DNA from: a virus
Virus record (IMG/VR): IMGVR_UViG_3300010375_000001
Location: 1-64,000 of that record
Length of the DNA: 64,000 nucleotides
Direction: 5' to 3' (one strand)
Under the pieces are notes generated by a model. That model did no database searches and was not told where the DNA came from. It saw only the letters and a program-made list of their open reading frames with translations. The position numbers and the translations under genes were made by a program. Positions 1 through 64,000 of the stretch are shown here, in pieces (within the stretch, counting starts at the first letter, position 1; the number at the start of each line of letters is the position of its first letter).

Positions 1-1215
1 ACAGGGAAGATAAAAGAGCTCGTACCAAGGTATGAGCACGCAACAGATGGGGGCGCCCCAATATTGCACACGTTTACTGATGCCAAAGGGAATGAGACTG
101 AGGCACCAGTGCGCTTGCTGGATCAGCAGGTGTTCGATGATTTTGCCAATAGGAAGGGCATCGGAGATCGATTGCGAGGCGAAGTAATGAAGCACTTGAA
201 AGAATACCATTCACCGGATGGACAAGAACTAACATTGGATAGTCCACAGGCGCACTTAGTAGCCAGAGCGATTGCCTATGACATGTTAAAAAACAGAAGG
301 GGCGGCGGTGTTGAAGATACCGGCATCCAGAACAAGCCATCGGCTCAAGAGATCGGTATCCGACTCTTCGGCGATCGGGAGCAGCGAGCATACGACACAC
401 GGTACGGCAGGGGCGAGGCGGAATACGATTTGGATCAAGCCGGCATGTTACCTAAGAAAAACAAGAAGGGCAATCCCAAAGAGAACACTGTAGATGCTAT
501 TAACGAAATCGCGACGCACAATCCAGAGTACTTACAGGGAGAACCTGAAGAATACGATGGCAAAGCAGTGATCGATGTACTCAATCAGTTGCCAAAGGCG
601 CAGCTAAGATACGGACCGACAAAAGTACAATCTTATAAGCATGCTTATTACGATCCCGAAGCTGGAACGTTTACTCTCATCAAGAATGATAAGAAGGCCG
701 CGCCAGAGGTTATTCAGCGTAAAGATATGCCCCGCTTTCTTCATAGTATAGCTACTGCCAATGGAGTCGAAAATAGGTACGTCGATAAATCCTTAGGCAA
801 CTACGGCTTTAACAAGGGAGATTATAGTAATCGGGCCGAAGCGCCGGATCTCGGAGCCGCGCTTTCAGAGCATCGTGCTACCCTGGTAGATAATGCCCTG
901 AGCGCCCCAACAGAAACCCAGCGATCCGCCGCTCTTAAAGATGCGGGTCTAAAAATACCGGAAGGCACCGTCATTGGCCTAAGTGAGAAGGGCGGTTTTA
1001 AGCAACTCTTTGGAGTCGCGCCATACTACATTAAATACCAAAAGCCGAATGGCGAGACCGATGAAAAGCATTTCAATAGCAAAAGTGAGATGGAGCAATA
1101 CCTGAAAAAGCCAATGGTCAAGCCGAAGTCGGCGTCAGAGTCTGTCCCAGCCGACCCTACTTCTAATCTGACACCGGAAGAGAAGGCTGCGTATGAAAAA
1201 TATCAAAATCAATAA
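1..1215 (+). CDS. hypothetical virion-associated protein, 5'-truncated by window edge
   Basis: Frame is open from position 1; stop overlaps the next ATG (TAATG); lies in the virion module. Confidence 0.6.
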   Translation, partial: TGKIKELVPRYEHATDGGAPILHTFTDAKGNETEAPVRLLDQQVFDDFANRKGIGDRLRGEVMKHLKEYHSPDGQELTLDSPQAHLVARAIAYDMLKNRRGGGVEDTGIQNKPSAQEIGIRLFGDREQRAYDTRYGRGEAEYDLDQAGMLPKKNKKGNPKENTVDAINEIATHNPEYLQGEPEEYDGKAVIDVLNQLPKAQLRYGPTKVQSYKHAYYDPEAGTFTLIKNDKKAAPEVIQRKDMPRFLHSIATANGVENRYVDKSLGNYGFNKGDYSNRAEAPDLGAALSEHRATLVDNALSAPTETQRSAALKDAGLKIPEGTVIGLSEKGGFKQLFGVAPYYIKYQKPNGETDEKHFNSKSEMEQYLKKPMVKPKSASESVPADPTSNLTPEEKAAYEKYQNQ

Positions 1216-4200
1216 TGGCAGAAGAAGATGTCATAGAACCACCGCCTCAGCTGGAGGCATCGGATGAAGGTCCAGGCCCCGGGCCGGCGTTAAATGCGGA
1301 TAACACGAAGCGCCTCGCCCAGACATTGGTCAAAATGGAGCGAGCAGGGGAAAAGCCGGAGACGATCAAGGCTTTCGTTTCTGCCTTTCACAAAATGCAT
1401 GATGAAAGTCCATCGAACGGCATTTCAAAACCCGACTACTCCAAGGTGGAGCAGCCTCGCAATGCGGCGGAGACGGCAGCAACGCCGGTGCAGCAGCTGC
1501 AATCGAAGATCAGCTATCAGCAGTCTACTGATCCCGCGATTGTCGCCGAGCGGCAGAAGTACAATGATCTGCGCACTAAAGCCATTCAGGATGTCGAAAG
1601 CGATGACTGGAAGAGCAAAATTTTTAAAGGTGAGAAGCCCGCGCTTACGGATCAGAATTTGCCCGAATCTTCTTACCAGCATGCCGATCCGGACGCGATA
1701 GAAAAGTACCTCGATACGCAGGATCTCGATCATCGAGATCGGTATTGGATGCGCAATCAGCTGTTGAGTTATGGCAAACAACGGCAGATGCAAGGCGCGA
1801 TCGATGAGCGGATGAAAAACAACATCCGCGATATCCCAGAAGTGCAAGCCGCGCAGCAACGCGCGATGGAGAAGGTGGCGCACGGGCAAATCAAAATGGG
1901 GGACGCAGATGCCGAATGGAAGCGCGAAGTAGCGAACCATCCGGAATTACAAACGCAACTGGAGGCTGCTTACCGGAAGGCTGCCGAACAGGAGACAATC
2001 CACCGGGAGCAGGCAACGGCCAACAGGTTGAACAACATAGGGCTGGATGACAAGCCCCTTTCAACCAATGCGCCCTTCCATGACCAGATCACCGGGACCG
2101 ATAAGGCCCTCATGGGCGCCCTCAATTATCCAGCAGATCTGGGCGGACAGATCAGCAGCCTGCTGGAGCTGGGCAATATCCCCGGCCTGAGCTCGCTGGG
2201 CTACAAATTGAAGACGAATGCGGACCAAATGAAGGAACACTACGCCCTTCCGCAAAATGGGGAGTTGGGCAATACGCTCGCGGGGCTTGTTCCCCAGGCG
2301 CTGGATATGGCCGCTTTATCCAAGCTGGCTGGAGCGGCCGGCCGGCCCATCTATAAAGCGGTCGCCGGTTCACCGGCAGCTGACGCCATGGGCGAGTTTG
2401 CCCAGGGTGCCATCGGCGGCGTGGCCGTTAGCCCGGCGAACGCCTATGTCATGGCGCACCAATATTATAATGATTTGGTGAAGCAAGGCGTCACCCCTTC
2501 AGAGGCCGGATCAAAATCCGATCAGCTGCTGGCCAAGAACCTGGCTACCGATCTATTTGCCCTACCGCTGCAAATGGGGTTACTCAAGCTGCCGGCCGGG
2601 AGCTGGGGACAGCGGGCACTTGGCAAAGGCGCGGAGAGTCTGGTATCCGGGTTACATTTTACTGCGCAGGATTTCAATCAAAAGTCTGCCGACAATCCGG
2701 CGCTGTCCATAATCGACTATGTGCAGAATAGTCCCAGCGCTAAGGAGTCTTTTCTAACCGGCGCCACACTTGGTTTTGTACAGAAGGCGGCAACGGATGC
2801 GATGCACAACTGGGACGCTCGTTCGGAGCAGCGCCGGCTGTTTGACTTCGGACGGCAATATGGCGGAGATAAAAACAGCGCACTTCCAAGCAACCATACG
2901 ATCGCTGGCACTATTCTTACTGCCATCGAGTCAAAGGATACGCCGGGGCGTCCCGATGAGATCAAGAATCTCGTAGATGTTTATCAGGCCAAGGGCGTCT
3001 ATACCCCAGAGGAAGCCAAGCGCATACGCAGCATCGTGGACGACGTCACGGCCGTACGGGGACAAGTGCCCAAATATGGTTCACCACTCCAGAAGATGGC
3101 CGTCTTCAACGAGCTACTGAACCAGCATTCTGCTGAGCGCTTCGTCGAGCAAAGCGGCAACAAGGGGGCGGCTAAAGGACCCGAAGAGGCGATAAAGGAG
3201 AGCACCGAACGCATCCAGCGCATTATGGCGGGTCAGGAGCCGCTATACTTTATCAATGGGAACGAAACATCAAAGGAGCAATTGCGTGCAGCGATAGACA
3301 AAGACCCGGATCTTGTCAGCCGTCCTGGAGCGCGAATCGATATACGCAATGACTCCGATTTTGCCAACGAACTTAAATCGAAACGAGATGCCATTCAAAA
3401 GCAAAAGTCAGATGCGGATGCTCTTCGCCACGCACCCGCAGATGGCGCAACAGTGGGCGAGCGAAATGAAGGCGAAGGGGCAGTCCATGAAAAACCTGCC
3501 GGAGAAAAAGAAACAGGCAAAGGCGTCACCGAAGGCATCCACAGCTTAACGGAGGAGGATGAACAAGGCAAGGCTTCGGGTCAAATTGGCCCTCGCCTGT
3601 CCGATGACGGGGTAGTTAAAGCGCACGAGCTGGCGGCGGATGCCTGGGAGAAGAACCCAAACATTTCAAAAGTGATCGCCGATGATTCGCCGCGATCTAA
3701 AGAGACGGCGGACATCGTGAGTCGAGATCAAGTCCCCGTACAAATCGATGAGCGGAATCGAAGCTGGAAGATGGGCGACTTCGATGGCACGCCGGACGCT
3801 GACTTCGATCCGATCAAGAAATGGTTTGGCCAGCATCCAAACGATGTCACCTACGATGGCCCACTGGAAAAATACAAGGGCAAGTCGCTCGGAGAAAGCT
3901 TGAATGAGTATGCCAAGCGGGCGATCGATTTCAGAAATGAGATCAACAAGGAAGGGCCGGAGACTTTCTTGGTCAACCATTCTGAGAACAGTAAAATATT
4001 CGATGCCTATGAGGCCAATGGCAACAAGTGGGATGCGGATGCTATTGCCGACTATCTGGAGCGGCCATCTCCGGAACATGCCACGATTCATGATCAGAAA
4101 GATATTGATGCAAAAACAAACACCGTTACCGACAAGATCGAAAGTGGCGAGGTAACGGCCGAACAAATAAAGCCTGCTGCTAAATTATTCATTGAAGAAG

Positions 4201-6860
4201 AAGCCGATGAAAAAGGAGAGTCCATACCAAAGATTCAGTCGAGTGATCAGCCAGAAGCCGGAAATAGCCAAGATGATGGAACACCTCGACAATACGCAAA
4301 AGCAACGCGTGGTCCACAAGCTGTTCCAGCATCTGGTCAAGGGCAAACCGCTTCCGGACAAAATCAAGGCAGTCAATCCATACCCGGAGGTGCAGGCGCC
4401 CCAGACCCAGCTCGGCTGACACGAGCGGCAAAGCAGCTGCTGCTGGCGGGCCGCACCGATGATCAGGTACTGACGTACTTGAAGCGCAAAGGCATGGCTG
4501 ATCCGGAAGCGCTCGCGGCGCTGGGAGAGGCGAAGGCCAACCCCATTGATCAAGAAGCAAAGGATCAGGCATTAGCTGAGGTGAGCGCAAAGTTCCTGGG
4601 CAAGAATACCAACACCTGGCTCGGCAATAAGGAATTGAACAAGGTCAATGCTCAGCAGACGACACGGGAATACCAGGACGAGATCAAAGCTTCCGTCAAG
4701 GAAGAACCGGCGCAGAAAGGCGTCTCCTGGAAAGACGTCGATCGAGCCATTCATATCTACCTCGACCTCCAGCGTAACCCGCAGCATCTCGCCGAGTATT
4801 ATCCGAAGCTGAACGCGCAGCAAAAGAAGATCGTCGATCTATCCCAACACTTGACCGATCGGCAGAAAGATGTTGCCGAAGCGATCAAAGAAGAATACGA
4901 GTTTTTAGGGAAGCAGGCGCAGAACGCCGGGCTGATTCAAGATGTACTGGATAATTACGTCGCAAGGGCGTGGGATCTAAAATCCGGTAAACCCGCCACA
5001 GAAGAGAACTTTAAGTTTGCCACTTCCACCCGGCATAAGTTGCAACGGACGCTCGATACCATCCTGCAAGGGTATGCGGAGGGCATGAAGCTGAAGGTCG
5101 AGGGGGCTACCAACAACCTGCAAGTCTTGAAGCAGGAGATCGGCAATGTCATCCAGAACAAGCAACTCCTCGACCAAGGAGAAGCGATGAAATACAACAG
5201 CGGTGACGTAGACGCAAAGGGCAAGCCGATTATGCAGCGCGTATTTACTACCGATTCGAAAACGCCAGGTTACGTCAAGATTGACAGCCCTGCCTTTCAG
5301 AAATGGGAGCGGGCTGGCAATATCAAAGATTACCCGGAGCAAGATGCGCAAATTATGGGACGCCGACGCGATGTAATCATCGGTGAGGATGGCCTGGTTC
5401 TGAAGAAAGAGCCCCTATTCGCGCCGGAGGCGGTTGCTAAATCGTTGAATAACATCTTAGGAAAGCGGCAGTCGAGTAGCGAAGTCGTGAAGGATCTGGC
5501 GAAATATAACATGTTGATCAAGCAGTCCATTCTCTCCTTGTCTGGCTTTCACTACATCGCCTTTACCCGGGCGCACATGTTAAGTGCGACAGAAGGGATT
5601 AATCCCATCTCCGCGTACCGGACGGGGATCAATATGCTGGCCGAACAACATCCGATCGGCCAGGAGCTCATCCGCCAAGGGATGACGCTCAATCGGCAGC
5701 AGGACTGGAACGAAATGGTGGCGGATCATAATACTTGGGTAGGTAAACAGTTCGACAAGATCGGCGCGACCAAATGGATGAAGGATAAGCTCGTCAATCT
5801 AAATGAGCAGATGCATCACCATTTGTTTAATACGTATGGGGCAGGCTTGAAAATGTTCGATGGCGTCAACCTAGTTAAACAGGAGCTCGCCAAGTTGTCG
5901 GCCGGGGCAGACCCGAAGCCAGTGTATGAGAAAGTCGCCAAGCTCATGAACGATACCTATGGCGGCATTAACTGGGATCGGATGCATGGCACTAAAATGC
6001 AGAGTCCCGCTCTTAGAAGATATACGAGTCTGTTGGCACTGGCGCCAGACTGGACGGCCAGCAACCTGCGGATGGCGAAGAAAGCTTTCGCACGGGGGGA
6101 TGAGGCGAATCTTTATCGAAAAGCCTGGGGGCGGGTTCTTCTGCGAGGCATAACGATAACGGCGGCGGCTAACCTCCTCATGACGGCCTTTGACCAGAAG
6201 GGTGATGATGGCAACGATATCTCTTACGGCGAAGCGCTCCAGCGCCGATACGGAAAAGCCTGGGACAAGAACTTTCTTCGCACGACGATGATCGATATTA
6301 CCCCGCTCTATCACGCGATCGGGGGGGCGGCGGACAAGCGAGCGTACTTCAGCATCTTCGGCGCCTACACCGATCCAATGAAGATGATAACAAATGTCGG
6401 CGACTTCACTCGAAGCAAGGGAAGCTTTGTCACCAAGGCGGGCGTCGAATTCTTCAGCGGCCAGAACTGGCAAGGCAGGGAGTTTACCACACTCGATGAG
6501 CTGCTGGGGATGGACGACAAAGGAACCTATACAAAAAGTCAGGAAGGCCACGCGAAAGGGGATATTAATCCCAATACGGGTGAACCTTACAAGCGCGATC
6601 AGGCCGAGCACGAGGAGGGCGCCGCAAAGGGCGGCAAGCTCGGAGGTCAACTAACCAAATGGCCGGAGGGCGGCGGGCACGCGGTGACCAACGCGCAATT
6701 GCCCAGCTTCATTTTAAGTGAAGTGCGGGGTATGTTCCCGACGTCGGCGCAAAATATCTGGCAATGTGCAGCCGGGGAAAATGACTGGACATCCGGTCTC
6801 CTGAATCTGGTCGGCACCGGTGTATTAACCAATAAAGAACCCACGAAAAAAGATGAGTAA
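1215..6860 (+). CDS. giant (1881 aa) polyvalent/ejection-type virion protein with internal histidine-phosphatase-like domain
   Basis: Long ORF upstream of terminase; Ala/Gly-rich hydrophobic helices; ~nt 3540-4020 read IHS..SGQ..PRLSDDG..D(S)PRSKETA..DERNRSWKMGDFDG..GESLNEYAKR..LVNHS, resembling the His_Phos_1 pattern. Confidence 0.65.
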   Translation: MAEEDVIEPPPQLEASDEGPGPGPALNADNTKRLAQTLVKMERAGEKPETIKAFVSAFHKMHDESPSNGISKPDYSKVEQPRNAAETAATPVQQLQSKISYQQSTDPAIVAERQKYNDLRTKAIQDVESDDWKSKIFKGEKPALTDQNLPESSYQHADPDAIEKYLDTQDLDHRDRYWMRNQLLSYGKQRQMQGAIDERMKNNIRDIPEVQAAQQRAMEKVAHGQIKMGDADAEWKREVANHPELQTQLEAAYRKAAEQETIHREQATANRLNNIGLDDKPLSTNAPFHDQITGTDKALMGALNYPADLGGQISSLLELGNIPGLSSLGYKLKTNADQMKEHYALPQNGELGNTLAGLVPQALDMAALSKLAGAAGRPIYKAVAGSPAADAMGEFAQGAIGGVAVSPANAYVMAHQYYNDLVKQGVTPSEAGSKSDQLLAKNLATDLFALPLQMGLLKLPAGSWGQRALGKGAESLVSGLHFTAQDFNQKSADNPALSIIDYVQNSPSAKESFLTGATLGFVQKAATDAMHNWDARSEQRRLFDFGRQYGGDKNSALPSNHTIAGTILTAIESKDTPGRPDEIKNLVDVYQAKGVYTPEEAKRIRSIVDDVTAVRGQVPKYGSPLQKMAVFNELLNQHSAERFVEQSGNKGAAKGPEEAIKESTERIQRIMAGQEPLYFINGNETSKEQLRAAIDKDPDLVSRPGARIDIRNDSDFANELKSKRDAIQKQKSDADALRHAPADGATVGERNEGEGAVHEKPAGEKETGKGVTEGIHSLTEEDEQGKASGQIGPRLSDDGVVKAHELAADAWEKNPNISKVIADDSPRSKETADIVSRDQVPVQIDERNRSWKMGDFDGTPDADFDPIKKWFGQHPNDVTYDGPLEKYKGKSLGESLNEYAKRAIDFRNEINKEGPETFLVNHSENSKIFDAYEANGNKWDADAIADYLERPSPEHATIHDQKDIDAKTNTVTDKIESGEVTAEQIKPAAKLFIEEEADEKGESIPKIQSSDQPEAGNSQDDGTPRQYAKATRGPQAVPASGQGQTASGQNQGSQSIPGGAGAPDPARLTRAAKQLLLAGRTDDQVLTYLKRKGMADPEALAALGEAKANPIDQEAKDQALAEVSAKFLGKNTNTWLGNKELNKVNAQQTTREYQDEIKASVKEEPAQKGVSWKDVDRAIHIYLDLQRNPQHLAEYYPKLNAQQKKIVDLSQHLTDRQKDVAEAIKEEYEFLGKQAQNAGLIQDVLDNYVARAWDLKSGKPATEENFKFATSTRHKLQRTLDTILQGYAEGMKLKVEGATNNLQVLKQEIGNVIQNKQLLDQGEAMKYNSGDVDAKGKPIMQRVFTTDSKTPGYVKIDSPAFQKWERAGNIKDYPEQDAQIMGRRRDVIIGEDGLVLKKEPLFAPEAVAKSLNNILGKRQSSSEVVKDLAKYNMLIKQSILSLSGFHYIAFTRAHMLSATEGINPISAYRTGINMLAEQHPIGQELIRQGMTLNRQQDWNEMVADHNTWVGKQFDKIGATKWMKDKLVNLNEQMHHHLFNTYGAGLKMFDGVNLVKQELAKLSAGADPKPVYEKVAKLMNDTYGGINWDRMHGTKMQSPALRRYTSLLALAPDWTASNLRMAKKAFARGDEANLYRKAWGRVLLRGITITAAANLLMTAFDQKGDDGNDISYGEALQRRYGKAWDKNFLRTTMIDITPLYHAIGGAADKRAYFSIFGAYTDPMKMITNVGDFTRSKGSFVTKAGVEFFSGQNWQGREFTTLDELLGMDDKGTYTKSQEGHAKGDINPNTGEPYKRDQAEHEEGAAKGGKLGGQLTKWPEGGGHAVTNAQLPSFILSEVRGMFPTSAQNIWQCAAGENDWTSGLLNLVGTGVLTNKEPTKKDE
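3388..3549 (+). CDS. nested +1-frame small basic protein (MPFKSKSQMRMLFATHPQMAQQWA...)
   Basis: ATG after A-rich TAAATCGAAACGAG; protein-like sequence resembling small phage MPFKSKAQ-type proteins from memory; host frame here is a low-complexity linker. Confidence 0.5.
   Translation: MPFKSKSQMRMLFATHPQMAQQWASEMKAKGQSMKNLPEKKKQAKASPKASTA
4207..4419 (+). CDS. nested +1-frame small basic helical protein (MKKESPYQRFSRVISQKPEIAKMMEHL...)
   Basis: Amphipathic, protein-like 70 aa ORF overlapping a disordered Q/G/S linker of the giant ORF. Confidence 0.4.
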   Translation: MKKESPYQRFSRVISQKPEIAKMMEHLDNTQKQRVVHKLFQHLVKGKPLPDKIKAVNPYPEVQAPQTQLG

Positions 6861-7455
6861 GTATACAGAGCCCAGTTTTAAGTACTGTCAATTCAATCCC
6901 TTGGTTGGCAGAAAGATGACGGACAACTATCCGGAGATCTGGGAAATCATTTCGGACGATCTAAGGGGAAGCATGGATCTCGATCCCATACTGCGCTACA
7001 TCATTATGGTGTACGATCCCAAAAGCCCGCTGGTCGGCAACGAGCGCGATCTGAACTTCCGGAAGGGGATTGCCGCCGAGCTGTCTGGCCTCAATACCAG
7101 TACGGAGGGCATCGAAGCCATCTACAGTTGCACCTATCCTGGGATAGTGGAACTCATCTGCAAGTTTCTGGTACGCTTCGTTAAGTCCAAGGAATGGGCC
7201 GCGATCTGTGCCTACGAGTATAAGTTCTGGGAAGCCATTAGACTCCTGATGCAGCCGATTGCTTCCGATAAGTCTGACCGGGAGCAGCTGGACGCCGCCA
7301 ATAAGAAAGATGTATTGTCGGCCAGCATCGATGAAGGTCTGATCAAAATAGAGGCGCTGTATCGGGCTTTCTTTGGCGAGGATGAGGGATTAGAACGCCG
7401 CGCAAAGAAAAGAGTGAGTCCGGAACTAATGGCAGAGAAACACAAAGTCATTTGA
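6853..7455 (+). CDS. hypothetical protein, possible terminase small subunit
   Basis: Helical 200 aa protein directly upstream of TerL; position only. Confidence 0.45.
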   Translation: MSKYTEPSFKYCQFNPLVGRKMTDNYPEIWEIISDDLRGSMDLDPILRYIIMVYDPKSPLVGNERDLNFRKGIAAELSGLNTSTEGIEAIYSCTYPGIVELICKFLVRFVKSKEWAAICAYEYKFWEAIRLLMQPIASDKSDREQLDAANKKDVLSASIDEGLIKIEALYRAFFGEDEGLERRAKKRVSPELMAEKHKVI

Positions 7456-7456
7456 G

Positions 7457-9487
7457 GTGTACGCAAAAATACCAAAAGGAACCAAAGAAGATATCTACGG
7501 GCTGGAGTGCTACCTGCCGCCGCTAGGCTATGGTATCAGCTCAGTGACTGGAGCAGTCGAGAAGACGGACGTGCTGAAACGATCGACAAACAAGTCGGAG
7601 CAATACTGGGAACGTACGCCGCTGCCGGAAGGGTGGAATAAGAAGCGGAAGATCGAGATCGACAAACAGCGCACGGACGAAGATTTTGTCGATCGAGAGC
7701 TCGAAGACTTCCGCGAGCAGGAATGGAGACGGCGACTGTGCGGTGTATGGTTCTATAATAATGGCGTGCCTACCTATATCACTGGGGAGCACTATATGTA
7801 CTTAAATTGGTGGTATCTGGATGATGGCTATCCTCAGTTTCGCGAACCGGACAGAAGACGGTATTATTTTTTGCAATACTGCATTGAAGACCCCCGATGT
7901 GCCGGCATGATCGAAGCGGCCAACCGCCGTTCCGGCAAAAGCTTTCGGGGAGCGCTGTTCGTCTATGAATACTCCAGCCGGAATATGGATGTCAATGGCG
8001 GGATGCAAAGCAAGACCGACGCCGATGCAAAAAATCTCTTTAAGGGGAAGCTGATCACGCCCTTTCGGCGCCTCCCAGATTTCTTCCGACCGGAGATCGA
8101 CAACCAGGCAGGCTCTAATCCGGAGAAGGAACTGAAGATGATGAAGACACCCCGGCGCGGCAAGAAGGCAAACGAAGACTTTGACAATCTTGGGCTCAAC
8201 TCCATGATCAACTATTTGAGCTCCGAGCTCTACGCCTATGATGGATGGAAACTACATCGATACTTGGGCGATGAGGTGGGCAAGACTGCCGAGGTAGATG
8301 TTTATGAAAGGCACACTGTTGTCAAGTATTGCTTGCGGGTGGGGAAGAAGTGGATCGGCAAAGCGCTCTATACAACGACGGTGGAAAAGATGAAGGATGA
8401 CAAGTCGATTAAATCGCCGGCCTTCCGGAAGCTGTGGATCGACAGCGATCCGATCTTTCGAGATGAAAATGGCCACACGAAGACAGGCCTTTATCGATAC
8501 TTCACGCCGGCGTATGAGATGCTGGAATTCGATCGCTACGGTATCCCGCTCGTTGAACAAAGCAAAACGTTTTACTTAAACGGACGCGCCGCCTTGCACA
8601 ACGACCCTCGCGCACTGGCGGCGGAAATCGCCAAGAACCCCTTCACCGAAGCGGAACTATTTTATGATGCCGCAGAGCACTGCCTCTTTGATTCGATGAA
8701 GTTGAATATTCAAAAGGATTCCATATCGTGGAAGGAGAACATCATCGAACGAGGGAATTTCGTGTGGGAGAATGGCGAACGGTTCTCAAAGGTCATCTGG
8801 GAGAAATCGCCTTCTGGTCGCTACACCATGTATACCGGCTTTCAATTCAAGCGGCCCGAAGACGCGAACCGGGTATTGAAGCAGGGTGATTATTATATGC
8901 CCAATAACAACTATGCCTTTGCCATGGGCTGCGATCCTTTCAAGTACGACAAGGTGAAGGACAATAGAAGGTCAGACTGCGCGGCCTTCGTCTACAAGAA
9001 GTTTGATCCGGCCGACCCTAATCATCCCTTCAACGACGCGCCAGTATGCAAATATACCCATCGGGCGCCCACGACTTCCTTTCAGTATGAAGACTTACTG
9101 AAAATGGCGTGGTACTTCGGTTGTCAGATCCTGTTCGAACGAAACATCGATGGATGGAAAGATTATTTCATTCATCATCGGTGTCACAACTTTCTCATGA
9201 AACTGCCAGGAGAAGAAGAATACGGGCTCTACAGCGACGGGAAAGGACGTGCCATTCAGATGATCTGCGACTATACGGAAGCTTATATAAACGAATTTAT
9301 ATCTAAGATATACTATACGGACCTGATCGATGAGTGGCTGGAGTTTAAGCCGGAGGCCACTACAGCTTTCGATCAGGTGATCGGCTTCGGGATGACCTTG
9401 GTCGCCTGTCGTAAACACCGAGCGCGAAACTTTGGTGATTCGGTGAAAGAGTTTGGGGACTATTTTAAAATATTTAAAGCGGTCTAA
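7457..9487 (+). CDS. terL: terminase large subunit
   Basis: Walker A NRRSGKS, Walker B YLGDEVGK, motif III YTTT, nuclease motif MGCDPF..D; adjacent to portal. Confidence 0.9.
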   Translation: MYAKIPKGTKEDIYGLECYLPPLGYGISSVTGAVEKTDVLKRSTNKSEQYWERTPLPEGWNKKRKIEIDKQRTDEDFVDRELEDFREQEWRRRLCGVWFYNNGVPTYITGEHYMYLNWWYLDDGYPQFREPDRRRYYFLQYCIEDPRCAGMIEAANRRSGKSFRGALFVYEYSSRNMDVNGGMQSKTDADAKNLFKGKLITPFRRLPDFFRPEIDNQAGSNPEKELKMMKTPRRGKKANEDFDNLGLNSMINYLSSELYAYDGWKLHRYLGDEVGKTAEVDVYERHTVVKYCLRVGKKWIGKALYTTTVEKMKDDKSIKSPAFRKLWIDSDPIFRDENGHTKTGLYRYFTPAYEMLEFDRYGIPLVEQSKTFYLNGRAALHNDPRALAAEIAKNPFTEAELFYDAAEHCLFDSMKLNIQKDSISWKENIIERGNFVWENGERFSKVIWEKSPSGRYTMYTGFQFKRPEDANRVLKQGDYYMPNNNYAFAMGCDPFKYDKVKDNRRSDCAAFVYKKFDPADPNHPFNDAPVCKYTHRAPTTSFQYEDLLKMAWYFGCQILFERNIDGWKDYFIHHRCHNFLMKLPGEEEYGLYSDGKGRAIQMICDYTEAYINEFISKIYYTDLIDEWLEFKPEATTAFDQVIGFGMTLVACRKHRARNFGDSVKEFGDYFKIFKAV

Positions 9488-9489
9488 CA

Positions 9490-11853
9490 ATGCAAGAGCA
9501 ATATACAGCTACCTATCCCAAGGACAATATTAATCCTAAAGATAAAGATGTCAACTGGGGCATGCAGTACGCTAAAAGTTCGTGGGCGGATTGGAACTAT
9601 ACTATACCTCGAACCGTGTTTTATAATGCGGCAGATAAGTATGAGGAACTTCGTCTATACGCATGCGGGAAACAGCCGGTCAATAAATATAAGAAGCTGA
9701 TGGGCGTTGATGAGCAGACGAACAATACGTATCTGAACCTTGATTGGACCGTGCGCCCCTTCATCATCCAGAAGCGGGATGTCGCGATCAGCAAGATCCT
9801 GCAAGCAGCACATAGTATCGTCTGTACGCCGATTGATCCCACCGCCAAGGCAGAACTCCAAGGGTACTATGCGGCGGCGAAGGCCAAGATCGCTATGCAA
9901 ATGATGATGCAGCAGCAGAACCCAGAACTAGCTAATCATCCGTTGCTGCAACAGGCACCCGGCGATCCGGAGGATTTTGAAGAGTTGCAAATGCGGATCG
10001 ATTTCGGCGAGCAGTTCAATAGGGCTAGGGATGCAGAGGAAGCGATACAGCTGGGCTTCTATGAGAACAACGAGAAGGAGTTCGATAAGAAAATGGTGGA
10101 GGACCTGTTCGATTGCGGAATAGCGGGCTACCGGGAATGGCTCGGCGATGATAACAAGCCGAAGTTTCGAAACATCAATCCCGAAGCGGTCATTACCAAT
10201 TACTGCCGCTACGCCGACTTCCGGGACCTGAAGCACGCCGGCGAAATCATCGACGTGCTGCTTGTCGATCTGGCCACCTTAACCGATAAAGAGGGCAACA
10301 TGGTCTTTAACGATGATCAGATTAAGGATATGGCCAACAACGTCGCTGGCAAATGGAGCAACCCGGCGATGGTCGGACGGAGTACGAACTACTTCAAGGG
10401 ATATGATAAGTTCAAGGTCAAGGTCCTGGATATTGAATTCTTTTCTTACAATGAACTGAATTTCGAGAGTAATATCAACCGGAGGGGCAATATCATTTTT
10501 TCCAATGCTCCCTGGGATAAGGAAAACAATGTTAAGAACAAGTATATCCGCAAGAAGATCAAGGTCGTCTACTGTTGCAAGTGGATTATCGGCACCGATT
10601 ACGCCTACGATTTCCATCTCAAGGAAGATATGAAAAGAGCCGTAGAACCGAAGAAGAAAGCCGATACCAGCTTGAGCTTCCGGTTCTATGCCCTCAACTT
10701 CTACGAAATGCGGGCTACAGGCATGATGGAGCGCTTGATGCCATTGGTGGATGATTACCAGCTGACCATTTACCACATCCAGAACTTCAAGAACCGGATG
10801 ATCCCCAACGGCTGGTGGATCGACCTGGATGCGCTGGAGAATGTGGCACTCAACAAGGGGGGCGAGAACATGAAGCCGATGGACCTGCTCGATATGTTCA
10901 TGACTACGGGCGTCCTGGTGGGGCGCTCCCAAGGAGTCATGGGGGATAACGTCAACTACAAGCCCATCATTCCGATCCAAAATACGCTCGCTACGGAATT
11001 GCAGGCGCTGTATAATGATCTGCAAATGACGATCAACCAGATACAGGCGATGATCGGCCTCAATGATATTACGGATGCCAGCACGCCCAGTCCCAAGCTG
11101 TTGAATGGCGTGGCGACGATGATGGACCAGGGCACCAATAACTCGCTTTATCCGCTGATGCAGGCCAAGAAGATGCTCAAAGAGAAGCTGGCCAACGATG
11201 TGCTCATCCGGATGCAACAGGGCTTAAGGAAAGGGGGTGTAGCGGGATATGCCCCGGCGTTGAACACCAATACGCTTAAGTTTATCGAGGTCAGTAACGT
11301 GCTCTGTCTAAGGGACTATGGGATTATACTGGAAGAGAAGCCCACCGACGAACAGAAGCAGTTCCTGTATCAGCAGCTGCAATTTGATATTCAAAACGGC
11401 TTTCTCGATACCTCCGATGCCTTCTATATTATGGATACCTATAATATTAAGCAGGCGCAGATGATCCTGTCGTATCGAGCGAAACGCAACAAGCAGCAGA
11501 TGGAGCAGGCTAAGCAAGCCGCTGCGGCTCAAACGATCCAGGGACAGCAACAAACGGCGCAGCTCTCGGCCCAGATGGCGCAACAACTGGAGCAACTCAA
11601 GCATCAAAACAAGATGGAGGAGATCGCCTTGCAAGGGCAGTTTACGCTGCAAGATACCCGTCTTAAGATGGGGCTACAGTTGCAGGGGCAAGAGCAGTCC
11701 AATCAAGTCGCGATGGCCGGGCATTTGATTGCCGCACAGACGAAGGAAAATATGCAGAAGCGAGAGAAGGGCATGCCGGAGGAACAGATCCAGCAGGGGG
11801 GCGAAAGCGGACCGGGCATGGAGCAAAACATACCCGAGGAGGCCATGAGCTAA
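9490..11853 (+). CDS. portal protein
   Basis: 787 aa ORF after TerL; YLNLDWT motif; Gln-rich coiled-coil C-terminus typical of podovirus-like portals. Confidence 0.8.
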   Translation: MQEQYTATYPKDNINPKDKDVNWGMQYAKSSWADWNYTIPRTVFYNAADKYEELRLYACGKQPVNKYKKLMGVDEQTNNTYLNLDWTVRPFIIQKRDVAISKILQAAHSIVCTPIDPTAKAELQGYYAAAKAKIAMQMMMQQQNPELANHPLLQQAPGDPEDFEELQMRIDFGEQFNRARDAEEAIQLGFYENNEKEFDKKMVEDLFDCGIAGYREWLGDDNKPKFRNINPEAVITNYCRYADFRDLKHAGEIIDVLLVDLATLTDKEGNMVFNDDQIKDMANNVAGKWSNPAMVGRSTNYFKGYDKFKVKVLDIEFFSYNELNFESNINRRGNIIFSNAPWDKENNVKNKYIRKKIKVVYCCKWIIGTDYAYDFHLKEDMKRAVEPKKKADTSLSFRFYALNFYEMRATGMMERLMPLVDDYQLTIYHIQNFKNRMIPNGWWIDLDALENVALNKGGENMKPMDLLDMFMTTGVLVGRSQGVMGDNVNYKPIIPIQNTLATELQALYNDLQMTINQIQAMIGLNDITDASTPSPKLLNGVATMMDQGTNNSLYPLMQAKKMLKEKLANDVLIRMQQGLRKGGVAGYAPALNTNTLKFIEVSNVLCLRDYGIILEEKPTDEQKQFLYQQLQFDIQNGFLDTSDAFYIMDTYNIKQAQMILSYRAKRNKQQMEQAKQAAAAQTIQGQQQTAQLSAQMAQQLEQLKHQNKMEEIALQGQFTLQDTRLKMGLQLQGQEQSNQVAMAGHLIAAQTKENMQKREKGMPEEQIQQGGESGPGMEQNIPEEAMS

Positions 11854-11938
11854 AACATCGCACGATCTGCTTTTTTTTATAATGGGTCTGTATACTCCTG
11901 TCTAATTTCGGGGACCTACAGCAGGAAAATAACCAATC

Positions 11939-13087
11939 ATGAGTTTTGAGGTTAGAAAGTTTTATGCGGATGAAGCTTCCGCTTACCCCTCTATTTCGTC
12001 TGAAGTGCTAGCCGCTATGGCCACCCAGGGCGTAAAGACGGACGCCGACAGTACCACTGCGGTCCCCGATATCATACTAGCCGAGCCGGTCAAGGCAGAA
12101 CCGGCAGCGGAGGCGGCCAAGCCGGCCGCAGAAGCCAAGCCCACCGAGGCGCCTGCTGTAGCAGAACCGGCAGCACCCGCTGCGGTTCCAGCGGTTCCCA
12201 CACCGTCCGTCACCGAGGCGCCCGCCGAGATAGGGATAGACTGGAGGGAACAGATTAAGAAAGTTGACGCATCAGATATATTAAAGGAGTTGGGCTATGA
12301 CGATAAAATGGTCGGCTTCTTTAACAAATGGCGAACCGATGGAAACATCAGCGAGTATCTAAAGGCCGTCACGGCTGATTTTGATAAGATGACACCGGAA
12401 CAATTGATGAGATATCAGTTGGAACAAAGTTATCCAGAATTCAGTCCGGCGGATATAGAAGAACTCTATCAGGCCAAGGTCATCGATGCCTATAAGTTGG
12501 ACCCTAACACATTTTCTGAGATAGAAGTACGTAGGGGCAATCTTATGCTGAAGGCCGACGCCAAAGCGGTTCGGGAAGCGCTTCAAAAGCAGCAGCAGGA
12601 ATATGTTCTTTCTGCCAAGCCTCCGGCTCCTGCGGTCGATCATTCGGCACAAGAGGCAGAGGCAAACCGAGAGAAATTGCGTGCTCAATATAGCGGTTAC
12701 CTCACCGGTAACCAGGCGACAAAAGATCTCTTAACCAATCGGCGGTTAGTGATGGGAGACGGCGAGGCTGCGTTTAACTACGAAATAGGCGATCCCCAAC
12801 GACTGCTGACCATCCTGCAAGAACCGCAGGAATATGCCCGCCACGTCTTTAATGAGGATGGAAGTCCGATCGTTGATAAGCAGCTCTTCATTGCCGCTGC
12901 CGCTCTCGATCATGTAGGACTGGCCAATAAACTGATTAAATATGGGCGAGATCTGGGGGCAAAGGCCCTGGTCGATCAAATTGAGAATGCAAAAAAACCG
13001 GCAGGAGAAATCAGCAAGGGCGATACGATGCCCGCTAGTCCTGCGGAGGCGATGGCCCGCTTCGGCGTGATTACTTCCAACTCTTGA
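11939..13087 (+). CDS. putative capsid scaffolding protein
   Basis: Acidic, PA/EA-rich disordered N-terminus then helical; between portal and capsid genes. Confidence 0.6.
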   Translation: MSFEVRKFYADEASAYPSISSEVLAAMATQGVKTDADSTTAVPDIILAEPVKAEPAAEAAKPAAEAKPTEAPAVAEPAAPAAVPAVPTPSVTEAPAEIGIDWREQIKKVDASDILKELGYDDKMVGFFNKWRTDGNISEYLKAVTADFDKMTPEQLMRYQLEQSYPEFSPADIEELYQAKVIDAYKLDPNTFSEIEVRRGNLMLKADAKAVREALQKQQQEYVLSAKPPAPAVDHSAQEAEANREKLRAQYSGYLTGNQATKDLLTNRRLVMGDGEAAFNYEIGDPQRLLTILQEPQEYARHVFNEDGSPIVDKQLFIAAAALDHVGLANKLIKYGRDLGAKALVDQIENAKKPAGEISKGDTMPASPAEAMARFGVITSNS

Positions 13088-13133
13088 TAGCGTCAGCTGC
13101 TACTTTATTTTTTCAATTTCAACTCTTCCCATC

Positions 13134-14483
13134 ATGGCAGCAGGTCAACAGGGAACGATGAACAAAGCGTTTGTGAGCGCCATCTCGTTCCTGGATCAAC
13201 GCGATATCAACCCGAATTTACTCGATCAGTCTCGCGATGCGGAATTTACCGACATCATGAAGCTCGTCAATCGGTACAAAGAAGCAAAGGTCCCCATCTA
13301 CAATTATTTTGTCAACAACGACGTGTTCGCGGATAGCACCATCGCATCGGTTTCCAGCGGCTACGGAACAGCTATTATGACGGTCGTGCTTACCTCGGCC
13401 ACTTCCGGTTATGCCCGTCTCAACGATCTGGCGCGTAGCTCCAACACCAATATGATTGGGCAGCAAGCTCTCGTTACGCTGGTCACCAGCGTATCTGGAG
13501 TAGATACCGTGAAGTTGCAATCCGTCAACAATCAGCCGCTCTATGCAGTGGCGGGGGATATCCTCTCCTGGTCGTCCAACGCCTTCGGTGAAAATTCCGT
13601 GGCGCCGCCTAACCGGAAATACGGCGTTACCCGGTACATCAACCAGGTGCAGGTTTTCCGCGAAGTCGATGAGATCACCGATATCCAGAAGGTATCCAAG
13701 ATCGAAGTCTCCATCCAGGGCCAGCCGTATTACACGCCCCTCAACCACATCTACAAGCTCAAATCGCTGAATGGGTTTATTTCCGCCCAGATGATTGCCG
13801 GCGTGCAGTCCAGCACGCTCTTCGCCGATTCGAGCCCCTATCTGGCCGATGCGAACGGCAACCCAATCCAGACGACCATGGGGATGGATCAGTACATTAC
13901 CACGTATGGTGCCACCAATCAGGTGGCAACCTTGGGAACGGTTGGGTTTTCCGATGTCAATACGATGATCGACACCTTCCTGGCCAACAAGGCGCCTCGG
14001 GATCAGATGGGCTTCTGCGGTAGCCGCGCGAAACGCCCGTTCGATGTTTGGTTGAAGAACCTCGGCTCTTCTGGCGTCACCTCCGTCCGCCTGATCATCG
14101 ACGGGAAGGAAGTGAACATGGAAGTCGATAAGTTCAGCTACGGCAATTTCGAGTGGGAGTTCATCTACCTACCCATCTTTGACCACCCGCAGCTCTTCGG
14201 TCCGACGATCACCCCGGATATCAACGGGTCGATCTATTGGATTCCGAAAGACAAGATCCAGGTCGAAGGTGGCGGGATGGAGCCGCGCATTCAGATTCGT
14301 TATCTGCCCAAAGCCATGGCCGGTGGTAACTCGATGTCAAACGGGATCATCACCGAGTGGCACACAGGTGCCCTTGCTCCGATCCCGACGAACAGCCAGA
14401 TGGTCTGGCATACGGACTGGTATACGGTACAGGGCTTAGAGATGCTCGGTGTGAAACACATGATGAAGTTCCGGGTTCAGTAA
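13134..14483 (+). CDS. major capsid protein
   Basis: 449 aa after scaffold; GENS..P, QVFRE..EIT and TTMGMDQYI segments fit HK97-fold capsids; followed by a strong hairpin. Confidence 0.75.
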   Translation: MAAGQQGTMNKAFVSAISFLDQRDINPNLLDQSRDAEFTDIMKLVNRYKEAKVPIYNYFVNNDVFADSTIASVSSGYGTAIMTVVLTSATSGYARLNDLARSSNTNMIGQQALVTLVTSVSGVDTVKLQSVNNQPLYAVAGDILSWSSNAFGENSVAPPNRKYGVTRYINQVQVFREVDEITDIQKVSKIEVSIQGQPYYTPLNHIYKLKSLNGFISAQMIAGVQSSTLFADSSPYLADANGNPIQTTMGMDQYITTYGATNQVATLGTVGFSDVNTMIDTFLANKAPRDQMGFCGSRAKRPFDVWLKNLGSSGVTSVRLIIDGKEVNMEVDKFSYGNFEWEFIYLPIFDHPQLFGPTITPDINGSIYWIPKDKIQVEGGGMEPRIQIRYLPKAMAGGNSMSNGIITEWHTGALAPIPTNSQMVWHTDWYTVQGLEMLGVKHMMKFRVQ

Positions 14484-14490
14484 ACATAGA

Positions 14491-14514
14491 GGGGAGCCCT
14501 CCGGGGCTCCCTTC
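14491..14514 (+). terminator. hairpin/terminator after major capsid gene
   Basis: GGGAGCCC-TCCG-GGGCTCCC followed by a short T tract. Confidence 0.6.
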
Positions 14515-14539
14515 ACTATAGCCAATAAATATAACCAAT

Positions 14540-15418
14540 ATGTTACAAGCAATTGATCGCTTCAACCAGCTCTCCACAATGATGCGGGAAAGGCTGAACG
14601 AGTCCAGAAAAAACGCTGGGCAGTTTGTCAAATACAAATTCTACATCGGAAACAGAAACCCTGATGGCGAAAAGCGTGCGGCTGGAGAGTTGATTTATCC
14701 CATGACCTATACTGTGTCGCCGGTCACCTATCAGATCATTGATCCTGGCGATAACAAACTCAAGATGATCGGCATGACCGATGGGAAACAGCAGTACGAT
14801 GGGGAAAAAGAAGGGTGGCATTTTCGGCGCGTGCAGGTAATCGAACGGGAGCGCGGTATTAAAACGCTTGATCTGACTATCCCTGAACACATAGAGCAAT
14901 TTGAATACCTGGAGCTGCACCCCAAGCTGGAGGGCGGTGTCTTTCGGGATAAGCATACGCCAGCGATGTTCGCACGCGTCGATGAACTCAAGGAAGCCAA
15001 AACAAAGTTGAAGACCAGGGAGCTTCGAAGCACAGCGCTGATGGTATCCACCAAGATGAATGAAGAGGAGGTCCGGGCATTCGCCGCCGCCATGAACTGG
15101 AATGAGATGGATGACTTGGATATCCTCCGTGATAAGATGACCCATATCGCCGATACCGATCCGGAATTCTTCCGCAAGTTCGTTGAAGATCCGAAGCAGG
15201 AGTATAAGGCCACCACGAAGAGAGCCATAGATGCCAATATCATCAGCTACGTGCCTACAGAGAACAAATTTATCTGGGCTTCCAACGGCAGCACCATCGC
15301 GATGATGGAGCGGGCCGATGGAGTCAGTTACTTGGAGCAAATGGCAGACTGGTTTATGGCTCACAAAAACGGTCAGGATACCTATAAGAAAATTAAAAGT
15401 TTAATCACGGGTAAGTAA
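14540..15418 (+). CDS. conserved capsid-module protein, function unknown
   Basis: Clean 292 aa ORF directly after the capsid gene. Confidence 0.6.
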   Translation: MLQAIDRFNQLSTMMRERLNESRKNAGQFVKYKFYIGNRNPDGEKRAAGELIYPMTYTVSPVTYQIIDPGDNKLKMIGMTDGKQQYDGEKEGWHFRRVQVIERERGIKTLDLTIPEHIEQFEYLELHPKLEGGVFRDKHTPAMFARVDELKEAKTKLKTRELRSTALMVSTKMNEEEVRAFAAAMNWNEMDDLDILRDKMTHIADTDPEFFRKFVEDPKQEYKATTKRAIDANIISYVPTENKFIWASNGSTIAMMERADGVSYLEQMADWFMAHKNGQDTYKKIKSLITGK

Positions 15419-15475
15419 AGCAATTGGTTATAGTCCTCCTGGATGTCTTCACGCTGGGAGATCTTATTTCAATAT

Positions 15476-16717
15476 ATGCCGGACCTCAGTCAATACATAT
15501 CGATCGCTGTAGTGCTGGACAAGAGTCAGCCAAGCCCCATCCTGAAAGTGGTCGATAACTCGAATTATCCAACCGGCGTTGCGCAAACCATCGCTGGTAT
15601 CTTATCGGTGACACAGCCGGATAACATCACCGTTGCTAATTCCAATTTTTCGGCGCCCGATATCTTTTGGAGTAGCGGAGCACTTGTGCCGGCTATCTTG
15701 GAATTGCGTTTGGATACCAGCCAGACCTTTCAGCGTAGCGGACCAGGGTACACCGTCATCTATACAGTTAGAGCGCCAGGATATAGCGATACGGTGCTGA
15801 CGAAGACGTTTACTCTTCAGTACACGCCATCGACGTTAATCATTACAAACAACTTCGACATCTTCACCCCGCAACTGAGCGTGCAAGATAGCACGACATA
15901 TACTCAAACCGGCGTGACGTTCGACTCCGTAACCGATAGCTGGGGAGCGCAGATCATAACGGTAAACGGAACAACGCAAACCATTACCGGCAGTGGTCAG
16001 ACGTTTGATCTGGCATACCTAGGCCAATATTACGATGCGCAGTACGATGTAGGGTTGACCGTAACGCCAATCTATACCATTACAGCCAGCTCGTTTGTCA
16101 CGGTAATCGATCAATTACAAACCTCAACGACTTTATATGCCAGGGTGGCACCGACGTTATCCGCATTACAAACGGATTTGGCTAACCTTAAAAGCCAGCT
16201 GGACGCGGCAGTCTGCGACTGCAACTTGTATCAAATATTGTTTGATCGTTATAATCTTGCTTCTGCTATTTATAGTCAGTTGGTGGCTCGCGGACAAAGC
16301 GGGTCATTGGCCGGGCTAAACCAGTATATTAACCAACTGCTGAAGATCTTCAACAACAATGTAACTCCGACTTATGTCAACACGAATCAGGTTATACCTC
16401 CGTATGACTGGGGAACCGGCTCAGGAACGGTTAACTGGACGGATATTCTTGGCAGACCAAATACCGTTACGGTCGAATGGCTAGTCGCTCCTGCCAATGG
16501 TTTTCCTGGACCTGGCGCGACCATCTATACAGATAACCGTATGACCGATGTTGCGGCGAGTCGCATTTACGTTTTTCGAAATGGCTTTCCGCAGTTCAAC
16601 GCCAATCCAACGGATGGGGATACGTACTACACGAAGAATACCGCAGACAACTTCTTAACTTTTTCATCTCCCCTAGGCGCCGGCGAAAAAATCATTGTGC
16701 TCATCTTACCGTTATGA
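15476..16717 (+). CDS. putative structural (tail/neck) protein
   Basis: Thr/Ser/Val-rich beta composition; ATG at 15476 has an A-rich leader. Confidence 0.55.
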   Translation: MPDLSQYISIAVVLDKSQPSPILKVVDNSNYPTGVAQTIAGILSVTQPDNITVANSNFSAPDIFWSSGALVPAILELRLDTSQTFQRSGPGYTVIYTVRAPGYSDTVLTKTFTLQYTPSTLIITNNFDIFTPQLSVQDSTTYTQTGVTFDSVTDSWGAQIITVNGTTQTITGSGQTFDLAYLGQYYDAQYDVGLTVTPIYTITASSFVTVIDQLQTSTTLYARVAPTLSALQTDLANLKSQLDAAVCDCNLYQILFDRYNLASAIYSQLVARGQSGSLAGLNQYINQLLKIFNNNVTPTYVNTNQVIPPYDWGTGSGTVNWTDILGRPNTVTVEWLVAPANGFPGPGATIYTDNRMTDVAASRIYVFRNGFPQFNANPTDGDTYYTKNTADNFLTFSSPLGAGEKIIVLILPL

Positions 16718-18915
16718 GAAAGATACTGATATTAATATTGGTTTTGATTGCGGCTTGTGCAAAATCCCAGACCATTCAATATTTGGGTGGGCCGACGACC
16801 CAAATCTATGTCCGGGGACAGTTGCGAGTCGATACGGTGGTCTATCTTCCCCTGAATGATACGACCTTTACTCCATCCCAGCGCGGCGCTGTTGTTTATA
16901 AAACCAGTAACAATCAATTGTACCTATGGACCGGGTCCAGCTGGTCGCGTATTCTCATCGGGTCAATCGCGTGGGGGGAAATTATCGGCACCCTGTCGAA
17001 TCAGACAGACCTGATCAGCTTTCTTTCTGCGACCTATCAACCTAAGACCACTTTCGGATATGGCCTTCATCAGGCGGGCAGCACCGTCACCTATGATTCT
17101 GCCCTTATCCGCAAGGTAGATACTCTATATCGACTGAACGACTCCACCATCCAATACGTGCTGAATGGCAACTCTCATACGGTACTGTTACGAGGCACGG
17201 CGGCAGGCGGCATCTCCTCACTTGTCTTTACCATTCCGACGACACTTTTCAATTCGCCGGTGACGTTCTCCAACTCTGGCGGAGCCTGGACTGGCACGGC
17301 TACCCTAGCCAATCAAAACGCAAACGTTATTCTCGCCGGCCCGTCGGTAGGTTCTCCATCGGCGCCGACCTTCCGATCGTTAACAACGGGAGACCTGCCT
17401 ATCAATATCCCCAACGGAAACTTGCAAAATTCTTCCATTAATGTAGGCTTGAACACGACGGGACTGACGCCTGCTTGGGATGTTTCGAGTGTTGCATTAG
17501 GAGGATCGATAAACCTGCAAGTCCCCTATGCAGACCCTACCCACACGGGATTTCTACAGGCCACCGACTGGGTAAGCTTTCAAAGTCGAATGGTTAATTT
17601 CGGTAATGCGCCGGGTTGGCAAACGGGAACACTGGCCGCTATTCCGGCTGCAACTACATTATTGCCGGGTACTCATTACACGGCTGTAGATAGCGGCACC
17701 GTCTATGTAGATACCGGCAGCGGAGGCACAAGGGGCTGGAAACAAATTTCAGGCGGCAGCGCCGCCATCACTACGGCCAATTCAATTGTCGGGACGGGCA
17801 GCTCCGGCAATCCTATTCAATTGTCCGGAGATGCCAGTTCGCCCGGAAACAGCAAGTACTACGGAACAAACAGCGGAGGCACAAGGGGATTTTTTTCTTT
17901 GCCTTCCAGCGCGTCCGGAGCCAATCCTACGGGAGTTGTTGGATTGACGGCAGTAAACGGAAGTGCTCCCACCTTTCTTAGATCTGATGGGGCACCGGCC
18001 CTGGATGTAGGTATTTCGCCGACCTGGACGGGCAGCCACCAGTTTAATCAGCCGATTACTGTCTCCAATAGCGGAACCATGATTATCTCTGGTTCATTTT
18101 TTGGAACTAGTAGTGCGGATGATATCAGCGTTTATGCAGGTGGTACGGCACGTTGGGCATTTGTGCGGCCTACCGTGGCCCACAACGCAGGATTCACTGT
18201 TGCAGGCTCTTCTATAGGTCCTGGAGATTCAAGCGGATACTTGATTACAACAAGGCAGGTAGCTACCAATTTTCCGGTGGCTATGCTAATTCCAACTACC
18301 GCACATAAACGAATGTTCCTTGACATCGTTCCCTCAGATACTCTTGATTATTTAGGAAACGGGATAGCGACAATCGATATCTGCAATCAGCCGCTCGATA
18401 GCAGCAAAAATACTACTGGCGCCTTGCGACTTGCGGCCCACGCTAACAGTGTTGATGTGGGGTCGTTTGTTGTTGGCATCGCGCCTCTCCCTGATGTACA
18501 TATCATTTATGGTGTCGGCAATACCGTAATTGGCATTGGAAGCGGCGGAACGACCATAGCGGGAAATACTTATATGGCTAGAAGCCTCGGAAGCGGTAGC
18601 GCTCCGACGACTACAAGTCTGGGAACCAATGTAGTTTCCGCCACAGTTACGGGGACAGACCGATTTATGCAGATTGTTATTGTTACCTCCGGCGCAGTCA
18701 ATGGAGCCCTCTGCACCATTACCCTATCTACCACATGGCCCAATACGCCGATACCCGTAATGGTTCCCGCAGATGCAACAACAGGAACCAACGTCGCAGG
18801 CACAACAGGTGGCTATTTTGCCATTGGAGGCGCTTCGACTACGACGTTAACCGTCAATGGAAAGTTCACTAGCGCCGGGACCTACACTTTTAATATTATG
18901 ATAGGGGGCAATTAA
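16714..18915 (+). CDS. tail-fibre-like Gly/Thr/Ser-rich protein with N-terminal signal peptide
   Basis: WGEIIGTLSNQTDL and PTFRSLTTGDLP fibre-like motifs; N-terminus MRKILILILVLIAACAKS|Q. Confidence 0.6.
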   Translation: MRKILILILVLIAACAKSQTIQYLGGPTTQIYVRGQLRVDTVVYLPLNDTTFTPSQRGAVVYKTSNNQLYLWTGSSWSRILIGSIAWGEIIGTLSNQTDLISFLSATYQPKTTFGYGLHQAGSTVTYDSALIRKVDTLYRLNDSTIQYVLNGNSHTVLLRGTAAGGISSLVFTIPTTLFNSPVTFSNSGGAWTGTATLANQNANVILAGPSVGSPSAPTFRSLTTGDLPINIPNGNLQNSSINVGLNTTGLTPAWDVSSVALGGSINLQVPYADPTHTGFLQATDWVSFQSRMVNFGNAPGWQTGTLAAIPAATTLLPGTHYTAVDSGTVYVDTGSGGTRGWKQISGGSAAITTANSIVGTGSSGNPIQLSGDASSPGNSKYYGTNSGGTRGFFSLPSSASGANPTGVVGLTAVNGSAPTFLRSDGAPALDVGISPTWTGSHQFNQPITVSNSGTMIISGSFFGTSSADDISVYAGGTARWAFVRPTVAHNAGFTVAGSSIGPGDSSGYLITTRQVATNFPVAMLIPTTAHKRMFLDIVPSDTLDYLGNGIATIDICNQPLDSSKNTTGALRLAAHANSVDVGSFVVGIAPLPDVHIIYGVGNTVIGIGSGGTTIAGNTYMARSLGSGSAPTTTSLGTNVVSATVTGTDRFMQIVIVTSGAVNGALCTITLSTTWPNTPIPVMVPADATTGTNVAGTTGGYFAIGGASTTTLTVNGKFTSAGTYTFNIMIGGN

Positions 18916-18926
18916 ACTTTTTCTAT

Positions 18927-20225
18927 ATGGCACTCAAAAAAGTTGGCTTAGGAGAATATAACGCTTTTGTTATCGGGATCGATAACCAGGTGTACGATGG
19001 AACTACCGGCACGCCGACAAAAGTGCCGGGGCAACCAGCAAAGGCGGTCGATGTACAAGGCGGCCTTCATACCCACGGCTTAATCGATGATGCGGGCAAT
19101 GCCTGGGGTTGGGGCGACAATGCAAGCCAGTGGGCCGGACCCGGAACTACGACTCCCATAACCGCTGCCACAAAGTTTGCCAGTGGGGTTAAGCAGATCG
19201 TCCCCTATTTCACAGCCGGCGAAGGCTTTGCCGTCATTAAAGCAGACGGCTCCCTGTGGATGTATGGAAACACGACGCAAGGACTTAGCGGAGATGGTAC
19301 AGGCGGTTCGGCAACTACCTCCGTTCCTGTGCGCGTTAAGTTTCCGGCGGGAACGGTCATTATAGATGTATGGATTAACGGATGTGCTTTCGCTTTGGAT
19401 AGCGTCGGAAACGTCTATAGCTGGGGGTTTGCCGGAGGTCAAAACGCCGCTGCCGTGCTGGCTCAGGGGACTAACAGCCCCGTATCGAACGTGCCCACTA
19501 AAGTGCCTTTGCCTGGGCCGGCAGTCGCGATCTGCGGCCACCAATGGGCAGTTCATTTCCTTCTGGCCAATGGGCAGCTATACGCCTGCGGGTCCGATTC
19601 CCGCTACTACGGTTATGTCCTTTTCCAATTGCCTGCGCTTCCGAATGCCCCGATCCGGGTCGATACGCTCTATAAATTCCCCGCTGCGATATTGCAAATA
19701 AGCGCCAACTACATGACCACCTACGCCATCCTGGTGGATGGCTCCCTATGGGCATGGGGGGAAAACACTTCGGGAACCGTAGGCAACGGGCAGGAAACGA
19801 ACATGCTGGCGACCAATCCCCAGTATTCGGCGCCGTGGTTTAATTCTCCGCAATGGAACTTGCCCACCAATCAAGGGGGTGCCTTATTCCAACAACTGCC
19901 TGTTCAAGTAAGTAAAGGGATCAAGTTCGTCCATTTGAAACGCGGGACTTGTTATGTGATGTACATGTGGGCTGAAGATGCGAGTGGACAGCTTTATTCG
20001 GTAGGCCGCAACAAAAGCTACGTATGTTGGAATGGGAAAGGCGGTTCCTCTACGCTGCAAGCCACTCAGCCCAATCTGTGGGATGTGCTGACGTTTACGC
20101 CCATCATAAATTATTCATCCGTTTTTGGAAATGTTCCCGTGCCTACCCCGCCTACACCATGTCCGAGCATATTGAAAGTGATGACTATTGTGACGTGGTC
20201 CGATGGACATGTAAGCACTTACTAA
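18927..20225 (+). CDS. RCC1/BLIP-II repeat beta-propeller protein
   Basis: Repeated DG.(L/V)W.WG.N..G / P..V units (GNAWGWGDN, GSLWMYGN, GNVYSWG, GSLWAWGEN, GQLYSVGRN). Confidence 0.8.
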   Translation: MALKKVGLGEYNAFVIGIDNQVYDGTTGTPTKVPGQPAKAVDVQGGLHTHGLIDDAGNAWGWGDNASQWAGPGTTTPITAATKFASGVKQIVPYFTAGEGFAVIKADGSLWMYGNTTQGLSGDGTGGSATTSVPVRVKFPAGTVIIDVWINGCAFALDSVGNVYSWGFAGGQNAAAVLAQGTNSPVSNVPTKVPLPGPAVAICGHQWAVHFLLANGQLYACGSDSRYYGYVLFQLPALPNAPIRVDTLYKFPAAILQISANYMTTYAILVDGSLWAWGENTSGTVGNGQETNMLATNPQYSAPWFNSPQWNLPTNQGGALFQQLPVQVSKGIKFVHLKRGTCYVMYMWAEDASGQLYSVGRNKSYVCWNGKGGSSTLQATQPNLWDVLTFTPIINYSSVFGNVPVPTPPTPCPSILKVMTIVTWSDGHVSTY

Positions 20226-20226
20226 A

Positions 20227-20466
20227 ATGGAAAAAGAATGGCTCCAGTACGGGGTACTTGGATTGGTTGTCATAGGCATGGCTTATTATATTCTATATAT
20301 CGAGCGAGAGCGCTCCAAGGAGCGAAAGGAATGGCGGGATGTACTCGAAAAGCAGCAGGAGCGTGTGAACGATATTGCGGACGAGAACAATAAGATAATC
20401 CGGGAGCACACCAATATTTTGATTGGATTAAAAACTCTTCTTGAAAACCGTAGATATGAGCGCTAA
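20227..20466 (+). CDS. putative holin
   Basis: One N-terminal TM helix plus charged coiled coil, in the lysis region. Confidence 0.55.
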   Translation: MEKEWLQYGVLGLVVIGMAYYILYIERERSKERKEWRDVLEKQQERVNDIADENNKIIREHTNILIGLKTLLENRRYER

Positions 20467-20749
20467 TCTATTTGTGTCTGAACTCCTTCTGGTCATGATC
20501 GCATCAATGGGATTCATCGTCTTCTGGCAACTTTATCGATCCAAGGACGGAATGCTCAGGAAAATCATGATGTTCTACTTTCTGACGGAAGTCTTTATGT
20601 TTTCCACCTTCGCGATTTACTGGTGGATGAAGAGTAGGAAGATGATACAGTTTTCAATTGTTTATCTACTGCCCATTTGGTTACTGCCCAAGGTGATTAT
20701 AAAAATTTTGTTTCTGGACTGGTTACGTCGAAATCGATCTAATGATTAA
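20456..20749 (+). CDS. small 3-TM membrane protein (lysis module)
   Basis: Three hydrophobic segments; overlaps the previous gene. Confidence 0.55.
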   Translation: MSANLFVSELLLVMIASMGFIVFWQLYRSKDGMLRKIMMFYFLTEVFMFSTFAIYWWMKSRKMIQFSIVYLLPIWLLPKVIIKILFLDWLRRNRSND

Positions 20750-20760
20750 AAAGTAATGCT

Positions 20761-21549
20761 ATGCAAAACAACGCGTTCATTGATTTCGTATCGGAGATCT
20801 TCCAACGCTTGACTTCGAAGACGCCGAAATTTTTCGTTATATGGCAATGGATCAGCGCTACCGTCGCGGCGGTAACGGGGCTCCCCGGCTTCTTGCAGGA
20901 TATCGGCGTTACGCTGCCCAAGGCCCTGGCCATTGGTGAAAATAAAATAGTCGCTATCGCCAGTCTCGTGGCTCTTGTCATGGCCAAACTTCCCGTACAA
21001 CAAACGGTCGTAAATAAGGATGCCACTGGCGCTCCATTAACAAAGACCGATCCGGCAAAAACTCCTTTTACGGCGAAAGACCAGATTAAAAAAATGATTG
21101 GCATGAAATACGTCTTTCTTCTGCTCTTGTGCGCCATCTCTTTCAATGTTTCGGCCCAGAGTCCATTCCGTCCTCTAACCAAACTGAATGCGCCGGGCAA
21201 GAAGTATTTACATGCTTTGACGACTCCTGATTCAACATTAAACACTTGGCGATTTATCGCTGACATTGCCGCCTATGCGGAGCCGGGAAACATACTGATG
21301 GCCGGAGTAGGTTATGGCTACCAGCATCTGAAATATAATTTTGCTGCCGCAAAATGGAATGCGCAGTGGTCCATCAACGCGGTAGGATTTGCGGGAGGAA
21401 GTGTTGCACCGACCACGCCGGCAAGTATAGTTTCATTCGGGGTTATGGCCGGTATCGATAATAATTTATTTATGGCCGGCCCAATATATAATCCGGGAAC
21501 AAAACAATTTGGGATTGCCCTTTCGATCGGCATCTCTTTGAATAACTAA
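20761..21549 (+). CDS. holin-like membrane protein fused in-frame to a signal-peptide beta-barrel-like protein (internal start 21103)
   Basis: Two TM helices, then MKYVFLLLLCAISFNVSA|Q and amphipathic beta strands ending GIALSIGISLNN. Confidence 0.55.
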   Translation: MQNNAFIDFVSEIFQRLTSKTPKFFVIWQWISATVAAVTGLPGFLQDIGVTLPKALAIGENKIVAIASLVALVMAKLPVQQTVVNKDATGAPLTKTDPAKTPFTAKDQIKKMIGMKYVFLLLLCAISFNVSAQSPFRPLTKLNAPGKKYLHALTTPDSTLNTWRFIADIAAYAEPGNILMAGVGYGYQHLKYNFAAAKWNAQWSINAVGFAGGSVAPTTPASIVSFGVMAGIDNNLFMAGPIYNPGTKQFGIALSIGISLNN

Positions 21550-21601
21550 AAATCCCCGCCCGATTGCTCGAACGGGGAATCCCCATATAGATGTCTGTCT
21601 C
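21547..21601 (-). ncRNA. candidate small RNA antisense to the lysis operon intergenic region
   Basis: Minus-strand TTG-N20-TACATTTG (21636-21606) and hairpin TCCCCG...CGGGGA followed by T5. Confidence 0.4.
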
Positions 21602-21619
21602 GCATCAAATGTACAAAAA

Positions 21620-22084
21620 ATGCGAGACCTCAACAATATTCCCAGGATTAATTTATTGCACCCGAAGGTTGCCAATCTCTTCCGGCAATTCATTGACGCC
21701 GCAGAAGAAAAATTGGGGATAACAATATACGTAGTCTCCACGCTGCGCACATTCGAAGAGCAGCAGCTGGAGTATAACAAAGGACGAACCACGCCCGGGG
21801 CTATAGTTACGTGGAGTCCTCCAGGCAGTTCGTACCATAATTATGGATTAGCTGCCGATATCTGCCCATTTAAGAAAGACGCCCATGGCTTAGACTGGGG
21901 GTATGACTTCAGCAAGTTGGCACCAATTGCTGCCGAGTTCGGTATTACCTGGGGTGGCAACTTCCCTGTTGACAAGAAAGATCCCGATCATTTCGAGAAC
22001 AAGATGGGCTACAACTGGCGGGACTTACTCCATAAATACAATGCACATGATTTTATTGCCGGCACAACCTATGTCAATCTATGA
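21620..22084 (+). CDS. endolysin, M15 family (L-Ala-D-Glu peptidase-like)
   Basis: LRTFEEQ..Y.KGRT, SYHNYGLAADI, WGGNF..DPDHFE motifs. Confidence 0.9.
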   Translation: MRDLNNIPRINLLHPKVANLFRQFIDAAEEKLGITIYVVSTLRTFEEQQLEYNKGRTTPGAIVTWSPPGSSYHNYGLAADICPFKKDAHGLDWGYDFSKLAPIAAEFGITWGGNFPVDKKDPDHFENKMGYNWRDLLHKYNAHDFIAGTTYVNL

Positions 22085-22590
22085 ATATTTTATCCATCAT
22101 CATAGGACTCGCAATCGCAATACTCATGGTACAGATAATCATTAATGTGCGCGAGCACTCGCACAGGCATACAAAAACATTCTTGATACTAAAATCTATC
22201 CGTTTTCATCACATCAAAATAGAGGGAATAATTATGTCAGCACAATTGAACGTGAACGAGCTCTTGGTTGGGACGCTCGGTCTCGTAGATCATGCCACAC
22301 AACAACCGATTACAGCTACGTTCACCAATGTTTCTGTATCCAGCAGCGACACGAGTATCTTCACTGCATCACTGGATGGCTCCGGCAACGTCGATGTGGA
22401 TGGCATATCCGCTGGTTCCGGCACCCTTTCCATTTCGGCGGATGCCACGTATGTCGATCCGGCTACTCAGGCCACGGTGACCTTCACGAAGGTTCTTACC
22501 GTCAGCGTAACCGTTTCGCCGGCTACTACCGCAACTGACCTCGTTGTCACGTTCGGAACGCCGCAACCGATCCCTGGTGGAGGGGTATAA
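22081..22590 (+). CDS. membrane-anchored Ig-like protein (possible internal start 22234)
   Basis: N-terminal TM helix followed by a beta-rich domain (SSSDTSIFT..GSGTLSISA). Confidence 0.5.
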   Translation: MNILSIIIGLAIAILMVQIIINVREHSHRHTKTFLILKSIRFHHIKIEGIIMSAQLNVNELLVGTLGLVDHATQQPITATFTNVSVSSSDTSIFTASLDGSGNVDVDGISAGSGTLSISADATYVDPATQATVTFTKVLTVSVTVSPATTATDLVVTFGTPQPIPGGGV

Positions 22591-22594
22591 ATAA

Positions 22595-22620
22595 TAAGGC
22601 CCCCTAATCCGGGGGCCTTA
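22595..22620. terminator. bidirectional terminator between convergent genes
   Basis: TAAGGCCCC...GGGGCCTTA inverted repeat. Confidence 0.65.
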
Positions 22621-22954
22621 TTAAATCTCGGATGTCGATGGTTGGTGGATATTCCTCCTGGTAAGCGCTTCGACTATACTCCCAGTTGCGTTTTCGTGCC
22701 ATTTCGTTATTGCACTTGAAGCACCATAGCTCGACCGTATGTCGATTGTAGTGATCTTCAATGAAACGCCTGATATCGAAACGATCGTAAACATGTTGCA
22801 CGGTTGGCATGTTTGCTGGAGGATGGCGTCGTTCGCCACTCATTTTATATCGTTGCATGAGCTGTATACCACAATTCGCGCAGGTATTGTGTTTTTGGAC
22901 CAACTGTCCTAGATAGAGTCTATTTCGCTTTCGGACTCCGTTTTTCGTAGCCAT
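22604..22954 (-). CDS. HNH-like zinc-binding endonuclease
   Basis: CANCG ... PTVQHVY ... ELWCFKCN. Confidence 0.55.
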   Translation of the reverse strand: MATKNGVRKRNRLYLGQLVQKHNTCANCGIQLMQRYKMSGERRHPPANMPTVQHVYDRFDIRRFIEDHYNRHTVELWCFKCNNEMARKRNWEYSRSAYQEEYPPTIDIRDLIRPPD

Positions 22955-22964
22955 TCCACAATAT

Positions 22965-23032
22965 AAAAAAAACCCGCTGCTTTGCAGCAGCGGGTCGAAC
23001 TAAAAACAAATGGGCGCTACGCTCAGATGGTT
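22965..23032 (-). ncRNA. candidate trans-acting small RNA (~65 nt) complementary to the shared early-gene motif CGAACTAAAAACAA
   Basis: Consensus promoter upstream; contains UUGUUUUUAGUUCG (23009-22996); ends in CCCGCUGC-N6-GCAGCGGG-U8 terminator. Confidence 0.65.
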
Positions 23033-23036
23033 TGTA

Positions 23037-23067
23037 CAAAAGTAAGGGTTTCAGGCAAATGTGCAAA
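23037..23067 (-). promoter_or_regulatory. Bacteroidota primary-sigma promoter
   Basis: TTTG (23067-23064), 19-nt spacer, TACTTTTG (23044-23037). Confidence 0.75.
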
Positions 23068-23075
23068 TTTTTGCC

Positions 23076-24515
23076 CTAAAATTTCTTTGCCCGTGCATTA
23101 TTAATGGCCAAATTCAAGCCCAGATCCCGGAGATAGGTCTCGAACTCCGTCACCGACTTATGCCGGCACCAAGCCTGTATTTCGGCTGCTGTGGCACCAG
23201 CGCGGAACAGATCGATTACCCGCTTGTGCTTCCATCCGTAGATCGTATAGTCTTCGTGGATGCCGTTGGGCTTACGCACATGCTCGCGCCAGAACCAAGC
23301 AAACCGGCTTTCTGCGTGGCATTCGGGGCCGGGTTTGTCTTCCTTACCGAAGATATAGTACTCGCCGGGCGCTTTATCTACCCCCATCTCTCTTAACATC
23401 ATTTCCAGCTCAGGATCAAGCGGGATATAGCCCCCTTGACCGCCCTTGGCGCGGAGCGGATCGATGTAGATCTGGCCGTCGGCGAAACGAATATCTTTAC
23501 ATTTCAGCTGTCGCGTTTCTTCATCGGGCCGGGTCAGGGTATAATACACCGTCATGCAGAACCGGTAGGTGGCTAGTCCGATATCGGATACCTTGTGATG
23601 AAGTAGCAAGTGCTTTACTCGCTCCGCCATGGCATCGTCATAAGCCGTGTGGCGCGTCTTGTCCACGTGAGTAAGCTTCTTCACCTTTTCAGCCGGCGAC
23701 TCCTTAATCCATTCTTCGTCCTTTACGAACTTAAAGAGGGTTCTGAGCTTGGTCACCTTATCGTTGTAGGTGCCCTTCTTCCAATCCTTCTCCTCGCGCT
23801 TGGTGCGCAACATATCATTCAGGTCATCCTTGGTGATGTCTTTGATAGAACCTTTGACCCGGTCTCCCAGCCATTCCCCTAGCAGGCGGGTAATCACTTC
23901 ATAGGATAACCTGCTGGAACTGCCTTCCGGATGAATCATCAAGAATTTTTTCATAGCAGCTTCGATAGTCACCTTTGGCTTGGTGTCCTTCGTAATAGCC
24001 ACCATGGGAACATGTTGGCCCGTCTGCTGGTTGTACTCGTCGATGATATCTTGGAATGGGTTTAACCCATTTTGCAAGAGTAACTTGACTGAATGCAAAA
24101 GCTCTTCGGCGCACTGCTCGTAGTCTTCTTCAGATACCGTATTGAGTTTACCCTTTACCCGGAAGCGGGCCCAGTCCAGCAGCTCGCCCTTTTTATTCAG
24201 CCATTCCTTTTTGATCAGGCCGGGCGGCAGCTTCTGGAAAAGGTCGGGTGGTATCCGGTGATGATACTCAACGTAGTGGCCATTCTTCGCCTCGACGAGG
24301 CGCACGCCATAATACCGGTTAGACTTCTTTGACACTCGTTTGACACTTGGGTTAATTAAAAATACGGAATTTCTGGTAATCAGCGTGTTGCAGGGATTTC
24401 CGTTGATCGCCTGCATCAATGGAACACTTTCGGCCGGGGAGCCGTCATTGATTTTGAGGTGGTTGCGATGAGACATGTTTTGTATTTTTGTAGATTTTTG
24501 ACACTCGTTTGACAC
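23076..24515 (-). CDS. int: tyrosine integrase (start codon uncertain)
   Basis: Core-binding region, LTRPDEE (R), AKGG (K), YGWKH (H-x-x-R variant), CRH, ETY (catalytic Tyr). Confidence 0.85.
   Translation of the reverse strand: MSNECQKSTKIQNMSHRNHLKINDGSPAESVPLMQAINGNPCNTLITRNSVFLINPSVKRVSKKSNRYYGVRLVEAKNGHYVEYHHRIPPDLFQKLPPGLIKKEWLNKKGELLDWARFRVKGKLNTVSEEDYEQCAEELLHSVKLLLQNGLNPFQDIIDEYNQQTGQHVPMVAITKDTKPKVTIEAAMKKFLMIHPEGSSSRLSYEVITRLLGEWLGDRVKGSIKDITKDDLNDMLRTKREEKDWKKGTYNDKVTKLRTLFKFVKDEEWIKESPAEKVKKLTHVDKTRHTAYDDAMAERVKHLLLHHKVSDIGLATYRFCMTVYYTLTRPDEETRQLKCKDIRFADGQIYIDPLRAKGGQGGYIPLDPELEMMLREMGVDKAPGEYYIFGKEDKPGPECHAESRFAWFWREHVRKPNGIHEDYTIYGWKHKRVIDLFRAGATAAEIQAWCRHKSVTEFETYLRDLGLNLAINNARAKKF
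24328..24515. repeat. probable attP arm-type sites: TTTGACACTCGTTTGACAC at 24328-24346 and 24497-24515
   Basis: Two identical 19-mers, each a tandem TTTGACAC with 11-bp period, flanking ~150 bp at the integrase 5' end. Confidence 0.55.
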
Positions 24516-24651
24516 CGAGTTTTGTACAATGATACAACGAACAGCACAATATTACAATAGTTTTTCGTATTTTTGATGGAGACCCGGCAAAGATCAACCC
24601 AGTTGAGAGAGCGCCACCCGAAAGAGTTTCGTTTCTAAACTACATTCTAAA

Positions 24652-24999
24652 ATGAAAATACCGAAGAAAAATATCATTCCTTTGGAGATGAGCGACGCGG
24701 ACATGAAGCGCTTTTGGGAGATGATTCAAAAAGGTGATCCGCGTTGCAGGTTTCAGCCGGGCGATCGAGTGTATAAGGCCAGAAGCATCGAAGAGAACGA
24801 ATTAACGCCAATAGGAACGAAGGGTACAGTTATAGGCGCCATGTATATAGATGACACGACTGCGATAGACAAAGATGCCTATTGGATATTTTGGGATGGT
24901 AACCCGATGGCCATTACATCTGTCGGCCGTCGCCTCGAAAAACTAGACGAGCCGCCGCAGAAGCTAAAACCCGGCCTGATGCCGTTTAAGATAAAATAA
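24652..24999 (+). CDS. hypothetical protein (SH3-like beta fold possible)
   Basis: RFQPGDRV..GTKGTVIG..YWIFWDG; followed by a terminator. Confidence 0.55.
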   Translation: MKIPKKNIIPLEMSDADMKRFWEMIQKGDPRCRFQPGDRVYKARSIEENELTPIGTKGTVIGAMYIDDTTAIDKDAYWIFWDGNPMAITSVGRRLEKLDEPPQKLKPGLMPFKIK

Positions 25000-25025
25000 A
25001 GAAGCCCCCAATCGGGGGCTTCTTT
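24999..25025. terminator. bidirectional terminator
   Basis: AAGCCCCC-AATC-GGGGCTT flanked by A and T tracts. Confidence 0.65.
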
Positions 25026-25266
25026 ATTTTATCTTACCTTTCTTCTGCTGTCGCCCCTTGGCGAAATAATCATTGACTGCCGCTATACAAGATTCAATAC
25101 ACTGCTCGATTTCGCCGCTTGCGCTTGAATATGGTGAGCTCATGTAACTCACAGGATAACGAATGATCACTAACCACTCGGGCGACCTGAAGCTTGCATG
25201 GAAATACATTTCAAGTCCACATTGGTGGGCGATGCAAAGTTGAACAAGATCGTTAAGTCTTTTCAT
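25024..25266 (-). CDS. hypothetical protein
   Basis: ATGA coupling with the macro domain gene. Confidence 0.5.
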   Translation of the reverse strand: MKRLNDLVQLCIAHQCGLEMYFHASFRSPEWLVIIRYPVSYMSSPYSSASGEIEQCIESCIAAVNDYFAKGRQQKKGKIK

Positions 25267-25715
25267 TTGATGGGGGGATATACGTAAATCTCCGCCTCCA
25301 AATCTTTCAGCCAGTATTCTATGAACGATTTTACCCGTTCCCAATCCAACCCTCCGTTGCCGCAACCCAAGGCGGGTATCGCAATAGAAGGGGTGTCTTT
25401 GGCAATAATCGTCTTTTTTAACGCGTTCAAGCCGCTGGCAATATAGTTGTATTCAGATGGATTCCTCCAGTGCCGTTTCGTCGGAAAGTTTATGATCAGC
25501 CGCTTGCCGTGTAGATCAGCCTCCTCGTAGCAAAACAGTTTACCGATGCCGATATGACCGCGCTCGCAGGCCTTCGCGTACGCGTCAAAATTGGCCGGAT
25601 ACCGCTCCTTGATCGCCAACGCCAAGCCTTTTCCCATCACGCCAACCAGGTTGACGGGGTTCACGATGGCATAGGCTTTCGTGTCGAGGATGTTACCGGT
25701 GCAGTAGGTGATCAT
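25263..25715 (-). CDS. macro domain protein (DarG/Poa1-like ADP-ribosyl hydrolase)
   Basis: GNIL..AIVNPVNLVGVMGKGLA, IINFPTKRHWR, SIAIPALGCGNGGLDW. Confidence 0.9.
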   Translation of the reverse strand: MITYCTGNILDTKAYAIVNPVNLVGVMGKGLALAIKERYPANFDAYAKACERGHIGIGKLFCYEEADLHGKRLIINFPTKRHWRNPSEYNYIASGLNALKKTIIAKDTPSIAIPALGCGNGGLDWERVKSFIEYWLKDLEAEIYVYPPIK

Positions 25716-25738
25716 GGTTAGCTTATATAATCCTTTTG

Positions 25739-25809
25739 TTGTCTGTGGGGGACTCGAACTCCCATCTACTGACCTAATGCCAGCATACTACCAATTATAC
25801 TAACAGACA
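25739..25809 (-). tRNA. degenerate tRNA with non-canonical anticodon loop (identity undetermined)
   Basis: Acceptor TGTCTGT/ACAGACA, D loop AATTGGTA, T arm GGGAG-TTCGAGT-CCCCC; anticodon stem CTGGC/GTCAG closes only 5 nt (ATTAG). Confidence 0.6.
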
Positions 25810-25812
25810 GAC

Positions 25813-25884
25813 CAACCGAGACGGGATTCGCACCCGCAACCTCCGGCGAAACGCGCGGACTCTAAAAATTAAAGCTACTCGGAT
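25813..25884 (-). tRNA. degenerate tRNA-like element
   Basis: ATCCGAG/CTCGGTT acceptor, TAGCT D-arm start, GCGGG-TGCGAAT-CCCGT T arm; irregular anticodon arm. Confidence 0.45.
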
Positions 25885-25921
25885 TTCTCAACGTCGCACG
25901 AACGACCTGAGCTATTTTCGC

Positions 25922-26203
25922 TTACTCCTCCGTCGCAGGCGGCGGTATGTACTCCTGCGGAAACTTTTCTCCAGTCCATAGGATCGGCTTATCAAGAGCC
26001 AGCAGCTGGTACTCTAAATCGGGACGAATATCCTCCAGATATTCACTACCTACGGGATGGCCTCTATCCGCATACGAATGTGGAACAGATTGCCCCTCAT
26101 CGTAGTAGCAAGTCCTGATTTCAAAATAAGGATCGGTACGCCCCAATTTCTTGGAGACTTCATCCGTCCGTTCTATAGCCATTAGCCGGTAATTCCAAGT
26201 CAT
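25922..26203 (-). CDS. hypothetical phage protein (MTWNYR family)
   Basis: MTWNYRL..FEIRTCYYDE..LALDKPIL pattern. Confidence 0.6.
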   Translation of the reverse strand: MTWNYRLMAIERTDEVSKKLGRTDPYFEIRTCYYDEGQSVPHSYADRGHPVGSEYLEDIRPDLEYQLLALDKPILWTGEKFPQEYIPPPATEE

Positions 26204-26307
26204 AAATTTGGTTTAAAAGAAGGGGGGCCCAGGACGGCCCCTTTGCCATAGGCTCGTCCCACCGCTGCTATGCCAGTCCCTTCGATGCGGCTGGCCCCCC
26301 TTTGGAA

Positions 26308-26658
26308 TCATTTAGGCTCACCTCGTTCCCTCAACGTGGAGTCGACATTATCGATAGAGTTGCGGCGTTTTGGCTCAGGGCCATCCTGCTCTTTTTCGTC
26401 TTCCATTCGCCAGACACGCACGCCTTTAACGCCATCCTTTTCGGCGTCCTTCGAAAAAAAGCGCCAAAAGCGATATCTTCCGGCTAAGCTTTTGCGAAAA
26501 TTTGTAATGGCGGTTTTCGCCTTTGACTCCGTTTTGCCAGCGTAGAACGCACATCTGCCGATGGGGATCAGATGGAGATCCCAACCCCCGGTGGTTCTCT
26601 TGTACGCTTCTTCTGGAATCGGAATGTCCGCCTCGATTTCGATTTCCTTTTTACTCAT
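26308..26658 (-). CDS. hypothetical, possibly DNA-binding protein
   Basis: IEIEADIPIP...GVRVWR pattern seen in small phage proteins. Confidence 0.55.
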   Translation of the reverse strand: MSKKEIEIEADIPIPEEAYKRTTGGWDLHLIPIGRCAFYAGKTESKAKTAITNFRKSLAGRYRFWRFFSKDAEKDGVKGVRVWRMEDEKEQDGPEPKRRNSIDNVDSTLRERGEPK

Positions 26659-26669
26659 ATAATTGTTAT

Positions 26670-27518
26670 TTAAGCTCTTCCTTTTTCATGTGGATACAGC
26701 GTGGCGACGATGTCGGATTGCCAGAATTCCTTGGTGTCTACATCCATGATCGTCAGCTTGCCTCTCCCGCCTGCGCCAGTATCGATGTTATACACGTTAC
26801 CTGAATACATAGGAGTGGTTACCACCGCCCCCATCGGAATTATAATACCCCCCTGAGTGAGAATATCCTTTGTCCGGTACAGCGTTGAAGCGGTATGTCC
26901 GATGAAGATCGTATCGAAGTCGTCCACCGTTTGAAGCTTGATTCCCGGCCGACAACTCATCGCCTGCTTCCACAAATCACGATCCCAATAGAAGTCAGAT
27001 GGATTATCATAACGGCATTCTTCAACAGACTTCCACCGATCGAAACCAGCGTGTACGAAGAAATAATTGCGCTCCTCATCGTGGTAGTACAGCTGTTGCT
27101 CCATAAAGAACCTACGGTGTTCGTCTGGGATATCTCCCGGATTGAGCGTCAAGCTGTATTTGAAAACAGCGCGTTCCCCTTCGTCGTCAAAATCCCAGCG
27201 ATGTTCCTGTACTTTTCCTATGCCTTCGGCGTATGACACCACTGTACCATCCCCCCCTTGCTTCCACGCGCCGAGCGGATCAGGGTGAACTCCGGTCTTC
27301 AGCCACCGATGAAACCACTCATCGTGGTTGCCAATGATGTCTATGCGATTGTCTATCGTCAACAGCTCGTCTACACACTCCTTGACATGTTCCCATCCGT
27401 CGCAGATATCCCCCAAAGTAATGAGCCGATGCCGATGCTTGTCGAAGTTGCTCCTTTCCAGACACTGCACTAAGGCCTTGTGCGCACCATGAATATCGCC
27501 TATAACAAATGTTCTCAT
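26670..27518 (-). CDS. metallophosphoesterase (NinI-like Ser/Thr phosphatase family)
   Basis: GDIHG, LGDICDG, GNHD, FVHAG, GHT, NIDTGAG. Confidence 0.9.
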   Translation of the reverse strand: MRTFVIGDIHGAHKALVQCLERSNFDKHRHRLITLGDICDGWEHVKECVDELLTIDNRIDIIGNHDEWFHRWLKTGVHPDPLGAWKQGGDGTVVSYAEGIGKVQEHRWDFDDEGERAVFKYSLTLNPGDIPDEHRRFFMEQQLYYHDEERNYFFVHAGFDRWKSVEECRYDNPSDFYWDRDLWKQAMSCRPGIKLQTVDDFDTIFIGHTASTLYRTKDILTQGGIIIPMGAVVTTPMYSGNVYNIDTGAGGRGKLTIMDVDTKEFWQSDIVATLYPHEKGRA

Positions 27519-27883
27519 TTTTCGTCACCAAATTTAACGCTAAAGCCCAACTGTTCCAAAAGATGGATTACATCTTTTTCTTTGTACACAATCTCGTCGT
27601 CAGTGCAATTATCACCATGATGATGGATTTGAAATAGGATGCTGCCCATTCGCGTTCGACTGGGGTATTTCTTTAAGGTATCCTCTTCCCACGTCCGGCG
27701 GTCAGAACCTATAGGGCCAAAGTAATGGTCCATCAACAGGTCACTCACGTGCCCCAAGATATGATTGTATTTCGCCGAAGTTTGCTTGGAGGCACGTATC
27801 AACACCCTTTGTTGAAGAGAAACCCAGACAAATAAAGCAATGGCAATAATCGATATTATGATCGGAAGCGAGTCGATATTCAT
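27515..27883 (-). CDS. membrane-anchored hypothetical protein
   Basis: N-terminal TM helix; coupled to neighbours. Confidence 0.55.
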   Translation of the reverse strand: MNIDSLPIIISIIAIALFVWVSLQQRVLIRASKQTSAKYNHILGHVSDLLMDHYFGPIGSDRRTWEEDTLKKYPSRTRMGSILFQIHHHGDNCTDDEIVYKEKDVIHLLEQLGFSVKFGDEK

Positions 27884-28872
27884 TAAATAGGCTTTTCAAT
27901 GTCATAACTCTTGAGATCAACGGCCAGCTTCTTTTCCAGCCGCACATTACGCCGACAAGCGTTCCAGACGTGGATGATGTACTTCACCCGCTCGTCACCT
28001 CGTAACTGCTCTTGATCCGATAGCTCTCTACGCATTATCCGCTCCAACGTCTGCCGCAGATAGGCGATGTTACTATCAATAATCTTCGTCATGTGGAGAT
28101 CTTCACCAGAGGCAAGCTTCGTAAAAAATACCTCCGCGAAATCGGCGTCTAACCGTTGGAAGATGAACCACAACGCGGCATACATGGTATATGTCACAAA
28201 GGGGCCATCATTGTGGATAGCACGCGCCTTGGCAATAACCATCGTCAAAGTCTTTAACCGAGTCTTGTTGGACACCCATTTAATCAACGTGGGATTATCC
28301 ATTTTCTCACCCTTGGGCATCGTCTTCCCCACTCTGCTGTATTCGTCCAGATACCAGATATTGCGTACCGTCGCCCCCGTCACAAATCTATCTTTTAAAA
28401 TACCATGATCCTTGAGCACGTCAGCCGCAGAACGATTCACCCCCTGGTCGAGATAAATGCGAAACCTATCTTCCGGCCCAACGACAATGCTGAATTCAAT
28501 CTCCAGCGGCGGCTTGCCATTTTCGAGCCGCTTTTCGTTGGCACAAAGGAAAGCCCATAACCGTTTTTGGCCATCGATGAGCCGAAAAGTGTTGCTAATA
28601 ATGATTGGCTCGCCCGTCCAAGGATAATCGTCCGCGTACATGTCCTCGGCATACCGCTTAATATCCTTAAACTTAAATTCCCGATTACCTAAATTCAAGT
28701 CAAGAAGATCGGCCACCATGGCAGCATTCATCCGCAAGCGATGGATATAGCCATCTCTAATCTTTTTAACGCGCGCCACGATATCCGTCGTATGGATGTG
28801 CGGTTGCTTGATCTGACCATAGGATCGCTTATCCTGAATTCTTTCTGGGAAGGCGAGTTCGATATCTGTCAT
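27883..28872 (-). CDS. ParB/Srx-like N-terminal domain protein
   Basis: NRE..YAEDM..WTGEPIII..LIDGQKRLWA..LDQG..RS. Confidence 0.65.
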   Translation of the reverse strand: MTDIELAFPERIQDKRSYGQIKQPHIHTTDIVARVKKIRDGYIHRLRMNAAMVADLLDLNLGNREFKFKDIKRYAEDMYADDYPWTGEPIIISNTFRLIDGQKRLWAFLCANEKRLENGKPPLEIEFSIVVGPEDRFRIYLDQGVNRSAADVLKDHGILKDRFVTGATVRNIWYLDEYSRVGKTMPKGEKMDNPTLIKWVSNKTRLKTLTMVIAKARAIHNDGPFVTYTMYAALWFIFQRLDADFAEVFFTKLASGEDLHMTKIIDSNIAYLRQTLERIMRRELSDQEQLRGDERVKYIIHVWNACRRNVRLEKKLAVDLKSYDIEKPI

Positions 28873-28878
28873 GGGTTA

Positions 28879-30045
28879 TTAATTTTCATCGTTGTTGCTA
28901 TCGGTGGCATTGGCCGACTTCAGCTCTTGCAATTGCTGCTTGGACTTGTGTTCCTTACGCACGTTCCACAGTTGATAAGTCTTTGGCAGAACAGATACTC
29001 CCTCTTTCTCTTCTTCGGTAACTTTCGCCGGAGTCACATCCATCTTAAAGGTATATCTTGAGCCCAGCAGCGTCGTATTGACTTTCTCCCCAACCGCCTC
29101 TATAGCTGTCTTTCCAAGCGTGTTGGCTAAAAATTTAAATTTAGGTTTCCCAGGGGATGGCTCCGGCATCTCTTGCACTAAATCAAGAAACAGCTTCTTG
29201 TGTTTTTCATGGTTAAACACCAGATATCCATCGCCATTATGAGTCGTCGCCAATCCATATTCCAATTGGAGATAGATTTTCGGGTTCTGCTGAAAATATT
29301 TGCCAAAAGTGATAGTGTAGCTCGCCGCCGCAACCGTCTTGCCCTTTGCTCTTAAATCGACTCGTTTGATAAGTTTATCCGGAATCTGGACCTCGATAAG
29401 AAGGTCGTAATCGATCATCTCAACAGAGGCGGGAATGACCGGGTCCATCAAGTCGAGAAGTTTAGTATAATCGTCATACGTAAACTCCAGTTTTCTCCGG
29501 GGGACAGGCTCGTCGTCACTGAACGAAGACTCTCCTTCATCATCTGAAAGGAAGGTGACAATCGGCGGCTCTTTCGCCTCTAAAGTTTGCGGGTGAACAC
29601 CATTGGATTTCGTCATACTTGGCTCACCTTTAGTATTCACGGAACTCTCAAAATCCGCTACATCGGCAACGGTTTCCACTACCGCAGGCAGAGTAAGTTG
29701 AATGGATTTAGCCAACATGTCCACCTGAGCCAAAAATCTTTTCTGTGAAGTTTCTGTCATTTTCGCAGTACTGGGTAGAGCAATATGAAGCGGGTTCGGG
29801 ATGTGTTCAGCAATTAACATTAGTTTCTTCAATAAGTCAAGATATTTTTTTTCCGCTTGCGCCTTTCTTCCCAATTCCACTTCGATCAACGCTTGCAAAT
29901 AATTTGGCTTTTGGCCATACCGCAAGCTCATCGTGCCATACTTCTCTGAATGCAAACCGATCCAGTATCGATTATCCTCACTGACGAAGACGTGTCTATA
30001 CTTTTCACGTTGCAGCTCTTCTACAAGTTGTTCCTGAAATTTCAT
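28879..30045 (-). CDS. hypothetical protein
   Basis: 388 aa ORF in the leftward operon. Confidence 0.6.
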   Translation of the reverse strand: MKFQEQLVEELQREKYRHVFVSEDNRYWIGLHSEKYGTMSLRYGQKPNYLQALIEVELGRKAQAEKKYLDLLKKLMLIAEHIPNPLHIALPSTAKMTETSQKRFLAQVDMLAKSIQLTLPAVVETVADVADFESSVNTKGEPSMTKSNGVHPQTLEAKEPPIVTFLSDDEGESSFSDDEPVPRRKLEFTYDDYTKLLDLMDPVIPASVEMIDYDLLIEVQIPDKLIKRVDLRAKGKTVAAASYTITFGKYFQQNPKIYLQLEYGLATTHNGDGYLVFNHEKHKKLFLDLVQEMPEPSPGKPKFKFLANTLGKTAIEAVGEKVNTTLLGSRYTFKMDVTPAKVTEEEKEGVSVLPKTYQLWNVRKEHKSKQQLQELKSANATDSNNDEN

Positions 30046-30170
30046 TATAATAATTTTTCATTCTGTACCGAAAGCGTTATTTTTATCTTCCCACGGTTAC
30101 TCTCGTCTCCACTTAAATCTCCCGCTCATGATCAGCCCCTTGCGTAAAAAAAAACGTAAAACAAAATCCG

Positions 30171-30602
30171 CTATAATAAAGGCTTCCACTCGTTTAGCAG
30201 CCGTGCAGCTTCCTTTGTCATTCGACTGGTTAAATCCTCCAACTCCTGCTTCCCCGAAGTAGTAATGCCCATAATTTTCTTTTGTTCGCTTTTCATATAA
30301 GCAATCTCCTCAAACAGCACGATGAGCGCTCCCTCAAACCGGCAACTCCTTTCTACGTGATCCCGGAACAATGTTTTTAGATTTGGAATTGAAATATCTT
30401 TCGTCCCCGTGAGGATTAAAGCGAACTTGGTTCGGAATCGCGTTAATACTTTTTTCGGTACCGGCTTGCCTTCTCTTTCATCTTTCAGCAGCATGCTCAG
30501 ATAATTCCGGTGAATTTCTATCTCATCTGCAATCTGAGCTTGGGTCTTACCGGTAGCCACAACTTTGGCGATTCCATCCCCGAAGGGTAGTTTCTTTTTC
30601 AT
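30171..30602 (-). CDS. HTH transcriptional regulator, candidate repressor
   Basis: KTQAQIADEIEIHRNYLSMLL helix-turn-helix; divergent from the replication operon. Confidence 0.65.
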   Translation of the reverse strand: MKKKLPFGDGIAKVVATGKTQAQIADEIEIHRNYLSMLLKDEREGKPVPKKVLTRFRTKFALILTGTKDISIPNLKTLFRDHVERSCRFEGALIVLFEEIAYMKSEQKKIMGITTSGKQELEDLTSRMTKEAARLLNEWKPLL

Positions 30603-30673
30603 TCCATTAATGTTTCGTGATTATTGTTTACTTTTTTTCAGCGCTAAAGCGGGAATCCTTGCGCTATCTCTAA

Positions 30674-30718
30674 ATATAAATTTTTATACTGTCGGTATAA
30701 AATTTTATACTAGGTTTG
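30674..30718. promoter_or_regulatory. two 16-bp palindromic operators and -7 box TAGGTTTG
   Basis: ATATAAATTTTTATAC (30674-30689) and perfect palindrome GTATAAAATTTTATAC (30695-30710) abutting TAGGTTTG (30711-30718). Confidence 0.6.
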
Positions 30719-30768
30719 TACTATCCCCTGCAATATAGACTGTACAACGAACAGTACAAAATTTTTTC

Positions 30769-31029
30769 ATGAAAACTTTCAAAAGTCGGCATGAGCACCT
30801 GTCTGCCGAAGAGATGCGTATTCTCCAGGCTATCAACCAGGGGTATGGCAACTTCACGGGCAATGCTATGGAGGTGGGACTACACAAAAACACTTATCGA
30901 TACATCCTTCGACGAGGGTCGGGTAGGCGTGAGAACATCCAGAAAATCAGAGCAGTATTGTTAAAGCATCCTCAATATGAAAGTGATCCATCTGAACAGA
31001 GCCAAGATCCAGCAGGATCGGAAAGTTGA
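30769..31029 (+). CDS. Cro-like HTH protein
   Basis: AMEVGLHKNTYRYILRRG; first gene of the rightward operon. Confidence 0.55.
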   Translation: MKTFKSRHEHLSAEEMRILQAINQGYGNFTGNAMEVGLHKNTYRYILRRGSGRRENIQKIRAVLLKHPQYESDPSEQSQDPAGSES

Positions 31030-31127
31030 TGAGCTCGCCGACCAGCTGCGGAGCCGATTGAGGGCGCAGGCGAGGCGTCGCGTACAACAATATTTGCAGC
31101 CCAACGAACCAATACAACGTACAACAT

Positions 31128-31400
31128 ATGGTACAACACACGAGACAATTTGATTTTGCCTGGAACGGGCTGTTCGTTTATTGCACAGCGACCCTTTATC
31201 CTGACGGCTCTCTCCAAAAGATCGACGTCGATTATGTCATCGAAGGAATAAAAGAGTGGCGATGGTTATTGGAAGAAACGAATAGCCCTGTCGTGCGACT
31301 CGTTCGCATGAAAATGATGGCGCAAATCAAATTGACAGCTGCCAAAATGATTGCTTCGATTATCTCCCCTGCGTTCGATACCTACGAATTTACTTTTTAA
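31128..31400 (+). CDS. hypothetical protein
   Basis: ORF in operon. Confidence 0.5.
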   Translation: MVQHTRQFDFAWNGLFVYCTATLYPDGSLQKIDVDYVIEGIKEWRWLLEETNSPVVRLVRMKMMAQIKLTAAKMIASIISPAFDTYEFTF

Positions 31401-31416
31401 ATCAATACTCTTCTTT

Positions 31417-32082
31417 ATGTCTACAGCGCCCGCCATTCAAAGCAATGGTGTCTTAGAAAATCTTGTCCTTGCTGGCGACCTCAGCAAGATGACTGATCAG
31501 CAGAAGGTCGTTTATTACAAACAATTCTGCGATAGCCTCGGAGTGAACCCGCTGACGCAACCCTTTCGGATCATGAAGTTCCAAGGTAAGGAGATCATGT
31601 ATGCGACGAAAGATGCGACCGATCAACTGCGGAAGCGGGATGGCATTAGCATCACCGACGCAACAACCGAGCGGATAGAAGATGTCCTCTTCGTTACCGT
31701 GAAGGGAAAGAATAAAGATGGACGCACCGATGTCGAGGTCGGTGCTGTGTACGTCGGTGGCCTAAAGGGTGAACCACTCGCCAACGCGCACATGAAGGCG
31801 CTGACGAAGAGCAAGCGCCGGTTGACATTGTCGATCGTAGGGCTGGGCATGCCGGATGAATCGGAAATCGAAACAATCGACGTCAACGCCGTTACGGTGG
31901 ACTTTCCCGAAGCAGCGAAGCGCACCGTATCAGAGGGCGCCTTCGGCAGCGCAGTAGAGCGGGTCAAAGCGGGTGAAATTGATTTGATCAATAAGATGCG
32001 CACAGAATTCCGCTTAACCGATCAGCAGCTGGCCACTCTGGTGAAGCTCGAAGACCAAAACATTATTAAGCATGACGCCTAG
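31417..32082 (+). CDS. single-strand annealing recombinase (RecT/Rad52-like phage SSAP)
   Basis: GDLSKMT..FCDSLGVNPLTQPF..YATK..ANAHMKALTKSKRRLTLSIVGLG. Confidence 0.6.
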   Translation: MSTAPAIQSNGVLENLVLAGDLSKMTDQQKVVYYKQFCDSLGVNPLTQPFRIMKFQGKEIMYATKDATDQLRKRDGISITDATTERIEDVLFVTVKGKNKDGRTDVEVGAVYVGGLKGEPLANAHMKALTKSKRRLTLSIVGLGMPDESEIETIDVNAVTVDFPEAAKRTVSEGAFGSAVERVKAGEIDLINKMRTEFRLTDQQLATLVKLEDQNIIKHDA

Positions 32083-32636
32083 AGAACAAGAGGGCTGCTT
32101 TTTTATGTCCATTGCCTTTTTCGCAGCGGTACTTATCACATTAATCTTACATCTTTTATTATGAACGAAGTATTTGAAATGGAGATCCATGGCCGGGTTA
32201 TTCGTGGTGACCGCGCTCTCATGGACAGATTGATCGAGCACTATACGCCGAGGCTCTATATTATCAAACCAAGTAAAATGAACGACCATGCAGCATTTAG
32301 TCAAGCACCGGCCACAGCATTGCCGGCTGGCGACGGGGGAAGAATTGAAGGGGGAAGTGCCGACCATTGATCAGCGCCTAGAATATCTCTTCGGCCTCGA
32401 CATCCCGCACGAGCTATCCCATAGGGAAAACGTCATGGAGATGATCTTTCCGTCCGACCGGTCACTTCAAACAGGCGACGAGCTTGTCAACGAGTATGAC
32501 AAGTCTGTGATTGTCACAGAGATCTTAGAACGTCGAAAGGCTAGGGGCGACTGGGGGAAGAATCCTTACGATACCGCGCCCGACTTTGTCCGGGTTCAAT
32601 TCTTTTAAACACACACGTCACAAGGTTTCACGTGAA

Positions 32637-33182
32637 ATGTACAATGATACAATGAACAGTACAAAAGATGGATGGAAAGCGCAGTATAAGCGGCTGTATC
32701 AAGAGCACCGGAAACGAAACTATCCCATGGGTTACCGGGACTTCCCCGACATGGAGCCGAAAATGCCCAGCGAAAAAAAAGCGAACGGCCTAACCCAGCT
32801 TATTATTAAGTTCCTGGAGTGGAGTGGTCACTATGCCAATCGCATCAGCACCCAAGGGCAGGCTAGGATACACAAGATTCCAAAGTATAATCTTTCCTCC
32901 GAAACCATTCAATATAGCCAGTCGGTGCAATGGACGAAAGGAAACACGAAGAAGGGCACTCCGGATATCAGCGCCGTTATTTATGGGATGTCCGTTTGGA
33001 TAGAGGTCAAGGTAGGCAAAGACAAGATGAGTGAGGCCCAAGTAGAACAAAAGCAAAAGCTCCAACAGGCTGGCGCGTATTATTTCGTGGCCCATGACAT
33101 GCAGAGCTTTTGCGATTGGTACTATCAACTTATAGAACCGAAAGACCCAGACAGATATACGACGCTAGAAGGTTACGAATAA
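32637..33182 (+). CDS. VRR-NUC (PD-(D/E)xK) nuclease
   Basis: KGTPDI..IEVKVGKDKMSEAQ..AGAYYFVA. Confidence 0.8.
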   Translation: MYNDTMNSTKDGWKAQYKRLYQEHRKRNYPMGYRDFPDMEPKMPSEKKANGLTQLIIKFLEWSGHYANRISTQGQARIHKIPKYNLSSETIQYSQSVQWTKGNTKKGTPDISAVIYGMSVWIEVKVGKDKMSEAQVEQKQKLQQAGAYYFVAHDMQSFCDWYYQLIEPKDPDRYTTLEGYE

Positions 33183-33209
33183 CATTGACTAACTCATCTC
33201 TACATACAT

Positions 33210-35648
33210 ATGCACGATTCTCTCAGCGCCGTCTGGCAAGAAGTCACCGACTTGCTCGCGGCTGGGGTCTCGATTATCCCCGTCAGAGACAGAGAGCAGG
33301 ACGGAAAGCCGCCGAAGACGCCCTACTTCCAATGGAAGCAATTCCAGGAGCGCATCATTCAGCCCGACGAGCTATGGCACGCTATGGAAGTCTACAATAC
33401 ATCAGCCGTCGCTATCGTTTGCGGGCGGGTCTCTGGCAACTTAGAAGCTATCGATATCGATGTAAAGAATTGGCCCGGCATCGACGCTATATTGTTTGCT
33501 CTAATAAAGGACCTATATCCCGATATCTGGAGCGGTTTCAGAATTCATGCGACGCCTTCTGGTGGCTTCCATTTACTTTACCGAACGGGAAATCCTACTG
33601 GAGTTGGAAATCTCAAGCTCGCAACAAAAGAAGATTGCAAAGAGGCCGGGATTGAAACAAGAGGAGAAGGCGGCTATATTGTAGCTCCGCCGTCATTGGG
33701 CTATACGATTTATCAAAATAATCCGATTCCTACGATAACTAACGAGCAGCGGGAGAGCCTGATCAATCTCTGTCGCAGCCTAAACCAAAAGATCAAGATT
33801 GACAAGCCGGATGGAGTCAAATCAGAGGACCACTACTACGATGAAAACCCTTTTGTTCATTATAATGGCAGTGGAGCAGGTGAAACGGTGCTCTTGGACC
33901 ATGGATGGACGAAAGCAAAAAGCGGCAACAGTCACTATCACTATTTTACCCGTCCTGGGAAAGCAAAAGGGATTTCCGCAAGCTTCAACCGGCAGACCAG
34001 GTTATATTTCATCTTTACTTCTTCGACGGAATTCGAGCCCGCCACCGGTTACAATCCAGCGACCGTCCTTGCTAAACTTCAGTTCGGTGGGGACAAAAAA
34101 GCGGCCTATCAGTACTTGGTCAGTAATGGCTATGGCAAGATTAAGCCGGGGATCGAAAGAAAGCTCGTTCAGCGCGCTAAGGAGTTGCCTCCTAACGCGA
34201 GTCCCGAAGCGAAGGTGCTTTATCTGGAGACGCGGTCGCAGCAAGACAGGCAGTACCCACACGGCACCTATTGGGACGTCTCGGACAAAGGGGTGGTCAC
34301 GATCAACCGGGAAAAGCTTTATTATGTCTCGGAAAAGATCGGCTATCGCTTGTACAAAGACCGGCTGGTATTGCAGGAAGGATACAAGGTATCCGAACGA
34401 TCCGAGCGCGAGTATTACGATCATGTTAAGCAGTATATCGGTCGTGATGAGGCGGTACAGAACGCGTTCGAGGCTTTCATTCAGCGCGCCGGCAATTTTA
34501 CCATCACGAGATTGCCCCTGCTAGGCGATGACCAGATACTGCGCAGTACAAAAACGGTGGGGTATAAATTCTTTTCAGATGGCTATGTCACGATTTCGGC
34601 GACGGATATCACAACCCATTCCTACGATGATCTCAACGGCCGGCTGATCTGGAAGGCGCAGATCTGTGAGCGACCGTTTACATTGCTGGAGCAGATCGAT
34701 CCGCAAGGCCTGTATTATGAATTCCTGTCCCTGGCGGTAAGTATCTCCAGCTATCTTTGGCGAATCATTGGCTACCTGACACACGAATACAAGGATGAGA
34801 GCCAGGCCTATATCATTGTGCTGATTGAACAATGTCCTGATCCCAAGCAGGGCGGGGGCACCGGGAAGAACCTTTTCGTCAACCTGCTAGGCCATACGAC
34901 TACGCTCAAAAATGTGTCCGGCGCCCAGGTGCAGCTGAACGAAAAATTCCTCCAGGTCTGGAACTACGAGCGGGTCTTTGCGATCAATGATATTCCTCGG
35001 AAGTTCAACTTTGGCTTCTTAAAGGAACCAGCTGGAGGATCGGCCACGCTAAAGAAGTTGTTTAAGGATGAACGAACGATACCCGTCCACGAGATGCCCA
35101 AGTTTATTCTCTCCAGCAACTATTCCTTCGATGCTTCCGATGGCGGCTTGAAGCGCCGAATCATCCCGCTGGAGTTTTCTCCTTTCTTCACGCGCGTAGG
35201 CGGCGTGGATGTCCACTTCGGAAAGCTCTTCCCCTACGAATGGTCAGCCGAGGACTGGCTCCAGTACGATAACATCATCGTCCGGTCGATTCAGCATTAC
35301 CTCAAAGGCGGCGGGAAGCTCTTCCCGATGCCGCTTACGGAAGATGGCTGGCTAAAGCAATTCGACATGATCCATATGCAGCTGACGCGAGAGTTTATTC
35401 AGCAGCACTGGGACACCTGGCTGCAACTCCGTTTCGTCAGCAATGAAGTCTTCAAGGAGCACTACGGAAAGTTTTGTGTCGCTAACAACATTAATTTCAA
35501 GTTTCAGCTCTCCAGTGCGCGGATGACCTACGCACTGGAAGACTGGTGTGCGCACTACAAGGTAAAGTTTACCAGAGATCACTCCATCCGGGAGCTATTG
35601 GATACCCAACGGGGGCGGCTATTCGAATACGAGAAGGCGCCGTTTTAA
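33210..35648 (+). CDS. bifunctional primase-polymerase plus SF3-like helicase
   Basis: AIDIDVK, TPSGGFHLLY, IETRGEGGYIVAPPS; C-terminal GGTGKN Walker A, SSNY, RRI. Confidence 0.85.
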   Translation: MHDSLSAVWQEVTDLLAAGVSIIPVRDREQDGKPPKTPYFQWKQFQERIIQPDELWHAMEVYNTSAVAIVCGRVSGNLEAIDIDVKNWPGIDAILFALIKDLYPDIWSGFRIHATPSGGFHLLYRTGNPTGVGNLKLATKEDCKEAGIETRGEGGYIVAPPSLGYTIYQNNPIPTITNEQRESLINLCRSLNQKIKIDKPDGVKSEDHYYDENPFVHYNGSGAGETVLLDHGWTKAKSGNSHYHYFTRPGKAKGISASFNRQTRLYFIFTSSTEFEPATGYNPATVLAKLQFGGDKKAAYQYLVSNGYGKIKPGIERKLVQRAKELPPNASPEAKVLYLETRSQQDRQYPHGTYWDVSDKGVVTINREKLYYVSEKIGYRLYKDRLVLQEGYKVSERSEREYYDHVKQYIGRDEAVQNAFEAFIQRAGNFTITRLPLLGDDQILRSTKTVGYKFFSDGYVTISATDITTHSYDDLNGRLIWKAQICERPFTLLEQIDPQGLYYEFLSLAVSISSYLWRIIGYLTHEYKDESQAYIIVLIEQCPDPKQGGGTGKNLFVNLLGHTTTLKNVSGAQVQLNEKFLQVWNYERVFAINDIPRKFNFGFLKEPAGGSATLKKLFKDERTIPVHEMPKFILSSNYSFDASDGGLKRRIIPLEFSPFFTRVGGVDVHFGKLFPYEWSAEDWLQYDNIIVRSIQHYLKGGGKLFPMPLTEDGWLKQFDMIHMQLTREFIQQHWDTWLQLRFVSNEVFKEHYGKFCVANNINFKFQLSSARMTYALEDWCAHYKVKFTRDHSIRELLDTQRGRLFEYEKAPF

Positions 35649-35894
35649 AAGAAACGGGCCTACCGAAAAATAAAAAGCCAGCCCAAAAGCTGTCTTTATT
35701 ACCGACCAGGGACACCCCAATCCGCAAATCCAGCCCTCTTCTTTGGCGATCAGGATGCCTTGATCAGGACGTGCGCCACGATCACAGTCCTGGTAGCTGC
35801 AACAGGTAAACGGGTGTACGTAGCCCGATTGCTGATACTCGTTTAGCGCCTTCACCTGCTCAGGTGTAAACGGCGCATGGATTTTAGAGCTCAT
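35619..35894 (-). CDS. hypothetical Cys-containing protein
   Basis: APFTPEQVKALNEYQ..HPFTC..GWIC..C. Confidence 0.55.
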   Translation of the reverse strand: MSSKIHAPFTPEQVKALNEYQQSGYVHPFTCCSYQDCDRGARPDQGILIAKEEGWICGLGCPWSVIKTAFGLAFYFSVGPFLLKRRLLVFE

Positions 35895-35897
35895 ATA

Positions 35898-36197
35898 TTA
35901 CCATTTGAATTTTGCACCTCTTCGCTTTAACTCCATCGTCGGCAACGGCGGCAGCAGTTTGTCCGGCCTTGTCTTAAGGATTACGCATAACTTCAAAATG
36001 TCTTCCAACACCGGCCGTTGCCTACCTGCCTCAATATTGATAATAGAGATGCGAGACATATCCATTAAGTCGGCGAGATCCTCTTGACGTATATGCAGCC
36101 GCTTGCGCGCCGCTCGAACATTCTTGCCGAACTGCTCGATGACCTTCGGGTATCTCGTTCCGCTACGCATCGGGCTTCTGGTTTGTCTTTTCGCCAA
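35898..36197 (-). CDS. XRE-family HTH regulator
   Basis: FGKNVRAARK..QEDLAD..SRISIINIEAGRQRP. Confidence 0.85.
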   Translation of the reverse strand: MAKRQTRSPMRSGTRYPKVIEQFGKNVRAARKRLHIRQEDLADLMDMSRISIINIEAGRQRPVLEDILKLCVILKTRPDKLLPPLPTMELKRRGAKFKW

Positions 36198-36612
36198 AGA
36201 CGAATGTTGTTAATTTTTTCATAACCTCTGGATCGAACGCGTATCCCAGTTTTCGTGCGACGAGGACAACCCTTTTGACGGTTTCTTTAGCAACGCCATG
36301 GATGTCCCCTTTTCTAATCTTGTACACCATACTGGGGCTTACGTTCGCCTTTGCAGCGATAGCGATGGCGCTAACCTCTCTTTTGGGTTTAATGATGATT
36401 GGCATTCTTTGGTGGCTAAGAACAACCTGCCTCATGAGGGTTAGACAATCGTGCTTATATTCCAATGCATCGGCGGCTTCTACTACTTTTGCCAACAAAT
36501 CAATAGAATAGATTCGCCACCCACCGCGTAAAATATGGGATATCGTTTGTGATGTGCAGCCAGCTTTCTCGGCTATCATGGCTTGTGTTGTTTTTTGTTT
36601 ATCCATATGCAT
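36163..36612 (-). CDS. tandem LacI-like HTH protein
   Basis: Two HTHs: IAEKAGCTSQTISHIL and IAAKANVSPSMVYKI. Confidence 0.7.
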   Translation of the reverse strand: MHMDKQKTTQAMIAEKAGCTSQTISHILRGGWRIYSIDLLAKVVEAADALEYKHDCLTLMRQVVLSHQRMPIIIKPKREVSAIAIAAKANVSPSMVYKIRKGDIHGVAKETVKRVVLVARKLGYAFDPEVMKKLTTFVFGEKTNQKPDA

Positions 36613-37073
36613 TAGATTAATTTTAAAGCATGTAGCAACGCCCCTTCGCGGGCGAGTTCGTGCGATGACTCAATGCTTCTTTTGGATTTCCAATCTACTT
36701 CCGCTGGCAGCACGGAGTGCTCAACCTCTTCTCCCAATTGAAAAAGACCATATGTCCAAGTACCATTACTATGTGGGTAGGCCGTTGCCTGTATCCCATG
36801 CTTCTCCCGCAACCATCGCTCCAGCAGATCCTGGGTCGGACACGCAATGATGTACTCCGGAAGGTTGCTGTTGGTTGTGGGGTCTTCTTCCCTCGTGCGC
36901 GCCATCGACTCCTTAATGGTAGTCGGGATGCTCAGCGGCAGCGGTCGGGCAAGCAGATCAAGCACTAGCTTGGCCTCTCCATCCTGCACCCGATAGACGT
37001 AGGCGCAGGGCTCATCGAATCCCTTAGCGCGGGCGAGTTTCGCGGTCTCAAACGTAACGAGTTCTTCTTGCAT
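36612..37073 (-). CDS. hypothetical phage protein (VTFETAKLA family)
   Basis: VTFETAKLA.AKGF..PTQ.LL.RWLREKH motif common in Bacteroidota phages. Confidence 0.65.
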   Translation of the reverse strand: MQEELVTFETAKLARAKGFDEPCAYVYRVQDGEAKLVLDLLARPLPLSIPTTIKESMARTREEDPTTNSNLPEYIIACPTQDLLERWLREKHGIQATAYPHSNGTWTYGLFQLGEEVEHSVLPAEVDWKSKRSIESSHELAREGALLHALKLI

Positions 37074-37074
37074 A

Positions 37075-37440
37075 TCAGTTGGGATGAATGGGTGGCAGCG
37101 CTTCGCTCCCCTCAATCTTGCGTGCGAAGTGGGAGGCAAGCGAGAAGCGGGCGAGGATCTTGTCGATACAGCCCGGATGGTTCCGTAAGTAATCGTAAAA
37201 CCTGCTGATGTTGCATGCGCCCGACTCCTCATACATTACTTTCAATTCCTTCATGAATAAGCCAAACACGGCCGGAGTGGAACAGGATGCTGTCTCGTAG
37301 AAGGCTAGCTCGCCACCGGTAACCCCGATGATGTAGGCGCAATAATACGTCAGGCAGTTGTCACATAACCGATCCTTACCGCGATAGCCAAAGAGGGAGA
37401 ATATCAACTCTAGCGCTAGCCTATCATCTTGCTCAATCAT
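37075..37440 (-). CDS. hypothetical protein
   Basis: Coupled ORF in operon. Confidence 0.45.
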   Translation of the reverse strand: MIEQDDRLALELIFSLFGYRGKDRLCDNCLTYYCAYIIGVTGGELAFYETASCSTPAVFGLFMKELKVMYEESGACNISRFYDYLRNHPGCIDKILARFSLASHFARKIEGSEALPPIHPN

Positions 37441-38137
37441 GCGAATACTTTTTACCGTGAGGATAGATGCCCAGCCACTTCTTGATCTTGTACACAAGCA
37501 TATACCACCACCAATATTTCAACATCTTTTGCCCTATCTTGTCGTAGACCACCTTGTCGGCCAGATCCCTTGGCGTCAGTTGCCCCTGCTGCTCGCGATC
37601 GCTGTAGCGCCAGATGTTCACCGCCATCGCGATCGCGGGGACCTGACGCTCGGCGGCATCCAGCTTCGCTTGTGTCGCTTCTGGCAACGCCAACCAGATC
37701 GCCCGTTGCTGACCATCGCTCAATAGTGCGTAATAGTTGAAACAGCTGGAGTTTCGCAAACCTTCATCTTGGTCACCACTCCGCTTAGGGAAAGCCAGCA
37801 GCGTTCGTTCGAACTGTTCGAGCGAGTAAGGATGCGACCGCAACAGCTCGGGCTCAGCCGGAGGTGGCGGGCCTTCCTTCAGCCGCTGCTGCTCAGCCAG
37901 GACTAGTTGGATCGCTTCTTCCGTATACTTGCCAAAGGCCTTCGTGCACTTATACACTTTGGCAAGCTGCGGGAGCGGCAGCTGCTTCATGAGCCGACCG
38001 TACTCTTCGTCAGGCAACAACTTGAACCGCTCCGAGAGCTCGATCAGCCGTTCCTTCGGCACCTCGGCGTACTGCGGATCTTTGGTGACGAGGCCGATCA
38101 CCAATAGAAACTCTTCATAGCTCATCGTTTCTTTCAT
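37433..38137 (-). CDS. hypothetical protein
   Basis: Helical ORF in operon. Confidence 0.55.
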   Translation of the reverse strand: MKETMSYEEFLLVIGLVTKDPQYAEVPKERLIELSERFKLLPDEEYGRLMKQLPLPQLAKVYKCTKAFGKYTEEAIQLVLAEQQRLKEGPPPPAEPELLRSHPYSLEQFERTLLAFPKRSGDQDEGLRNSSCFNYYALLSDGQQRAIWLALPEATQAKLDAAERQVPAIAMAVNIWRYSDREQQGQLTPRDLADKVVYDKIGQKMLKYWWWYMLVYKIKKWLGIYPHGKKYSHD

Positions 38138-38148
38138 ATGATGTGAGT

Positions 38149-38358
38149 TTATTTGTCCTCGTGTTCGATAATCCATAGGTCGGTTACCATTTCTTCCTGG
38201 TCGCAGTCCATCGCAGCGATTTGCCAACCAGCTGCCTCCAGCGTAGCTACTAGGCCATCCAATATTCCTTTGCGATCGGTGCCAAATTTCGTGGCCAGCA
38301 GCAGGTTGATGAATCCGATTACCAGTTTCGTTCCTTCTTTATCGAGTTGGTAGGTCAT
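38149..38358 (-). CDS. hypothetical protein
   Basis: ORF in operon. Confidence 0.45.
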   Translation of the reverse strand: MTYQLDKEGTKLVIGFINLLLATKFGTDRKGILDGLVATLEAAGWQIAAMDCDQEEMVTDLWIIEHEDK

Positions 38359-38445
38359 AGCTTAATCTCTAGGTGCCGGCCATCCATATCCCAGCGGTAG
38401 CGTTGCTGGAGCTCGTGCAGATAATGGATCTCGAATGTCAATCAT
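38355..38445 (-). pseudogene. internally deleted third paralog of the two upstream genes
   Basis: Starts MIDI like 38849; another frame ends FEIHYLHELQQRYRWDMDGRHLEIKL*. Confidence 0.6.
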
Positions 38446-38849
38446 ATGTTAAGCTTTAGGGGCTTGCCCACCTGCCACCTATACATTTGTTGTAGCTCGT
38501 GGACGTAGCGAAGTTTCTTCATGAAGCCTGGGTTGTTTTGTCCGAAGGTGATCTCTCCAGCGCCATAGACCTCCTCCCCGATCGTGGTATCGTCTATCCA
38601 AAACTTAACAAAGTACGTATTGGGACCATTCGTTTCGTTATACCGAATGCCGTTAGGGACCAAATCCGGAAACCAACCTATGTCAAGCACGAACCTCGGC
38701 AGGAGCGGCAGCGGCTGGATCAACTCCGAAGCGGCAAAGCACCATCCTTTTCGGGTGAACACCCGCTCCTGGACGACTCCCTCAACCATCATAGGCGCGC
38801 CGTCACGGAGTATCCAGCTGCCATAGGATAATTCGGTAATGTCAATCAT
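38442..38849 (-). CDS. hypothetical phage protein (YVHELQ family), paralog 2
   Basis: ELSYGSWI..PLPL..YVHELQQMY. Confidence 0.65.
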   Translation of the reverse strand: MIDITELSYGSWILRDGAPMMVEGVVQERVFTRKGWCFAASELIQPLPLLPRFVLDIGWFPDLVPNGIRYNETNGPNTYFVKFWIDDTTIGEEVYGAGEITFGQNNPGFMKKLRYVHELQQMYRWQVGKPLKLNI

Positions 38850-39217
38850 ACCGGTAAGTGTTTTCTGTGCGTCCAATAGTAGATATTCTGTAGTTCGTGC
38901 AGGTATTGAATCGGCTGACCGCCCTTCGCATCCACCCACTTGATTTGGCCGTCTTCATTGAACACAAGCCAGTCGTCACTATACCGCTTGGGAGCGCAAA
39001 CCGTCATCCCGGCCATGCTTTCGCCGGCGATCCAGCCCATCTTCTGCATCAGGTCAATCGTCAGGGGGATACCCTCAGTTTCCTCTACCGAGGGGATATG
39101 GTTTTCTCCGGACCTGGTTTCGATCGTCAGATGGATTGGACCGATTAAGACCAGCTTGACCTGCTCCCCTCTATACAGCAGCAGATTCCCATACATTAAA
39201 TCATCTAAACAGACCAT
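38846..39217 (-). CDS. hypothetical phage protein (YLHELQ family), paralog 1
   Basis: DLMYGNLL..GIPLT..YLHELQNIY. Confidence 0.65.
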   Translation of the reverse strand: MVCLDDLMYGNLLLYRGEQVKLVLIGPIHLTIETRSGENHIPSVEETEGIPLTIDLMQKMGWIAGESMAGMTVCAPKRYSDDWLVFNEDGQIKWVDAKGGQPIQYLHELQNIYYWTHRKHLPV

Positions 39218-39287
39218 AGGATTGCACAATGAATGATACAATGAATAGATACAAGAATAGCACAATTTTAACCAACTACCAAGGGTC

Positions 39288-39668
39288 TCAGCTGTCTTTT
39301 TCGGGATCGGGGTCTGCGCCCTCCGATGGCCCTGTGAGCGATTTTAAGCCGAATTGCCGGACTTTCTCCGCCGCCTCGATCTCTATGCCGACCGAGTTGC
39401 CGATCGAGCCGTCACGCCGCGTATAGGTCCGGTAGGTAACCGCCCCCTTCATCTTGACTAGGGACCGGGCGGTCAGCTCCTGGATCTCGTAGCCCTTGGG
39501 GTTGGTCCAGGTGCAGCTGATCCAAAGCGGCTTGCCAGAGATCTTGCGGCCCTCCCGGTCAAAGGCGACCGGGGTATGGACCGCCGTAAAATTCCAGATC
39601 GCCTGATTGCCTTCGATCGTTAGATGGGGAGCTTCCTTGATCACAGCCGTGACCTGCCAATTATTCAT
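39288..39668 (-). CDS. ssb: divergent single-stranded DNA-binding protein
   Basis: NFTAVH..WISCTW..SLVKMKG..RTYTRRDG pattern and acidic tail. Confidence 0.55.
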   Translation of the reverse strand: MNNWQVTAVIKEAPHLTIEGNQAIWNFTAVHTPVAFDREGRKISGKPLWISCTWTNPKGYEIQELTARSLVKMKGAVTYRTYTRRDGSIGNSVGIEIEAAEKVRQFGLKSLTGPSEGADPDPEKDS

Positions 39669-39669
39669 A

Positions 39670-40480
39670 TTGGATTTGGTTTTTATGGTTACAGTAATGG
39701 ATAACCGAACTAACGGTCCCGGTTACCCACCAAAAAAGGGGGGGTAAAAATAGGCCCAAAAATGCCGATTTTCAACCGGATTTTAGCAATAGTAATCAGA
39801 GAGTTAGGAGGGTTTTTTGATCGATGGTTGCCTATGCAACCAAAAAAAACAGCGTCTATATATACCGTTAAAGGGGGTTTCTGGAACCCGCGCCCAGACT
39901 GGTTTGTTTCAAAATACACAGGAATGTTTCAAAATCAACATGTTTTGTGACAAAAAACACACATTTTGTTACAAAAAAAACAAGGCAAATCTAACAGTGT
40001 TAACCCACGCCCAGCTTGTTTTAGCTGGCAAACAGTACAAAAGTTGTGACAAAAAAAACAGCCATTCAACGCGAGCAAATAAAAATATTTTTTTTCAAAA
40101 AAAAATTGGTCGAATAAGACACTACTACTTTTACATATTTATACCTATTGCTTTATTCGTTCCTTTACGCGTTATTGTCGTGTTTTTTTTGAAACAGCTC
40201 TTTTTTTTTCATCTATATACTTCTAATTTAAATCAATAGATGTTCCAAAATAAACAAGAAAAATAAAGGTAGGGAAAGATAAGTGAATGTAAAAGAATTT
40301 TTTGGTGTTCCGAAAAAAACATGTGTAATTTGTAACAGTGCTTGTTTATTCTGTACATGTTGTATCATCCGTTGTGCGGTCCATTGTGCGATGATACAAA
40401 AGGTAACGCTAACAATACAACGCACGGTACAATAGGATTTTTTGTAATTTGAGAACAGTACAACAGATAGAACAAAATTT
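39670..40480. other. AT-rich non-coding region between divergent operons (possible origin/regulatory region)
   Basis: Long A/T homopolymers, no credible ORFs, many TTGT/ACAA repeats. Confidence 0.5.
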
Positions 40481-40485
40481 TTTCC

Positions 40486-40764
40486 ATGCAAAATTTGTTA
40501 CAGCTCTCTTTGACTTTCCGAAATGACCCCCAAATGCACATGGGGACCCTCCTAAAATGCGAGTGCGGATGGCAGGGACCCCTCAAAGAAGCCACCGAAG
40601 TCCTCTATAAGAAGCGCGACGGCAGTATTGAAGCCTGTCACTATGTCTGCAAACGCAAGGAGTGTATGAAGATATTAGCCGAGGATGCAATCAAAACGCC
40701 CATCTCCCTGATCGATCAGGCCAACCAAACCTGGCTCCCGGCATCGGAGCGCGACGAACCATGA
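40486..40764 (+). CDS. small zinc-finger-like protein
   Basis: CECGW..YVCKRKEC. Confidence 0.5.
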   Translation: MQNLLQLSLTFRNDPQMHMGTLLKCECGWQGPLKEATEVLYKKRDGSIEACHYVCKRKECMKILAEDAIKTPISLIDQANQTWLPASERDEP

Positions 40765-41162
40765 CCTACTATATATTGGTATGCGGCTCGACCGAATATA
40801 GCGACTACCCCCGCCTCGAACGCGTGCTCTCCGACGAGATCCCGCTCGCTCTCCAGCGGTGCCCCACAGGCGAAACCGTGACTATCGCCATCGTCCACGG
40901 CGACGCCCCCGGCGCCGATCGCCTGGCCGACCGCTACGCCAAGAAACACAACCACTTACCCATCCCCTTCCCAGCCAACTGGAAACGCTTCGACCGCAAA
41001 GCCGGTCCCATCCGCAACTCCGAAATGGCCGCGTTCCTGAAGAACAAACTACCCTACGTCTCCGCCATCGCCTTCTGGGATGGCTACACCCCAGGCACCG
41101 AAGACATGCTCGAAAAAATCAGCAAGGTCCTTCGCCTTCCGGTCCGAAGAGAGTACTTTTAA
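40761..41162 (+). CDS. SLOG/YspA-like (DUF2493) protein
   Basis: ILVCGS, IVHGDAPGADRLA, FPANW..AGPIRN.EM, AFWDG..GT..M. Confidence 0.85.
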   Translation: MTYYILVCGSTEYSDYPRLERVLSDEIPLALQRCPTGETVTIAIVHGDAPGADRLADRYAKKHNHLPIPFPANWKRFDRKAGPIRNSEMAAFLKNKLPYVSAIAFWDGYTPGTEDMLEKISKVLRLPVRREYF

Positions 41163-41265
41163 CGGCACAATAAACAATACAACAGATGGAACAATCAATG
41201 GAACTAAAAATTACGGCGGGCGGATCGATGCTCTTTGAGCGAATAAGCCATCAACGAACTAGTGT

Positions 41266-41520
41266 ATGGGTCAGCACCTGCAAATAACGCATGCCGGCGT
41301 AGAGCTCACCCTTGGTGAAGCCAAGTTCTTGCGATTGGTCTGTACGCAGATGACGTATTACCAAATGGCTTATTTCTTGGGCAAGAGTCCGCACACGATC
41401 GATGGCTATCGTGATCACTTGTTCCATAAGCTGAACGTGCGTAGAAGATCCGGCCTGATCATGTGGGCTATTAAGACAGGTTACTTGCAAACGAAACACG
41501 GTATAATAAAAGGATTATGA
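41266..41520 (+). CDS. LuxR-type HTH protein
   Basis: LT..E..FLRL..MTY.QMA..KSPHTIDGYRDHLF.KLNV. Confidence 0.8.
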   Translation: MGQHLQITHAGVELTLGEAKFLRLVCTQMTYYQMAYFLGKSPHTIDGYRDHLFHKLNVRRRSGLIMWAIKTGYLQTKHGIIKGL

Positions 41521-41786
41521 CGATTAGAGAAGTGCTCGACCGGTATTGGGAGGGGGAGATCAACCTGGAAGCAGCGTTCACGCTGCTGGCTGAAGAGGGG
41601 TTTTGCCCTGCATTAATCAATGATGATTATGGACTCTGGGCGGTAGAATTAGGATCGGGGTATCAACAAGTGCCGAACATCCCTGGTGAGCCATCCACTA
41701 TTACTACAACGTTCTTTATCGAGAAGGAGTACTGGCAGAAGACGATTACCGACGCTTTTGTTTACGCATTAAGACAGGCATTATGA
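41517..41786 (+). CDS. hypothetical protein
   Basis: ATGA-coupled ORF. Confidence 0.55.
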   Translation: MTIREVLDRYWEGEINLEAAFTLLAEEGFCPALINDDYGLWAVELGSGYQQVPNIPGEPSTITTTFFIEKEYWQKTITDAFVYALRQAL

Positions 41787-42088
41787 ATAAGGTAAAATTT
41801 ACGCTGTCCGCCACGTTATTGACGACGCCTGATTTTAAACAAGGCACCATCGAAATCGATATCAAATCTGACAGCGCAGAAGTCGAGGAGAAGATAGGTA
41901 ATGATGCGGAATTTGCCATCATGGCAGCTATCAATGTCTTAGCGGCAGCGATGGCCTCCGTGATCCAACAGGGAGCATCTAATGGCATGGACGCTAAGGA
42001 TGCGTTGAAACTAAAATCCTTTAAAACGATTTCCGTGTTCGTTGACATGCACACCAAAACCGCTTGGATGAAAAGATCAAAATCATGA
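41783..42088 (+). CDS. hypothetical protein
   Basis: ATGA-coupled ORF. Confidence 0.55.
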   Translation: MNKVKFTLSATLLTTPDFKQGTIEIDIKSDSAEVEEKIGNDAEFAIMAAINVLAAAMASVIQQGASNGMDAKDALKLKSFKTISVFVDMHTKTAWMKRSKS

Positions 42089-42453
42089 TACGACTACCAC
42101 TCATCTGGTTGCTCCTGGCTGTCTGCGCTCCGCCAGCATCGAAGTACCACGCATTCCAGGTCTTTGAAGGCAAAGGCTTCGTTAACCTGACGGACGTTAC
42201 CTATCGCGAATGCAGCGTGGAAGTAACCTTCGCGAGCGATAAATTTACGCTGGGTAGCCAGGCGTATCACATAGACTATACCGAGAAGTTCGGCGATTCC
42301 AACTTGTCATACTTCGGCCATCGGATGGTAAAGGGCGAACGCGTACAGTGTTCGTTCATCCCATTGCCACCGGAGCAGAATAAGCCATGGACGCTGCTCT
42401 TTACATGGCAAGATAGCCTTAAAGCCTTTCACGCAAATGTTATAACACCATGA
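42085..42453 (+). CDS. secreted hypothetical protein
   Basis: Signal-peptide-like MIRLPLIWLLLAVCA. Confidence 0.5.
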   Translation: MIRLPLIWLLLAVCAPPASKYHAFQVFEGKGFVNLTDVTYRECSVEVTFASDKFTLGSQAYHIDYTEKFGDSNLSYFGHRMVKGERVQCSFIPLPPEQNKPWTLLFTWQDSLKAFHANVITP

Positions 42454-42836
42454 AGCTTACATCCAATAAAGCATGTAAGGAGGCACTGGCCTGGGTAGAA
42501 GAAAACTTTCAGAGCCAGCCAGGGGAACCCGGTTATGAACAGCTGGATATGTTCGCGAATGCTATAGTAGAATGGGAGAATAAACATTATCCGATAGAAT
42601 GGCCCAAGGTGAAGATATCATCGATCATCAGTCGGAACAGAGACGCGAAGCTACGGCATGAACTGGGGTTGCGCCCGGAGCGGCAATGGCAGCGTATGAA
42701 AAGGCGTCGTAGCAAGAGTTGGTTGGTGCGAACGATGACGGTTGCGTGGCATTTCAAGCTGTATGGTTTCTGGGAAAGGAAGACAAAGTTTATATTTTCG
42801 CAAGATCCTAATGAGTATATTAACAACAACATATGA
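42450..42836 (+). CDS. protein with HigA-antitoxin-like N-terminus
   Basis: EALAWVE..PGEP..EQLDM..AIVEWENKHYPI. Confidence 0.5.
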   Translation: MKLTSNKACKEALAWVEENFQSQPGEPGYEQLDMFANAIVEWENKHYPIEWPKVKISSIISRNRDAKLRHELGLRPERQWQRMKRRRSKSWLVRTMTVAWHFKLYGFWERKTKFIFSQDPNEYINNNI

Positions 42837-43328
42837 GGACATCAGCCATCATCAGAAGGAATAGAGCTGACCACGCCGGCATCGACTTAAAGGGCGATGC
42901 CAGATTTATGCGATATAGAAAGAAAATCTTCAGTAAACATAAAGAGTGGATTTTATGGCGAAGACGATATGCGTTCAAGCGAGCATGGTATAAATCTCTA
43001 TACGAGCGCCGCCGTCTACCCATGTGATAATATCTTGGAAAGCCGGGGCCAACGCGCTGGGGGAAAACGCGTTAGTTTTGACCGGGTGGGGTCGGATTTT
43101 TCGATTTGGGGGGAATTCCTTACCTTTGATTGAGGCGCGGGATCGGTGTGATTTTGGGTTATAATTATTGTTATGTTAAATAGACCTTGACCGAGGCCGT
43201 TAGCCCCCTCCCCTACCCCACCGAATTCGCTAAAAATCCCAAGAAATTCAGGCTTACACAAAATAGTTGTTATTCTCCTGTTTTGTACTGTTTGTTGTAC
43301 AATTCATATTACAAATCTTTGTAACACA

Positions 43329-43697
43329 ATGTCGCCAATCGATTATGCTGCATTCACCGTGCAAGCTATAAGGGACCGCAACGGCGGCTTGATTCGTCTT
43401 AGTTTCACTCAGCTGGACATGGAGGTGTTGCATGCATTGATGCGGTTCGGTCGCGGCATGCGCATAGCGGAGATAGCGCGCGAGACGCGTGGGTTTGTGC
43501 ATCGCAATACTCTCCTTTGGTCATTGGACCGGTTGATAAAAGATAAGCACGTTGTTAAGACAGGGCTTAATCAACGGCGTTATGTATACTACTCCATCAC
43601 TCTCGAGGGTCGCGCTGTCTTGGACGATCTTAACGCGCGGATCATTGCCTTAGCGCATGCGGCGATGGGTGTACCGATACCAGAAGATAACAAGTAA
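43329..43697 (+). CDS. winged-helix (MarR-like) regulator
   Basis: MRIAEIARET..LLWSLDRLIKDKHV..YSITLEGRAVL. Confidence 0.7.
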   Translation: MSPIDYAAFTVQAIRDRNGGLIRLSFTQLDMEVLHALMRFGRGMRIAEIARETRGFVHRNTLLWSLDRLIKDKHVVKTGLNQRRYVYYSITLEGRAVLDDLNARIIALAHAAMGVPIPEDNK

Positions 43698-44038
43698 CAC
43701 TAGTGTCATAGGGGTTAATAACAGATGCCTACCAAGTTGGTAGGCATCGTTGTTTATACACATGAGAAGAGCGACGAAACAAAAATGTCCAGCGGCATCG
43801 GCTGGACATGCTCTAATCAAAAGACCATAACCAGTAAACCTTATCCTATGAGGGACAAGTTAAGAATTTCCTCCATTCCACCCAATTTTTTTTGTACAAT
43901 CTGTTGTACATTGTGTTGTGCTATGCGAATAGGGATAACGTATAGTATACCAAGGTTTTGCATGGGTTTCTCAAGTTTTTTGGCTCTCATGGTTTCTGGG
44001 TAATTATTATATTTTCTTGGGTGAACACCCGGTGAACA

Positions 44039-44070
44039 CTTGTTCACCCGGATTATTTAGCATAGCTTTG
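44039..44070 (+). promoter_or_regulatory. Bacteroidota promoter heading the 14-kb small-gene operon, overlapped by operator-like repeats
   Basis: (C)TTG 44039-44042, 20-nt spacer, TAGCTTTG 44063-44070; GGTGAACA-CT-TGTTCACC palindrome over the -33 box with a second GGTGAACA upstream. Confidence 0.7.
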
Positions 44071-44117
44071 TCTTCAGAAGCGGGATCAATCCCGCACCTA
44101 CTGGAATTTCAGCTGGT

Positions 44118-44300
44118 ATCTCCTTTGTGTGTACATCCGATAGCTCACCACGTTCATCGCTTGCATGTCTATGCTGTTTATGCGATATAGGGTATAACAC
44201 CCCGCCAACGTGGAAGAGGGTCGGACCTCTTCAGCGTGCTGCAACCAACGGGCCGAACGTGTGGGATAAGGTGTACGGCATAGCACAGATTAACGGGGAT
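44118..44300 (+). ncRNA. structured leader/ncRNA
   Basis: Nested pairings ATCTCC/GGGGAT, GTACATC/GGTGTAC, CACGTTC/GAACGTG enclosing GAAGAGG/CCTCTTC and ATCGC/GCGAT hairpins. Confidence 0.45.
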
Positions 44301-44364
44301 CACTCTTTACAAGCTCTACCGACGAACCGCGTAGCTTGCACAAGGGGCGAGCCCTTGAAGAGTG
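44301..44364 (+). ncRNA. mini-tRNA-like element
   Basis: CACTCTT/AAGAGTG acceptor; CAAGG-GGCGAGC-CCTTG T arm. Confidence 0.55.
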
Positions 44365-44379
44365 CTAAAATTGACAACT

Positions 44380-44790
44380 ATGTTTACTCAACAAGAAAGG
44401 GACCTCATGCAGGCGGCTATAGCCTCACATCTACTTTACTTATACGATACTCGGGCTATGACTTTAGAACAAAAAGAAGCGGAACGTGATAAGGTGAGAG
44501 CGCTATCAGCAAAGATTGACGCAACCGCTAATAAGGGACCATATAAGCCGATTACGTTAGTCCTAGACCACATCGGATGCCTTCATATGTTTGCGGGCGA
44601 TGTTCATCCAACTGGCCGGGATCATCCGAAGGTTAATGGCCGCGAAGCGGTAACGTTTATCCAGCGGCAAGAGGACATTGAGGGTATAATGGAGTATCTA
44701 ACAGATGACGAACAAGAGAATTTAAGCGGTGGTAATCCGGTTCGTACAACGTACGTTCCGGATTACTATATCATTCCCGTTCAATCCTAA
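44380..44790 (+). CDS. hypothetical protein
   Basis: ATG 15 nt after the element. Confidence 0.6.
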   Translation: MFTQQERDLMQAAIASHLLYLYDTRAMTLEQKEAERDKVRALSAKIDATANKGPYKPITLVLDHIGCLHMFAGDVHPTGRDHPKVNGREAVTFIQRQEDIEGIMEYLTDDEQENLSGGNPVRTTYVPDYYIIPVQS

Positions 44791-44839
44791 CCCCTCATTG
44801 CATAACGGCAATCTGCGTAGTTCGAGACTGCGCAGGGGT
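44790..44839 (+). ncRNA. mini-tRNA-like element
   Basis: ACCCCT/AGGGGT; ATTGC/GCAAT hairpin; GCGTAG-TTCGAGA-CTGCGC. Confidence 0.65.
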
Positions 44840-44854
44840 GCTAAACTTACACAC

Positions 44855-45133
44855 ATGAAAAAGATAGACGGAACTTCCCCTAAGCGTAATAGGTTTACCA
44901 ACCTTGAACAGGTCGCGCGGTTGCTTCTCAAAAGACTGATATCTTTCACCTATACACCTGCTTGTATTGTAGTCACTGATTCGGATAAGAGCGAAATGGC
45001 GTTTTACACAGCCACCTATGATTTTGAAACCAAAGAAGTAGTATTAATGATGGGTGCAAGCTATATAGCGGAAAAGCATTACATAGAAATCAAGCATAGT
45101 GATGCGGTATTATACATTGAACGCGCGAAGTAA
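44855..45133 (+). CDS. hypothetical protein
   Basis: ATG after the element. Confidence 0.55.
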   Translation: MKKIDGTSPKRNRFTNLEQVARLLLKRLISFTYTPACIVVTDSDKSEMAFYTATYDFETKEVVLMMGASYIAEKHYIEIKHSDAVLYIERAK

Positions 45134-45213
45134 GTCATTTCAGGGCTTCGATACTTAACACAGGGACCGCATGTCTATGCGGTCCTTTACTATTATAAAC
45201 AACATTTAAATAT

Positions 45214-45336
45214 ATGGACGCACTAAATGAGTTTATCCTAATCATCGCATCGGTTGCCGGGTTGGGCACGCTGATCTTTATGTATGGCTTCTTTAAGGAC
45301 TGCGAAGAGTCTGACAACACTTCCCCGCGTGGTTAA
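45214..45336 (+). CDS. 40-aa membrane peptide
   Basis: MDALNEFILIIASVAGLGTLIFMYGFF...; A-rich leader. Confidence 0.45.
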   Translation: MDALNEFILIIASVAGLGTLIFMYGFFKDCEESDNTSPRG

Positions 45337-45371
45337 AGGCCACCGTTAGCGGTCAGCGCGCTAACGGGGAG
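45321..45371 (+). ncRNA. mini-tRNA-like element (variant T loop)
   Basis: TTCCCCG/CGGGGAG; GTGGT/GCCAC hairpin; TTAGCG-GTCAGCG-CGCTAA. Confidence 0.5.
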
Positions 45372-45412
45372 CACTGCCTTACGGCAAGAATTCGAACTAA
45401 AAACAGATCATT

Positions 45413-45628
45413 ATGAAACACTTCTTTCAAGTGGACAATGACCACGTAGATCGTGTTCGGGAGATTGCGATGAAAAGCGCGCTACACATTGGAATCAGTA
45501 AGGAATGGGATACAAAGACGGATATGTATGTTACTAGTCTTCCCAATGAAGCCGATACGCTGATTAAGAGGCTTAAACGAAATGGCATTAGCGCGCGCAT
45601 TTATAAGCGCATCGACTACGCGAACTAA
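45413..45628 (+). CDS. hypothetical protein
   Basis: Follows the CGAACTAAAAACA motif. Confidence 0.55.
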   Translation: MKHFFQVDNDHVDRVREIAMKSALHIGISKEWDTKTDMYVTSLPNEADTLIKRLKRNGISARIYKRIDYAN

Positions 45629-45638
45629 AAACAACTAT

Positions 45639-45860
45639 ATGACAAAAGTTAAAACGAACGAGCAGCGCTTTCGCGCGCTGCTCAACGATTTGGGACCGTT
45701 TGGCGCGGCTATACTACGGGAGCGCATGATGAACATGGTACAGTATAATCGCGATGCCATTGAGAAAGACCCGGAGTCTTTCAACAATCCGCTCTTCAAC
45801 CACACACACTATTCGGCATTGTGTGACAAGATTGAAAAGCACCTGGGTTTCGAAGAGTAA
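45639..45860 (+). CDS. hypothetical protein
   Basis: Follows CGAACTAAAAACAA. Confidence 0.55.
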   Translation: MTKVKTNEQRFRALLNDLGPFGAAILRERMMNMVQYNRDAIEKDPESFNNPLFNHTHYSALCDKIEKHLGFEE

Positions 45861-45867
45861 CCCGGCC

Positions 45868-45910
45868 ATCCCTTGGGTCAGGCCTATGCTGTTCGAATCA
45901 GCGAAGGGAG
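45868..45910 (+). ncRNA. mini-tRNA-like element
   Basis: TCCCTT/AAGGGA; GGGT/GCCT hairpin; TGCTG-TTCGAAT-CAGCG. Confidence 0.65.
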
Positions 45911-46177
45911 CGAACTAAAAACAAGATGTATGTCCGATTTATTCATGTGGTTGCTGTTAGTCGGCTTCTATGCCGTGCTGATGCAGTTTCCCGGTTATAA
46001 ACCTAAAAGACGTAAGGTATGAGCTTGTATGTAGTGGAACTGGTAAACGGTGATATCGTTACCGTTTACGCGGATAGTGAGCAGGATGCAGCAGAGCAAG
46101 TGTAGGACACGGACCGCGTAGGCGGCGCAATGGACCGGTTAATGCCGGTCCTTTCTTTGTAACTAATATCTATTTAT

Positions 46178-46450
46178 ATGGAGAAGATTCTACTGATCGA
46201 TGCGAACAGGGGTATTTATATCCCGCAGGAGTTTGCCAAGGCTTACGGGGAGCAATTCACCGGAACTTCATTAGAAGAGGATATAGCGATACTTCTGGAA
46301 GGTCCCGACCATGCTGAATACAATGAGGCAATGGACGAAATTCTCCTGAAGGGAGGGCTAATATTAGATGGGAAAAAGTACAGGATTGACCAGGACGGTG
46401 ACTTATGGGCGGTCCCTGAAGGGTATGAAGAACCGGAAGAGGCCTCGTAA
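46178..46450 (+). CDS. hypothetical phage protein
   Basis: RGIYIPQEFA..GPDH.EY.EA..QDGDLW. Confidence 0.65.
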   Translation: MEKILLIDANRGIYIPQEFAKAYGEQFTGTSLEEDIAILLEGPDHAEYNEAMDEILLKGGLILDGKKYRIDQDGDLWAVPEGYEEPEEAS

Positions 46451-46516
46451 CCACCATCCCCGATCCCGTTTTGGACATTCAACGCATTTTAGAATATTAA
46501 CGGAAAATCAATCAAC

Positions 46517-46705
46517 ATGAAAGTAATAACTATTACGGGGAACGTTCCCGGCAAGGTGATTTTTAACTTAGAAGGTTTAACACAATTGCAAATAGCGTCC
46601 CTCTATAATGCATTAGAGGATGCTATTGCAAAAGAGCTATTCCATAATCCGACAAGGGGCGAATTGCTGAAACAGTTGCATGAAGCTATCGCCCCTTACT
46701 TATAG
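46517..46705 (+). CDS. hypothetical protein
   Basis: ORF in operon. Confidence 0.5.
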   Translation: MKVITITGNVPGKVIFNLEGLTQLQIASLYNALEDAIAKELFHNPTRGELLKQLHEAIAPYL

Positions 46706-46754
46706 GTTAACTGACGAGTCTTGAATAGACGAAAGGGGGCAACCCCTCTTAACC
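46705..46754 (+). ncRNA. type I hammerhead ribozyme
   Basis: Stem I GGTTAA/TTAACC; core CTGACGA; stem II GTC-TTGAATA-GAC; GAAA; stem III GGGG-GCAA-CCCC; CUC cleavage triplet ending at 46748. Confidence 0.85.
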
Positions 46755-46792
46755 AAAAGACAGCCGCAGTCTATAACAGGCGGGCCAATGTT

Positions 46793-47452
46793 ATGAACAA
46801 GAAAAATTACCGGACCGTACGGACCAAGGTGTATCAATTTGATGCGCTGAGCGATAAGGCGAAGAAAAAAGCCATAGAGCAATGCCGCTACTTCAATGTT
46901 GATGGCGAGTGGTGGGAGTTTATCTACGATGATTTCAAGCGGATTTGCGAAACCGTTGGCGTCGACGTTGATTTAAAGAAAACCCACTTCCGTTTCTCAA
47001 GTCAGGGGGACGGGGCTGCGTTTACAGCGGATGTTGATTTGTTCAAGCTGATCGACGGCATTAACGGGGAGGCATGGCGGCAAGAGGCGCCCAACTTGGA
47101 CAAGGAAAATAACTTTACTCCTCCTCATTGCAGCGTAGATCGGCGGGTATTGGATTTGATCAAACGGGACTGGATTAGTTTCACGGTGAACCTTGAAGCG
47201 AAGGACCGGCCTTATCATACAAAGGCAGATATCGAGTACGATTACACTCAGGATTCGTGCGGGTCCTATGAGAACATTGAGAACCAGCTGGACTTATTAT
47301 ACCTATGGGTCAAAGACGTTGTCATCGAATTGAACCATTTGCTATATCGCATCCTAAAACGTGAATACGAATGGCGGACGAGCGATGAAGCGGTCATTGA
47401 AACGATCAAGGCCAACGAATATGAGTTTCTGGCTGATGGCAAACGCTTTTAA
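46793..47452 (+). CDS. hypothetical phage protein
   Basis: KVYQFD.LSD.AK.KA..FSSQGDGA.F..EYE..SDEAV.ETI.ANEYEF..DG family pattern. Confidence 0.65.
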   Translation: MNKKNYRTVRTKVYQFDALSDKAKKKAIEQCRYFNVDGEWWEFIYDDFKRICETVGVDVDLKKTHFRFSSQGDGAAFTADVDLFKLIDGINGEAWRQEAPNLDKENNFTPPHCSVDRRVLDLIKRDWISFTVNLEAKDRPYHTKADIEYDYTQDSCGSYENIENQLDLLYLWVKDVVIELNHLLYRILKREYEWRTSDEAVIETIKANEYEFLADGKRF

Positions 47453-47494
47453 CCCTACATGGTGCAACGCCCCGGATCGTCGCCGGGGTAGGTT
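47452..47494 (+). ncRNA. mini-tRNA-like element
   Basis: ACCCTAC/GTAGGTT; CCCGG-ATCGTCG-CCGGG. Confidence 0.6.
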
Positions 47495-47512
47495 CGAACT
47501 AAAAACAAGTGT

Positions 47513-47842
47513 ATGGAAACTCTACCGATGATCCCGAAGGATCAACTTATTTGCAAGAGTCATGCGGCATCGATGCTCATGATCTTTACGGAACGGCATT
47601 TCAAGGACCTCGTTTTGCACATTTATGAACGGGCTAAGAAGAACCAGGAACGATGGCTTTATTACAACCTTGTGAATATCCTTCTTTACAGGGTGACGAA
47701 CGAATGGGTCGATCAAATGGAGGCCGTTGAAATGGATGCTACCCTTATCCGCGAAATGTCCGTCAGCGATCAGGAGGAGTACGTAAGAGTGTATGAAAAC
47801 AGGTATTCGCATTGGTTGCGATATGGTGTCTTAATGCCATAA
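47513..47842 (+). CDS. hypothetical protein
   Basis: Follows element and motif. Confidence 0.55.
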   Translation: METLPMIPKDQLICKSHAASMLMIFTERHFKDLVLHIYERAKKNQERWLYYNLVNILLYRVTNEWVDQMEAVEMDATLIREMSVSDQEEYVRVYENRYSHWLRYGVLMP

Positions 47843-47884
47843 CCACGCTTGGAGCTTGCAAGGGATCGTTTCCCTTGCGTGGTT
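47841..47884 (+). ncRNA. mini-tRNA-like element
   Basis: AACCACG/CGTGGTT; GCT-TGG-AGC; CAAGGG-ATCGTTT-CCCTTG. Confidence 0.65.
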
Positions 47885-47902
47885 CGAACTAAAAACAAGT
47901 GT

Positions 47903-48025
47903 ATGAAAAAGCAAAATGCTACAGGTGTAAGCCTGTTTATCTTCACGGCGGTTGTTATGATCGGGTTTGCCCTGACTATTTATTCCATCAACGCTGCGTT
48001 GTGGGTGTATTCCCCGGGCCGGTAG
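47903..48025 (+). CDS. 40-aa membrane peptide
   Basis: MKKQNATGVSLFIFTAVVMIGFALTIYSI... Confidence 0.5.
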   Translation: MKKQNATGVSLFIFTAVVMIGFALTIYSINAALWVYSPGR

Positions 48026-48109
48026 AGCGACTTCTACGATCGTTTAGTTTTATCCATGCGACCTCAATCGGTCGCTTTAAAGGACCGGGTTTCTACCCGG
48101 TCCACATTT

Positions 48110-48155
48110 TCCCTACGGATCATAACGATGCCGTGCTATTCGATTAGGATAGGGA
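48110..48155 (+). ncRNA. mini-tRNA-like element (weak T stem)
   Basis: TCCCTA/TAGGGA; CGG.ATC/GAT.CCG hairpin; CTA-TTCGAT-TAG. Confidence 0.5.
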
Positions 48156-48175
48156 CCGAACTAAAAACACATAAT

Positions 48176-48823
48176 ATGACACCCGAACAGTTCGAAAAGT
48201 ACATTAGCATTAAGCTACAGGAAAGTAAGCTAACTCAAAAGCGACTCGAAGAAAATTGCGCATTATTTGTTGATGTGACAAAGATTGCCCTTGAGATAAT
48301 GCTACACGCTGGCATATCAAAACTTCACGCGCTAACGGCAATGTATGGTCCCTTTATGGATTCTAAGTGTGAAGGCGAGGTGAATTTTTGGTGGACAGGA
48401 TACATCCAAATGTATGACAGCTGTAAAATCCGCTATTCTATTGAGCTTGCCCGGCAATGGGTTAACGGCAACCAATGGTGCGAGGTGGGCATGAAGTACC
48501 CGACCTTTGATAAGGCGAAGTTCGTAAAGCGCTTTAAGCTCCAATATGTCGGACTGTATCCGGCTGATGGCGTTGAGTATGAGGTTTGGGAGAATCCGGG
48601 CCGGACCATGATGTGGTCATGTAGTCCAGGGAGCTTCGGTAAGGGAGGATACGCGGGCCTTGTCTTCGATACGTTTGATAGCGCGTATCAGTTCGTACAG
48701 TGGTTTATGTCTTCGCCTACTCACTATGTGAAAGACATCGATGTCTTTCACAATGGACTGGGCGGCCTCGGTGTTGAGCAGTACAAAACCATCCGCGAAC
48801 GAGGTTCAGTAAGTGCAAGCTAA
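48176..48823 (+). CDS. hypothetical protein
   Basis: Follows element and motif. Confidence 0.6.
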   Translation: MTPEQFEKYISIKLQESKLTQKRLEENCALFVDVTKIALEIMLHAGISKLHALTAMYGPFMDSKCEGEVNFWWTGYIQMYDSCKIRYSIELARQWVNGNQWCEVGMKYPTFDKAKFVKRFKLQYVGLYPADGVEYEVWENPGRTMMWSCSPGSFGKGGYAGLVFDTFDSAYQFVQWFMSSPTHYVKDIDVFHNGLGGLGVEQYKTIRERGSVSAS

Positions 48824-48830
48824 CCACCCA

Positions 48831-48884
48831 CAGCGGGACCGTGGTCCTTCGGGATCGGCGAGGCATTCGAAGTGCCGCCCGCTG
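48831..48884 (+). ncRNA. mini-tRNA-like element
   Basis: CAGCGGG/CCCGCTG; GGTCC-TTCG-GGATC; GGCA-TTCGAAG-TGCC. Confidence 0.65.
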
Positions 48885-48905
48885 CTAATCAAAAACAAGT
48901 ACATT

Positions 48906-49232
48906 ATGGTGGATGCGTCAAACTTTTATATTAGGACTGATTGCACGTGGTCTTATCTATACTATGGCAATAGAGCCTATGATCTTTTTTCAGAACTGAA
49001 AAACACTTCTGGTATCGAGATTGTCCGTCCTTATGCAAGTTCAAGCTATTATGCGGTAGATGCTGCCAAAAATGAAGTATACCGGCTTTCGAACCATTGG
49101 GGGCGCGTTGCGTCCTGTTTTTGGTTTTTAGACAAAGACCTACCGATTTGGCAGCTACGCCAGCGATTGTATGTAATTGCGAAAGCAAATTTTTCTGATT
49201 TTATTCAAAAACCACACCCGGTTGATTATTAA
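48906..49232 (+). CDS. hypothetical phage protein
   Basis: SSSYY..VYRLSNHWGRVASC.W. Confidence 0.6.
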   Translation: MVDASNFYIRTDCTWSYLYYGNRAYDLFSELKNTSGIEIVRPYASSSYYAVDAAKNEVYRLSNHWGRVASCFWFLDKDLPIWQLRQRLYVIAKANFSDFIQKPHPVDY

Positions 49233-49257
49233 CTAAAATTTTCAAAACTCTAAAACT

Positions 49258-49560
49258 ATGGCACACACTAAAGGACGTTGGTCATCGTATGAAGATGCTG
49301 TTACCGCTAAAGTAAAGGCAAGGGGGCGTATCGATGTTTCTCAAGTTGATATCTGCCATATGTACGACGACGATGGCATACCGCGCAGCGAGCAGCGGGA
49401 TAACAAGAAGCTGATCAAAGCTGCGCCGGATATGTATAGGGCTTTGCAAGAGATCATTGATGTAATTGAATCAGGTGACCGTAAGGTAATGCGAATCATT
49501 CTGCTGAAAGCGTTGATGTATGCCAAGGCCGGGCTGCGCAAAGCTCCGAAGCGAAAGTAA
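49258..49560 (+). CDS. hypothetical phage protein (HTKG.W / LI.AAPD family)
   Basis: MAHTKGRW..KLIKAAPDMYRAL. Confidence 0.65.
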   Translation: MAHTKGRWSSYEDAVTAKVKARGRIDVSQVDICHMYDDDGIPRSEQRDNKKLIKAAPDMYRALQEIIDVIESGDRKVMRIILLKALMYAKAGLRKAPKRK

Positions 49561-49564
49561 CTAA

Positions 49565-49610
49565 TAGCGGGCCGCACTACAGGTGCAGACATTCGCCATG
49601 TCACCCGCTG
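49565..49610 (+). ncRNA. mini-tRNA-like element
   Basis: TAGCGGG/CCCGCTG; GCAC/GTGC; GACA-TTCGCCA-TGTC. Confidence 0.65.
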
Positions 49611-49629
49611 CGAACTAAAAACTAGTAAG

Positions 49630-49896
49630 ATGAAATCAACGCTTAGATTGAAAGTGTCTATCAAGGTAGGCACGGCAAAGGCGATGGAAAAATGGTATCG
49701 CGATTTATTCCATGCCTGTGACAAAAAGAGGATTGATGTCGTCCGGGAGCTGGTAACGATGGAGGAGAACCAGCGGCGGGCCGGTGATTGGAATTGGGGG
49801 GCCGAATGTTTCGATGCCGAGTTCATTACGGAGAAAGACGATCTATTGCATCGGGCATTCCTGTTAGTGGAGGCCGCGAAGATGGGCAAGCAATAG
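49630..49896 (+). CDS. hypothetical protein
   Basis: Follows element. Confidence 0.55.
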   Translation: MKSTLRLKVSIKVGTAKAMEKWYRDLFHACDKKRIDVVRELVTMEENQRRAGDWNWGAECFDAEFITEKDDLLHRAFLLVEAAKMGKQ

Positions 49897-49921
49897 CCCA
49901 TTTTTAATCCCTACCCCCGTA

Positions 49922-49966
49922 CAGCGCGCTGACTTCGGTGTCTACCCTTCGATGCGGGGCGCGCTG
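49922..49966 (+). ncRNA. mini-tRNA-like element
   Basis: CAGCGCGC/GCGCGCTG; GAC-TTCGGT-GTC; CCC-TTCGATGC-GGG. Confidence 0.6.
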
Positions 49967-49982
49967 GCTAAAACACAACTAT

Positions 49983-50339
49983 ATGAGTTACGATCTTAAA
50001 CTGAAAGACCCGCTAACAGGCGAAACCATCCTGTTAGCGGAGGACCATCACATAACAGGTGGTACATACGCACTTGGTGGAACAAAAGAAGCGTGGATTA
50101 ATATTACTTATAACTACGGTGGTATTTTTCGTCAGGTGCTTGGAGAAAATGGTATCCGAACGATTTACGGCATGACCGGTGCGGAAGCGCTGCCGCTCTT
50201 GGAAAAGGCCATCTATCAGCTAAAGAGTGATATGACGGACAACTACTGGGATGCGACTGAAGGTAATGCCAAGAAAGCGCTGCTAAATGTAGCTGCTTTA
50301 TCCGCTCTTGCTCCCCAAGGGATATGGAGCGGAGACTAA
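49983..50339 (+). CDS. hypothetical phage protein (NITYNY family)
   Basis: MSYD..GGTY..AWINITYNY..GIR.IYG.TG..DNYW.ATEGNAK.AL. Confidence 0.7.
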   Translation: MSYDLKLKDPLTGETILLAEDHHITGGTYALGGTKEAWINITYNYGGIFRQVLGENGIRTIYGMTGAEALPLLEKAIYQLKSDMTDNYWDATEGNAKKALLNVAALSALAPQGIWSGD

Positions 50340-50377
50340 CCGCCTGACGGCGAAATTTTATAACTAAACTTACCCCA

Positions 50378-50593
50378 ATGAACAAGAAAGATGGAAGGCC
50401 TTTCTATGAGGCCTGTTATGATGGTATGATGTCAACGGTAATCGAAATAACGGCGGATGATGTAAAATATGAATATCATACGGTGGACAACTATGAGTTT
50501 TTTTGGAGCCGAGCCAAAGCGGTGAGAGCATTGCGGGCAAGACTGCGCCGGGAGATTCGTGATCTTAAGTATTGCTTAAAGCATCTTCATTAA
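50378..50593 (+). CDS. hypothetical protein
   Basis: ORF in operon. Confidence 0.5.
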   Translation: MNKKDGRPFYEACYDGMMSTVIEITADDVKYEYHTVDNYEFFWSRAKAVRALRARLRREIRDLKYCLKHLH

Positions 50594-50615
50594 TTAGTAA
50601 ACTAAAAACAAGTAT

Positions 50616-50807
50616 ATGAAAACATTCGATTGTACAGTAATTTACGCGAGGCCTTCGCATTGGGGAGGCATTGAATCAAAACGCTGGCAATGTCGCATTC
50701 ATGCAATTGACGAGTCAGCAGCCGAATCAATTGCTCCATTGTTAGTTGCAGATAAGACCTACCTATATACAATAATGGTAGAGGTTGAAGTAACAGTTAT
50801 TCTCTAA
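50616..50807 (+). CDS. hypothetical protein
   Basis: Follows AACTAAAAACAA. Confidence 0.5.
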   Translation: MKTFDCTVIYARPSHWGGIESKRWQCRIHAIDESAAESIAPLLVADKTYLYTIMVEVEVTVIL

Positions 50808-50856
50808 AACGCCACAGTGGACCGCCACGCATGCAGCTCGTGCGCTGCATGGCGTT
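50808..50856 (+). ncRNA. mini-tRNA-like element
   Basis: AACGCCA/TGGCGTT; GTGG-ACCG-CCAC; TGCAG-CTCGTGCG-CTGCA. Confidence 0.6.
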
Positions 50857-50875
50857 CGAACCAAATCAGTATATT

Positions 50876-51259
50876 ATGGGTTACGAAACAAGGCTGTACA
50901 TTGGCCTATTGCATGAGAAGATGCTCGCGACTGATCCGGGTCGGTACGTTAGAAAGTTAGCGATGATCGAAATCGATGCTCCTATTTTCACTGGTACTTT
51001 CATTGAAGAAAAGGACAAGGAAGTGCCGGTCTATTTGATTGCCGATGGCGATGCAAACCCGGATGAAATGCTTGCCGATGATAAGTATGGAAGTCAGCTC
51101 TATGCGATCAATCCGCAGAAAATTCAGGCGAAGCTATTAATCTTTCAAGGACTGAAAGAATATCCGATGGCCTTTGCAGCTGCGCAATTCCTGCGTTCTC
51201 TTATCATGGACTACGCGAAGACGAGATGGGAACTTGTTTGCGTCTTGTATGGACACTGA
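50876..51259 (+). CDS. hypothetical protein
   Basis: MGYETRLYIG..VLYGH. Confidence 0.6.
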   Translation: MGYETRLYIGLLHEKMLATDPGRYVRKLAMIEIDAPIFTGTFIEEKDKEVPVYLIADGDANPDEMLADDKYGSQLYAINPQKIQAKLLIFQGLKEYPMAFAAAQFLRSLIMDYAKTRWELVCVLYGH

Positions 51260-51260
51260 A

Positions 51261-51308
51261 AACGCCAAGCGGATGGGCCGCGCGCCGGGATCGTGTCCCG
51301 GTGGCGTT
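51261..51308 (+). ncRNA. mini-tRNA-like element
   Basis: Perfect 7+5 bp: AACGCCA/TGGCGTT; GCGG-ATGGG-CCGC; CCGGG-ATCGTGT-CCCGG. Confidence 0.7.
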
Positions 51309-51326
51309 CTAACTAAAAACAAGTAT

Positions 51327-51578
51327 ATGACTGATCTAAAGTTCGTCGTCCGCTTGGGAGTGATTAACCCCGAAACGGAGGAACTGCAATCCATCGATAT
51401 TTACATGGATGCGGGTGGTGTAATGGTTGGATTCGACTCTATACCTATCGCCAATGGGGATAGGCTATATTCCCCCTATGATAAAAAGGAGGTAACGCTG
51501 GAAGGCCAGGAGGCCATTAAGCAGCCGCGCCGCGAGTCGAATGCAAAGAAATATTCATCACTGCTGAAGAAATTATAG
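51327..51578 (+). CDS. hypothetical protein
   Basis: Follows element and motif. Confidence 0.55.
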   Translation: MTDLKFVVRLGVINPETEELQSIDIYMDAGGVMVGFDSIPIANGDRLYSPYDKKEVTLEGQEAIKQPRRESNAKKYSSLLKKL

Positions 51579-51589
51579 TAATAACATCA

Positions 51590-51612
51590 AACGTTTCCGG
51601 ACCGTAACCGGA
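51590..51612 (+). repeat. AACGTT + T-arm-only hairpin (near-copy at 57295-57317)
   Basis: AACGTT-TCCGG-ACCGTAA-CCGGA. Confidence 0.6.
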
Positions 51613-51619
51613 CCACAAG

Positions 51620-52036
51620 ATGAAACACACAATAACGTTGCATCGCGTCACAACGGAAGTAATAGAAGTTGAGATTGAGGCAAAAACAATCAAGGCGGCT
51701 ATACAAAAGGCAGAGAAAACAGCATTTGCCGAAAACGCTTTTGAAACCAACAAACCGGAAGTCAATAGCATCGACTATTATGTCTGGACAGAGCAGAGGA
51801 ATCGAATGCCGGAAATACTCATTACCGTTGATGGTGGCATCATCGATGAAATTATATCTACCACGCGCAATATCAAAGTCTCAGTTATTGACGACGATGA
51901 CGAAGGTCGCTCGCCGGGAGAAAGCAAAATCCCCTATTTCCAAGCGCAACCGGATAGTATCGTTACGTTCGACCATATTAAAGCGATGTTGGAAGAGGCG
52001 GAAGACGAGCAACTGAATGAGCAAGATGAAGAATAG
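51620..52036 (+). CDS. hypothetical protein
   Basis: ORF in operon. Confidence 0.6.
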   Translation: MKHTITLHRVTTEVIEVEIEAKTIKAAIQKAEKTAFAENAFETNKPEVNSIDYYVWTEQRNRMPEILITVDGGIIDEIISTTRNIKVSVIDDDDEGRSPGESKIPYFQAQPDSIVTFDHIKAMLEEAEDEQLNEQDEE

Positions 52037-52043
52037 AAGCTTT

Positions 52044-52087
52044 AACCCTGCTTGGAGCTACGGCCCGGATCGATGCCGGGCGGGGTT
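52044..52087 (+). ncRNA. mini-tRNA-like element
   Basis: 7+5 bp: AACCCTG/CGGGGTT; CT-TGG-AG; CCCGG-ATCGATG-CCGGG. Confidence 0.7.
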
Positions 52088-52105
52088 CTAAAAATGTAGA
52101 TCATT

Positions 52106-52504
52106 ATGAATACAGTAAAACGAACAGAAAAAGGCTGGGCGGGTCATTTCATATGTTCAAGATGGTGTTTATTTCGCCGCCATACACTCCTGGAATATGG
52201 TGATATAGCGATTACCGTTAGCACGGTGGGTAACCATCTTTCATATGATGAGAAAATGCAGGACCTTGGAATTGGACGTTATTTCGAAACGATGGTTTTT
52301 CACTCTGAGCCCGTTACGGTGGACAACCATTGGAAAGATGCGGATGTGAGCAAGCAGATTGCCATTCGTTCCAGGAGCACTATCGGTGAGCCGTGGAAGG
52401 AACAGGAGGCCAATGATATGCATGAACGAATTGTTCAGGAGTTTGTCGATGACTTGCTGGCCGGGAATCGGTTTGAAATACCTGCCGATGACTACGATGA
52501 ATAA
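52106..52504 (+). CDS. hypothetical phage protein
   Basis: RTE.GW.GHF..C.FRR.TLL..VSTVG..YFETMVF. Confidence 0.65.
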   Translation: MNTVKRTEKGWAGHFICSRWCLFRRHTLLEYGDIAITVSTVGNHLSYDEKMQDLGIGRYFETMVFHSEPVTVDNHWKDADVSKQIAIRSRSTIGEPWKEQEANDMHERIVQEFVDDLLAGNRFEIPADDYDE

Positions 52505-52757
52505 TAAAAATAAACTGTTTGATATGGACCATCGGTGGACCAAAGGAAAATACGCGGCCTACCTCAACAAGGAGTATAGCAAGTGTACTTTGGAGCAAAT
52601 TCATAGAAAGTTCAGCTATCTCTATGATTCGGTGGCTGGGGAAAATGCGCTTACGAGGGCGTGGGTGGGAGGCAGGGTGGGCAGTTATGTCGCTGATCAT
52701 GATCCGGAGGCCTTTAACAATTGGTACGAAAAATGGGTTGCACAAAAAAAACGTTAG
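52497..52757 (+). CDS. hypothetical protein
   Basis: Overlap-coupled ORF. Confidence 0.5.
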   Translation: MNNKNKLFDMDHRWTKGKYAAYLNKEYSKCTLEQIHRKFSYLYDSVAGENALTRAWVGGRVGSYVADHDPEAFNNWYEKWVAQKKR

Positions 52758-52773
52758 CGGATCGTAACCGCGT
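52749..52773 (+). repeat. AACGTT + T-arm-only hairpin (identical copy at 56815-56839)
   Basis: AAACGTTAGCGG-ATCGTAA-CCGCGT. Confidence 0.65.
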
Positions 52774-52778
52774 GAAAT

Positions 52779-53024
52779 ATGAGAAGTATTAAAGTAGTAG
52801 TTACAGTGCTAAAGCTAAACGCTCAAGTAGCCATCGCCCACCAGTATGATATGGAAGGGTCTCAAGAAGTATCATCGAAACGGAAAATTCGGCGAGCTAT
52901 TTCGCGATATATAGGCAATTATGGAGAGTCCTGTGTGGATGACCGCCAAACAGAGAGTAGCAATGAGGCATGGGCTTTTGCAGAAAAGGCCTATGCTAAA
53001 TATTTTAATAGTTTTAAACGATAA
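52779..53024 (+). CDS. hypothetical protein
   Basis: ORF in operon. Confidence 0.5.
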   Translation: MRSIKVVVTVLKLNAQVAIAHQYDMEGSQEVSSKRKIRRAISRYIGNYGESCVDDRQTESSNEAWAFAEKAYAKYFNSFKR

Positions 53025-53027
53025 CAC

Positions 53028-53738
53028 ATGAAACAAAAACTAATCATCGCCATCGCTTTTTTGTTAGGCCTTGGCGTATTACCCGGTTATCTTATTGCGA
53101 AGCGCATCGTCTCTATGCGCGGCAAGAGTGAAGCCGCAGCAAAGCATACTGTCACCGACAACCCGCAGTATAACGAGCAGCTGAAGATATGGGGCGCGTA
53201 TTGGGGGCCCCGTTCGATTGTTATGTTGGGTGACTCGCATATGTACAAATGTCACTGGGATGAGTTATTAAGCCGGGACAGCATCGCCAACCAGGGCATT
53301 GGCAGCGATATAACGGAAGGATATCTGGCCCGTATTGGGTACGTTTTCGATGTGAAGCCCCGGATTTGTTTTATCGAGGGCGGGGGCAATGATATCGAGT
53401 ATAAGATTGCGCCTGCGGAGATCGTGGCCAATATCCAGCGGATCGTGGATACGTTGAAGCCGAAGGGCATTATCTGCGTGCTAACGACCGTTCCGTATGA
53501 GCTGAGCACGTTAGCCGGAGCGCAGCAATACAACGGGGCTATCGACGAGCTGAATGCACGTGTCAGGATGTATGCCTACAAAAACGGGCTGGACTACATC
53601 GATCTGAACGGGCTAACGGCACGCGACGGAGCGCTCAACCCGGATGAGGCGCAGAATGACGGCGCACATCTCACCGCAGCCGCGTACGTGAATTGGAAGC
53701 TGGCAATGGAAAAGATTTTGAAAAAGTATAAATTGTAA
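53028..53738 (+). CDS. membrane-anchored SGNH/GDSL hydrolase (esterase)
   Basis: MLGDS, NQGIGSD, GGGND, DGAH blocks; N-terminal TM/signal. Confidence 0.85.
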   Translation: MKQKLIIAIAFLLGLGVLPGYLIAKRIVSMRGKSEAAAKHTVTDNPQYNEQLKIWGAYWGPRSIVMLGDSHMYKCHWDELLSRDSIANQGIGSDITEGYLARIGYVFDVKPRICFIEGGGNDIEYKIAPAEIVANIQRIVDTLKPKGIICVLTTVPYELSTLAGAQQYNGAIDELNARVRMYAYKNGLDYIDLNGLTARDGALNPDEAQNDGAHLTAAAYVNWKLAMEKILKKYKL

Positions 53739-53740
53739 CA

Positions 53741-53995
53741 ATGGCTATGGTAATTACCCCATATCAGGGGATAAACGATGACTTTCTGGAACACCGGTTT
53801 GCGCGATGCATCAATTTATTTTTCGAAGGCAAACGCGAAGAATCTTTCGATGTCTTTCAACAGATGGATAAAAAAACACACGCTACATTTTTCGTATGCC
53901 TGGGCATAGCCATGCAAATGAATAGTGAGAAGATGACCGGCATGTCGGCGGGAGAGGCGAATGAACTTTTTAAATATTATTTGGATAAAATTTAA
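53741..53995 (+). CDS. hypothetical protein
   Basis: ORF in operon. Confidence 0.5.
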   Translation: MAMVITPYQGINDDFLEHRFARCINLFFEGKREESFDVFQQMDKKTHATFFVCLGIAMQMNSEKMTGMSAGEANELFKYYLDKI

Positions 53996-54001
53996 ACGTA
54001 A

Positions 54002-54044
54002 ACCGCGTGGTCTGGCCTATCCGGGATCGTAACCTGGACGCGGG
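54002..54044 (+). ncRNA. mini-tRNA-like element
   Basis: CCGCGT/ACGCGG; GGT-CTG-GCC; CCGGG-ATCGTAA-CCTGG. Confidence 0.65.
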
Positions 54045-54072
54045 CAATCATTCTATAACCAATTTACCCATT

Positions 54073-55713
54073 ATGGCTACTCGAATTTTACCAACGCCAG
54101 ACGAATTGGAGCAGGCGTTGCTTGCCCATATTTTGTCGCCTCCCGTTATCCGGATTGCCGTTATAGCTGCCACGCTTATGATAACCAATCAGGAGTTCCA
54201 TAAGATATGGATGAGTCGTCACACAACGAAGCCACACGATTGGTATATGGAAAAAAGGATGGAGGCAGCAGCTAAGCTGCTATTGGAAGGCAATACCATT
54301 GACGAAACAGCCCGCATCCTCGGTTATGCGAGTGTGGGCGGATTGCTTGTGCCATTCCGTACGCGATTCGGCAAATCGCCTACGGAATATATTGCTGAAC
54401 ATAGAGAGGCAGAGTCTTTAATTAAGCATCGGGCCAAGGTAGTGGAAATGTCGAAGGTTGTGGCTATTAATGCGCGGCGCATCCGATGCGAAAAAAACTG
54501 GACGCAAGCTAAAGTAGCCAAAGCATTGGGCGTAGTCGCTAGCAAGTATACGCTACGAGAAAGTGGGGAAATGCTTTTTAGTCGCGAGCAGATCGAACGG
54601 CTTGCTAAAGCCTTGGAGGTAACATCGGCCGACTTGCTGGAAGGTTTCGAAATTAACCAAAACAATAACCTTCAAATTGATTCTATGGCTGAAATGTCAC
54701 TAGGCGTTGCGATAGGTAAGAACCTACGGCGCATTCGCAAAGAGAAACAACTTACACTTAAAGACCTGGAAGACCTCACCGATATTGAGGCGTACAAACT
54801 GGATTATATGGAGGGAGGGGGGCATAAATTTAATAGGGTAATGATCGAGAAGCTGGCGATGGCTCTTGGTGTACCTCCCTCTGATTTGACGGAAGGGGCC
54901 GATCCTTCTCGCGATATCGCCCAGTTATACGAGACGTATAAAGGGCTATCTGTGGCTGACATTCGCCTTGTCGAAGATAGTGACCAGGAGGCCGACTTTG
55001 ACCCAGAGCAGTTAGCAAAAGATACCAGGAAAATGCTCGCGAGCGAAGAGAAAAGGAGTGTCCGACAAGTTATTCGGCCGGTGCCGAAGGAAACGGAGGA
55101 GCCCGACCTGGGCGCGGAAGAAGAAACGCCAGCACAGGCCAAAGAAGAGCCGGTAGCGCCTCCAGCGGAAACAGCCAGCCAGCCAACCGACCCCGGATCG
55201 GCGGCACAACTGTTAATCGAGTATACCAAGCAAACGCCACACCTTCAGGATATGGTAGAAAAGCTGTACAAGGCACGGCTGACAGATAAGATAACAGACC
55301 TGGCGTTATATGTGCAGCGCAAGCTGCTGCCTACGGTGATAGTAGCGTATGTATCCGATGAGGATAACAAAGTCAAGGCCGTTGAACGGGTTCGAACGAT
55401 GAGCGAGGCGGAGAAGTTTACCTATCTCCAATTTTGCGCACAAGGGTATGACACCTGGAAGGCGGCGTTGTTTCCGGAAGAGGAGCTGTCCCTGGGTGTG
55501 CTGATCGCGGCCAACACGGAGGCGGCGCTGGTGGCGGCGTTCGAGCTGGATAAACGCCGCGCCCTGGCCGACCTGCTACTGCCACTTATCAGATCCTCCT
55601 CCAGCCCTAGGGGAGTAGATATGGGGCTGCTATCCATGGCGGTAGGAGAGTGGATAGAGGACCTGACCAAGGTACAGCAGGCGATTACGGAATATCTGGA
55701 AACAACCAAGTAA
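54073..55713 (+). CDS. multi-HTH regulator: AraC-type HTH plus two XRE HTH domains
   Basis: RMEAAAKLL..IDETARILGY..FRTRFGKSPTEY (AraC); RIRCEKNWTQAKVA and LRRIRKEKQLTLKDL (XRE). Confidence 0.8.
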   Translation: MATRILPTPDELEQALLAHILSPPVIRIAVIAATLMITNQEFHKIWMSRHTTKPHDWYMEKRMEAAAKLLLEGNTIDETARILGYASVGGLLVPFRTRFGKSPTEYIAEHREAESLIKHRAKVVEMSKVVAINARRIRCEKNWTQAKVAKALGVVASKYTLRESGEMLFSREQIERLAKALEVTSADLLEGFEINQNNNLQIDSMAEMSLGVAIGKNLRRIRKEKQLTLKDLEDLTDIEAYKLDYMEGGGHKFNRVMIEKLAMALGVPPSDLTEGADPSRDIAQLYETYKGLSVADIRLVEDSDQEADFDPEQLAKDTRKMLASEEKRSVRQVIRPVPKETEEPDLGAEEETPAQAKEEPVAPPAETASQPTDPGSAAQLLIEYTKQTPHLQDMVEKLYKARLTDKITDLALYVQRKLLPTVIVAYVSDEDNKVKAVERVRTMSEAEKFTYLQFCAQGYDTWKAALFPEEELSLGVLIAANTEAALVAAFELDKRRALADLLLPLIRSSSSPRGVDMGLLSMAVGEWIEDLTKVQQAITEYLETTK

Positions 55714-55724
55714 ACGAATGACTC

Positions 55725-56168
55725 ATGAGTAATTATGATGTACTGAAGGGTGCTATTATAAATATGTTTACCCATTGGACGAATGGAAACAAGAATGCTT
55801 GCTACCGGGAATATTTTTCTTTAAATGTTGAGCAGCGGAAGATCATAGAGGAAACGCTAAGAAAAGGCTCCCGAGTATATCCAAGCCGAGCCCAGCGCAA
55901 GGATGCGCAGCAAATATTGTCAATGATAAAAAAGAACACTGATAAGGAGGCTCAATTGCTGACACACACGCTAAAGGAGCTTATGCAGTATTGGTTCTTA
56001 AGCAGTAGGGAGATATTTTATAGCCACTATCTTGCGTTGGGGGAATTCGAAAAGCGTACAATAATAGAAGCCATTGAGGAGGTATTTGGTACAGATGAAA
56101 ACGCGGAATTCAGACAGGCGGCGATAGACATACCGAAGTATATCAAGGAGAGGGCTTCGGGATTGTAA
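55725..56168 (+). CDS. hypothetical protein with internal duplication
   Basis: Two similar helical halves (M..HW/YW...Y..L...R.IIE). Confidence 0.5.
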   Translation: MSNYDVLKGAIINMFTHWTNGNKNACYREYFSLNVEQRKIIEETLRKGSRVYPSRAQRKDAQQILSMIKKNTDKEAQLLTHTLKELMQYWFLSSREIFYSHYLALGEFEKRTIIEAIEEVFGTDENAEFRQAAIDIPKYIKERASGL

Positions 56169-56197
56169 ACCAAGTAATTTTTAAAAACCAGCAATTG

Positions 56198-56833
56198 ATG
56201 GATCAATTAAAAAATGTTAGTAACGAAATTCCAGAGCGTTTCCCCTTTGAAAAGAGGAACTGGAAAGATTTAGATATGGATAAAATGATGGTCGAATATC
56301 AAGAAAAAGAACGATTACAGGCTCTCGGTATGTACGCCCATGTGAATTGGCAATGGGTAAGGCCGTTGGCCAAGTGGCTGGGCGAGCGAAGGGTATTAGA
56401 GGTTATGGCTGGCGCTGGATGGTTGGCAAAGGCGCTCAGGGAATGCGGCATATCGGTGGTTGCAACCGACGACTTTTCCTGGGGTGAGAAGAAAGGCTGG
56501 CAACTACAGACGGAAGTGGAACAGCTAGAGGCATCTGCTGCCATTCTTAAATACGGGGAAGAGTGTGATATTCTTCTTATCTCTTGGCCTTGGATGGATG
56601 CTGATGCATACAACGCTCTCACTAAATGGAACGAAGTCCATCCCGATGGATTAATCATCTATATAGGGGAGTATGGAGGAGGATGTACAGCCGATGATGA
56701 CTTTCACGACCATTTTGAGATGGTGAACGACAGCGGATTCGGAGAAGTGCAGGCTATCTATCGGCATTGGGATGGAATGCACGACCGCATTTACTTGGGA
56801 AAGTATTCATCTTTAAACGTTAGCGGATCGTAA
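56198..56833 (+). CDS. class I SAM-dependent methyltransferase-like protein
   Basis: VLEVMAGAGWLA, VVATDD, LLISWP, IYIGE..GCTADD.F. Confidence 0.7.
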   Translation: MDQLKNVSNEIPERFPFEKRNWKDLDMDKMMVEYQEKERLQALGMYAHVNWQWVRPLAKWLGERRVLEVMAGAGWLAKALRECGISVVATDDFSWGEKKGWQLQTEVEQLEASAAILKYGEECDILLISWPWMDADAYNALTKWNEVHPDGLIIYIGEYGGGCTADDDFHDHFEMVNDSGFGEVQAIYRHWDGMHDRIYLGKYSSLNVSGS

Positions 56834-56846
56834 CCGCGTATAGCTT

Positions 56847-57290
56847 ATGAGATCAATTTTAGTTTTTGCATTCAGCGCTATTCTGGTTGGGTCAGCGAAT
56901 CTACCCCATCATCTTCAGGCCACTAAGCGGATCGATTGTGTAGCCGACGATACGAGTGCGCGGCACGGTCACGATGTCGAGACAGAAAGTTCGTTAACCA
57001 TTCTTATTGATCCAGCTGAAAAGCATCTTCGCTTGGCCGATAGCAGCTATAGGATTGATAGTGTCGTCCATCCTGGAAATGACTATTGGGTGTTGTTTAC
57101 GAAGAAAGATCCAGCCGCGCCAACTAGTAAGGGCGACACGTTGGATTGGCGCTTTGATATCCGAACCGTTCCAACGAATCCGGGACACTTCCAGGTTGTT
57201 GTCAGAGGGGCGCACTGGATAATCTTCAATGGCGAAAGCGTGTACAACACAGGTATCCTATATTACTTCGACTGCGTATCGAAAGATTAA
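56847..57290 (+). CDS. secreted hypothetical protein
   Basis: Signal peptide MRSILVFAFSAILVGSA. Confidence 0.55.
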   Translation: MRSILVFAFSAILVGSANLPHHLQATKRIDCVADDTSARHGHDVETESSLTILIDPAEKHLRLADSSYRIDSVVHPGNDYWVLFTKKDPAAPTSKGDTLDWRFDIRTVPTNPGHFQVVVRGAHWIIFNGESVYNTGILYYFDCVSKD

Positions 57291-57325
57291 TCTTAACGTT
57301 TCCGGACCGCAACCGGATCAACAAT

Positions 57326-57820
57326 ATGCAATATGATAAGATGCTTGTTGGACAAGTAAAAATCTGCAATGATTTGCTGGAAGCAATGGGTCGAAAAGAG
57401 CGACTAAAATTAAGCGATGACAAGAAGGGCAAATACGTAGTCATTGGCTATGACCAGCGAGGCAACGAAGTCCAAGCCGTAGGTGGTACAAGGAACGAGA
57501 TGGAAGCATACCTGGGCGGCTTTACAGCGTGCGCCTCTATGTTTAAGGATGTGCGCTTTTTTCTATCGGAGGAAGATTTAGAGAAAATGGGGTTCACTGA
57601 AGTGAGCCAGTATTACGAGCGAATTGCTACTGAAAACGTCCATGATCCAGAGGTGGAGGGCGAGGCGGAAAAATCTTCGGAAAGAGTGCGGGGGCTATTT
57701 CAGGCTATGGACCTGGAGCAGCAAAGCGACTGCTTGCTCTATCTGTTCGATAGGGCCGATAAAACATCTGATATAATGTATCGCAGTGCTTTGGCGTGTT
57801 GCATTACGCACTTATATTAA
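57326..57820 (+). CDS. hypothetical protein
   Basis: ORF in operon. Confidence 0.55.
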   Translation: MQYDKMLVGQVKICNDLLEAMGRKERLKLSDDKKGKYVVIGYDQRGNEVQAVGGTRNEMEAYLGGFTACASMFKDVRFFLSEEDLEKMGFTEVSQYYERIATENVHDPEVEGEAEKSSERVRGLFQAMDLEQQSDCLLYLFDRADKTSDIMYRSALACCITHLY

Positions 57821-57837
57821 CATTAAACGTTGCCGAT

Positions 57838-58125
57838 ATGCCAGAAGAATCAAAAGAAGAGTTCATTCAAAAGCACATCCAAAATATCTTTTTCATGCGA
57901 GCGTTATACGGACATGTTAATGCCTACGCCGGCTCGTTTGCTAACGATGAAAACGCGCTGAAGTTGGAAAATGGAGAACTGGTAAGCCCGTTAAATGTAA
58001 AGTTGGGTGTAGAATGGCAGCTGCGATCATTTAAATTTAAAGTTATCGAACATCTTCAGCGCGTTAAAGCACCTTCAGATCTGATAATAGAGCTTTACGA
58101 TTGGATGTTCAAAGACGATGTTTAA
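57838..58125 (+). CDS. hypothetical protein
   Basis: ORF in operon. Confidence 0.5.
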   Translation: MPEESKEEFIQKHIQNIFFMRALYGHVNAYAGSFANDENALKLENGELVSPLNVKLGVEWQLRSFKFKVIEHLQRVKAPSDLIIELYDWMFKDDV

Positions 58126-58161
58126 CACAGGCAAGCCCTGAGAAACCAATAATCCTAAACC

Positions 58162-58207
58162 CACGGCAACGGCGTAGGCCGCATAGGAATCGCGATCCTA
58201 TGCCGTG
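58162..58207 (+). ncRNA. mini-tRNA-like element
   Basis: Perfect 7+5 bp: CACGGCA/TGCCGTG; CGGC-GTAG-GCCG; TAGGA-ATCGCGA-TCCTA. Confidence 0.7.
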
Positions 58208-58228
58208 CGAACTAAAAACAAGGAAACG

Positions 58229-58363
58229 ATGAAACCAAAAAAAGGAAACGACATGAAGCGCGATGTGGCTAAATGGTGGTTTATTGCGTTTATCGCTGCG
58301 ATTATTGGCACCATAGCAATGGTATTTTTCTTTATCAGCATTCTTAAGGAGCACACGCATTAG
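58229..58363 (+). CDS. 44-aa membrane peptide
   Basis: WWFIAFIAAIIGTIAMVFFFISIL TM helix; follows the motif. Confidence 0.5.
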   Translation: MKPKKGNDMKRDVAKWWFIAFIAAIIGTIAMVFFFISILKEHTH

Positions 58364-58367
58364 TCTT

Positions 58368-58395
58368 GTCAGCCCCTGCGGGGGCTGACTTTTTT
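58368..58395 (+). terminator. intrinsic terminator ending the small-gene operon
   Basis: GTCAGCCCC-TGCG-GGGGCTGAC-T6. Confidence 0.85.
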
Positions 58396-58423
58396 GAAAA
58401 CACTTAACACTAAATATTTCATC

Positions 58424-58669
58424 ATGGTAAAAAGTAAGACAAGAAAGCCCATCAATCCTCGTTCGGCTGAAGCGCTGGCGCAGAAGGGGCTCACGGTTAT
58501 CAAGCTGGAAGTATCGTCGGAATCATTGGATAGCTTAGATGGTATCCGCCAGCAGTTGCCGGGATACAAGGAAATGCATCCGCGAAAGTTTTTAAAGACG
58601 GTAATAAACGAATTAGGGTCTCATCCTCAAATAGAAGGCATCATCAAGGCACTTCTTGGCGTCAAGTAG
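58424..58669 (+). CDS. hypothetical protein
   Basis: Basic small ORF. Confidence 0.5.
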   Translation: MVKSKTRKPINPRSAEALAQKGLTVIKLEVSSESLDSLDGIRQQLPGYKEMHPRKFLKTVINELGSHPQIEGIIKALLGVK

Positions 58670-58699
58670 TCGCGTAATTAATCACAGTAAACAATAATC

Positions 58700-59005
58700 A
58701 TGAAAGCAGAACAGGTAGAAAAGGCAGCAGCCGTCCTGAACGCTCTGGACAATCCCATTCGTAGGCAAATGGTGGATATTTTAATCAAGAACGACACGAG
58801 GCCATCCATACTGCGCAAGCAAATAAAGATGAGCCGGGCGCGGATCGATTACCACATCGGTTTCCTTTTTAAAACGAAGGTAGTGTACCGTCGTAAGGGT
58901 AGGGGGACCGAACAGAAGGGCGGTGGCCAGATCTCCTTCTATTGTATCAACCAACAACAGATGAGGCGCATCGAGAAGGCCGTCGAGTGGTTAACAAAGG
59001 AATAA
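58700..59005 (+). CDS. ArsR-family HTH regulator
   Basis: LNALDNPIRRQMVDIL..SRARIDYHIGFL. Confidence 0.75.
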   Translation: MKAEQVEKAAAVLNALDNPIRRQMVDILIKNDTRPSILRKQIKMSRARIDYHIGFLFKTKVVYRRKGRGTEQKGGGQISFYCINQQQMRRIEKAVEWLTKE

Positions 59006-59009
59006 TAGC

Positions 59010-59038
59010 AAGGCCCGGGTGACCCCTGGGCCTTTTTT
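59010..59038. terminator. terminator between convergent operons
   Basis: AAGGCCCGGG...CCTGGGCC-T6. Confidence 0.7.
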
Positions 59039-59040
59039 GT

Positions 59041-59652
59041 TTATGCTTCGGCGAATCCATTGAACACATCAGCCTTCAGGATTTCGCTGTTGTAGTCAAC
59101 CTTCTTTCGGTTATTGGCGCTCCAGGACTCCCGCTGCAAGGCAGCGAAGGGATAACAAATGCGAAATAGTCCACGCCCATCTTGGGCGATATCGATGTGG
59201 CCGGCAGGGGATTGGAGAAACGTATCAAAGTAATTCCGATGCATGATATAACAGTGGAGACCGGCGAGTCGATCAGTTTTATAGACCGTTGCCGGCCCTC
59301 GAAGGGATTTACGAAACGAGGCGTGTCGGCGTAGCTCTTCAAGCTGGCGATAGTCGCCGGCAGAATAGATGTCGTATTCTGTCGGGATATGTCGCAGAAA
59401 GTAATCCCAGGCACCCTTACCTGGAAACCAGACATCGGATTCCATCACGCAGACTTCATCCAGCTCCATCTCTTGGGCTTGCCGGATCACGTTCTTGTGC
59501 GACATAGCGATGCAGTCGGCCACGACCTCGCAGCCGGAGGTAATAGCTGGCCAGATGCCGTACTCAGTGATACCCTGGCGCTGGAGCTCGCGCTCGCAGA
59601 GGATGAGCTCGGCATCATCGCGACGTAGGTCGTGTATGACGAAGACTCTCAT
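59041..59652 (-). CDS. glycosyltransferase, GT25-like
   Basis: FVIH..RR, IAMSHKNVI, VMESDV, GLHCYI, HID. Confidence 0.65.
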   Translation of the reverse strand: MRVFVIHDLRRDDAELILCERELQRQGITEYGIWPAITSGCEVVADCIAMSHKNVIRQAQEMELDEVCVMESDVWFPGKGAWDYFLRHIPTEYDIYSAGDYRQLEELRRHASFRKSLRGPATVYKTDRLAGLHCYIMHRNYFDTFLQSPAGHIDIAQDGRGLFRICYPFAALQRESWSANNRKKVDYNSEILKADVFNGFAEA

Positions 59653-60230
59653 GCCTTTGGTATTACAAAGTACGCCGTCTTCCAACAATTCCCATGGTGA
59701 TCGGTATGGTCTTCCTGCGGAAAGATATATCCTTCATAGTCCCGGACAAGATCTTCGCAGGCCGGGCATAAGAAACCGTCCTGGTGCCAGTTATCTACGA
59801 TCAGGATGCCGCCTTTTTGCAAGAGGATATCAATGGCGTATCGCATACATTCATATCGAAAGATACCATCTACAATGACGATGTCATAAGTCAATTCACC
59901 GACAAACTCCATCGGCGCTTCGACATATTGTCTCTCTTTCGTTCTATCCCCCTCATTCACTTCCTTCAAGAGCACAAGGCCATTAGATAACTGATGCTCC
60001 GCGCACTCTGCCTTAATCTCCATGTAAAACTCCCACTTGGTTTCAATCGTTACGACGATCTCACACTTTTTCCGAAGCCAAGCTGTCGATCTTCCTCCCC
60101 CATATTCGACCACTCTCATATTGCTTAAATCCCAACGTTCCAATACTTGTAGAAACGGATGGGTCAGCCACGGATAACAAAGACCGTTTGATGGGTCTAT
60201 CTTCTGCCAATCGACAAGTTCTTTATTCAT
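59649..60230 (-). CDS. class I SAM-dependent methyltransferase
   Basis: VVEYGGGRST.W, YDIVIVDG..R, GGILIVDN. Confidence 0.8.
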   Translation of the reverse strand: MNKELVDWQKIDPSNGLCYPWLTHPFLQVLERWDLSNMRVVEYGGGRSTAWLRKKCEIVVTIETKWEFYMEIKAECAEHQLSNGLVLLKEVNEGDRTKERQYVEAPMEFVGELTYDIVIVDGIFRYECMRYAIDILLQKGGILIVDNWHQDGFLCPACEDLVRDYEGYIFPQEDHTDHHGNCWKTAYFVIPKA

Positions 60231-61042
60231 GAAAGGGCAATATATTTATTATAATACTCCGCCATCCATTCCAGGTCGTCGCCAGGATACATTGTTTTGA
60301 AGAGCTTCACGATCTTATCAAAGTTTTCCGGCAGATAGCCCGGACGCGGCAGATGCGCATCGATGATATCGGTTGGGATCGGGGCGGGCCAGCCATCGCG
60401 ATCCGCGCGGAGGGTCGCGAATTGTGTACCCGGCTTGGCTCTATTATGGAATAAGATCGGCGCAGCTTCGTCACCATTCATGGCATACTCAATAATCCTG
60501 TTGTGCGCCTCCTCCTGATCTTTGCTCCAGTAGTTGCCACGGAAGTTATCGGCTTCGATGCCCTTTAACAGATCGTCAACGCACTGCTGAACAGTGCGGC
60601 CTTCTATCTTCATCGCGCTGCGCCACTCCCTCGCTGAGGCGATGATGTAGCACATCGGCAGTTGACCATCCGGCACAAGATCGTGACCGATAACATGAAA
60701 TACTTTATCGTTATGTGACAAGTCGCGAAAGATGGGCGAGAAGACGCACATATCGGCATCGCTCGTAACGAGAATTTCGTTGTCTGGGATGAACTTGAGC
60801 GCAGCGCCATAAAGCCTGGAGCACTGGGCGTATGTAGCAGCCTTGGGTCTCGGCGCCTCGATGTATACGCGGGGGCTATCGTCCAAGTATCTGGATACAA
60901 GTTCCATCTTTTCCAGATGGAGGACATCCGGCATCGTCCAGAAGATAACGCAGCTGACACCCAGCTTCTTCCAGCTGTGCACGGCGAAAGGCAAATTGAA
61001 TAAGTAAAGATCCGTAGGAGTGCAAGACAATATTGCCGTCAT
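60227..61042 (-). CDS. putative glycosyltransferase (DxD type)
   Basis: SRLY, TSDADM, PMCYI, W..DQ, IDAHLPRP. Confidence 0.55.
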   Translation of the reverse strand: MTAILSCTPTDLYLFNLPFAVHSWKKLGVSCVIFWTMPDVLHLEKMELVSRYLDDSPRVYIEAPRPKAATYAQCSRLYGAALKFIPDNEILVTSDADMCVFSPIFRDLSHNDKVFHVIGHDLVPDGQLPMCYIIASAREWRSAMKIEGRTVQQCVDDLLKGIEADNFRGNYWSKDQEEAHNRIIEYAMNGDEAAPILFHNRAKPGTQFATLRADRDGWPAPIPTDIIDAHLPRPGYLPENFDKIVKLFKTMYPGDDLEWMAEYYNKYIALS

Positions 61043-61221
61043 AAGGAAAGTTTCGTTTTTCTTACCATTGGTAACCCGGTAATATGATTCCAAATAATCC
61101 CTTTATGGATGGAGGAAATTGTCCAAGCTTTGTCGGAGATTTTATAGTAGCCTTCGTATCCTTCAATATCCTTCCATATTTCTTCGGCTTCAGGCGTCAC
61201 ACTCAAGATCGCTGTCATCAT
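61039..61221 (-). pseudogene. NUMOD4 homing-endonuclease remnant
   Basis: EEIWKDIEGYEGYYKISDK (NUMOD4 motif) with no HNH domain following. Confidence 0.65.
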
Positions 61222-61411
61222 CGGATTGATTATTGGTTATAGTCTTAATTGACTTCTTCAACTTGGCCAGAGCCATCAATGCGCCAACCATATTTCTTAA
61301 GGCCGTAGTATCCGGCGCATGTTTGGTATCAACAAGCGTATACCGAATCTCGTCGTTGGTTTCCTCTACACGAATTACAAACTCATTTGGCTGAAGAATC
61401 ACCACGGCCAT
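61190..61411 (-). CDS. hypothetical protein
   Basis: ORF in operon. Confidence 0.45.
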   Translation of the reverse strand: MAVVILQPNEFVIRVEETNDEIRYTLVDTKHAPDTTALRNMVGALMALAKLKKSIKTITNNQSDDDSDLECDA

Positions 61412-61718
61412 AGTATCGTTTTTGCTGTTTTAACTGCTCCACCTGCTTATTTAGCTGGGACCACTTATATCTCAACTCTACCAGTTCTTTCTTAAGCGAG
61501 TTTATTTGTTCAAAATGATACCCGCCATTGCAAGCCGATGCAAAAACAAAATCGAACGCATCCAAATATGCGCCACACCCATCGCATTGGATGGCGCGTT
61601 CGTGTTCGTCTACAGTGACGTGATCGTGCTCGCACCTTCTTTCTTTGCGCTTCGGGCTTAACAGAAGGCCATCTTTTGGCCGATCTTTTAGTGAGATAAC
61701 TTTGCTTTCAGAGTCCAT
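61383..61718 (-). CDS. zinc-finger plus coiled-coil phage protein
   Basis: CEHDHVTVDE..IQCDGCG..DAFD. Confidence 0.6.
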   Translation of the reverse strand: MDSESKVISLKDRPKDGLLLSPKRKERRCEHDHVTVDEHERAIQCDGCGAYLDAFDFVFASACNGGYHFEQINSLKKELVELRYKWSQLNKQVEQLKQQKRYYGRGDSSAK

Positions 61719-62391
61719 TTATAAAGAAGAGACATTTTCTTGGATCATATCCACCGCCATAGTACGCTACATAGTCAGGCTCATCGATGGCGAGATGGCA
61801 GTTATACATAGCCAAAGAGAGGCATGACTGATCCTGTCGGTGGTGCAGGAATCTTCCATCTTGAGATTCGCCGTTATGCGTACGGGCGCCTTTGTTTAGT
61901 CCCTGATCCATGTAGGCCTTCCACTGGAGGTACAGTTTGCGGGCGTCCGGGTTATTAAAGTTAAGACCCACGATCCCGGAGGCATATTCCGGGAAGGCCT
62001 CGATATCATCGCGCTCGATTCCCAATGCAGCAAGGGCCGCATCGTTGATCGTTTGTGCGAGGTTGTAACCGGACCTAAACATAAAAAATCCTTTTTGATT
62101 TACCAAATCAAAAACCTGCATTGGGTTTCGGATGGCCCAAAATGATGCATCCAAGTAGATAATTTGAGTATATCCTCTCCACAACGCCCATTCAAACGCC
62201 CCTATTTTAAAGTAGTACGGACTTTCATTATGTGACATGCATCCTGGGGGGTATGTGTCCCGCCAAAAAATCATATCTCCCGGAAAGCCATGGAAGATGA
62301 GAGATTTCTCAAGGCGATCGATACCTGATGGATACCATGCCCCGATCCCCACTCCAATTATACATGGTTTATTGTTTCTGTTTATTTCCAT
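61708..62391 (-). CDS. putative nucleotide-sugar transferase
   Basis: PYYFK, IIYLDAS, HRQDQS.LS. Confidence 0.65.
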   Translation of the reverse strand: MEINRNNKPCIIGVGIGAWYPSGIDRLEKSLIFHGFPGDMIFWRDTYPPGCMSHNESPYYFKIGAFEWALWRGYTQIIYLDASFWAIRNPMQVFDLVNQKGFFMFRSGYNLAQTINDAALAALGIERDDIEAFPEYASGIVGLNFNNPDARKLYLQWKAYMDQGLNKGARTHNGESQDGRFLHHRQDQSCLSLAMYNCHLAIDEPDYVAYYGGGYDPRKCLFFINGL

Positions 62392-62459
62392 CCGTGATTT
62401 TTTTATATGATTGTCCTCTTTTAATAAGGCCAATAACTGTATGAGAAACATTAAACCGC

Positions 62460-63059
62460 TTAGCGATCGAACGATGGGTGCCTGTCATCAATATTGTATT
62501 TTACGTAATAATAAAGTTGCGCGGGGATATGGACCTCGCTTTTGAGTAGCGGCTTGATCGCCCGCGCAAAGGCGTGATCTTCGCCAAAAGAGATGGGAGG
62601 AATAGTTGCCTGCCGGCAGATCGAAGTGAGGATGGGCGTTTTAAAGAAGGGGGTTCGAACATAGTCGAAGCCGTCCTGGTTGTTGCCCCAATCGGCATAC
62701 TTCAGACTGAAGTTAGATCGTTGTTCAGCGCCATCGATCAGGCAGCGCTCTTCGAAGGTGATGCAATGAGAGCCCGTTCCAGCGGCTGTACAGATGGCCC
62801 GGAGAGAAGTGTTAGCAACATCGTCGTCGTCGTCGATCTGCCAGCTGTAGAGCCCGGAGGCTCTCCTGTACAGCTCGGCGCGCTTTTCGCCGATGGACAC
62901 TTCGCGGTTATCGGATAGAAAGATGATCTCGATCTTTTCCTCCAGCCCGTCCAGGTCGATCAACCGATGAAGGTAGTCAACCAGTCGCTCCAGCTTCTGC
63001 CGTCTTTCCCTGATCGTCGGGATAAGAATGCTTAACAAAGGTATATTGTCCGTTGTCAT
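62460..63059 (-). CDS. glycosyltransferase family 2-like
   Basis: LSILIPT..R, IGEKR, IDDDD, GED..F. Confidence 0.8.
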   Translation of the reverse strand: MTTDNIPLLSILIPTIRERRQKLERLVDYLHRLIDLDGLEEKIEIIFLSDNREVSIGEKRAELYRRASGLYSWQIDDDDDVANTSLRAICTAAGTGSHCITFEERCLIDGAEQRSNFSLKYADWGNNQDGFDYVRTPFFKTPILTSICRQATIPPISFGEDHAFARAIKPLLKSEVHIPAQLYYYVKYNIDDRHPSFDR

Positions 63060-63726
63060 CTAAAAAGAATTTGTTATTGGCACGATAATGGTAAAGCTTT
63101 TCATCGTGATCCCACATGCCCTGTTGGCGCGTGTACTGCTCATCCCAGGGAACATGTCCATAGGCTGGGTGGAAATGATCGAAGAGCTGCGTGCCCAGGT
63201 AGAAGTAGCGGCCGCGCAGCTTGGCCGCCTCTTGGGCCTCGTTATCGCAGAAGACCGACCAATACTCCGGATAATAGATGAACCTATCCCGCTCGAAGTA
63301 GGCGCGATCCATCACTGACATAGTGGAAAGCATGTTTCTCGCGGTGGAGTCGGGATAATGCAGGAAGACGTCTGGCCCGTTGCAGCGGACGCCTTCCCGT
63401 ATTAAGTGATCCCAGCCGTAGACAGTGAAGCGCATGTCGTCGGAGAAGTTGACCAGGATATCCCAATTGACCAATGGGATATCGCGGTTGATCGCATCGA
63501 TCTTCGATTTGGAATATCCATAAGCTAATTGGAAATGAGGGATTCGTTCCACTTTATCGCGTAGAATATGGTCATACTCTTCAAAAAGGGGATCGTCCAG
63601 ATCAATACAGAAGGACAAGAGAAGATCCGTGGGACTATTGGCCAATTGTAAAATACTATCAAGCCCTTCGGCGAAGCGTTTTGGCCTCGATCGGCTCGCG
63701 TACTTAACCAGGATGCGCGGCTCCAT
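62977..63726 (-). CDS. glycosyltransferase family 2-like
   Basis: SRSRP, IDLDD, SKIDAINR, NFSDDM, FCDNE, HFHP. Confidence 0.7.
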   Translation of the reverse strand: MEPRILVKYASRSRPKRFAEGLDSILQLANSPTDLLLSFCIDLDDPLFEEYDHILRDKVERIPHFQLAYGYSKSKIDAINRDIPLVNWDILVNFSDDMRFTVYGWDHLIREGVRCNGPDVFLHYPDSTARNMLSTMSVMDRAYFERDRFIYYPEYWSVFCDNEAQEAAKLRGRYFYLGTQLFDHFHPAYGHVPWDEQYTRQQGMWDHDEKLYHYRANNKFFLDDNGQYTFVKHSYPDDQGKTAEAGATG

Positions 63727-64000
63727 TACATGGTGATTTCAAACTTGCTCTTGTGATTTTCCTGCGGTATATCCAATGAAGGCGGGGCCGGATCGGGCAG
63801 CACTTCGTCGGCGACGGGTTTGCGAGGCACGAGCGACGCTATCTCTGCCGGACGAAAGCCTTTCAGAAAATTGGCGATCTTTCCAGCGTGGTGCAGCAGT
63901 TCATCCAAGGGGATAGACTTGCCGGCATGCAGCGAAATGGCGGTGGCCAGCGCCTCTCTGTAAATGAATTCGTTATCATCGGATGTAATCGGTTCGTTGA
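63726..64000 (-). CDS. hypothetical protein, 5'-truncated by window edge
   Basis: Frame open to the window end. Confidence 0.45.
   Translation of the reverse strand, partial: NEPITSDDNEFIYREALATAISLHAGKSIPLDELLHHAGKIANFLKGFRPAEIASLVPRKPVADEVLPDPAPPSLDIPQENHKSKFEITM

Follow-up and report, generated by a model that had tools for sequence, protein, structure and literature searches.

A candidate antisense RNA beside the integrase of a likely Bacteroidota phage, complementary to a tag carried by ten early-gene start regions

Beside the integrase gene of a rhizosphere phage lies a short minus-strand unit, promoter to terminator, whose predicted 68-nt RNA contains the exact reverse complement of a 14-nt tag; ten small early ORFs carry this tag a few nucleotides ahead of their ATGs. 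The complementarity between tag and anti-tag is probably functional in one direction or the other. The best explanation at present, given an even chance of being right, is a trans-acting antisense RNA, furnished both from its own promoter and within the integrase 3' UTR, that would pair with the tagged early mRNAs. A second phage, only distantly related, has its own tag together with its own anti-tag. That the RNA is transcribed, that it pairs in vivo, whether its effect is positive or negative, and when it acts (in lysogeny, in immunity, or in early shutoff) are matters that we infer. The features are collected in Table 1.

The phage, called G000 where it must be told apart from its relatives, is a 74,021-bp IMG/VR virus record with direct terminal repeats that is judged complete. 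It was assembled from a rhizosphere metagenome. The window, that is, the whole stretch of DNA analyzed here, consists of its first 64 kb. In DNA sequencing runs, the phage appears only in the source assembly and, as small pieces of identical sequence, in three further samples, which offer no informative variation over the locus. A Bacteroidota host is likely, and only likely, because the terminase is merely 28-29% identical to the terminases of Flavobacterium and Cellulophaga phages. Two minor features of the minus strand may be mentioned here. The segments 25738-25809 and 25813-25884 hold a tRNA whose anticodon, UUA, would decode the stop codon UAA (ARAGORN; Rfam tRNA model, 45.2 bits) and, directly upstream of it, a second, weak tRNA-like match of 22.7 bits, below threshold. 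At 21553-21613, a -7 box in intergenic DNA, TACATTTG, is combined with a minus-strand terminator (11-bp stem, T5); this unit lies opposite the region where the endolysin gene starts and may give rise to a short cis-antisense transcript.

Among 11- and 12-mers, the tag, CGAACTAAAAACAA, is the one that recurs most often in the genome, and in the reverse orientation it has zero occurrences. Counted on both strands of the window at up to two mismatches, it has 11 copies, every one on the + strand, while shuffled sequences average 0.58 and never exceed 3; its repetition is not random. Six copies are exact, four have one mismatch, and one has two. The genome's remaining 10 kb beyond the window hold no additional copy. 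Apart from the copy beside the integrase, to which we return below, the tags all lie between 45 and 58 kb, 4 to 7 nt upstream of ATGs that open ORFs of 30 to 215 aa. The original prediction had listed 14-mer matches before these early ATGs, and all of them were found, five of them exact. Over the full 14 nt, the sites at 49611 and 51309 agree at 13 of 14 positions, and the site at 50598 agrees at 12 of 14, with 12 contiguous bases from 50600.

What lies just upstream of the tags? Most begin 0 to 2 nt past the closing stem of a Y-shaped two-hairpin element. These elements had been described as mini-tRNAs preceding most sites. The arrangement is indeed there at most of them, but the tags at 45621 and 50598 have no structured element directly upstream, and neither ARAGORN nor the Rfam tRNA model recognized any of the Y-shaped junction elements as a tRNA. 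In local folds of the ten early-gene sites, the 14-mer is unpaired every time. Its CGAAC part is exact in 8 of the 10 sites, even where the end of a coding region overlaps it. Two other roles for the tag were considered and set aside. A link to stop codons was rejected, the internal TAA of the tag being in frame with the upstream ORF at one site only (45621). A promoter for a phage RNA polymerase or an ECF-type sigma factor was ruled out as well: the tags are too near the ATGs, and in the proteins scanned neither an RNA polymerase nor a sigma factor turned up.

The tagged operon itself is headed by a -7 box, TAGCTTTG, downstream of the inverted repeat GGTGAACA...TGTTCACC (44020-44075, + strand). 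From this layout, the head of the operon is probably an operator-controlled early promoter. Some junctions of the operon have features of other kinds. At 46705-46754 (+), a gene junction without a tRNA-like element scores 21.8 bits with the type I hammerhead ribozyme model, short of the gathering score of 34 (E 0.28). Farther along the operon, a second family of junction repeats, AACGTT(T/A)(C/G)CGGA(C/T)CG(T/C)AACCG(G/C), forms a small hairpin 5 to 9 nt before four ATGs (51590-51619, 52750-52778, 56818-56846, and 57296-57325, all +).

Table 1. Features of the window that bear on the tag and its complement (positions in nucleotides of the window unless kb is given)
Feature	Position	Strand	Remarks
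Structural and lysis module	0.06-22.6 kb	+	terminase, portal, endolysin
Block with tyrosine integrase, macro-domain protein, and NinI-like phosphatase		-	
ORF116, CxxC...CxxC zinc-finger (HNH-like) protein	22604-22954	-	ATG 10 nt past U8
Predicted 68-nt RNA, start site to end of U8	22965-23032	-	start site is a prediction
Putative intrinsic terminator	22965-22996	-	11-bp stem (7 G-C pairs), 4-nt loop, U8; hairpin 22996-22971, T8 22972-22965
Seed UUGUUUUUAGUUCG	22996-23009	-	reverse complement of the 14-mer tag, exact 14/14
-7 box TACTTTTG	23037-23044	-	exact to the TAnnTTTG consensus of Bacteroidota sigma-A
-33 element TTTG	23064-23067	-	exact; 19 nt upstream of the -7 box; nine bases past the integrase stop
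Tyrosine integrase	23076-24515	-	Pfam Phage_integrase, PHROG 1
Operon of many small ORFs	44-58 kb	+	
Tag, 13/14	45393-45406	+	ATG of 71-aa ORF 6 nt on
Tag, 14/14	45621-45634	+	ATG of 73-aa ORF 4 nt on; overlaps stop codon of upstream ORF
Tag, 14/14	45911-45924	+	ATG of 30-aa ORF 5 nt on
Tag, 14/14 plus flanking T	47495-47508	+	ATG of 109-aa ORF 4 nt on
Tag, 14/14 plus flanking T	47885-47898	+	ATG of 40-aa ORF 4 nt on
Tag, 13/14	48157-48170	+	ATG of 215-aa ORF 5 nt on
Tag, 13/14	49611-49624	+	ATG of 88-aa ORF 5 nt on
Tag, 12/14	50598-50611	+	ATG of 63-aa ORF 4 nt on
Tag, 13/14	51309-51322	+	ATG of 83-aa ORF 4 nt on
Tag, 14/14	58208-58221	+	ATG of 44-aa ORF 7 nt on

The eleventh copy, an exact one at 22996-23009, sits in a gap of 121 nt that separates the integrase gene from ORF116, both of them on the minus strand. 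It is not a translation leader, because it is followed by an 11-codon ORF only and has minus-strand genes on both sides; no + strand gene or promoter is nearby. Read on the minus strand, the gap has the organization of a small RNA gene. The promoter TTTG-N19-TACTTTTG that had been claimed downstream of the integrase is there to the letter (23067-23037), and so is the GC hairpin with its U8. The RNA between them, put at about 65 nt in the original prediction, does correspond to a promoter-to-terminator unit, but its predicted length is 68 nt. The part of it that was taken to be unpaired and to act as the seed is the exact reverse complement of the tag, yet it is only partly free, with a mean unpaired probability of 0.51 in the isolated predicted RNA.

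TAnnTTTG and TTTG make up the sigma-A promoter consensus of the Bacteroidota (PMC7366714, PMC9723704), and the -7 box occupies -12 to -5 in Flavobacterium (PMC9723704); the predicted transcription start, 23032, follows from setting the box in the same place. Across the window, full TTTG-N17-22-TAnnTTTG matches number 3, with about 0.7 expected from the 31 -7 boxes, and the one at 23067-23037 is the sole intergenic match among them. Other intergenic -7 boxes stand where promoters are expected, at 24568 (+) and at 44063 (+), the latter at the head of the tagged operon. The locus has both an sRNA gene's own housekeeping-type promoter and its Rho-independent terminator, at the level of sequence. 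The hairpin would terminate minus-strand transcripts only, because on the + strand A8 comes before it and no T-run comes after it. A reading of the hairpin as attP or as a tRNA 3' end was rejected, because its loop is 4 nt long and features of a T-arm are lacking.

The predicted RNA begins with 22 unstructured nt, which are followed by the anti-tag and then at once by the hairpin; promoter and terminator are 36 nt apart. It has no ORF inside, and its minimum free energy of -25.6 kcal/mol (z -4.4) is terminator-driven. An Rfam cmscan of 22500-26300 at E values of up to 5 gave no C4 match, and at the locus itself no family reached threshold, the sub-threshold matches being terminator-driven too. 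With a flanking T included, the seed matches the sites at 47495 and 47885 at 15 of 15 positions. When the locus is compared with the genome by BLAST, its likeness to the ten junction sites ends at the edges of the tag, with one extra T at three sites. The duplex of tag and seed is A-U rich and comes to about -16 kcal/mol for the 14-mer. RNA.duplexfold, run with the whole RNA or with its 5' 37 nt, did not rank the targets first, as the G+C-rich 5' part forms strong chance duplexes; duplex energy was dropped as evidence, since such crude energies do not single out the targets. Taken together, the anatomy of promoter, seed, and intrinsic terminator fits a trans-acting antisense RNA. As a side observation, CCAUCUGAGCGUAGCG in the 5' part of the predicted RNA (23015-23030) has a 16-nt complementarity, with one G-U pair, to 64597-64612 of the same genome, beyond the end of the window. 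The partner there is the minus-strand mRNA of an unannotated 132-aa ORF (64390-64789), and at a BLAST E value of 0.69 the match may be due to chance.

Of course, the seed need not be confined to one transcript. The integrase gene has no terminator other than the hairpin and U8 at 22996-22965, so the 3' UTR of its mRNA must carry the anti-tag. On the other side, ORF116 is a real gene, because it has a homologue in the relative G001 (E 3e-8); it matches no Pfam family at E<0.1, and no separate promoter for it is visible in the sequence. The promoter-terminator unit may also, or even primarily, be a leader of ORF116 with an attenuating terminator. To read it as the 3' UTR of the integrase mRNA or as the ORF116 leader is just as plausible, and it may not be a stand-alone sRNA gene. 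These points do not remove the antisense reading; several RNA species could carry the seed.

Is the same arrangement seen in other phages? IMG/VR searches with the terminase and the integrase led to eight more or less distant genomes. By terminase identity to G000, these include G002 (50%), G001 (48%), G003 and G004 (both 42%), and G005 (32%); by integrase identity, G006 (46%) and G007 (36%). G009 is 56% identical to the terminase of G001. Integrase homologues of up to 60% identity occur on contigs of 43 to 79 kb, those of 54-60% on Logan/ENA contigs of 43 to 76 kb. The protein search with the integrase found no JGI/NCBI relative above 46% identity, and a search of viral contigs for close relatives with the integrase alone found nothing. 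The 14-mer of G000 is above chance in none of the IMG/VR relatives, and an exact scan of viral contigs for it gave single chance matches only.

G001, on the other hand, has a tag of its own. Its early genes carry TTAAAACACTT 2 to 6 nt before nine ATGs (53.1-57.2 kb, all on the minus strand), and each of these tags is preceded by a hairpin and a T-run. The complement of TTAAAACACTT occurs twice, 30 nt apart, on the strand from which the tags are transcribed, at the 3' end of a non-coding leader of about 600 nt that heads the tagged early operon. The leader RNA contains, in order, anti-tag 1 (with the core AGUGUUUU), a hairpin, anti-tag 2 (AGUGUUUUAA), a G+C-rich hairpin, a U-run, and the tagged first gene. 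In the predicted fold, neither anti-tag is base-paired; the second adjoins the terminator hairpin. G001 has no integrase. The covariation of seed and tag that the original prediction looked to in related phages is seen insofar as G001 matches its own tag with its own anti-tag, but this concerns one distant relative only, and the anti-tags lie in a different genomic place.

In a scan of six genomes, the 22 nt 5' of every predicted terminator were searched for 9-mers repeated elsewhere. The 22996 locus came out as the clear top in G000, with 10 other copies, and the 58021 locus in G001 had 9 copies. Comparable scores in G001 came only from a word of the CRISPR repeat, from one of low complexity, and from a junction when read on the opposite strand, and the four genomes without a strict tag had nothing comparable. 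Judged by composition, the chance expectation of the complement in terminator flanks is about 2e-6 for G000 (exact 14-mer) and about 2e-3 for G001. The five relatives without a strict tag, G002, G004, G006, G007, and G009, have no anti-tag, and no strict tag occurs in G005, G008, or G009. G006, the relative by integrase, has a terminator after its integrase gene but neither promoter nor anti-tag there; in G007, both tag and anti-tag are absent. A possible anti-tag of G004 at 59659 was discarded as a chance match inside a coding region. The orientation of the two orphan copies is instructive. That of G000 shares the DNA strand of the tags, with local transcription inverted, while that of G001 is on the opposite DNA strand, with local transcription the same. 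Both are thus antisense at the RNA level next to a terminator, as predicted by RNA-RNA pairing and not by models of a sense relic or a DNA site.

These data bear on the view that the copy at 22996 is an orphan sense copy, either a relic of recombination between junctions or a + strand RNA element, and has no antisense role; the neighboring promoter and terminator would then simply serve ORF116 and the integrase. The copy is indeed on the same DNA strand as the others and likewise starts directly after a helix. The + strand also folds better here: 22996-23038 reaches -9.7 kcal/mol (z -2.2), with three G-U pairs, compared with -4.0 kcal/mol (z 0.15) for the minus strand. Such folding would be expected of a + strand RNA element, although an unstructured minus strand would suit a seed as well. 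But the + strand has no gene or promoter nearby, just the 11-codon ORF, and the homology to the junctions stops exactly at the tag, where a relic would keep some flanking similarity. The helix, moreover, is a minus-oriented terminator preceded by A8 rather than a tRNA-like element, and nothing in the view predicts that G001 should repeat anti-tag and terminator on the opposite DNA strand. We consider it unlikely. What about a reader of the tag that is not RNA at all? The complementarity at 22996 would then be irrelevant, and the tag would be read by the ribosome, as an A-rich, Kozak-like enhancer, or by a phage protein, such as an RNA-binding translational repressor or a nuclease of the T4 RegA or RegB type. 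Related A-rich leaders do exist. In G004, tRNA-like junction elements are followed by ACTAAAACAAAC and then the ATG, and a leader with ACTATAACCAATG is common to late or structural genes in G000 (14530 and 11929, +) and in G006 (17902, 21507, and 52156). The core of the tag, ACTAAAAACAA, resembles ACTAAAACAAAC of G004 and ACTATAACCAA of the late genes of G000 and G006. Bacteroidota, too, initiate translation without Shine-Dalgarno pairing (PMC9723704). On this comparison of leaders, the ACTAWAAMCAA-type A-rich leader is a family-wide translation signal without need of an RNA partner. Since the A-rich core is family-wide, a reader with sequence specificity is needed only to account for the CGA extension and for how exact the tag is. 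It is these that a generic enhancer leaves unexplained, with CGAAC exact in most sites, coding-end overlap included, and the exact complements beside terminators in two phages find no explanation either. A reader other than RNA strikes us as decidedly improbable.

The pairing might also work in reverse, with the anti-tag in the integrase 3' UTR or the ORF116 leader as the regulated site and the tagged early mRNAs as effectors. A duplex beside the protective hairpin would leave the integrase mRNA open to nuclease attack, much as in lambda sib retroregulation but in trans; or else read-through into ORF116 would be changed. Either way, the output of integrase or ORF116 would be tied to the activity of the early operon. 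The anti-tag is necessarily in the integrase mRNA, which has no other terminator; ORF116 is a real gene that begins 10 nt past U8 without a promoter of its own; and ten tags facing one anti-tag look like many effectors and one target. Yet a dedicated consensus promoter before the seed would be purposeless in pure retroregulation, the anti-tags of G001 are in the leader of its early operon in a phage without integrase, and the control of one gene hardly explains the strict conservation of ten tags. This direction of pairing, too, has little probability in our estimation.

How, then, would the preferred antisense RNA act? The host-type promoter at 23067-23037 (-) would drive a 68-nt RNA ending at the hairpin and U8 (22996-22965), and the integrase mRNA, released at the same terminator, would carry the anti-tag sequence as well. 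The 14 nt just 5' of the terminator stem would pair with the tags, which lie at about -18 to -5 of the ten small early ORFs. Such pairing, over 12 to 17 bp, would cover the region bound by the 30S subunit; at 47495 and 47885, a G-U pair and two Watson-Crick pairs would stretch the duplex to 17 bp. Because the duplex would fall within the 30S footprint, repression of initiation is the likeliest effect. The duplex would in addition take up the 3' trailer of the tRNA-like element, which would no longer be single-stranded, and interference with 3' processing is conceivable, since the duplex would start where the closing stem of that element ends. One RNA would in this manner lower the translation, or alter the processing or stability, of the whole tagged set. 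Its expression in lysogeny and a role in immunity are, for now, pure conjecture.

Antisense control of this general kind has precedents among phages. The c4 RNA of P1 and P7 (immI) and the CI RNA of satellite phage P4 (Rfam family C4) are short RNAs that base-pair, through their single-stranded stretches, with several sites in early transcripts of the same phage. The target sites are at or near ribosome-binding regions, and the sequences of seed and target define immunity specificity. c4 RNA is cut by RNase P from the leader of its operon, and its two sites control one downstream gene or terminator. The predicted RNA of G000 is likewise complementary to several start regions in its own early transcripts, at ten sites and over 12 to 15 contiguous bases, and the anti-tags of G001 are in the leader of the operon that they match, as in P1 and P4. 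The G000 unit differs from c4 and CI in having no Rfam C4 match, in lying 22 kb from the operon, beside the integrase and behind its own predicted promoter, and in setting one 14-nt seed against ten dispersed targets, each before a different gene. No + strand transcript of G000 carries the anti-tag. The hosts differ as well, that of G000 being likely a member of the Bacteroidota, which initiate without Shine-Dalgarno pairing. The G000 unit probably works like P1 c4 or P4 CI but stands outside that family.

Other comparisons are more partial. T4 RegA is a protein of loose sequence specificity that shuts off the translation of many early mRNAs together. G000 would resemble it in having one phage factor for many early initiation regions, but the candidate reader is an RNA that relies on exact complementarity. 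Lambda sib is a cis-acting RNase III hairpin just downstream of int that forms only in read-through transcripts. The RNA element of G000, too, is just downstream of the integrase and could decide the fate of integrase mRNA; unlike sib, it is complementary to sequences 22 to 35 kb away. P22 sar and lambda OOP, phage antisense RNAs of 68-77 nt with intrinsic terminators, block translation or trigger decay of a phage regulatory mRNA (PMC12197685). They are encoded in cis, opposite a single target, whereas the G000 RNA would be encoded in trans and complementary to a short tag that recurs ahead of many genes. On the side of the host, Bacteroides sRNAs target translation initiation regions through extended seeds, with no need of Hfq (PMC7366714). 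GibS of B. thetaiotaomicron, for example, has a TAnnTTTG promoter, an intrinsic terminator, and a single-stranded extended seed and is independent of Hfq (PMC7366714). It is, however, a host chromosomal sRNA with two metabolic targets, imperfect pairing, no repeated tag, and no phage context, in all of which G000 differs. A literature search found no paper that describes a unit of this kind for phages of Bacteroidota.

Should the RNA be transcribed and pair in the predicted way, at least 10 early genes would come under the control of one 68-nt transcript by way of their common leader tag. Such an RNA would play the part that the protein RegA has in T4, or would multiply many times over the design of the immunity RNAs c4 of P1 and CI of P4, in a phylum that has neither Shine-Dalgarno-based initiation nor Hfq, and it could explain how such phages define the specificity of immunity. 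A wider speculation, which we regard as doubtful, is that the early mRNAs are cut from a polycistronic transcript at the tRNA-like elements, are left with a common 5' tag, and are switched as a set by one phage RNA. Tag and anti-tag would have diversified together (CGAACUAAAAACAA in G000, UUAAAACACUU in G001), giving RNA-defined immunity groups among Bacteroidota phages. Such a tag-and-reader regulon would couple RNase P/Z-type punctuation with antisense control.

The relatives yielded a few observations in their own right. Two of them have CRISPR-like arrays: in G001, about 22 copies of a 36-nt repeat with a period of about 66 nt occupy 68,970-70,400, and in G007, 21 copies of another repeat occupy 43,600-45,600. 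In G004, the tRNA-like junction elements between 21,250 and 27,850 share an acceptor-like stem, CCCCCGAACTGC...GCAGTTCC, and have canonical T-loops such as GGTTCGAGTCC.

Follow-up and report, generated by a model that had tools for sequence, protein, structure and literature searches.

In the operon of a phage whose gene junctions repeatedly carry small tRNA-like elements (mini-tRNAs), one junction instead opens with an apparent hammerhead ribozyme, and we asked whether this RNA is real, what it would do to the message and how its position relates to that of the tRNA-like elements. The window, by which we mean the whole stretch of 64,000 nucleotides that was analysed, represents the first 64 kb of a 74,021-bp genome with terminase, portal, integrase and primase genes. 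Full-stretch matches among sequencing runs came from two rhizosphere metagenome DNA runs of the probable source sample only, and no RNA run was among the listed runs that contain the stretch. A blastn search of positions 45000-49000 against 50,697 phage records returned no match. Because phage genes including an integrase are present and the only matches come from rhizosphere metagenomes, we regard the genome as that of an uncultured temperate phage.

The element at 46705-46754 (+) has a length of 50 nt and represents a full type I hammerhead with an open stem I. Its sequence read out letter for letter as given in the initial annotation, which had called it a canonical hammerhead beginning at the stop codon of the upstream gene. 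Both descriptions proved accurate: the core is intact, three helices form, the element strongly matches a covarying phage family, and G46705 is at once the first base of the hammerhead and the third base of the TAG that ends the upstream frame (46517-46705). The junction between the two plus-strand genes is 87 nt long, with the ribozyme occupying its first 50 nt, and, as had also been stated, it contains no mini-tRNA. The locus consists of the following features.

46517-46705 (+): upstream gene, 62 aa, no family match; open reading frame whose TAG stop overlaps base 1 of the hammerhead
46705-46710 (+): 5′ strand of stem I, GGUUAA, from the sequence; each of the six pairs of stem I covaries among family members
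46711-46717 (+): core CUGACGA (C3 U4 G5 A6 C7 G8 A9, with C as N7), invariant in family alignments
46718-46730 (+): stem II hairpin GUCU-UGAAU-AGAC, from sequence and fold; the fourth pair shows compensatory changes across the family (C-G, U-A, G-C)
46731-46733 (+): core GAA (G12 A13 A14), invariant in the family
46734-46747 (+): stem III hairpin AGGGG-GCAA-CCCCU with a GNRA loop, from sequence and fold; its pairs covary in the family
46748/46749 (+): predicted cleavage site, after C17 and before U1.1, from the hammerhead consensus
46749-46754 (+): 3′ strand of stem I, UUAACC, from sequence and fold; predicted 5′-OH end of the downstream message
46755-46792 (+): leader of the downstream gene, 38 nt, with a small hairpin in its sequence that also precedes the homologue in locus L127
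46793-47452 (+): downstream gene, 219 aa, start ATG at 46793, assigned to phrog_5162 (open reading frame, PHROGs)

Because both RNA ends lie in stem I, the element belongs to the type I class. All invariant hammerhead positions are intact, namely C3-A9, G12-A14, the A15.1-U16.1 pair closing stem III (A46734 with U46747) and position 17 (C46748), which is a non-G as hammerheads require; a cut directly after C17 is the established hammerhead consensus. The minimum free energy fold of the 50-mer is a three-way junction with stems I, II and III of 6, 4 and 5 bp, and this junction was kept in two of three longer sequence contexts. By each structural criterion that could be tested, the element is a hammerhead, and its catalysis is predicted.

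A type I hammerhead descriptor matched once on both strands of the whole 74,021-bp genome. In 1000 dinucleotide-preserving shuffles of the genome, a loose match appeared in three and an equally good one, with stems as long, in none. With filters off, no second hammerhead copy was found in the 74-kb genome, and the Rfam search found no other ribozyme class. The comparison with Rfam hammerhead models that had been suggested at the outset came out in two parts: RF00163 (Hammerhead_1, type I, clan CL00010) matches the element, and the score of 21.8 bits stays under the gathering cut-off of 34, with an E value of 0.0049 in a 261-nt search and of 0.48 in a 26-kb search. This cut-off is a curated threshold for one seed alignment, composed mostly of eukaryotic satellite hammerheads, and does not describe a structural feature. 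We built a covariance model (R2) from 54 phage hammerhead copies out of the pattern matches listed, leaving out the window sequence, and this model scored the element at 56.3 bits (E value 5e-17, filters off), with a runner-up of 11.8 bits in the whole genome.

The family was collected with a search pattern consisting of the core and the ends of stem II, CTGACGAGTC-N5-9-GACGAAA, so that stems I and III lay outside the pattern. It matched in at least 120 viral contigs of IMG/VR. Among the 126 matches listed, 103 were complete type I hammerheads, defined by at least 4 bp in stem I (exactly 6 in nearly every case) and at least 3 bp in the stem III hairpin, and a further 13 were type III. Because the pattern was taken from the core and stem II of the element, 17 bases are common to the family by construction. 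In 57 aligned copies from the matches listed, 98.7% of the cells were paired and 232 double-sided changes occurred, values that none of 500 shuffles reached, and pairing fell to 27-40% when the partner was shifted by 1-3 columns. The same covariation picture was obtained with 139 distinct copies aligned by the covariance model. Many of the matches listed combine the stem I (GGUUAA/UUAACC) and stem II of the window with a wholly different stem III (e.g. L075 and L107), and near-identical stem I and II sequences occur in many unrelated contigs. A GGTTAAC-specific pattern, which was too narrow, found two MAG contigs only in a scan of genome contigs.

We analysed the placement of 85 listed family members together with 400 nt on each side. 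An upstream open frame of at least 50 codons stops nearby in 75 of them, and for 85% of those 75 the stop lies no more than 10 nt from the first base of the hammerhead. Downstream, an ORF starting with ATG follows within 150 nt in 81 of the 85 (median distance 19 nt). Both features coincide in 73% of the listed members, compared to 3.8% at random same-strand positions of the same contigs. In the window, the stop overlaps base 1 and the ATG follows after 38 nt, among the longest spacings in the family. The cassette itself carries a stop for each of the three frames (UAA at bases 4-6, UGA at bases 8-10 and UGA at bases 18-20; 46705-46724 in the window, and likewise in the family), and upstream frames of the listed members preferentially end at offsets 0-2, 6, 10 and 20. 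Because these offsets are those of the stops within GGUUAA, CUGA and stem II, any frame that runs into the cassette meets a stop there; in the window, the TAG is backed up by a second stop in the same frame (UGA, 46712-46714). The matches listed also include arrays of five to eight hammerheads of this subfamily, all on one strand and roughly one per small gene (L080, n=8; L012, n=7; L088, n=6; L043, n=5).

Further hammerheads were observed in other settings. A 110-nt contig from what is probably the source sample contains a second hammerhead with the stem I, core and stem II of the window (matching 46704-46735), which we assign to another phage because stem III and the flanks differ. In contig L028, a type I hammerhead at 1432-1508 (+) lies between tRNA-Gln and tRNA-His in a phage tRNA array; the 5′ strand of its stem I includes the discriminator and CCA of tRNA-Gln, and the predicted cut at 1502/1503 would extend the 5′ end of tRNA-His by exactly one G. 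A G at position -1 is typical of tRNA-His. Two other contigs, L047 and L054, have a hammerhead that ends at tRNA-Tyr.

From sequence and placement, we consider it likely that this type I hammerhead, part of an early plus-strand operon, is catalytically competent and cuts its own polycistronic message at C46748/U46749. As soon as transcription has passed the 3′ strand of stem I, the RNA would fold into the three-way junction and cut itself between these two nucleotides, splitting the message into two pieces. The upstream piece would end 43 nt beyond the stop of the 62-aa gene with a 2′,3′-cyclic phosphate, and its 3′ end would still contain the hairpins of stems II and III. The downstream product would begin with 5′-OH-UUAACC and have a 44-nt leader ahead of the ATG of the 219-aa gene. 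We infer from this scheme that message stability and translation could be set separately for the two flanking genes.

The hammerhead is located on the same strand as both flanking genes. Because these two genes are in plus orientation and no terminator-like or promoter-like site was found between them, they are likely co-transcribed. Further upstream, at 46132-46151 (+), we observed a terminator-like hairpin, GGACCGG-UUAA-UGCCGGUCC, with a U-rich tail, 27 nt before the gene at 46178, and the hammerhead may therefore sit in a sub-operon that starts near 46178. A Bacteroidota-type promoter pattern gave three matches against 1.45 expected, none of them near the hammerhead. The leaders are A-rich and contain no Shine-Dalgarno sequence, which would fit a Bacteroidota host.

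How quickly such an RNA would cut is a separate matter. Fast natural hammerheads use a contact between stem I and loop II, which is needed at low Mg2+. When loop II was compared with the flanks by eye, no bulge or pseudoknot that could provide this contact was found; with this and a stem I of only 6 bp, activity at physiological Mg2+ is not assured. One could therefore suppose that the hammerhead fold cleaves slowly or conditionally and that its main effect is structural or regulated, be it by protecting the 3′ end of the upstream message or by a cut that depends on the exit of the ribosome terminating at the overlapping stop. With the known ribosome footprint, a ribosome at that stop would be expected to cover the 5′ strand and the core, which agrees with the second option, as does the shortness of the open stem I with slow cleavage in general. 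However, the core is fully consensus, and an A at -1, AA at +1/+2 and a U-N-A-N-U loop II are conserved in at least about 70% of the listed copies, all three features being present in the window element. These nucleotides, which we take to lie at the contact site of other type I hammerheads (Schistosoma structure), could provide the missing contact. Regulated cleavage has been raised for slow phage variants by Perreault et al. (PMC3088659), but the consensus prophage hammerheads tested in that 2011 study cut efficiently, and we regard slow or conditional cleavage as an unlikely account of this element.

Because the downstream gene has relatives, the junction could be compared across loci. About 100 homologues of the phrog_5162 protein were found, among them P0004-P0010 with 47-57% identity on contigs of 70-98 kb. 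A hammerhead lies directly upstream of the homologous gene in none of 86 loci (6 from IMG/VR and 80 from metagenomes), and among these 86 only L200 and L002 have one elsewhere in the locus. The element is therefore dispensable for that gene and behaves as a sporadic, portable cassette. In L127, the closest of the 86 loci (47% identity), the leader hairpin is kept and the ribozyme is absent, and the difference between the window and L127 looks like a clean indel of ~50 nt.

These comparisons bear on the reading that the hammerhead is a recently acquired portable cassette which still cleaves and brings no benefit to the phage, i.e. a neutral or selfish insertion. The presence of one copy only, the homologous L127 junction with its apparently clean indel, the recurrence of near-identical stems I and II in unrelated contigs and the fact that the cassette brings its own stops in all three frames agree with this reading. 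The placement of the family relative to stops and starts is, however, highly non-random, which argues for selection on placement, and no mobility machinery is associated with the cassette; we hold a purely neutral or selfish insertion to be very unlikely. A chance match to the hammerhead consensus without RNA function, for which the sub-threshold Rfam score and the E value of 0.48 in 26 kb might speak, is vanishingly improbable, because the genome holds a single descriptor hit, shuffles yielded no more than 0-3 matches per 1000, the family model gave an E value of 5e-17 and strand and position agree with the family; for practical purposes, shuffles and family model already refute it.

The leader hairpin in the window lies at 46759-46786 (+), AGCCGC...UAUAACAG GCGGG, just before the phrog_5162 ATG, and the same hairpin is found in L127 at about 5140-5172 without a hammerhead; this conserved hairpin may be a gene-specific translational operator. 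For the downstream protein, an ArdA-like identity was considered, following the ardA genes behind hammerheads in Perreault et al., and was dropped; searches with Pfam, NCBIfam and PDB profiles were all empty. Its AF2 model was confident (pLDDT 89.7, pTM 0.81), and Foldseek found nothing in the PDB at E ≤ 0.001. NCBI gives one distant homologue the label 'antitoxin of toxin-antitoxin stability system'.

Our preferred reading, a self-cutting hammerhead between two co-transcribed genes, leads to the other junctions of the same operon. The mini-tRNA repeats are real: they are mimics of the top half of tRNA located at gene junctions in the region 44301-58207 (+), and about 15 tRNA-like elements occur in the operon with the hammerhead. 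The junction after the phrog_5162 gene and the clean copies are the following.

47451-47494 (+): mini-tRNA, clean copy, that starts in the TAA stop of the phrog_5162 gene and is followed by CGAACUAAAAACAAGUGU and ATG
47841-47884 (+): mini-tRNA, clean copy, 7/7 acceptor pairs
50808-50856 (+): mini-tRNA, clean copy, 7/7 acceptor pairs
51261-51308 (+): mini-tRNA, clean copy, 7/7 acceptor pairs
52044-52087 (+): mini-tRNA, clean copy, 7/7 acceptor pairs
58162-58207 (+): mini-tRNA, clean copy, 7/7 acceptor pairs

The acceptor-like stem of these elements has 7 bp, starts with AAC and ends with GUU, and its four middle pairs vary between copies (AACCACG/CGUGGUU, AACGCCA/UGGCGUU, AACCCUG/CGGGGUU). After it come a short linker, a T-arm-like hairpin (loop AUCGNNN), C(G/U)AA and often CUAAAAACAAGU. 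Neither ARAGORN nor Rfam called the mini-tRNAs as tRNA. Relative to the end of the stop codon, the start of the clean copies ranges from 2 nt before to 8 nt after; those at 47451 and 47841 start with the AA of the UAA stop. The next ATG follows 18-21 nt after the end of the copy. The sole tRNA gene in the window was found at 25738-25809 (-), an ARAGORN suppressor with the anticodon UUA (reading UAA). Its anticodon loop, CAUUAGG, has an A at the U33 position; U33 is expected in tRNA anticodon loops. A sign of recoding was not seen, because long ORFs are intact under the standard code.

With a start at or within the stop and an ATG 18-21 nt past their end, the mini-tRNAs have the geometry of the hammerhead family. 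The statement of the initial annotation that the hammerhead occupies the same slot as the mini-tRNAs is thus right in geometry (stop overlap, ATG spacing), with the reservation that the ATG in the window lies at 38 nt against a family median of 19. Other hammerhead-bearing contigs contain similar elements with canonical T loops at adjoining junctions. In L014, a mini-tRNA at 684-733 (+) with the T loop UUCGACU precedes a 116-aa gene (758-1108), the TAG of which provides the first G of a type I hammerhead at 1108-1159, as in the window. Further mixed contigs are L010 (2719-2757), L071 (10799-10842) and L114 (4800-4843, minus strand), as well as L061, which is grouped with L014. Because L014/L061, L010 and L071/L114 mix both elements, sharing of the slot extends to at least three further phage lineages. 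With a generic descriptor for top-half tRNAs, 18 matches were obtained in hammerhead loci and 9 in shuffled loci, which is too unspecific to demonstrate enrichment.

The annotation had further held that the hammerhead independently supports a role of the junction elements as RNA cleavage signals. This support is circumstantial: several junctions of the hammerhead's operon carry neither a hammerhead nor a mini-tRNA, and the descriptor did not establish an enrichment. If both elements were equivalent, the mini-tRNAs would be cut 3′, because the hammerhead cuts near its 3′ edge, and a 3′ cut is favoured over 5′ cleavage by RNase P because the latter would remove the UAA stop. We tentatively propose, by analogy and as a possibility somewhat short of an even chance, two interchangeable punctuation marks in a slot from stop to start (~19 nt), namely a host-independent hammerhead and a host-dependent mini-tRNA cut 3′ by an RNase Z-like activity. 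The folded mini-tRNA would then remain on the upstream message as a 3′ cap. In this respect, the hammerhead serves as a calibration point, since its cut is predictable to the base and it occupies the same slot as ~15 tRNA-like elements. A limited search of open-access text found no description of hammerheads that share junction slots with tRNA top-half mimics.

Hammerheads between phage genes, which the initial annotation had rightly called known, have been reported since 2011: prophage hammerheads flank genes, and clusters of them cut in vitro and in E. coli (Perreault et al. 2011, PLoS Comput Biol, PMC3088659). The role proposed there is the processing of long phage transcripts between cistrons, and a later review still calls the purpose unproven (PMC6765202). 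The window element resembles these ribozymes in its consensus core, in the proposed cutting into gene-length messages and in lying between small genes, on their coding strand, in an integrase-encoding phage. However, the 2011 study stresses bacterial type II hammerheads and pseudoknot contacts, and clusters with two or three copies (PMC3088659), whereas the window has a single type I copy with an open stem I of 6 bp and no visible pseudoknot, which shares its operon with tRNA-like elements and not with other ribozymes.

Closer counterparts are the arrays of the type found in L080, L012 and L088, which have the same core, a 6-bp stem I (often the identical GGUUAA/UUAACC) and a stem II as in the window. 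Their placement is also the same, with the stop at the 5′ end and the ATG ~19 nt past the 3′ end. The array phages carry a hammerhead at most junctions, in contrast to the one copy and the 38-nt leader in the window genome, and arrays of five to eight exceed the two- or three-copy clusters described in 2011. Compared to RF00163, topology and core are the same and stem II closely resembles the consensus (GUCUUGAAUAGAC in the window, GUCCCAAAUAGGAC in the consensus). Because 21.8 bits fall below 34, the Rfam threshold would leave the element unannotated, and the subfamily as a whole, abundant in viral contigs and under the type I cut-off, goes unannotated as well. Whether the hammerhead and the mini-tRNAs are cut, and on which side the latter, bears on how long early transcripts are split and stabilised in phages whose leaders are not of the Shine-Dalgarno type.

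For the neighbouring mini-tRNAs only, a likeness exists to plant mitochondrial t-elements and to mitochondrial tRNA punctuation. The t-elements are tRNA-like structures at mRNA ends that are taken as RNase P and RNase Z signals (Forner et al. 2007, PMC1920247), and the mini-tRNAs share with them a 7-bp acceptor-like stem stacked on a T-arm-like hairpin. Unlike t-elements, the mini-tRNAs are candidate elements that have no D and anticodon arms, and a 5′ cut would remove the stop; the hammerhead, in turn, requires no host enzyme. Taken by itself, the element is an ordinary hammerhead, of a kind often found between the genes of phages; the unusual feature is that the same slot is filled with mini-tRNAs at other junctions of this phage.
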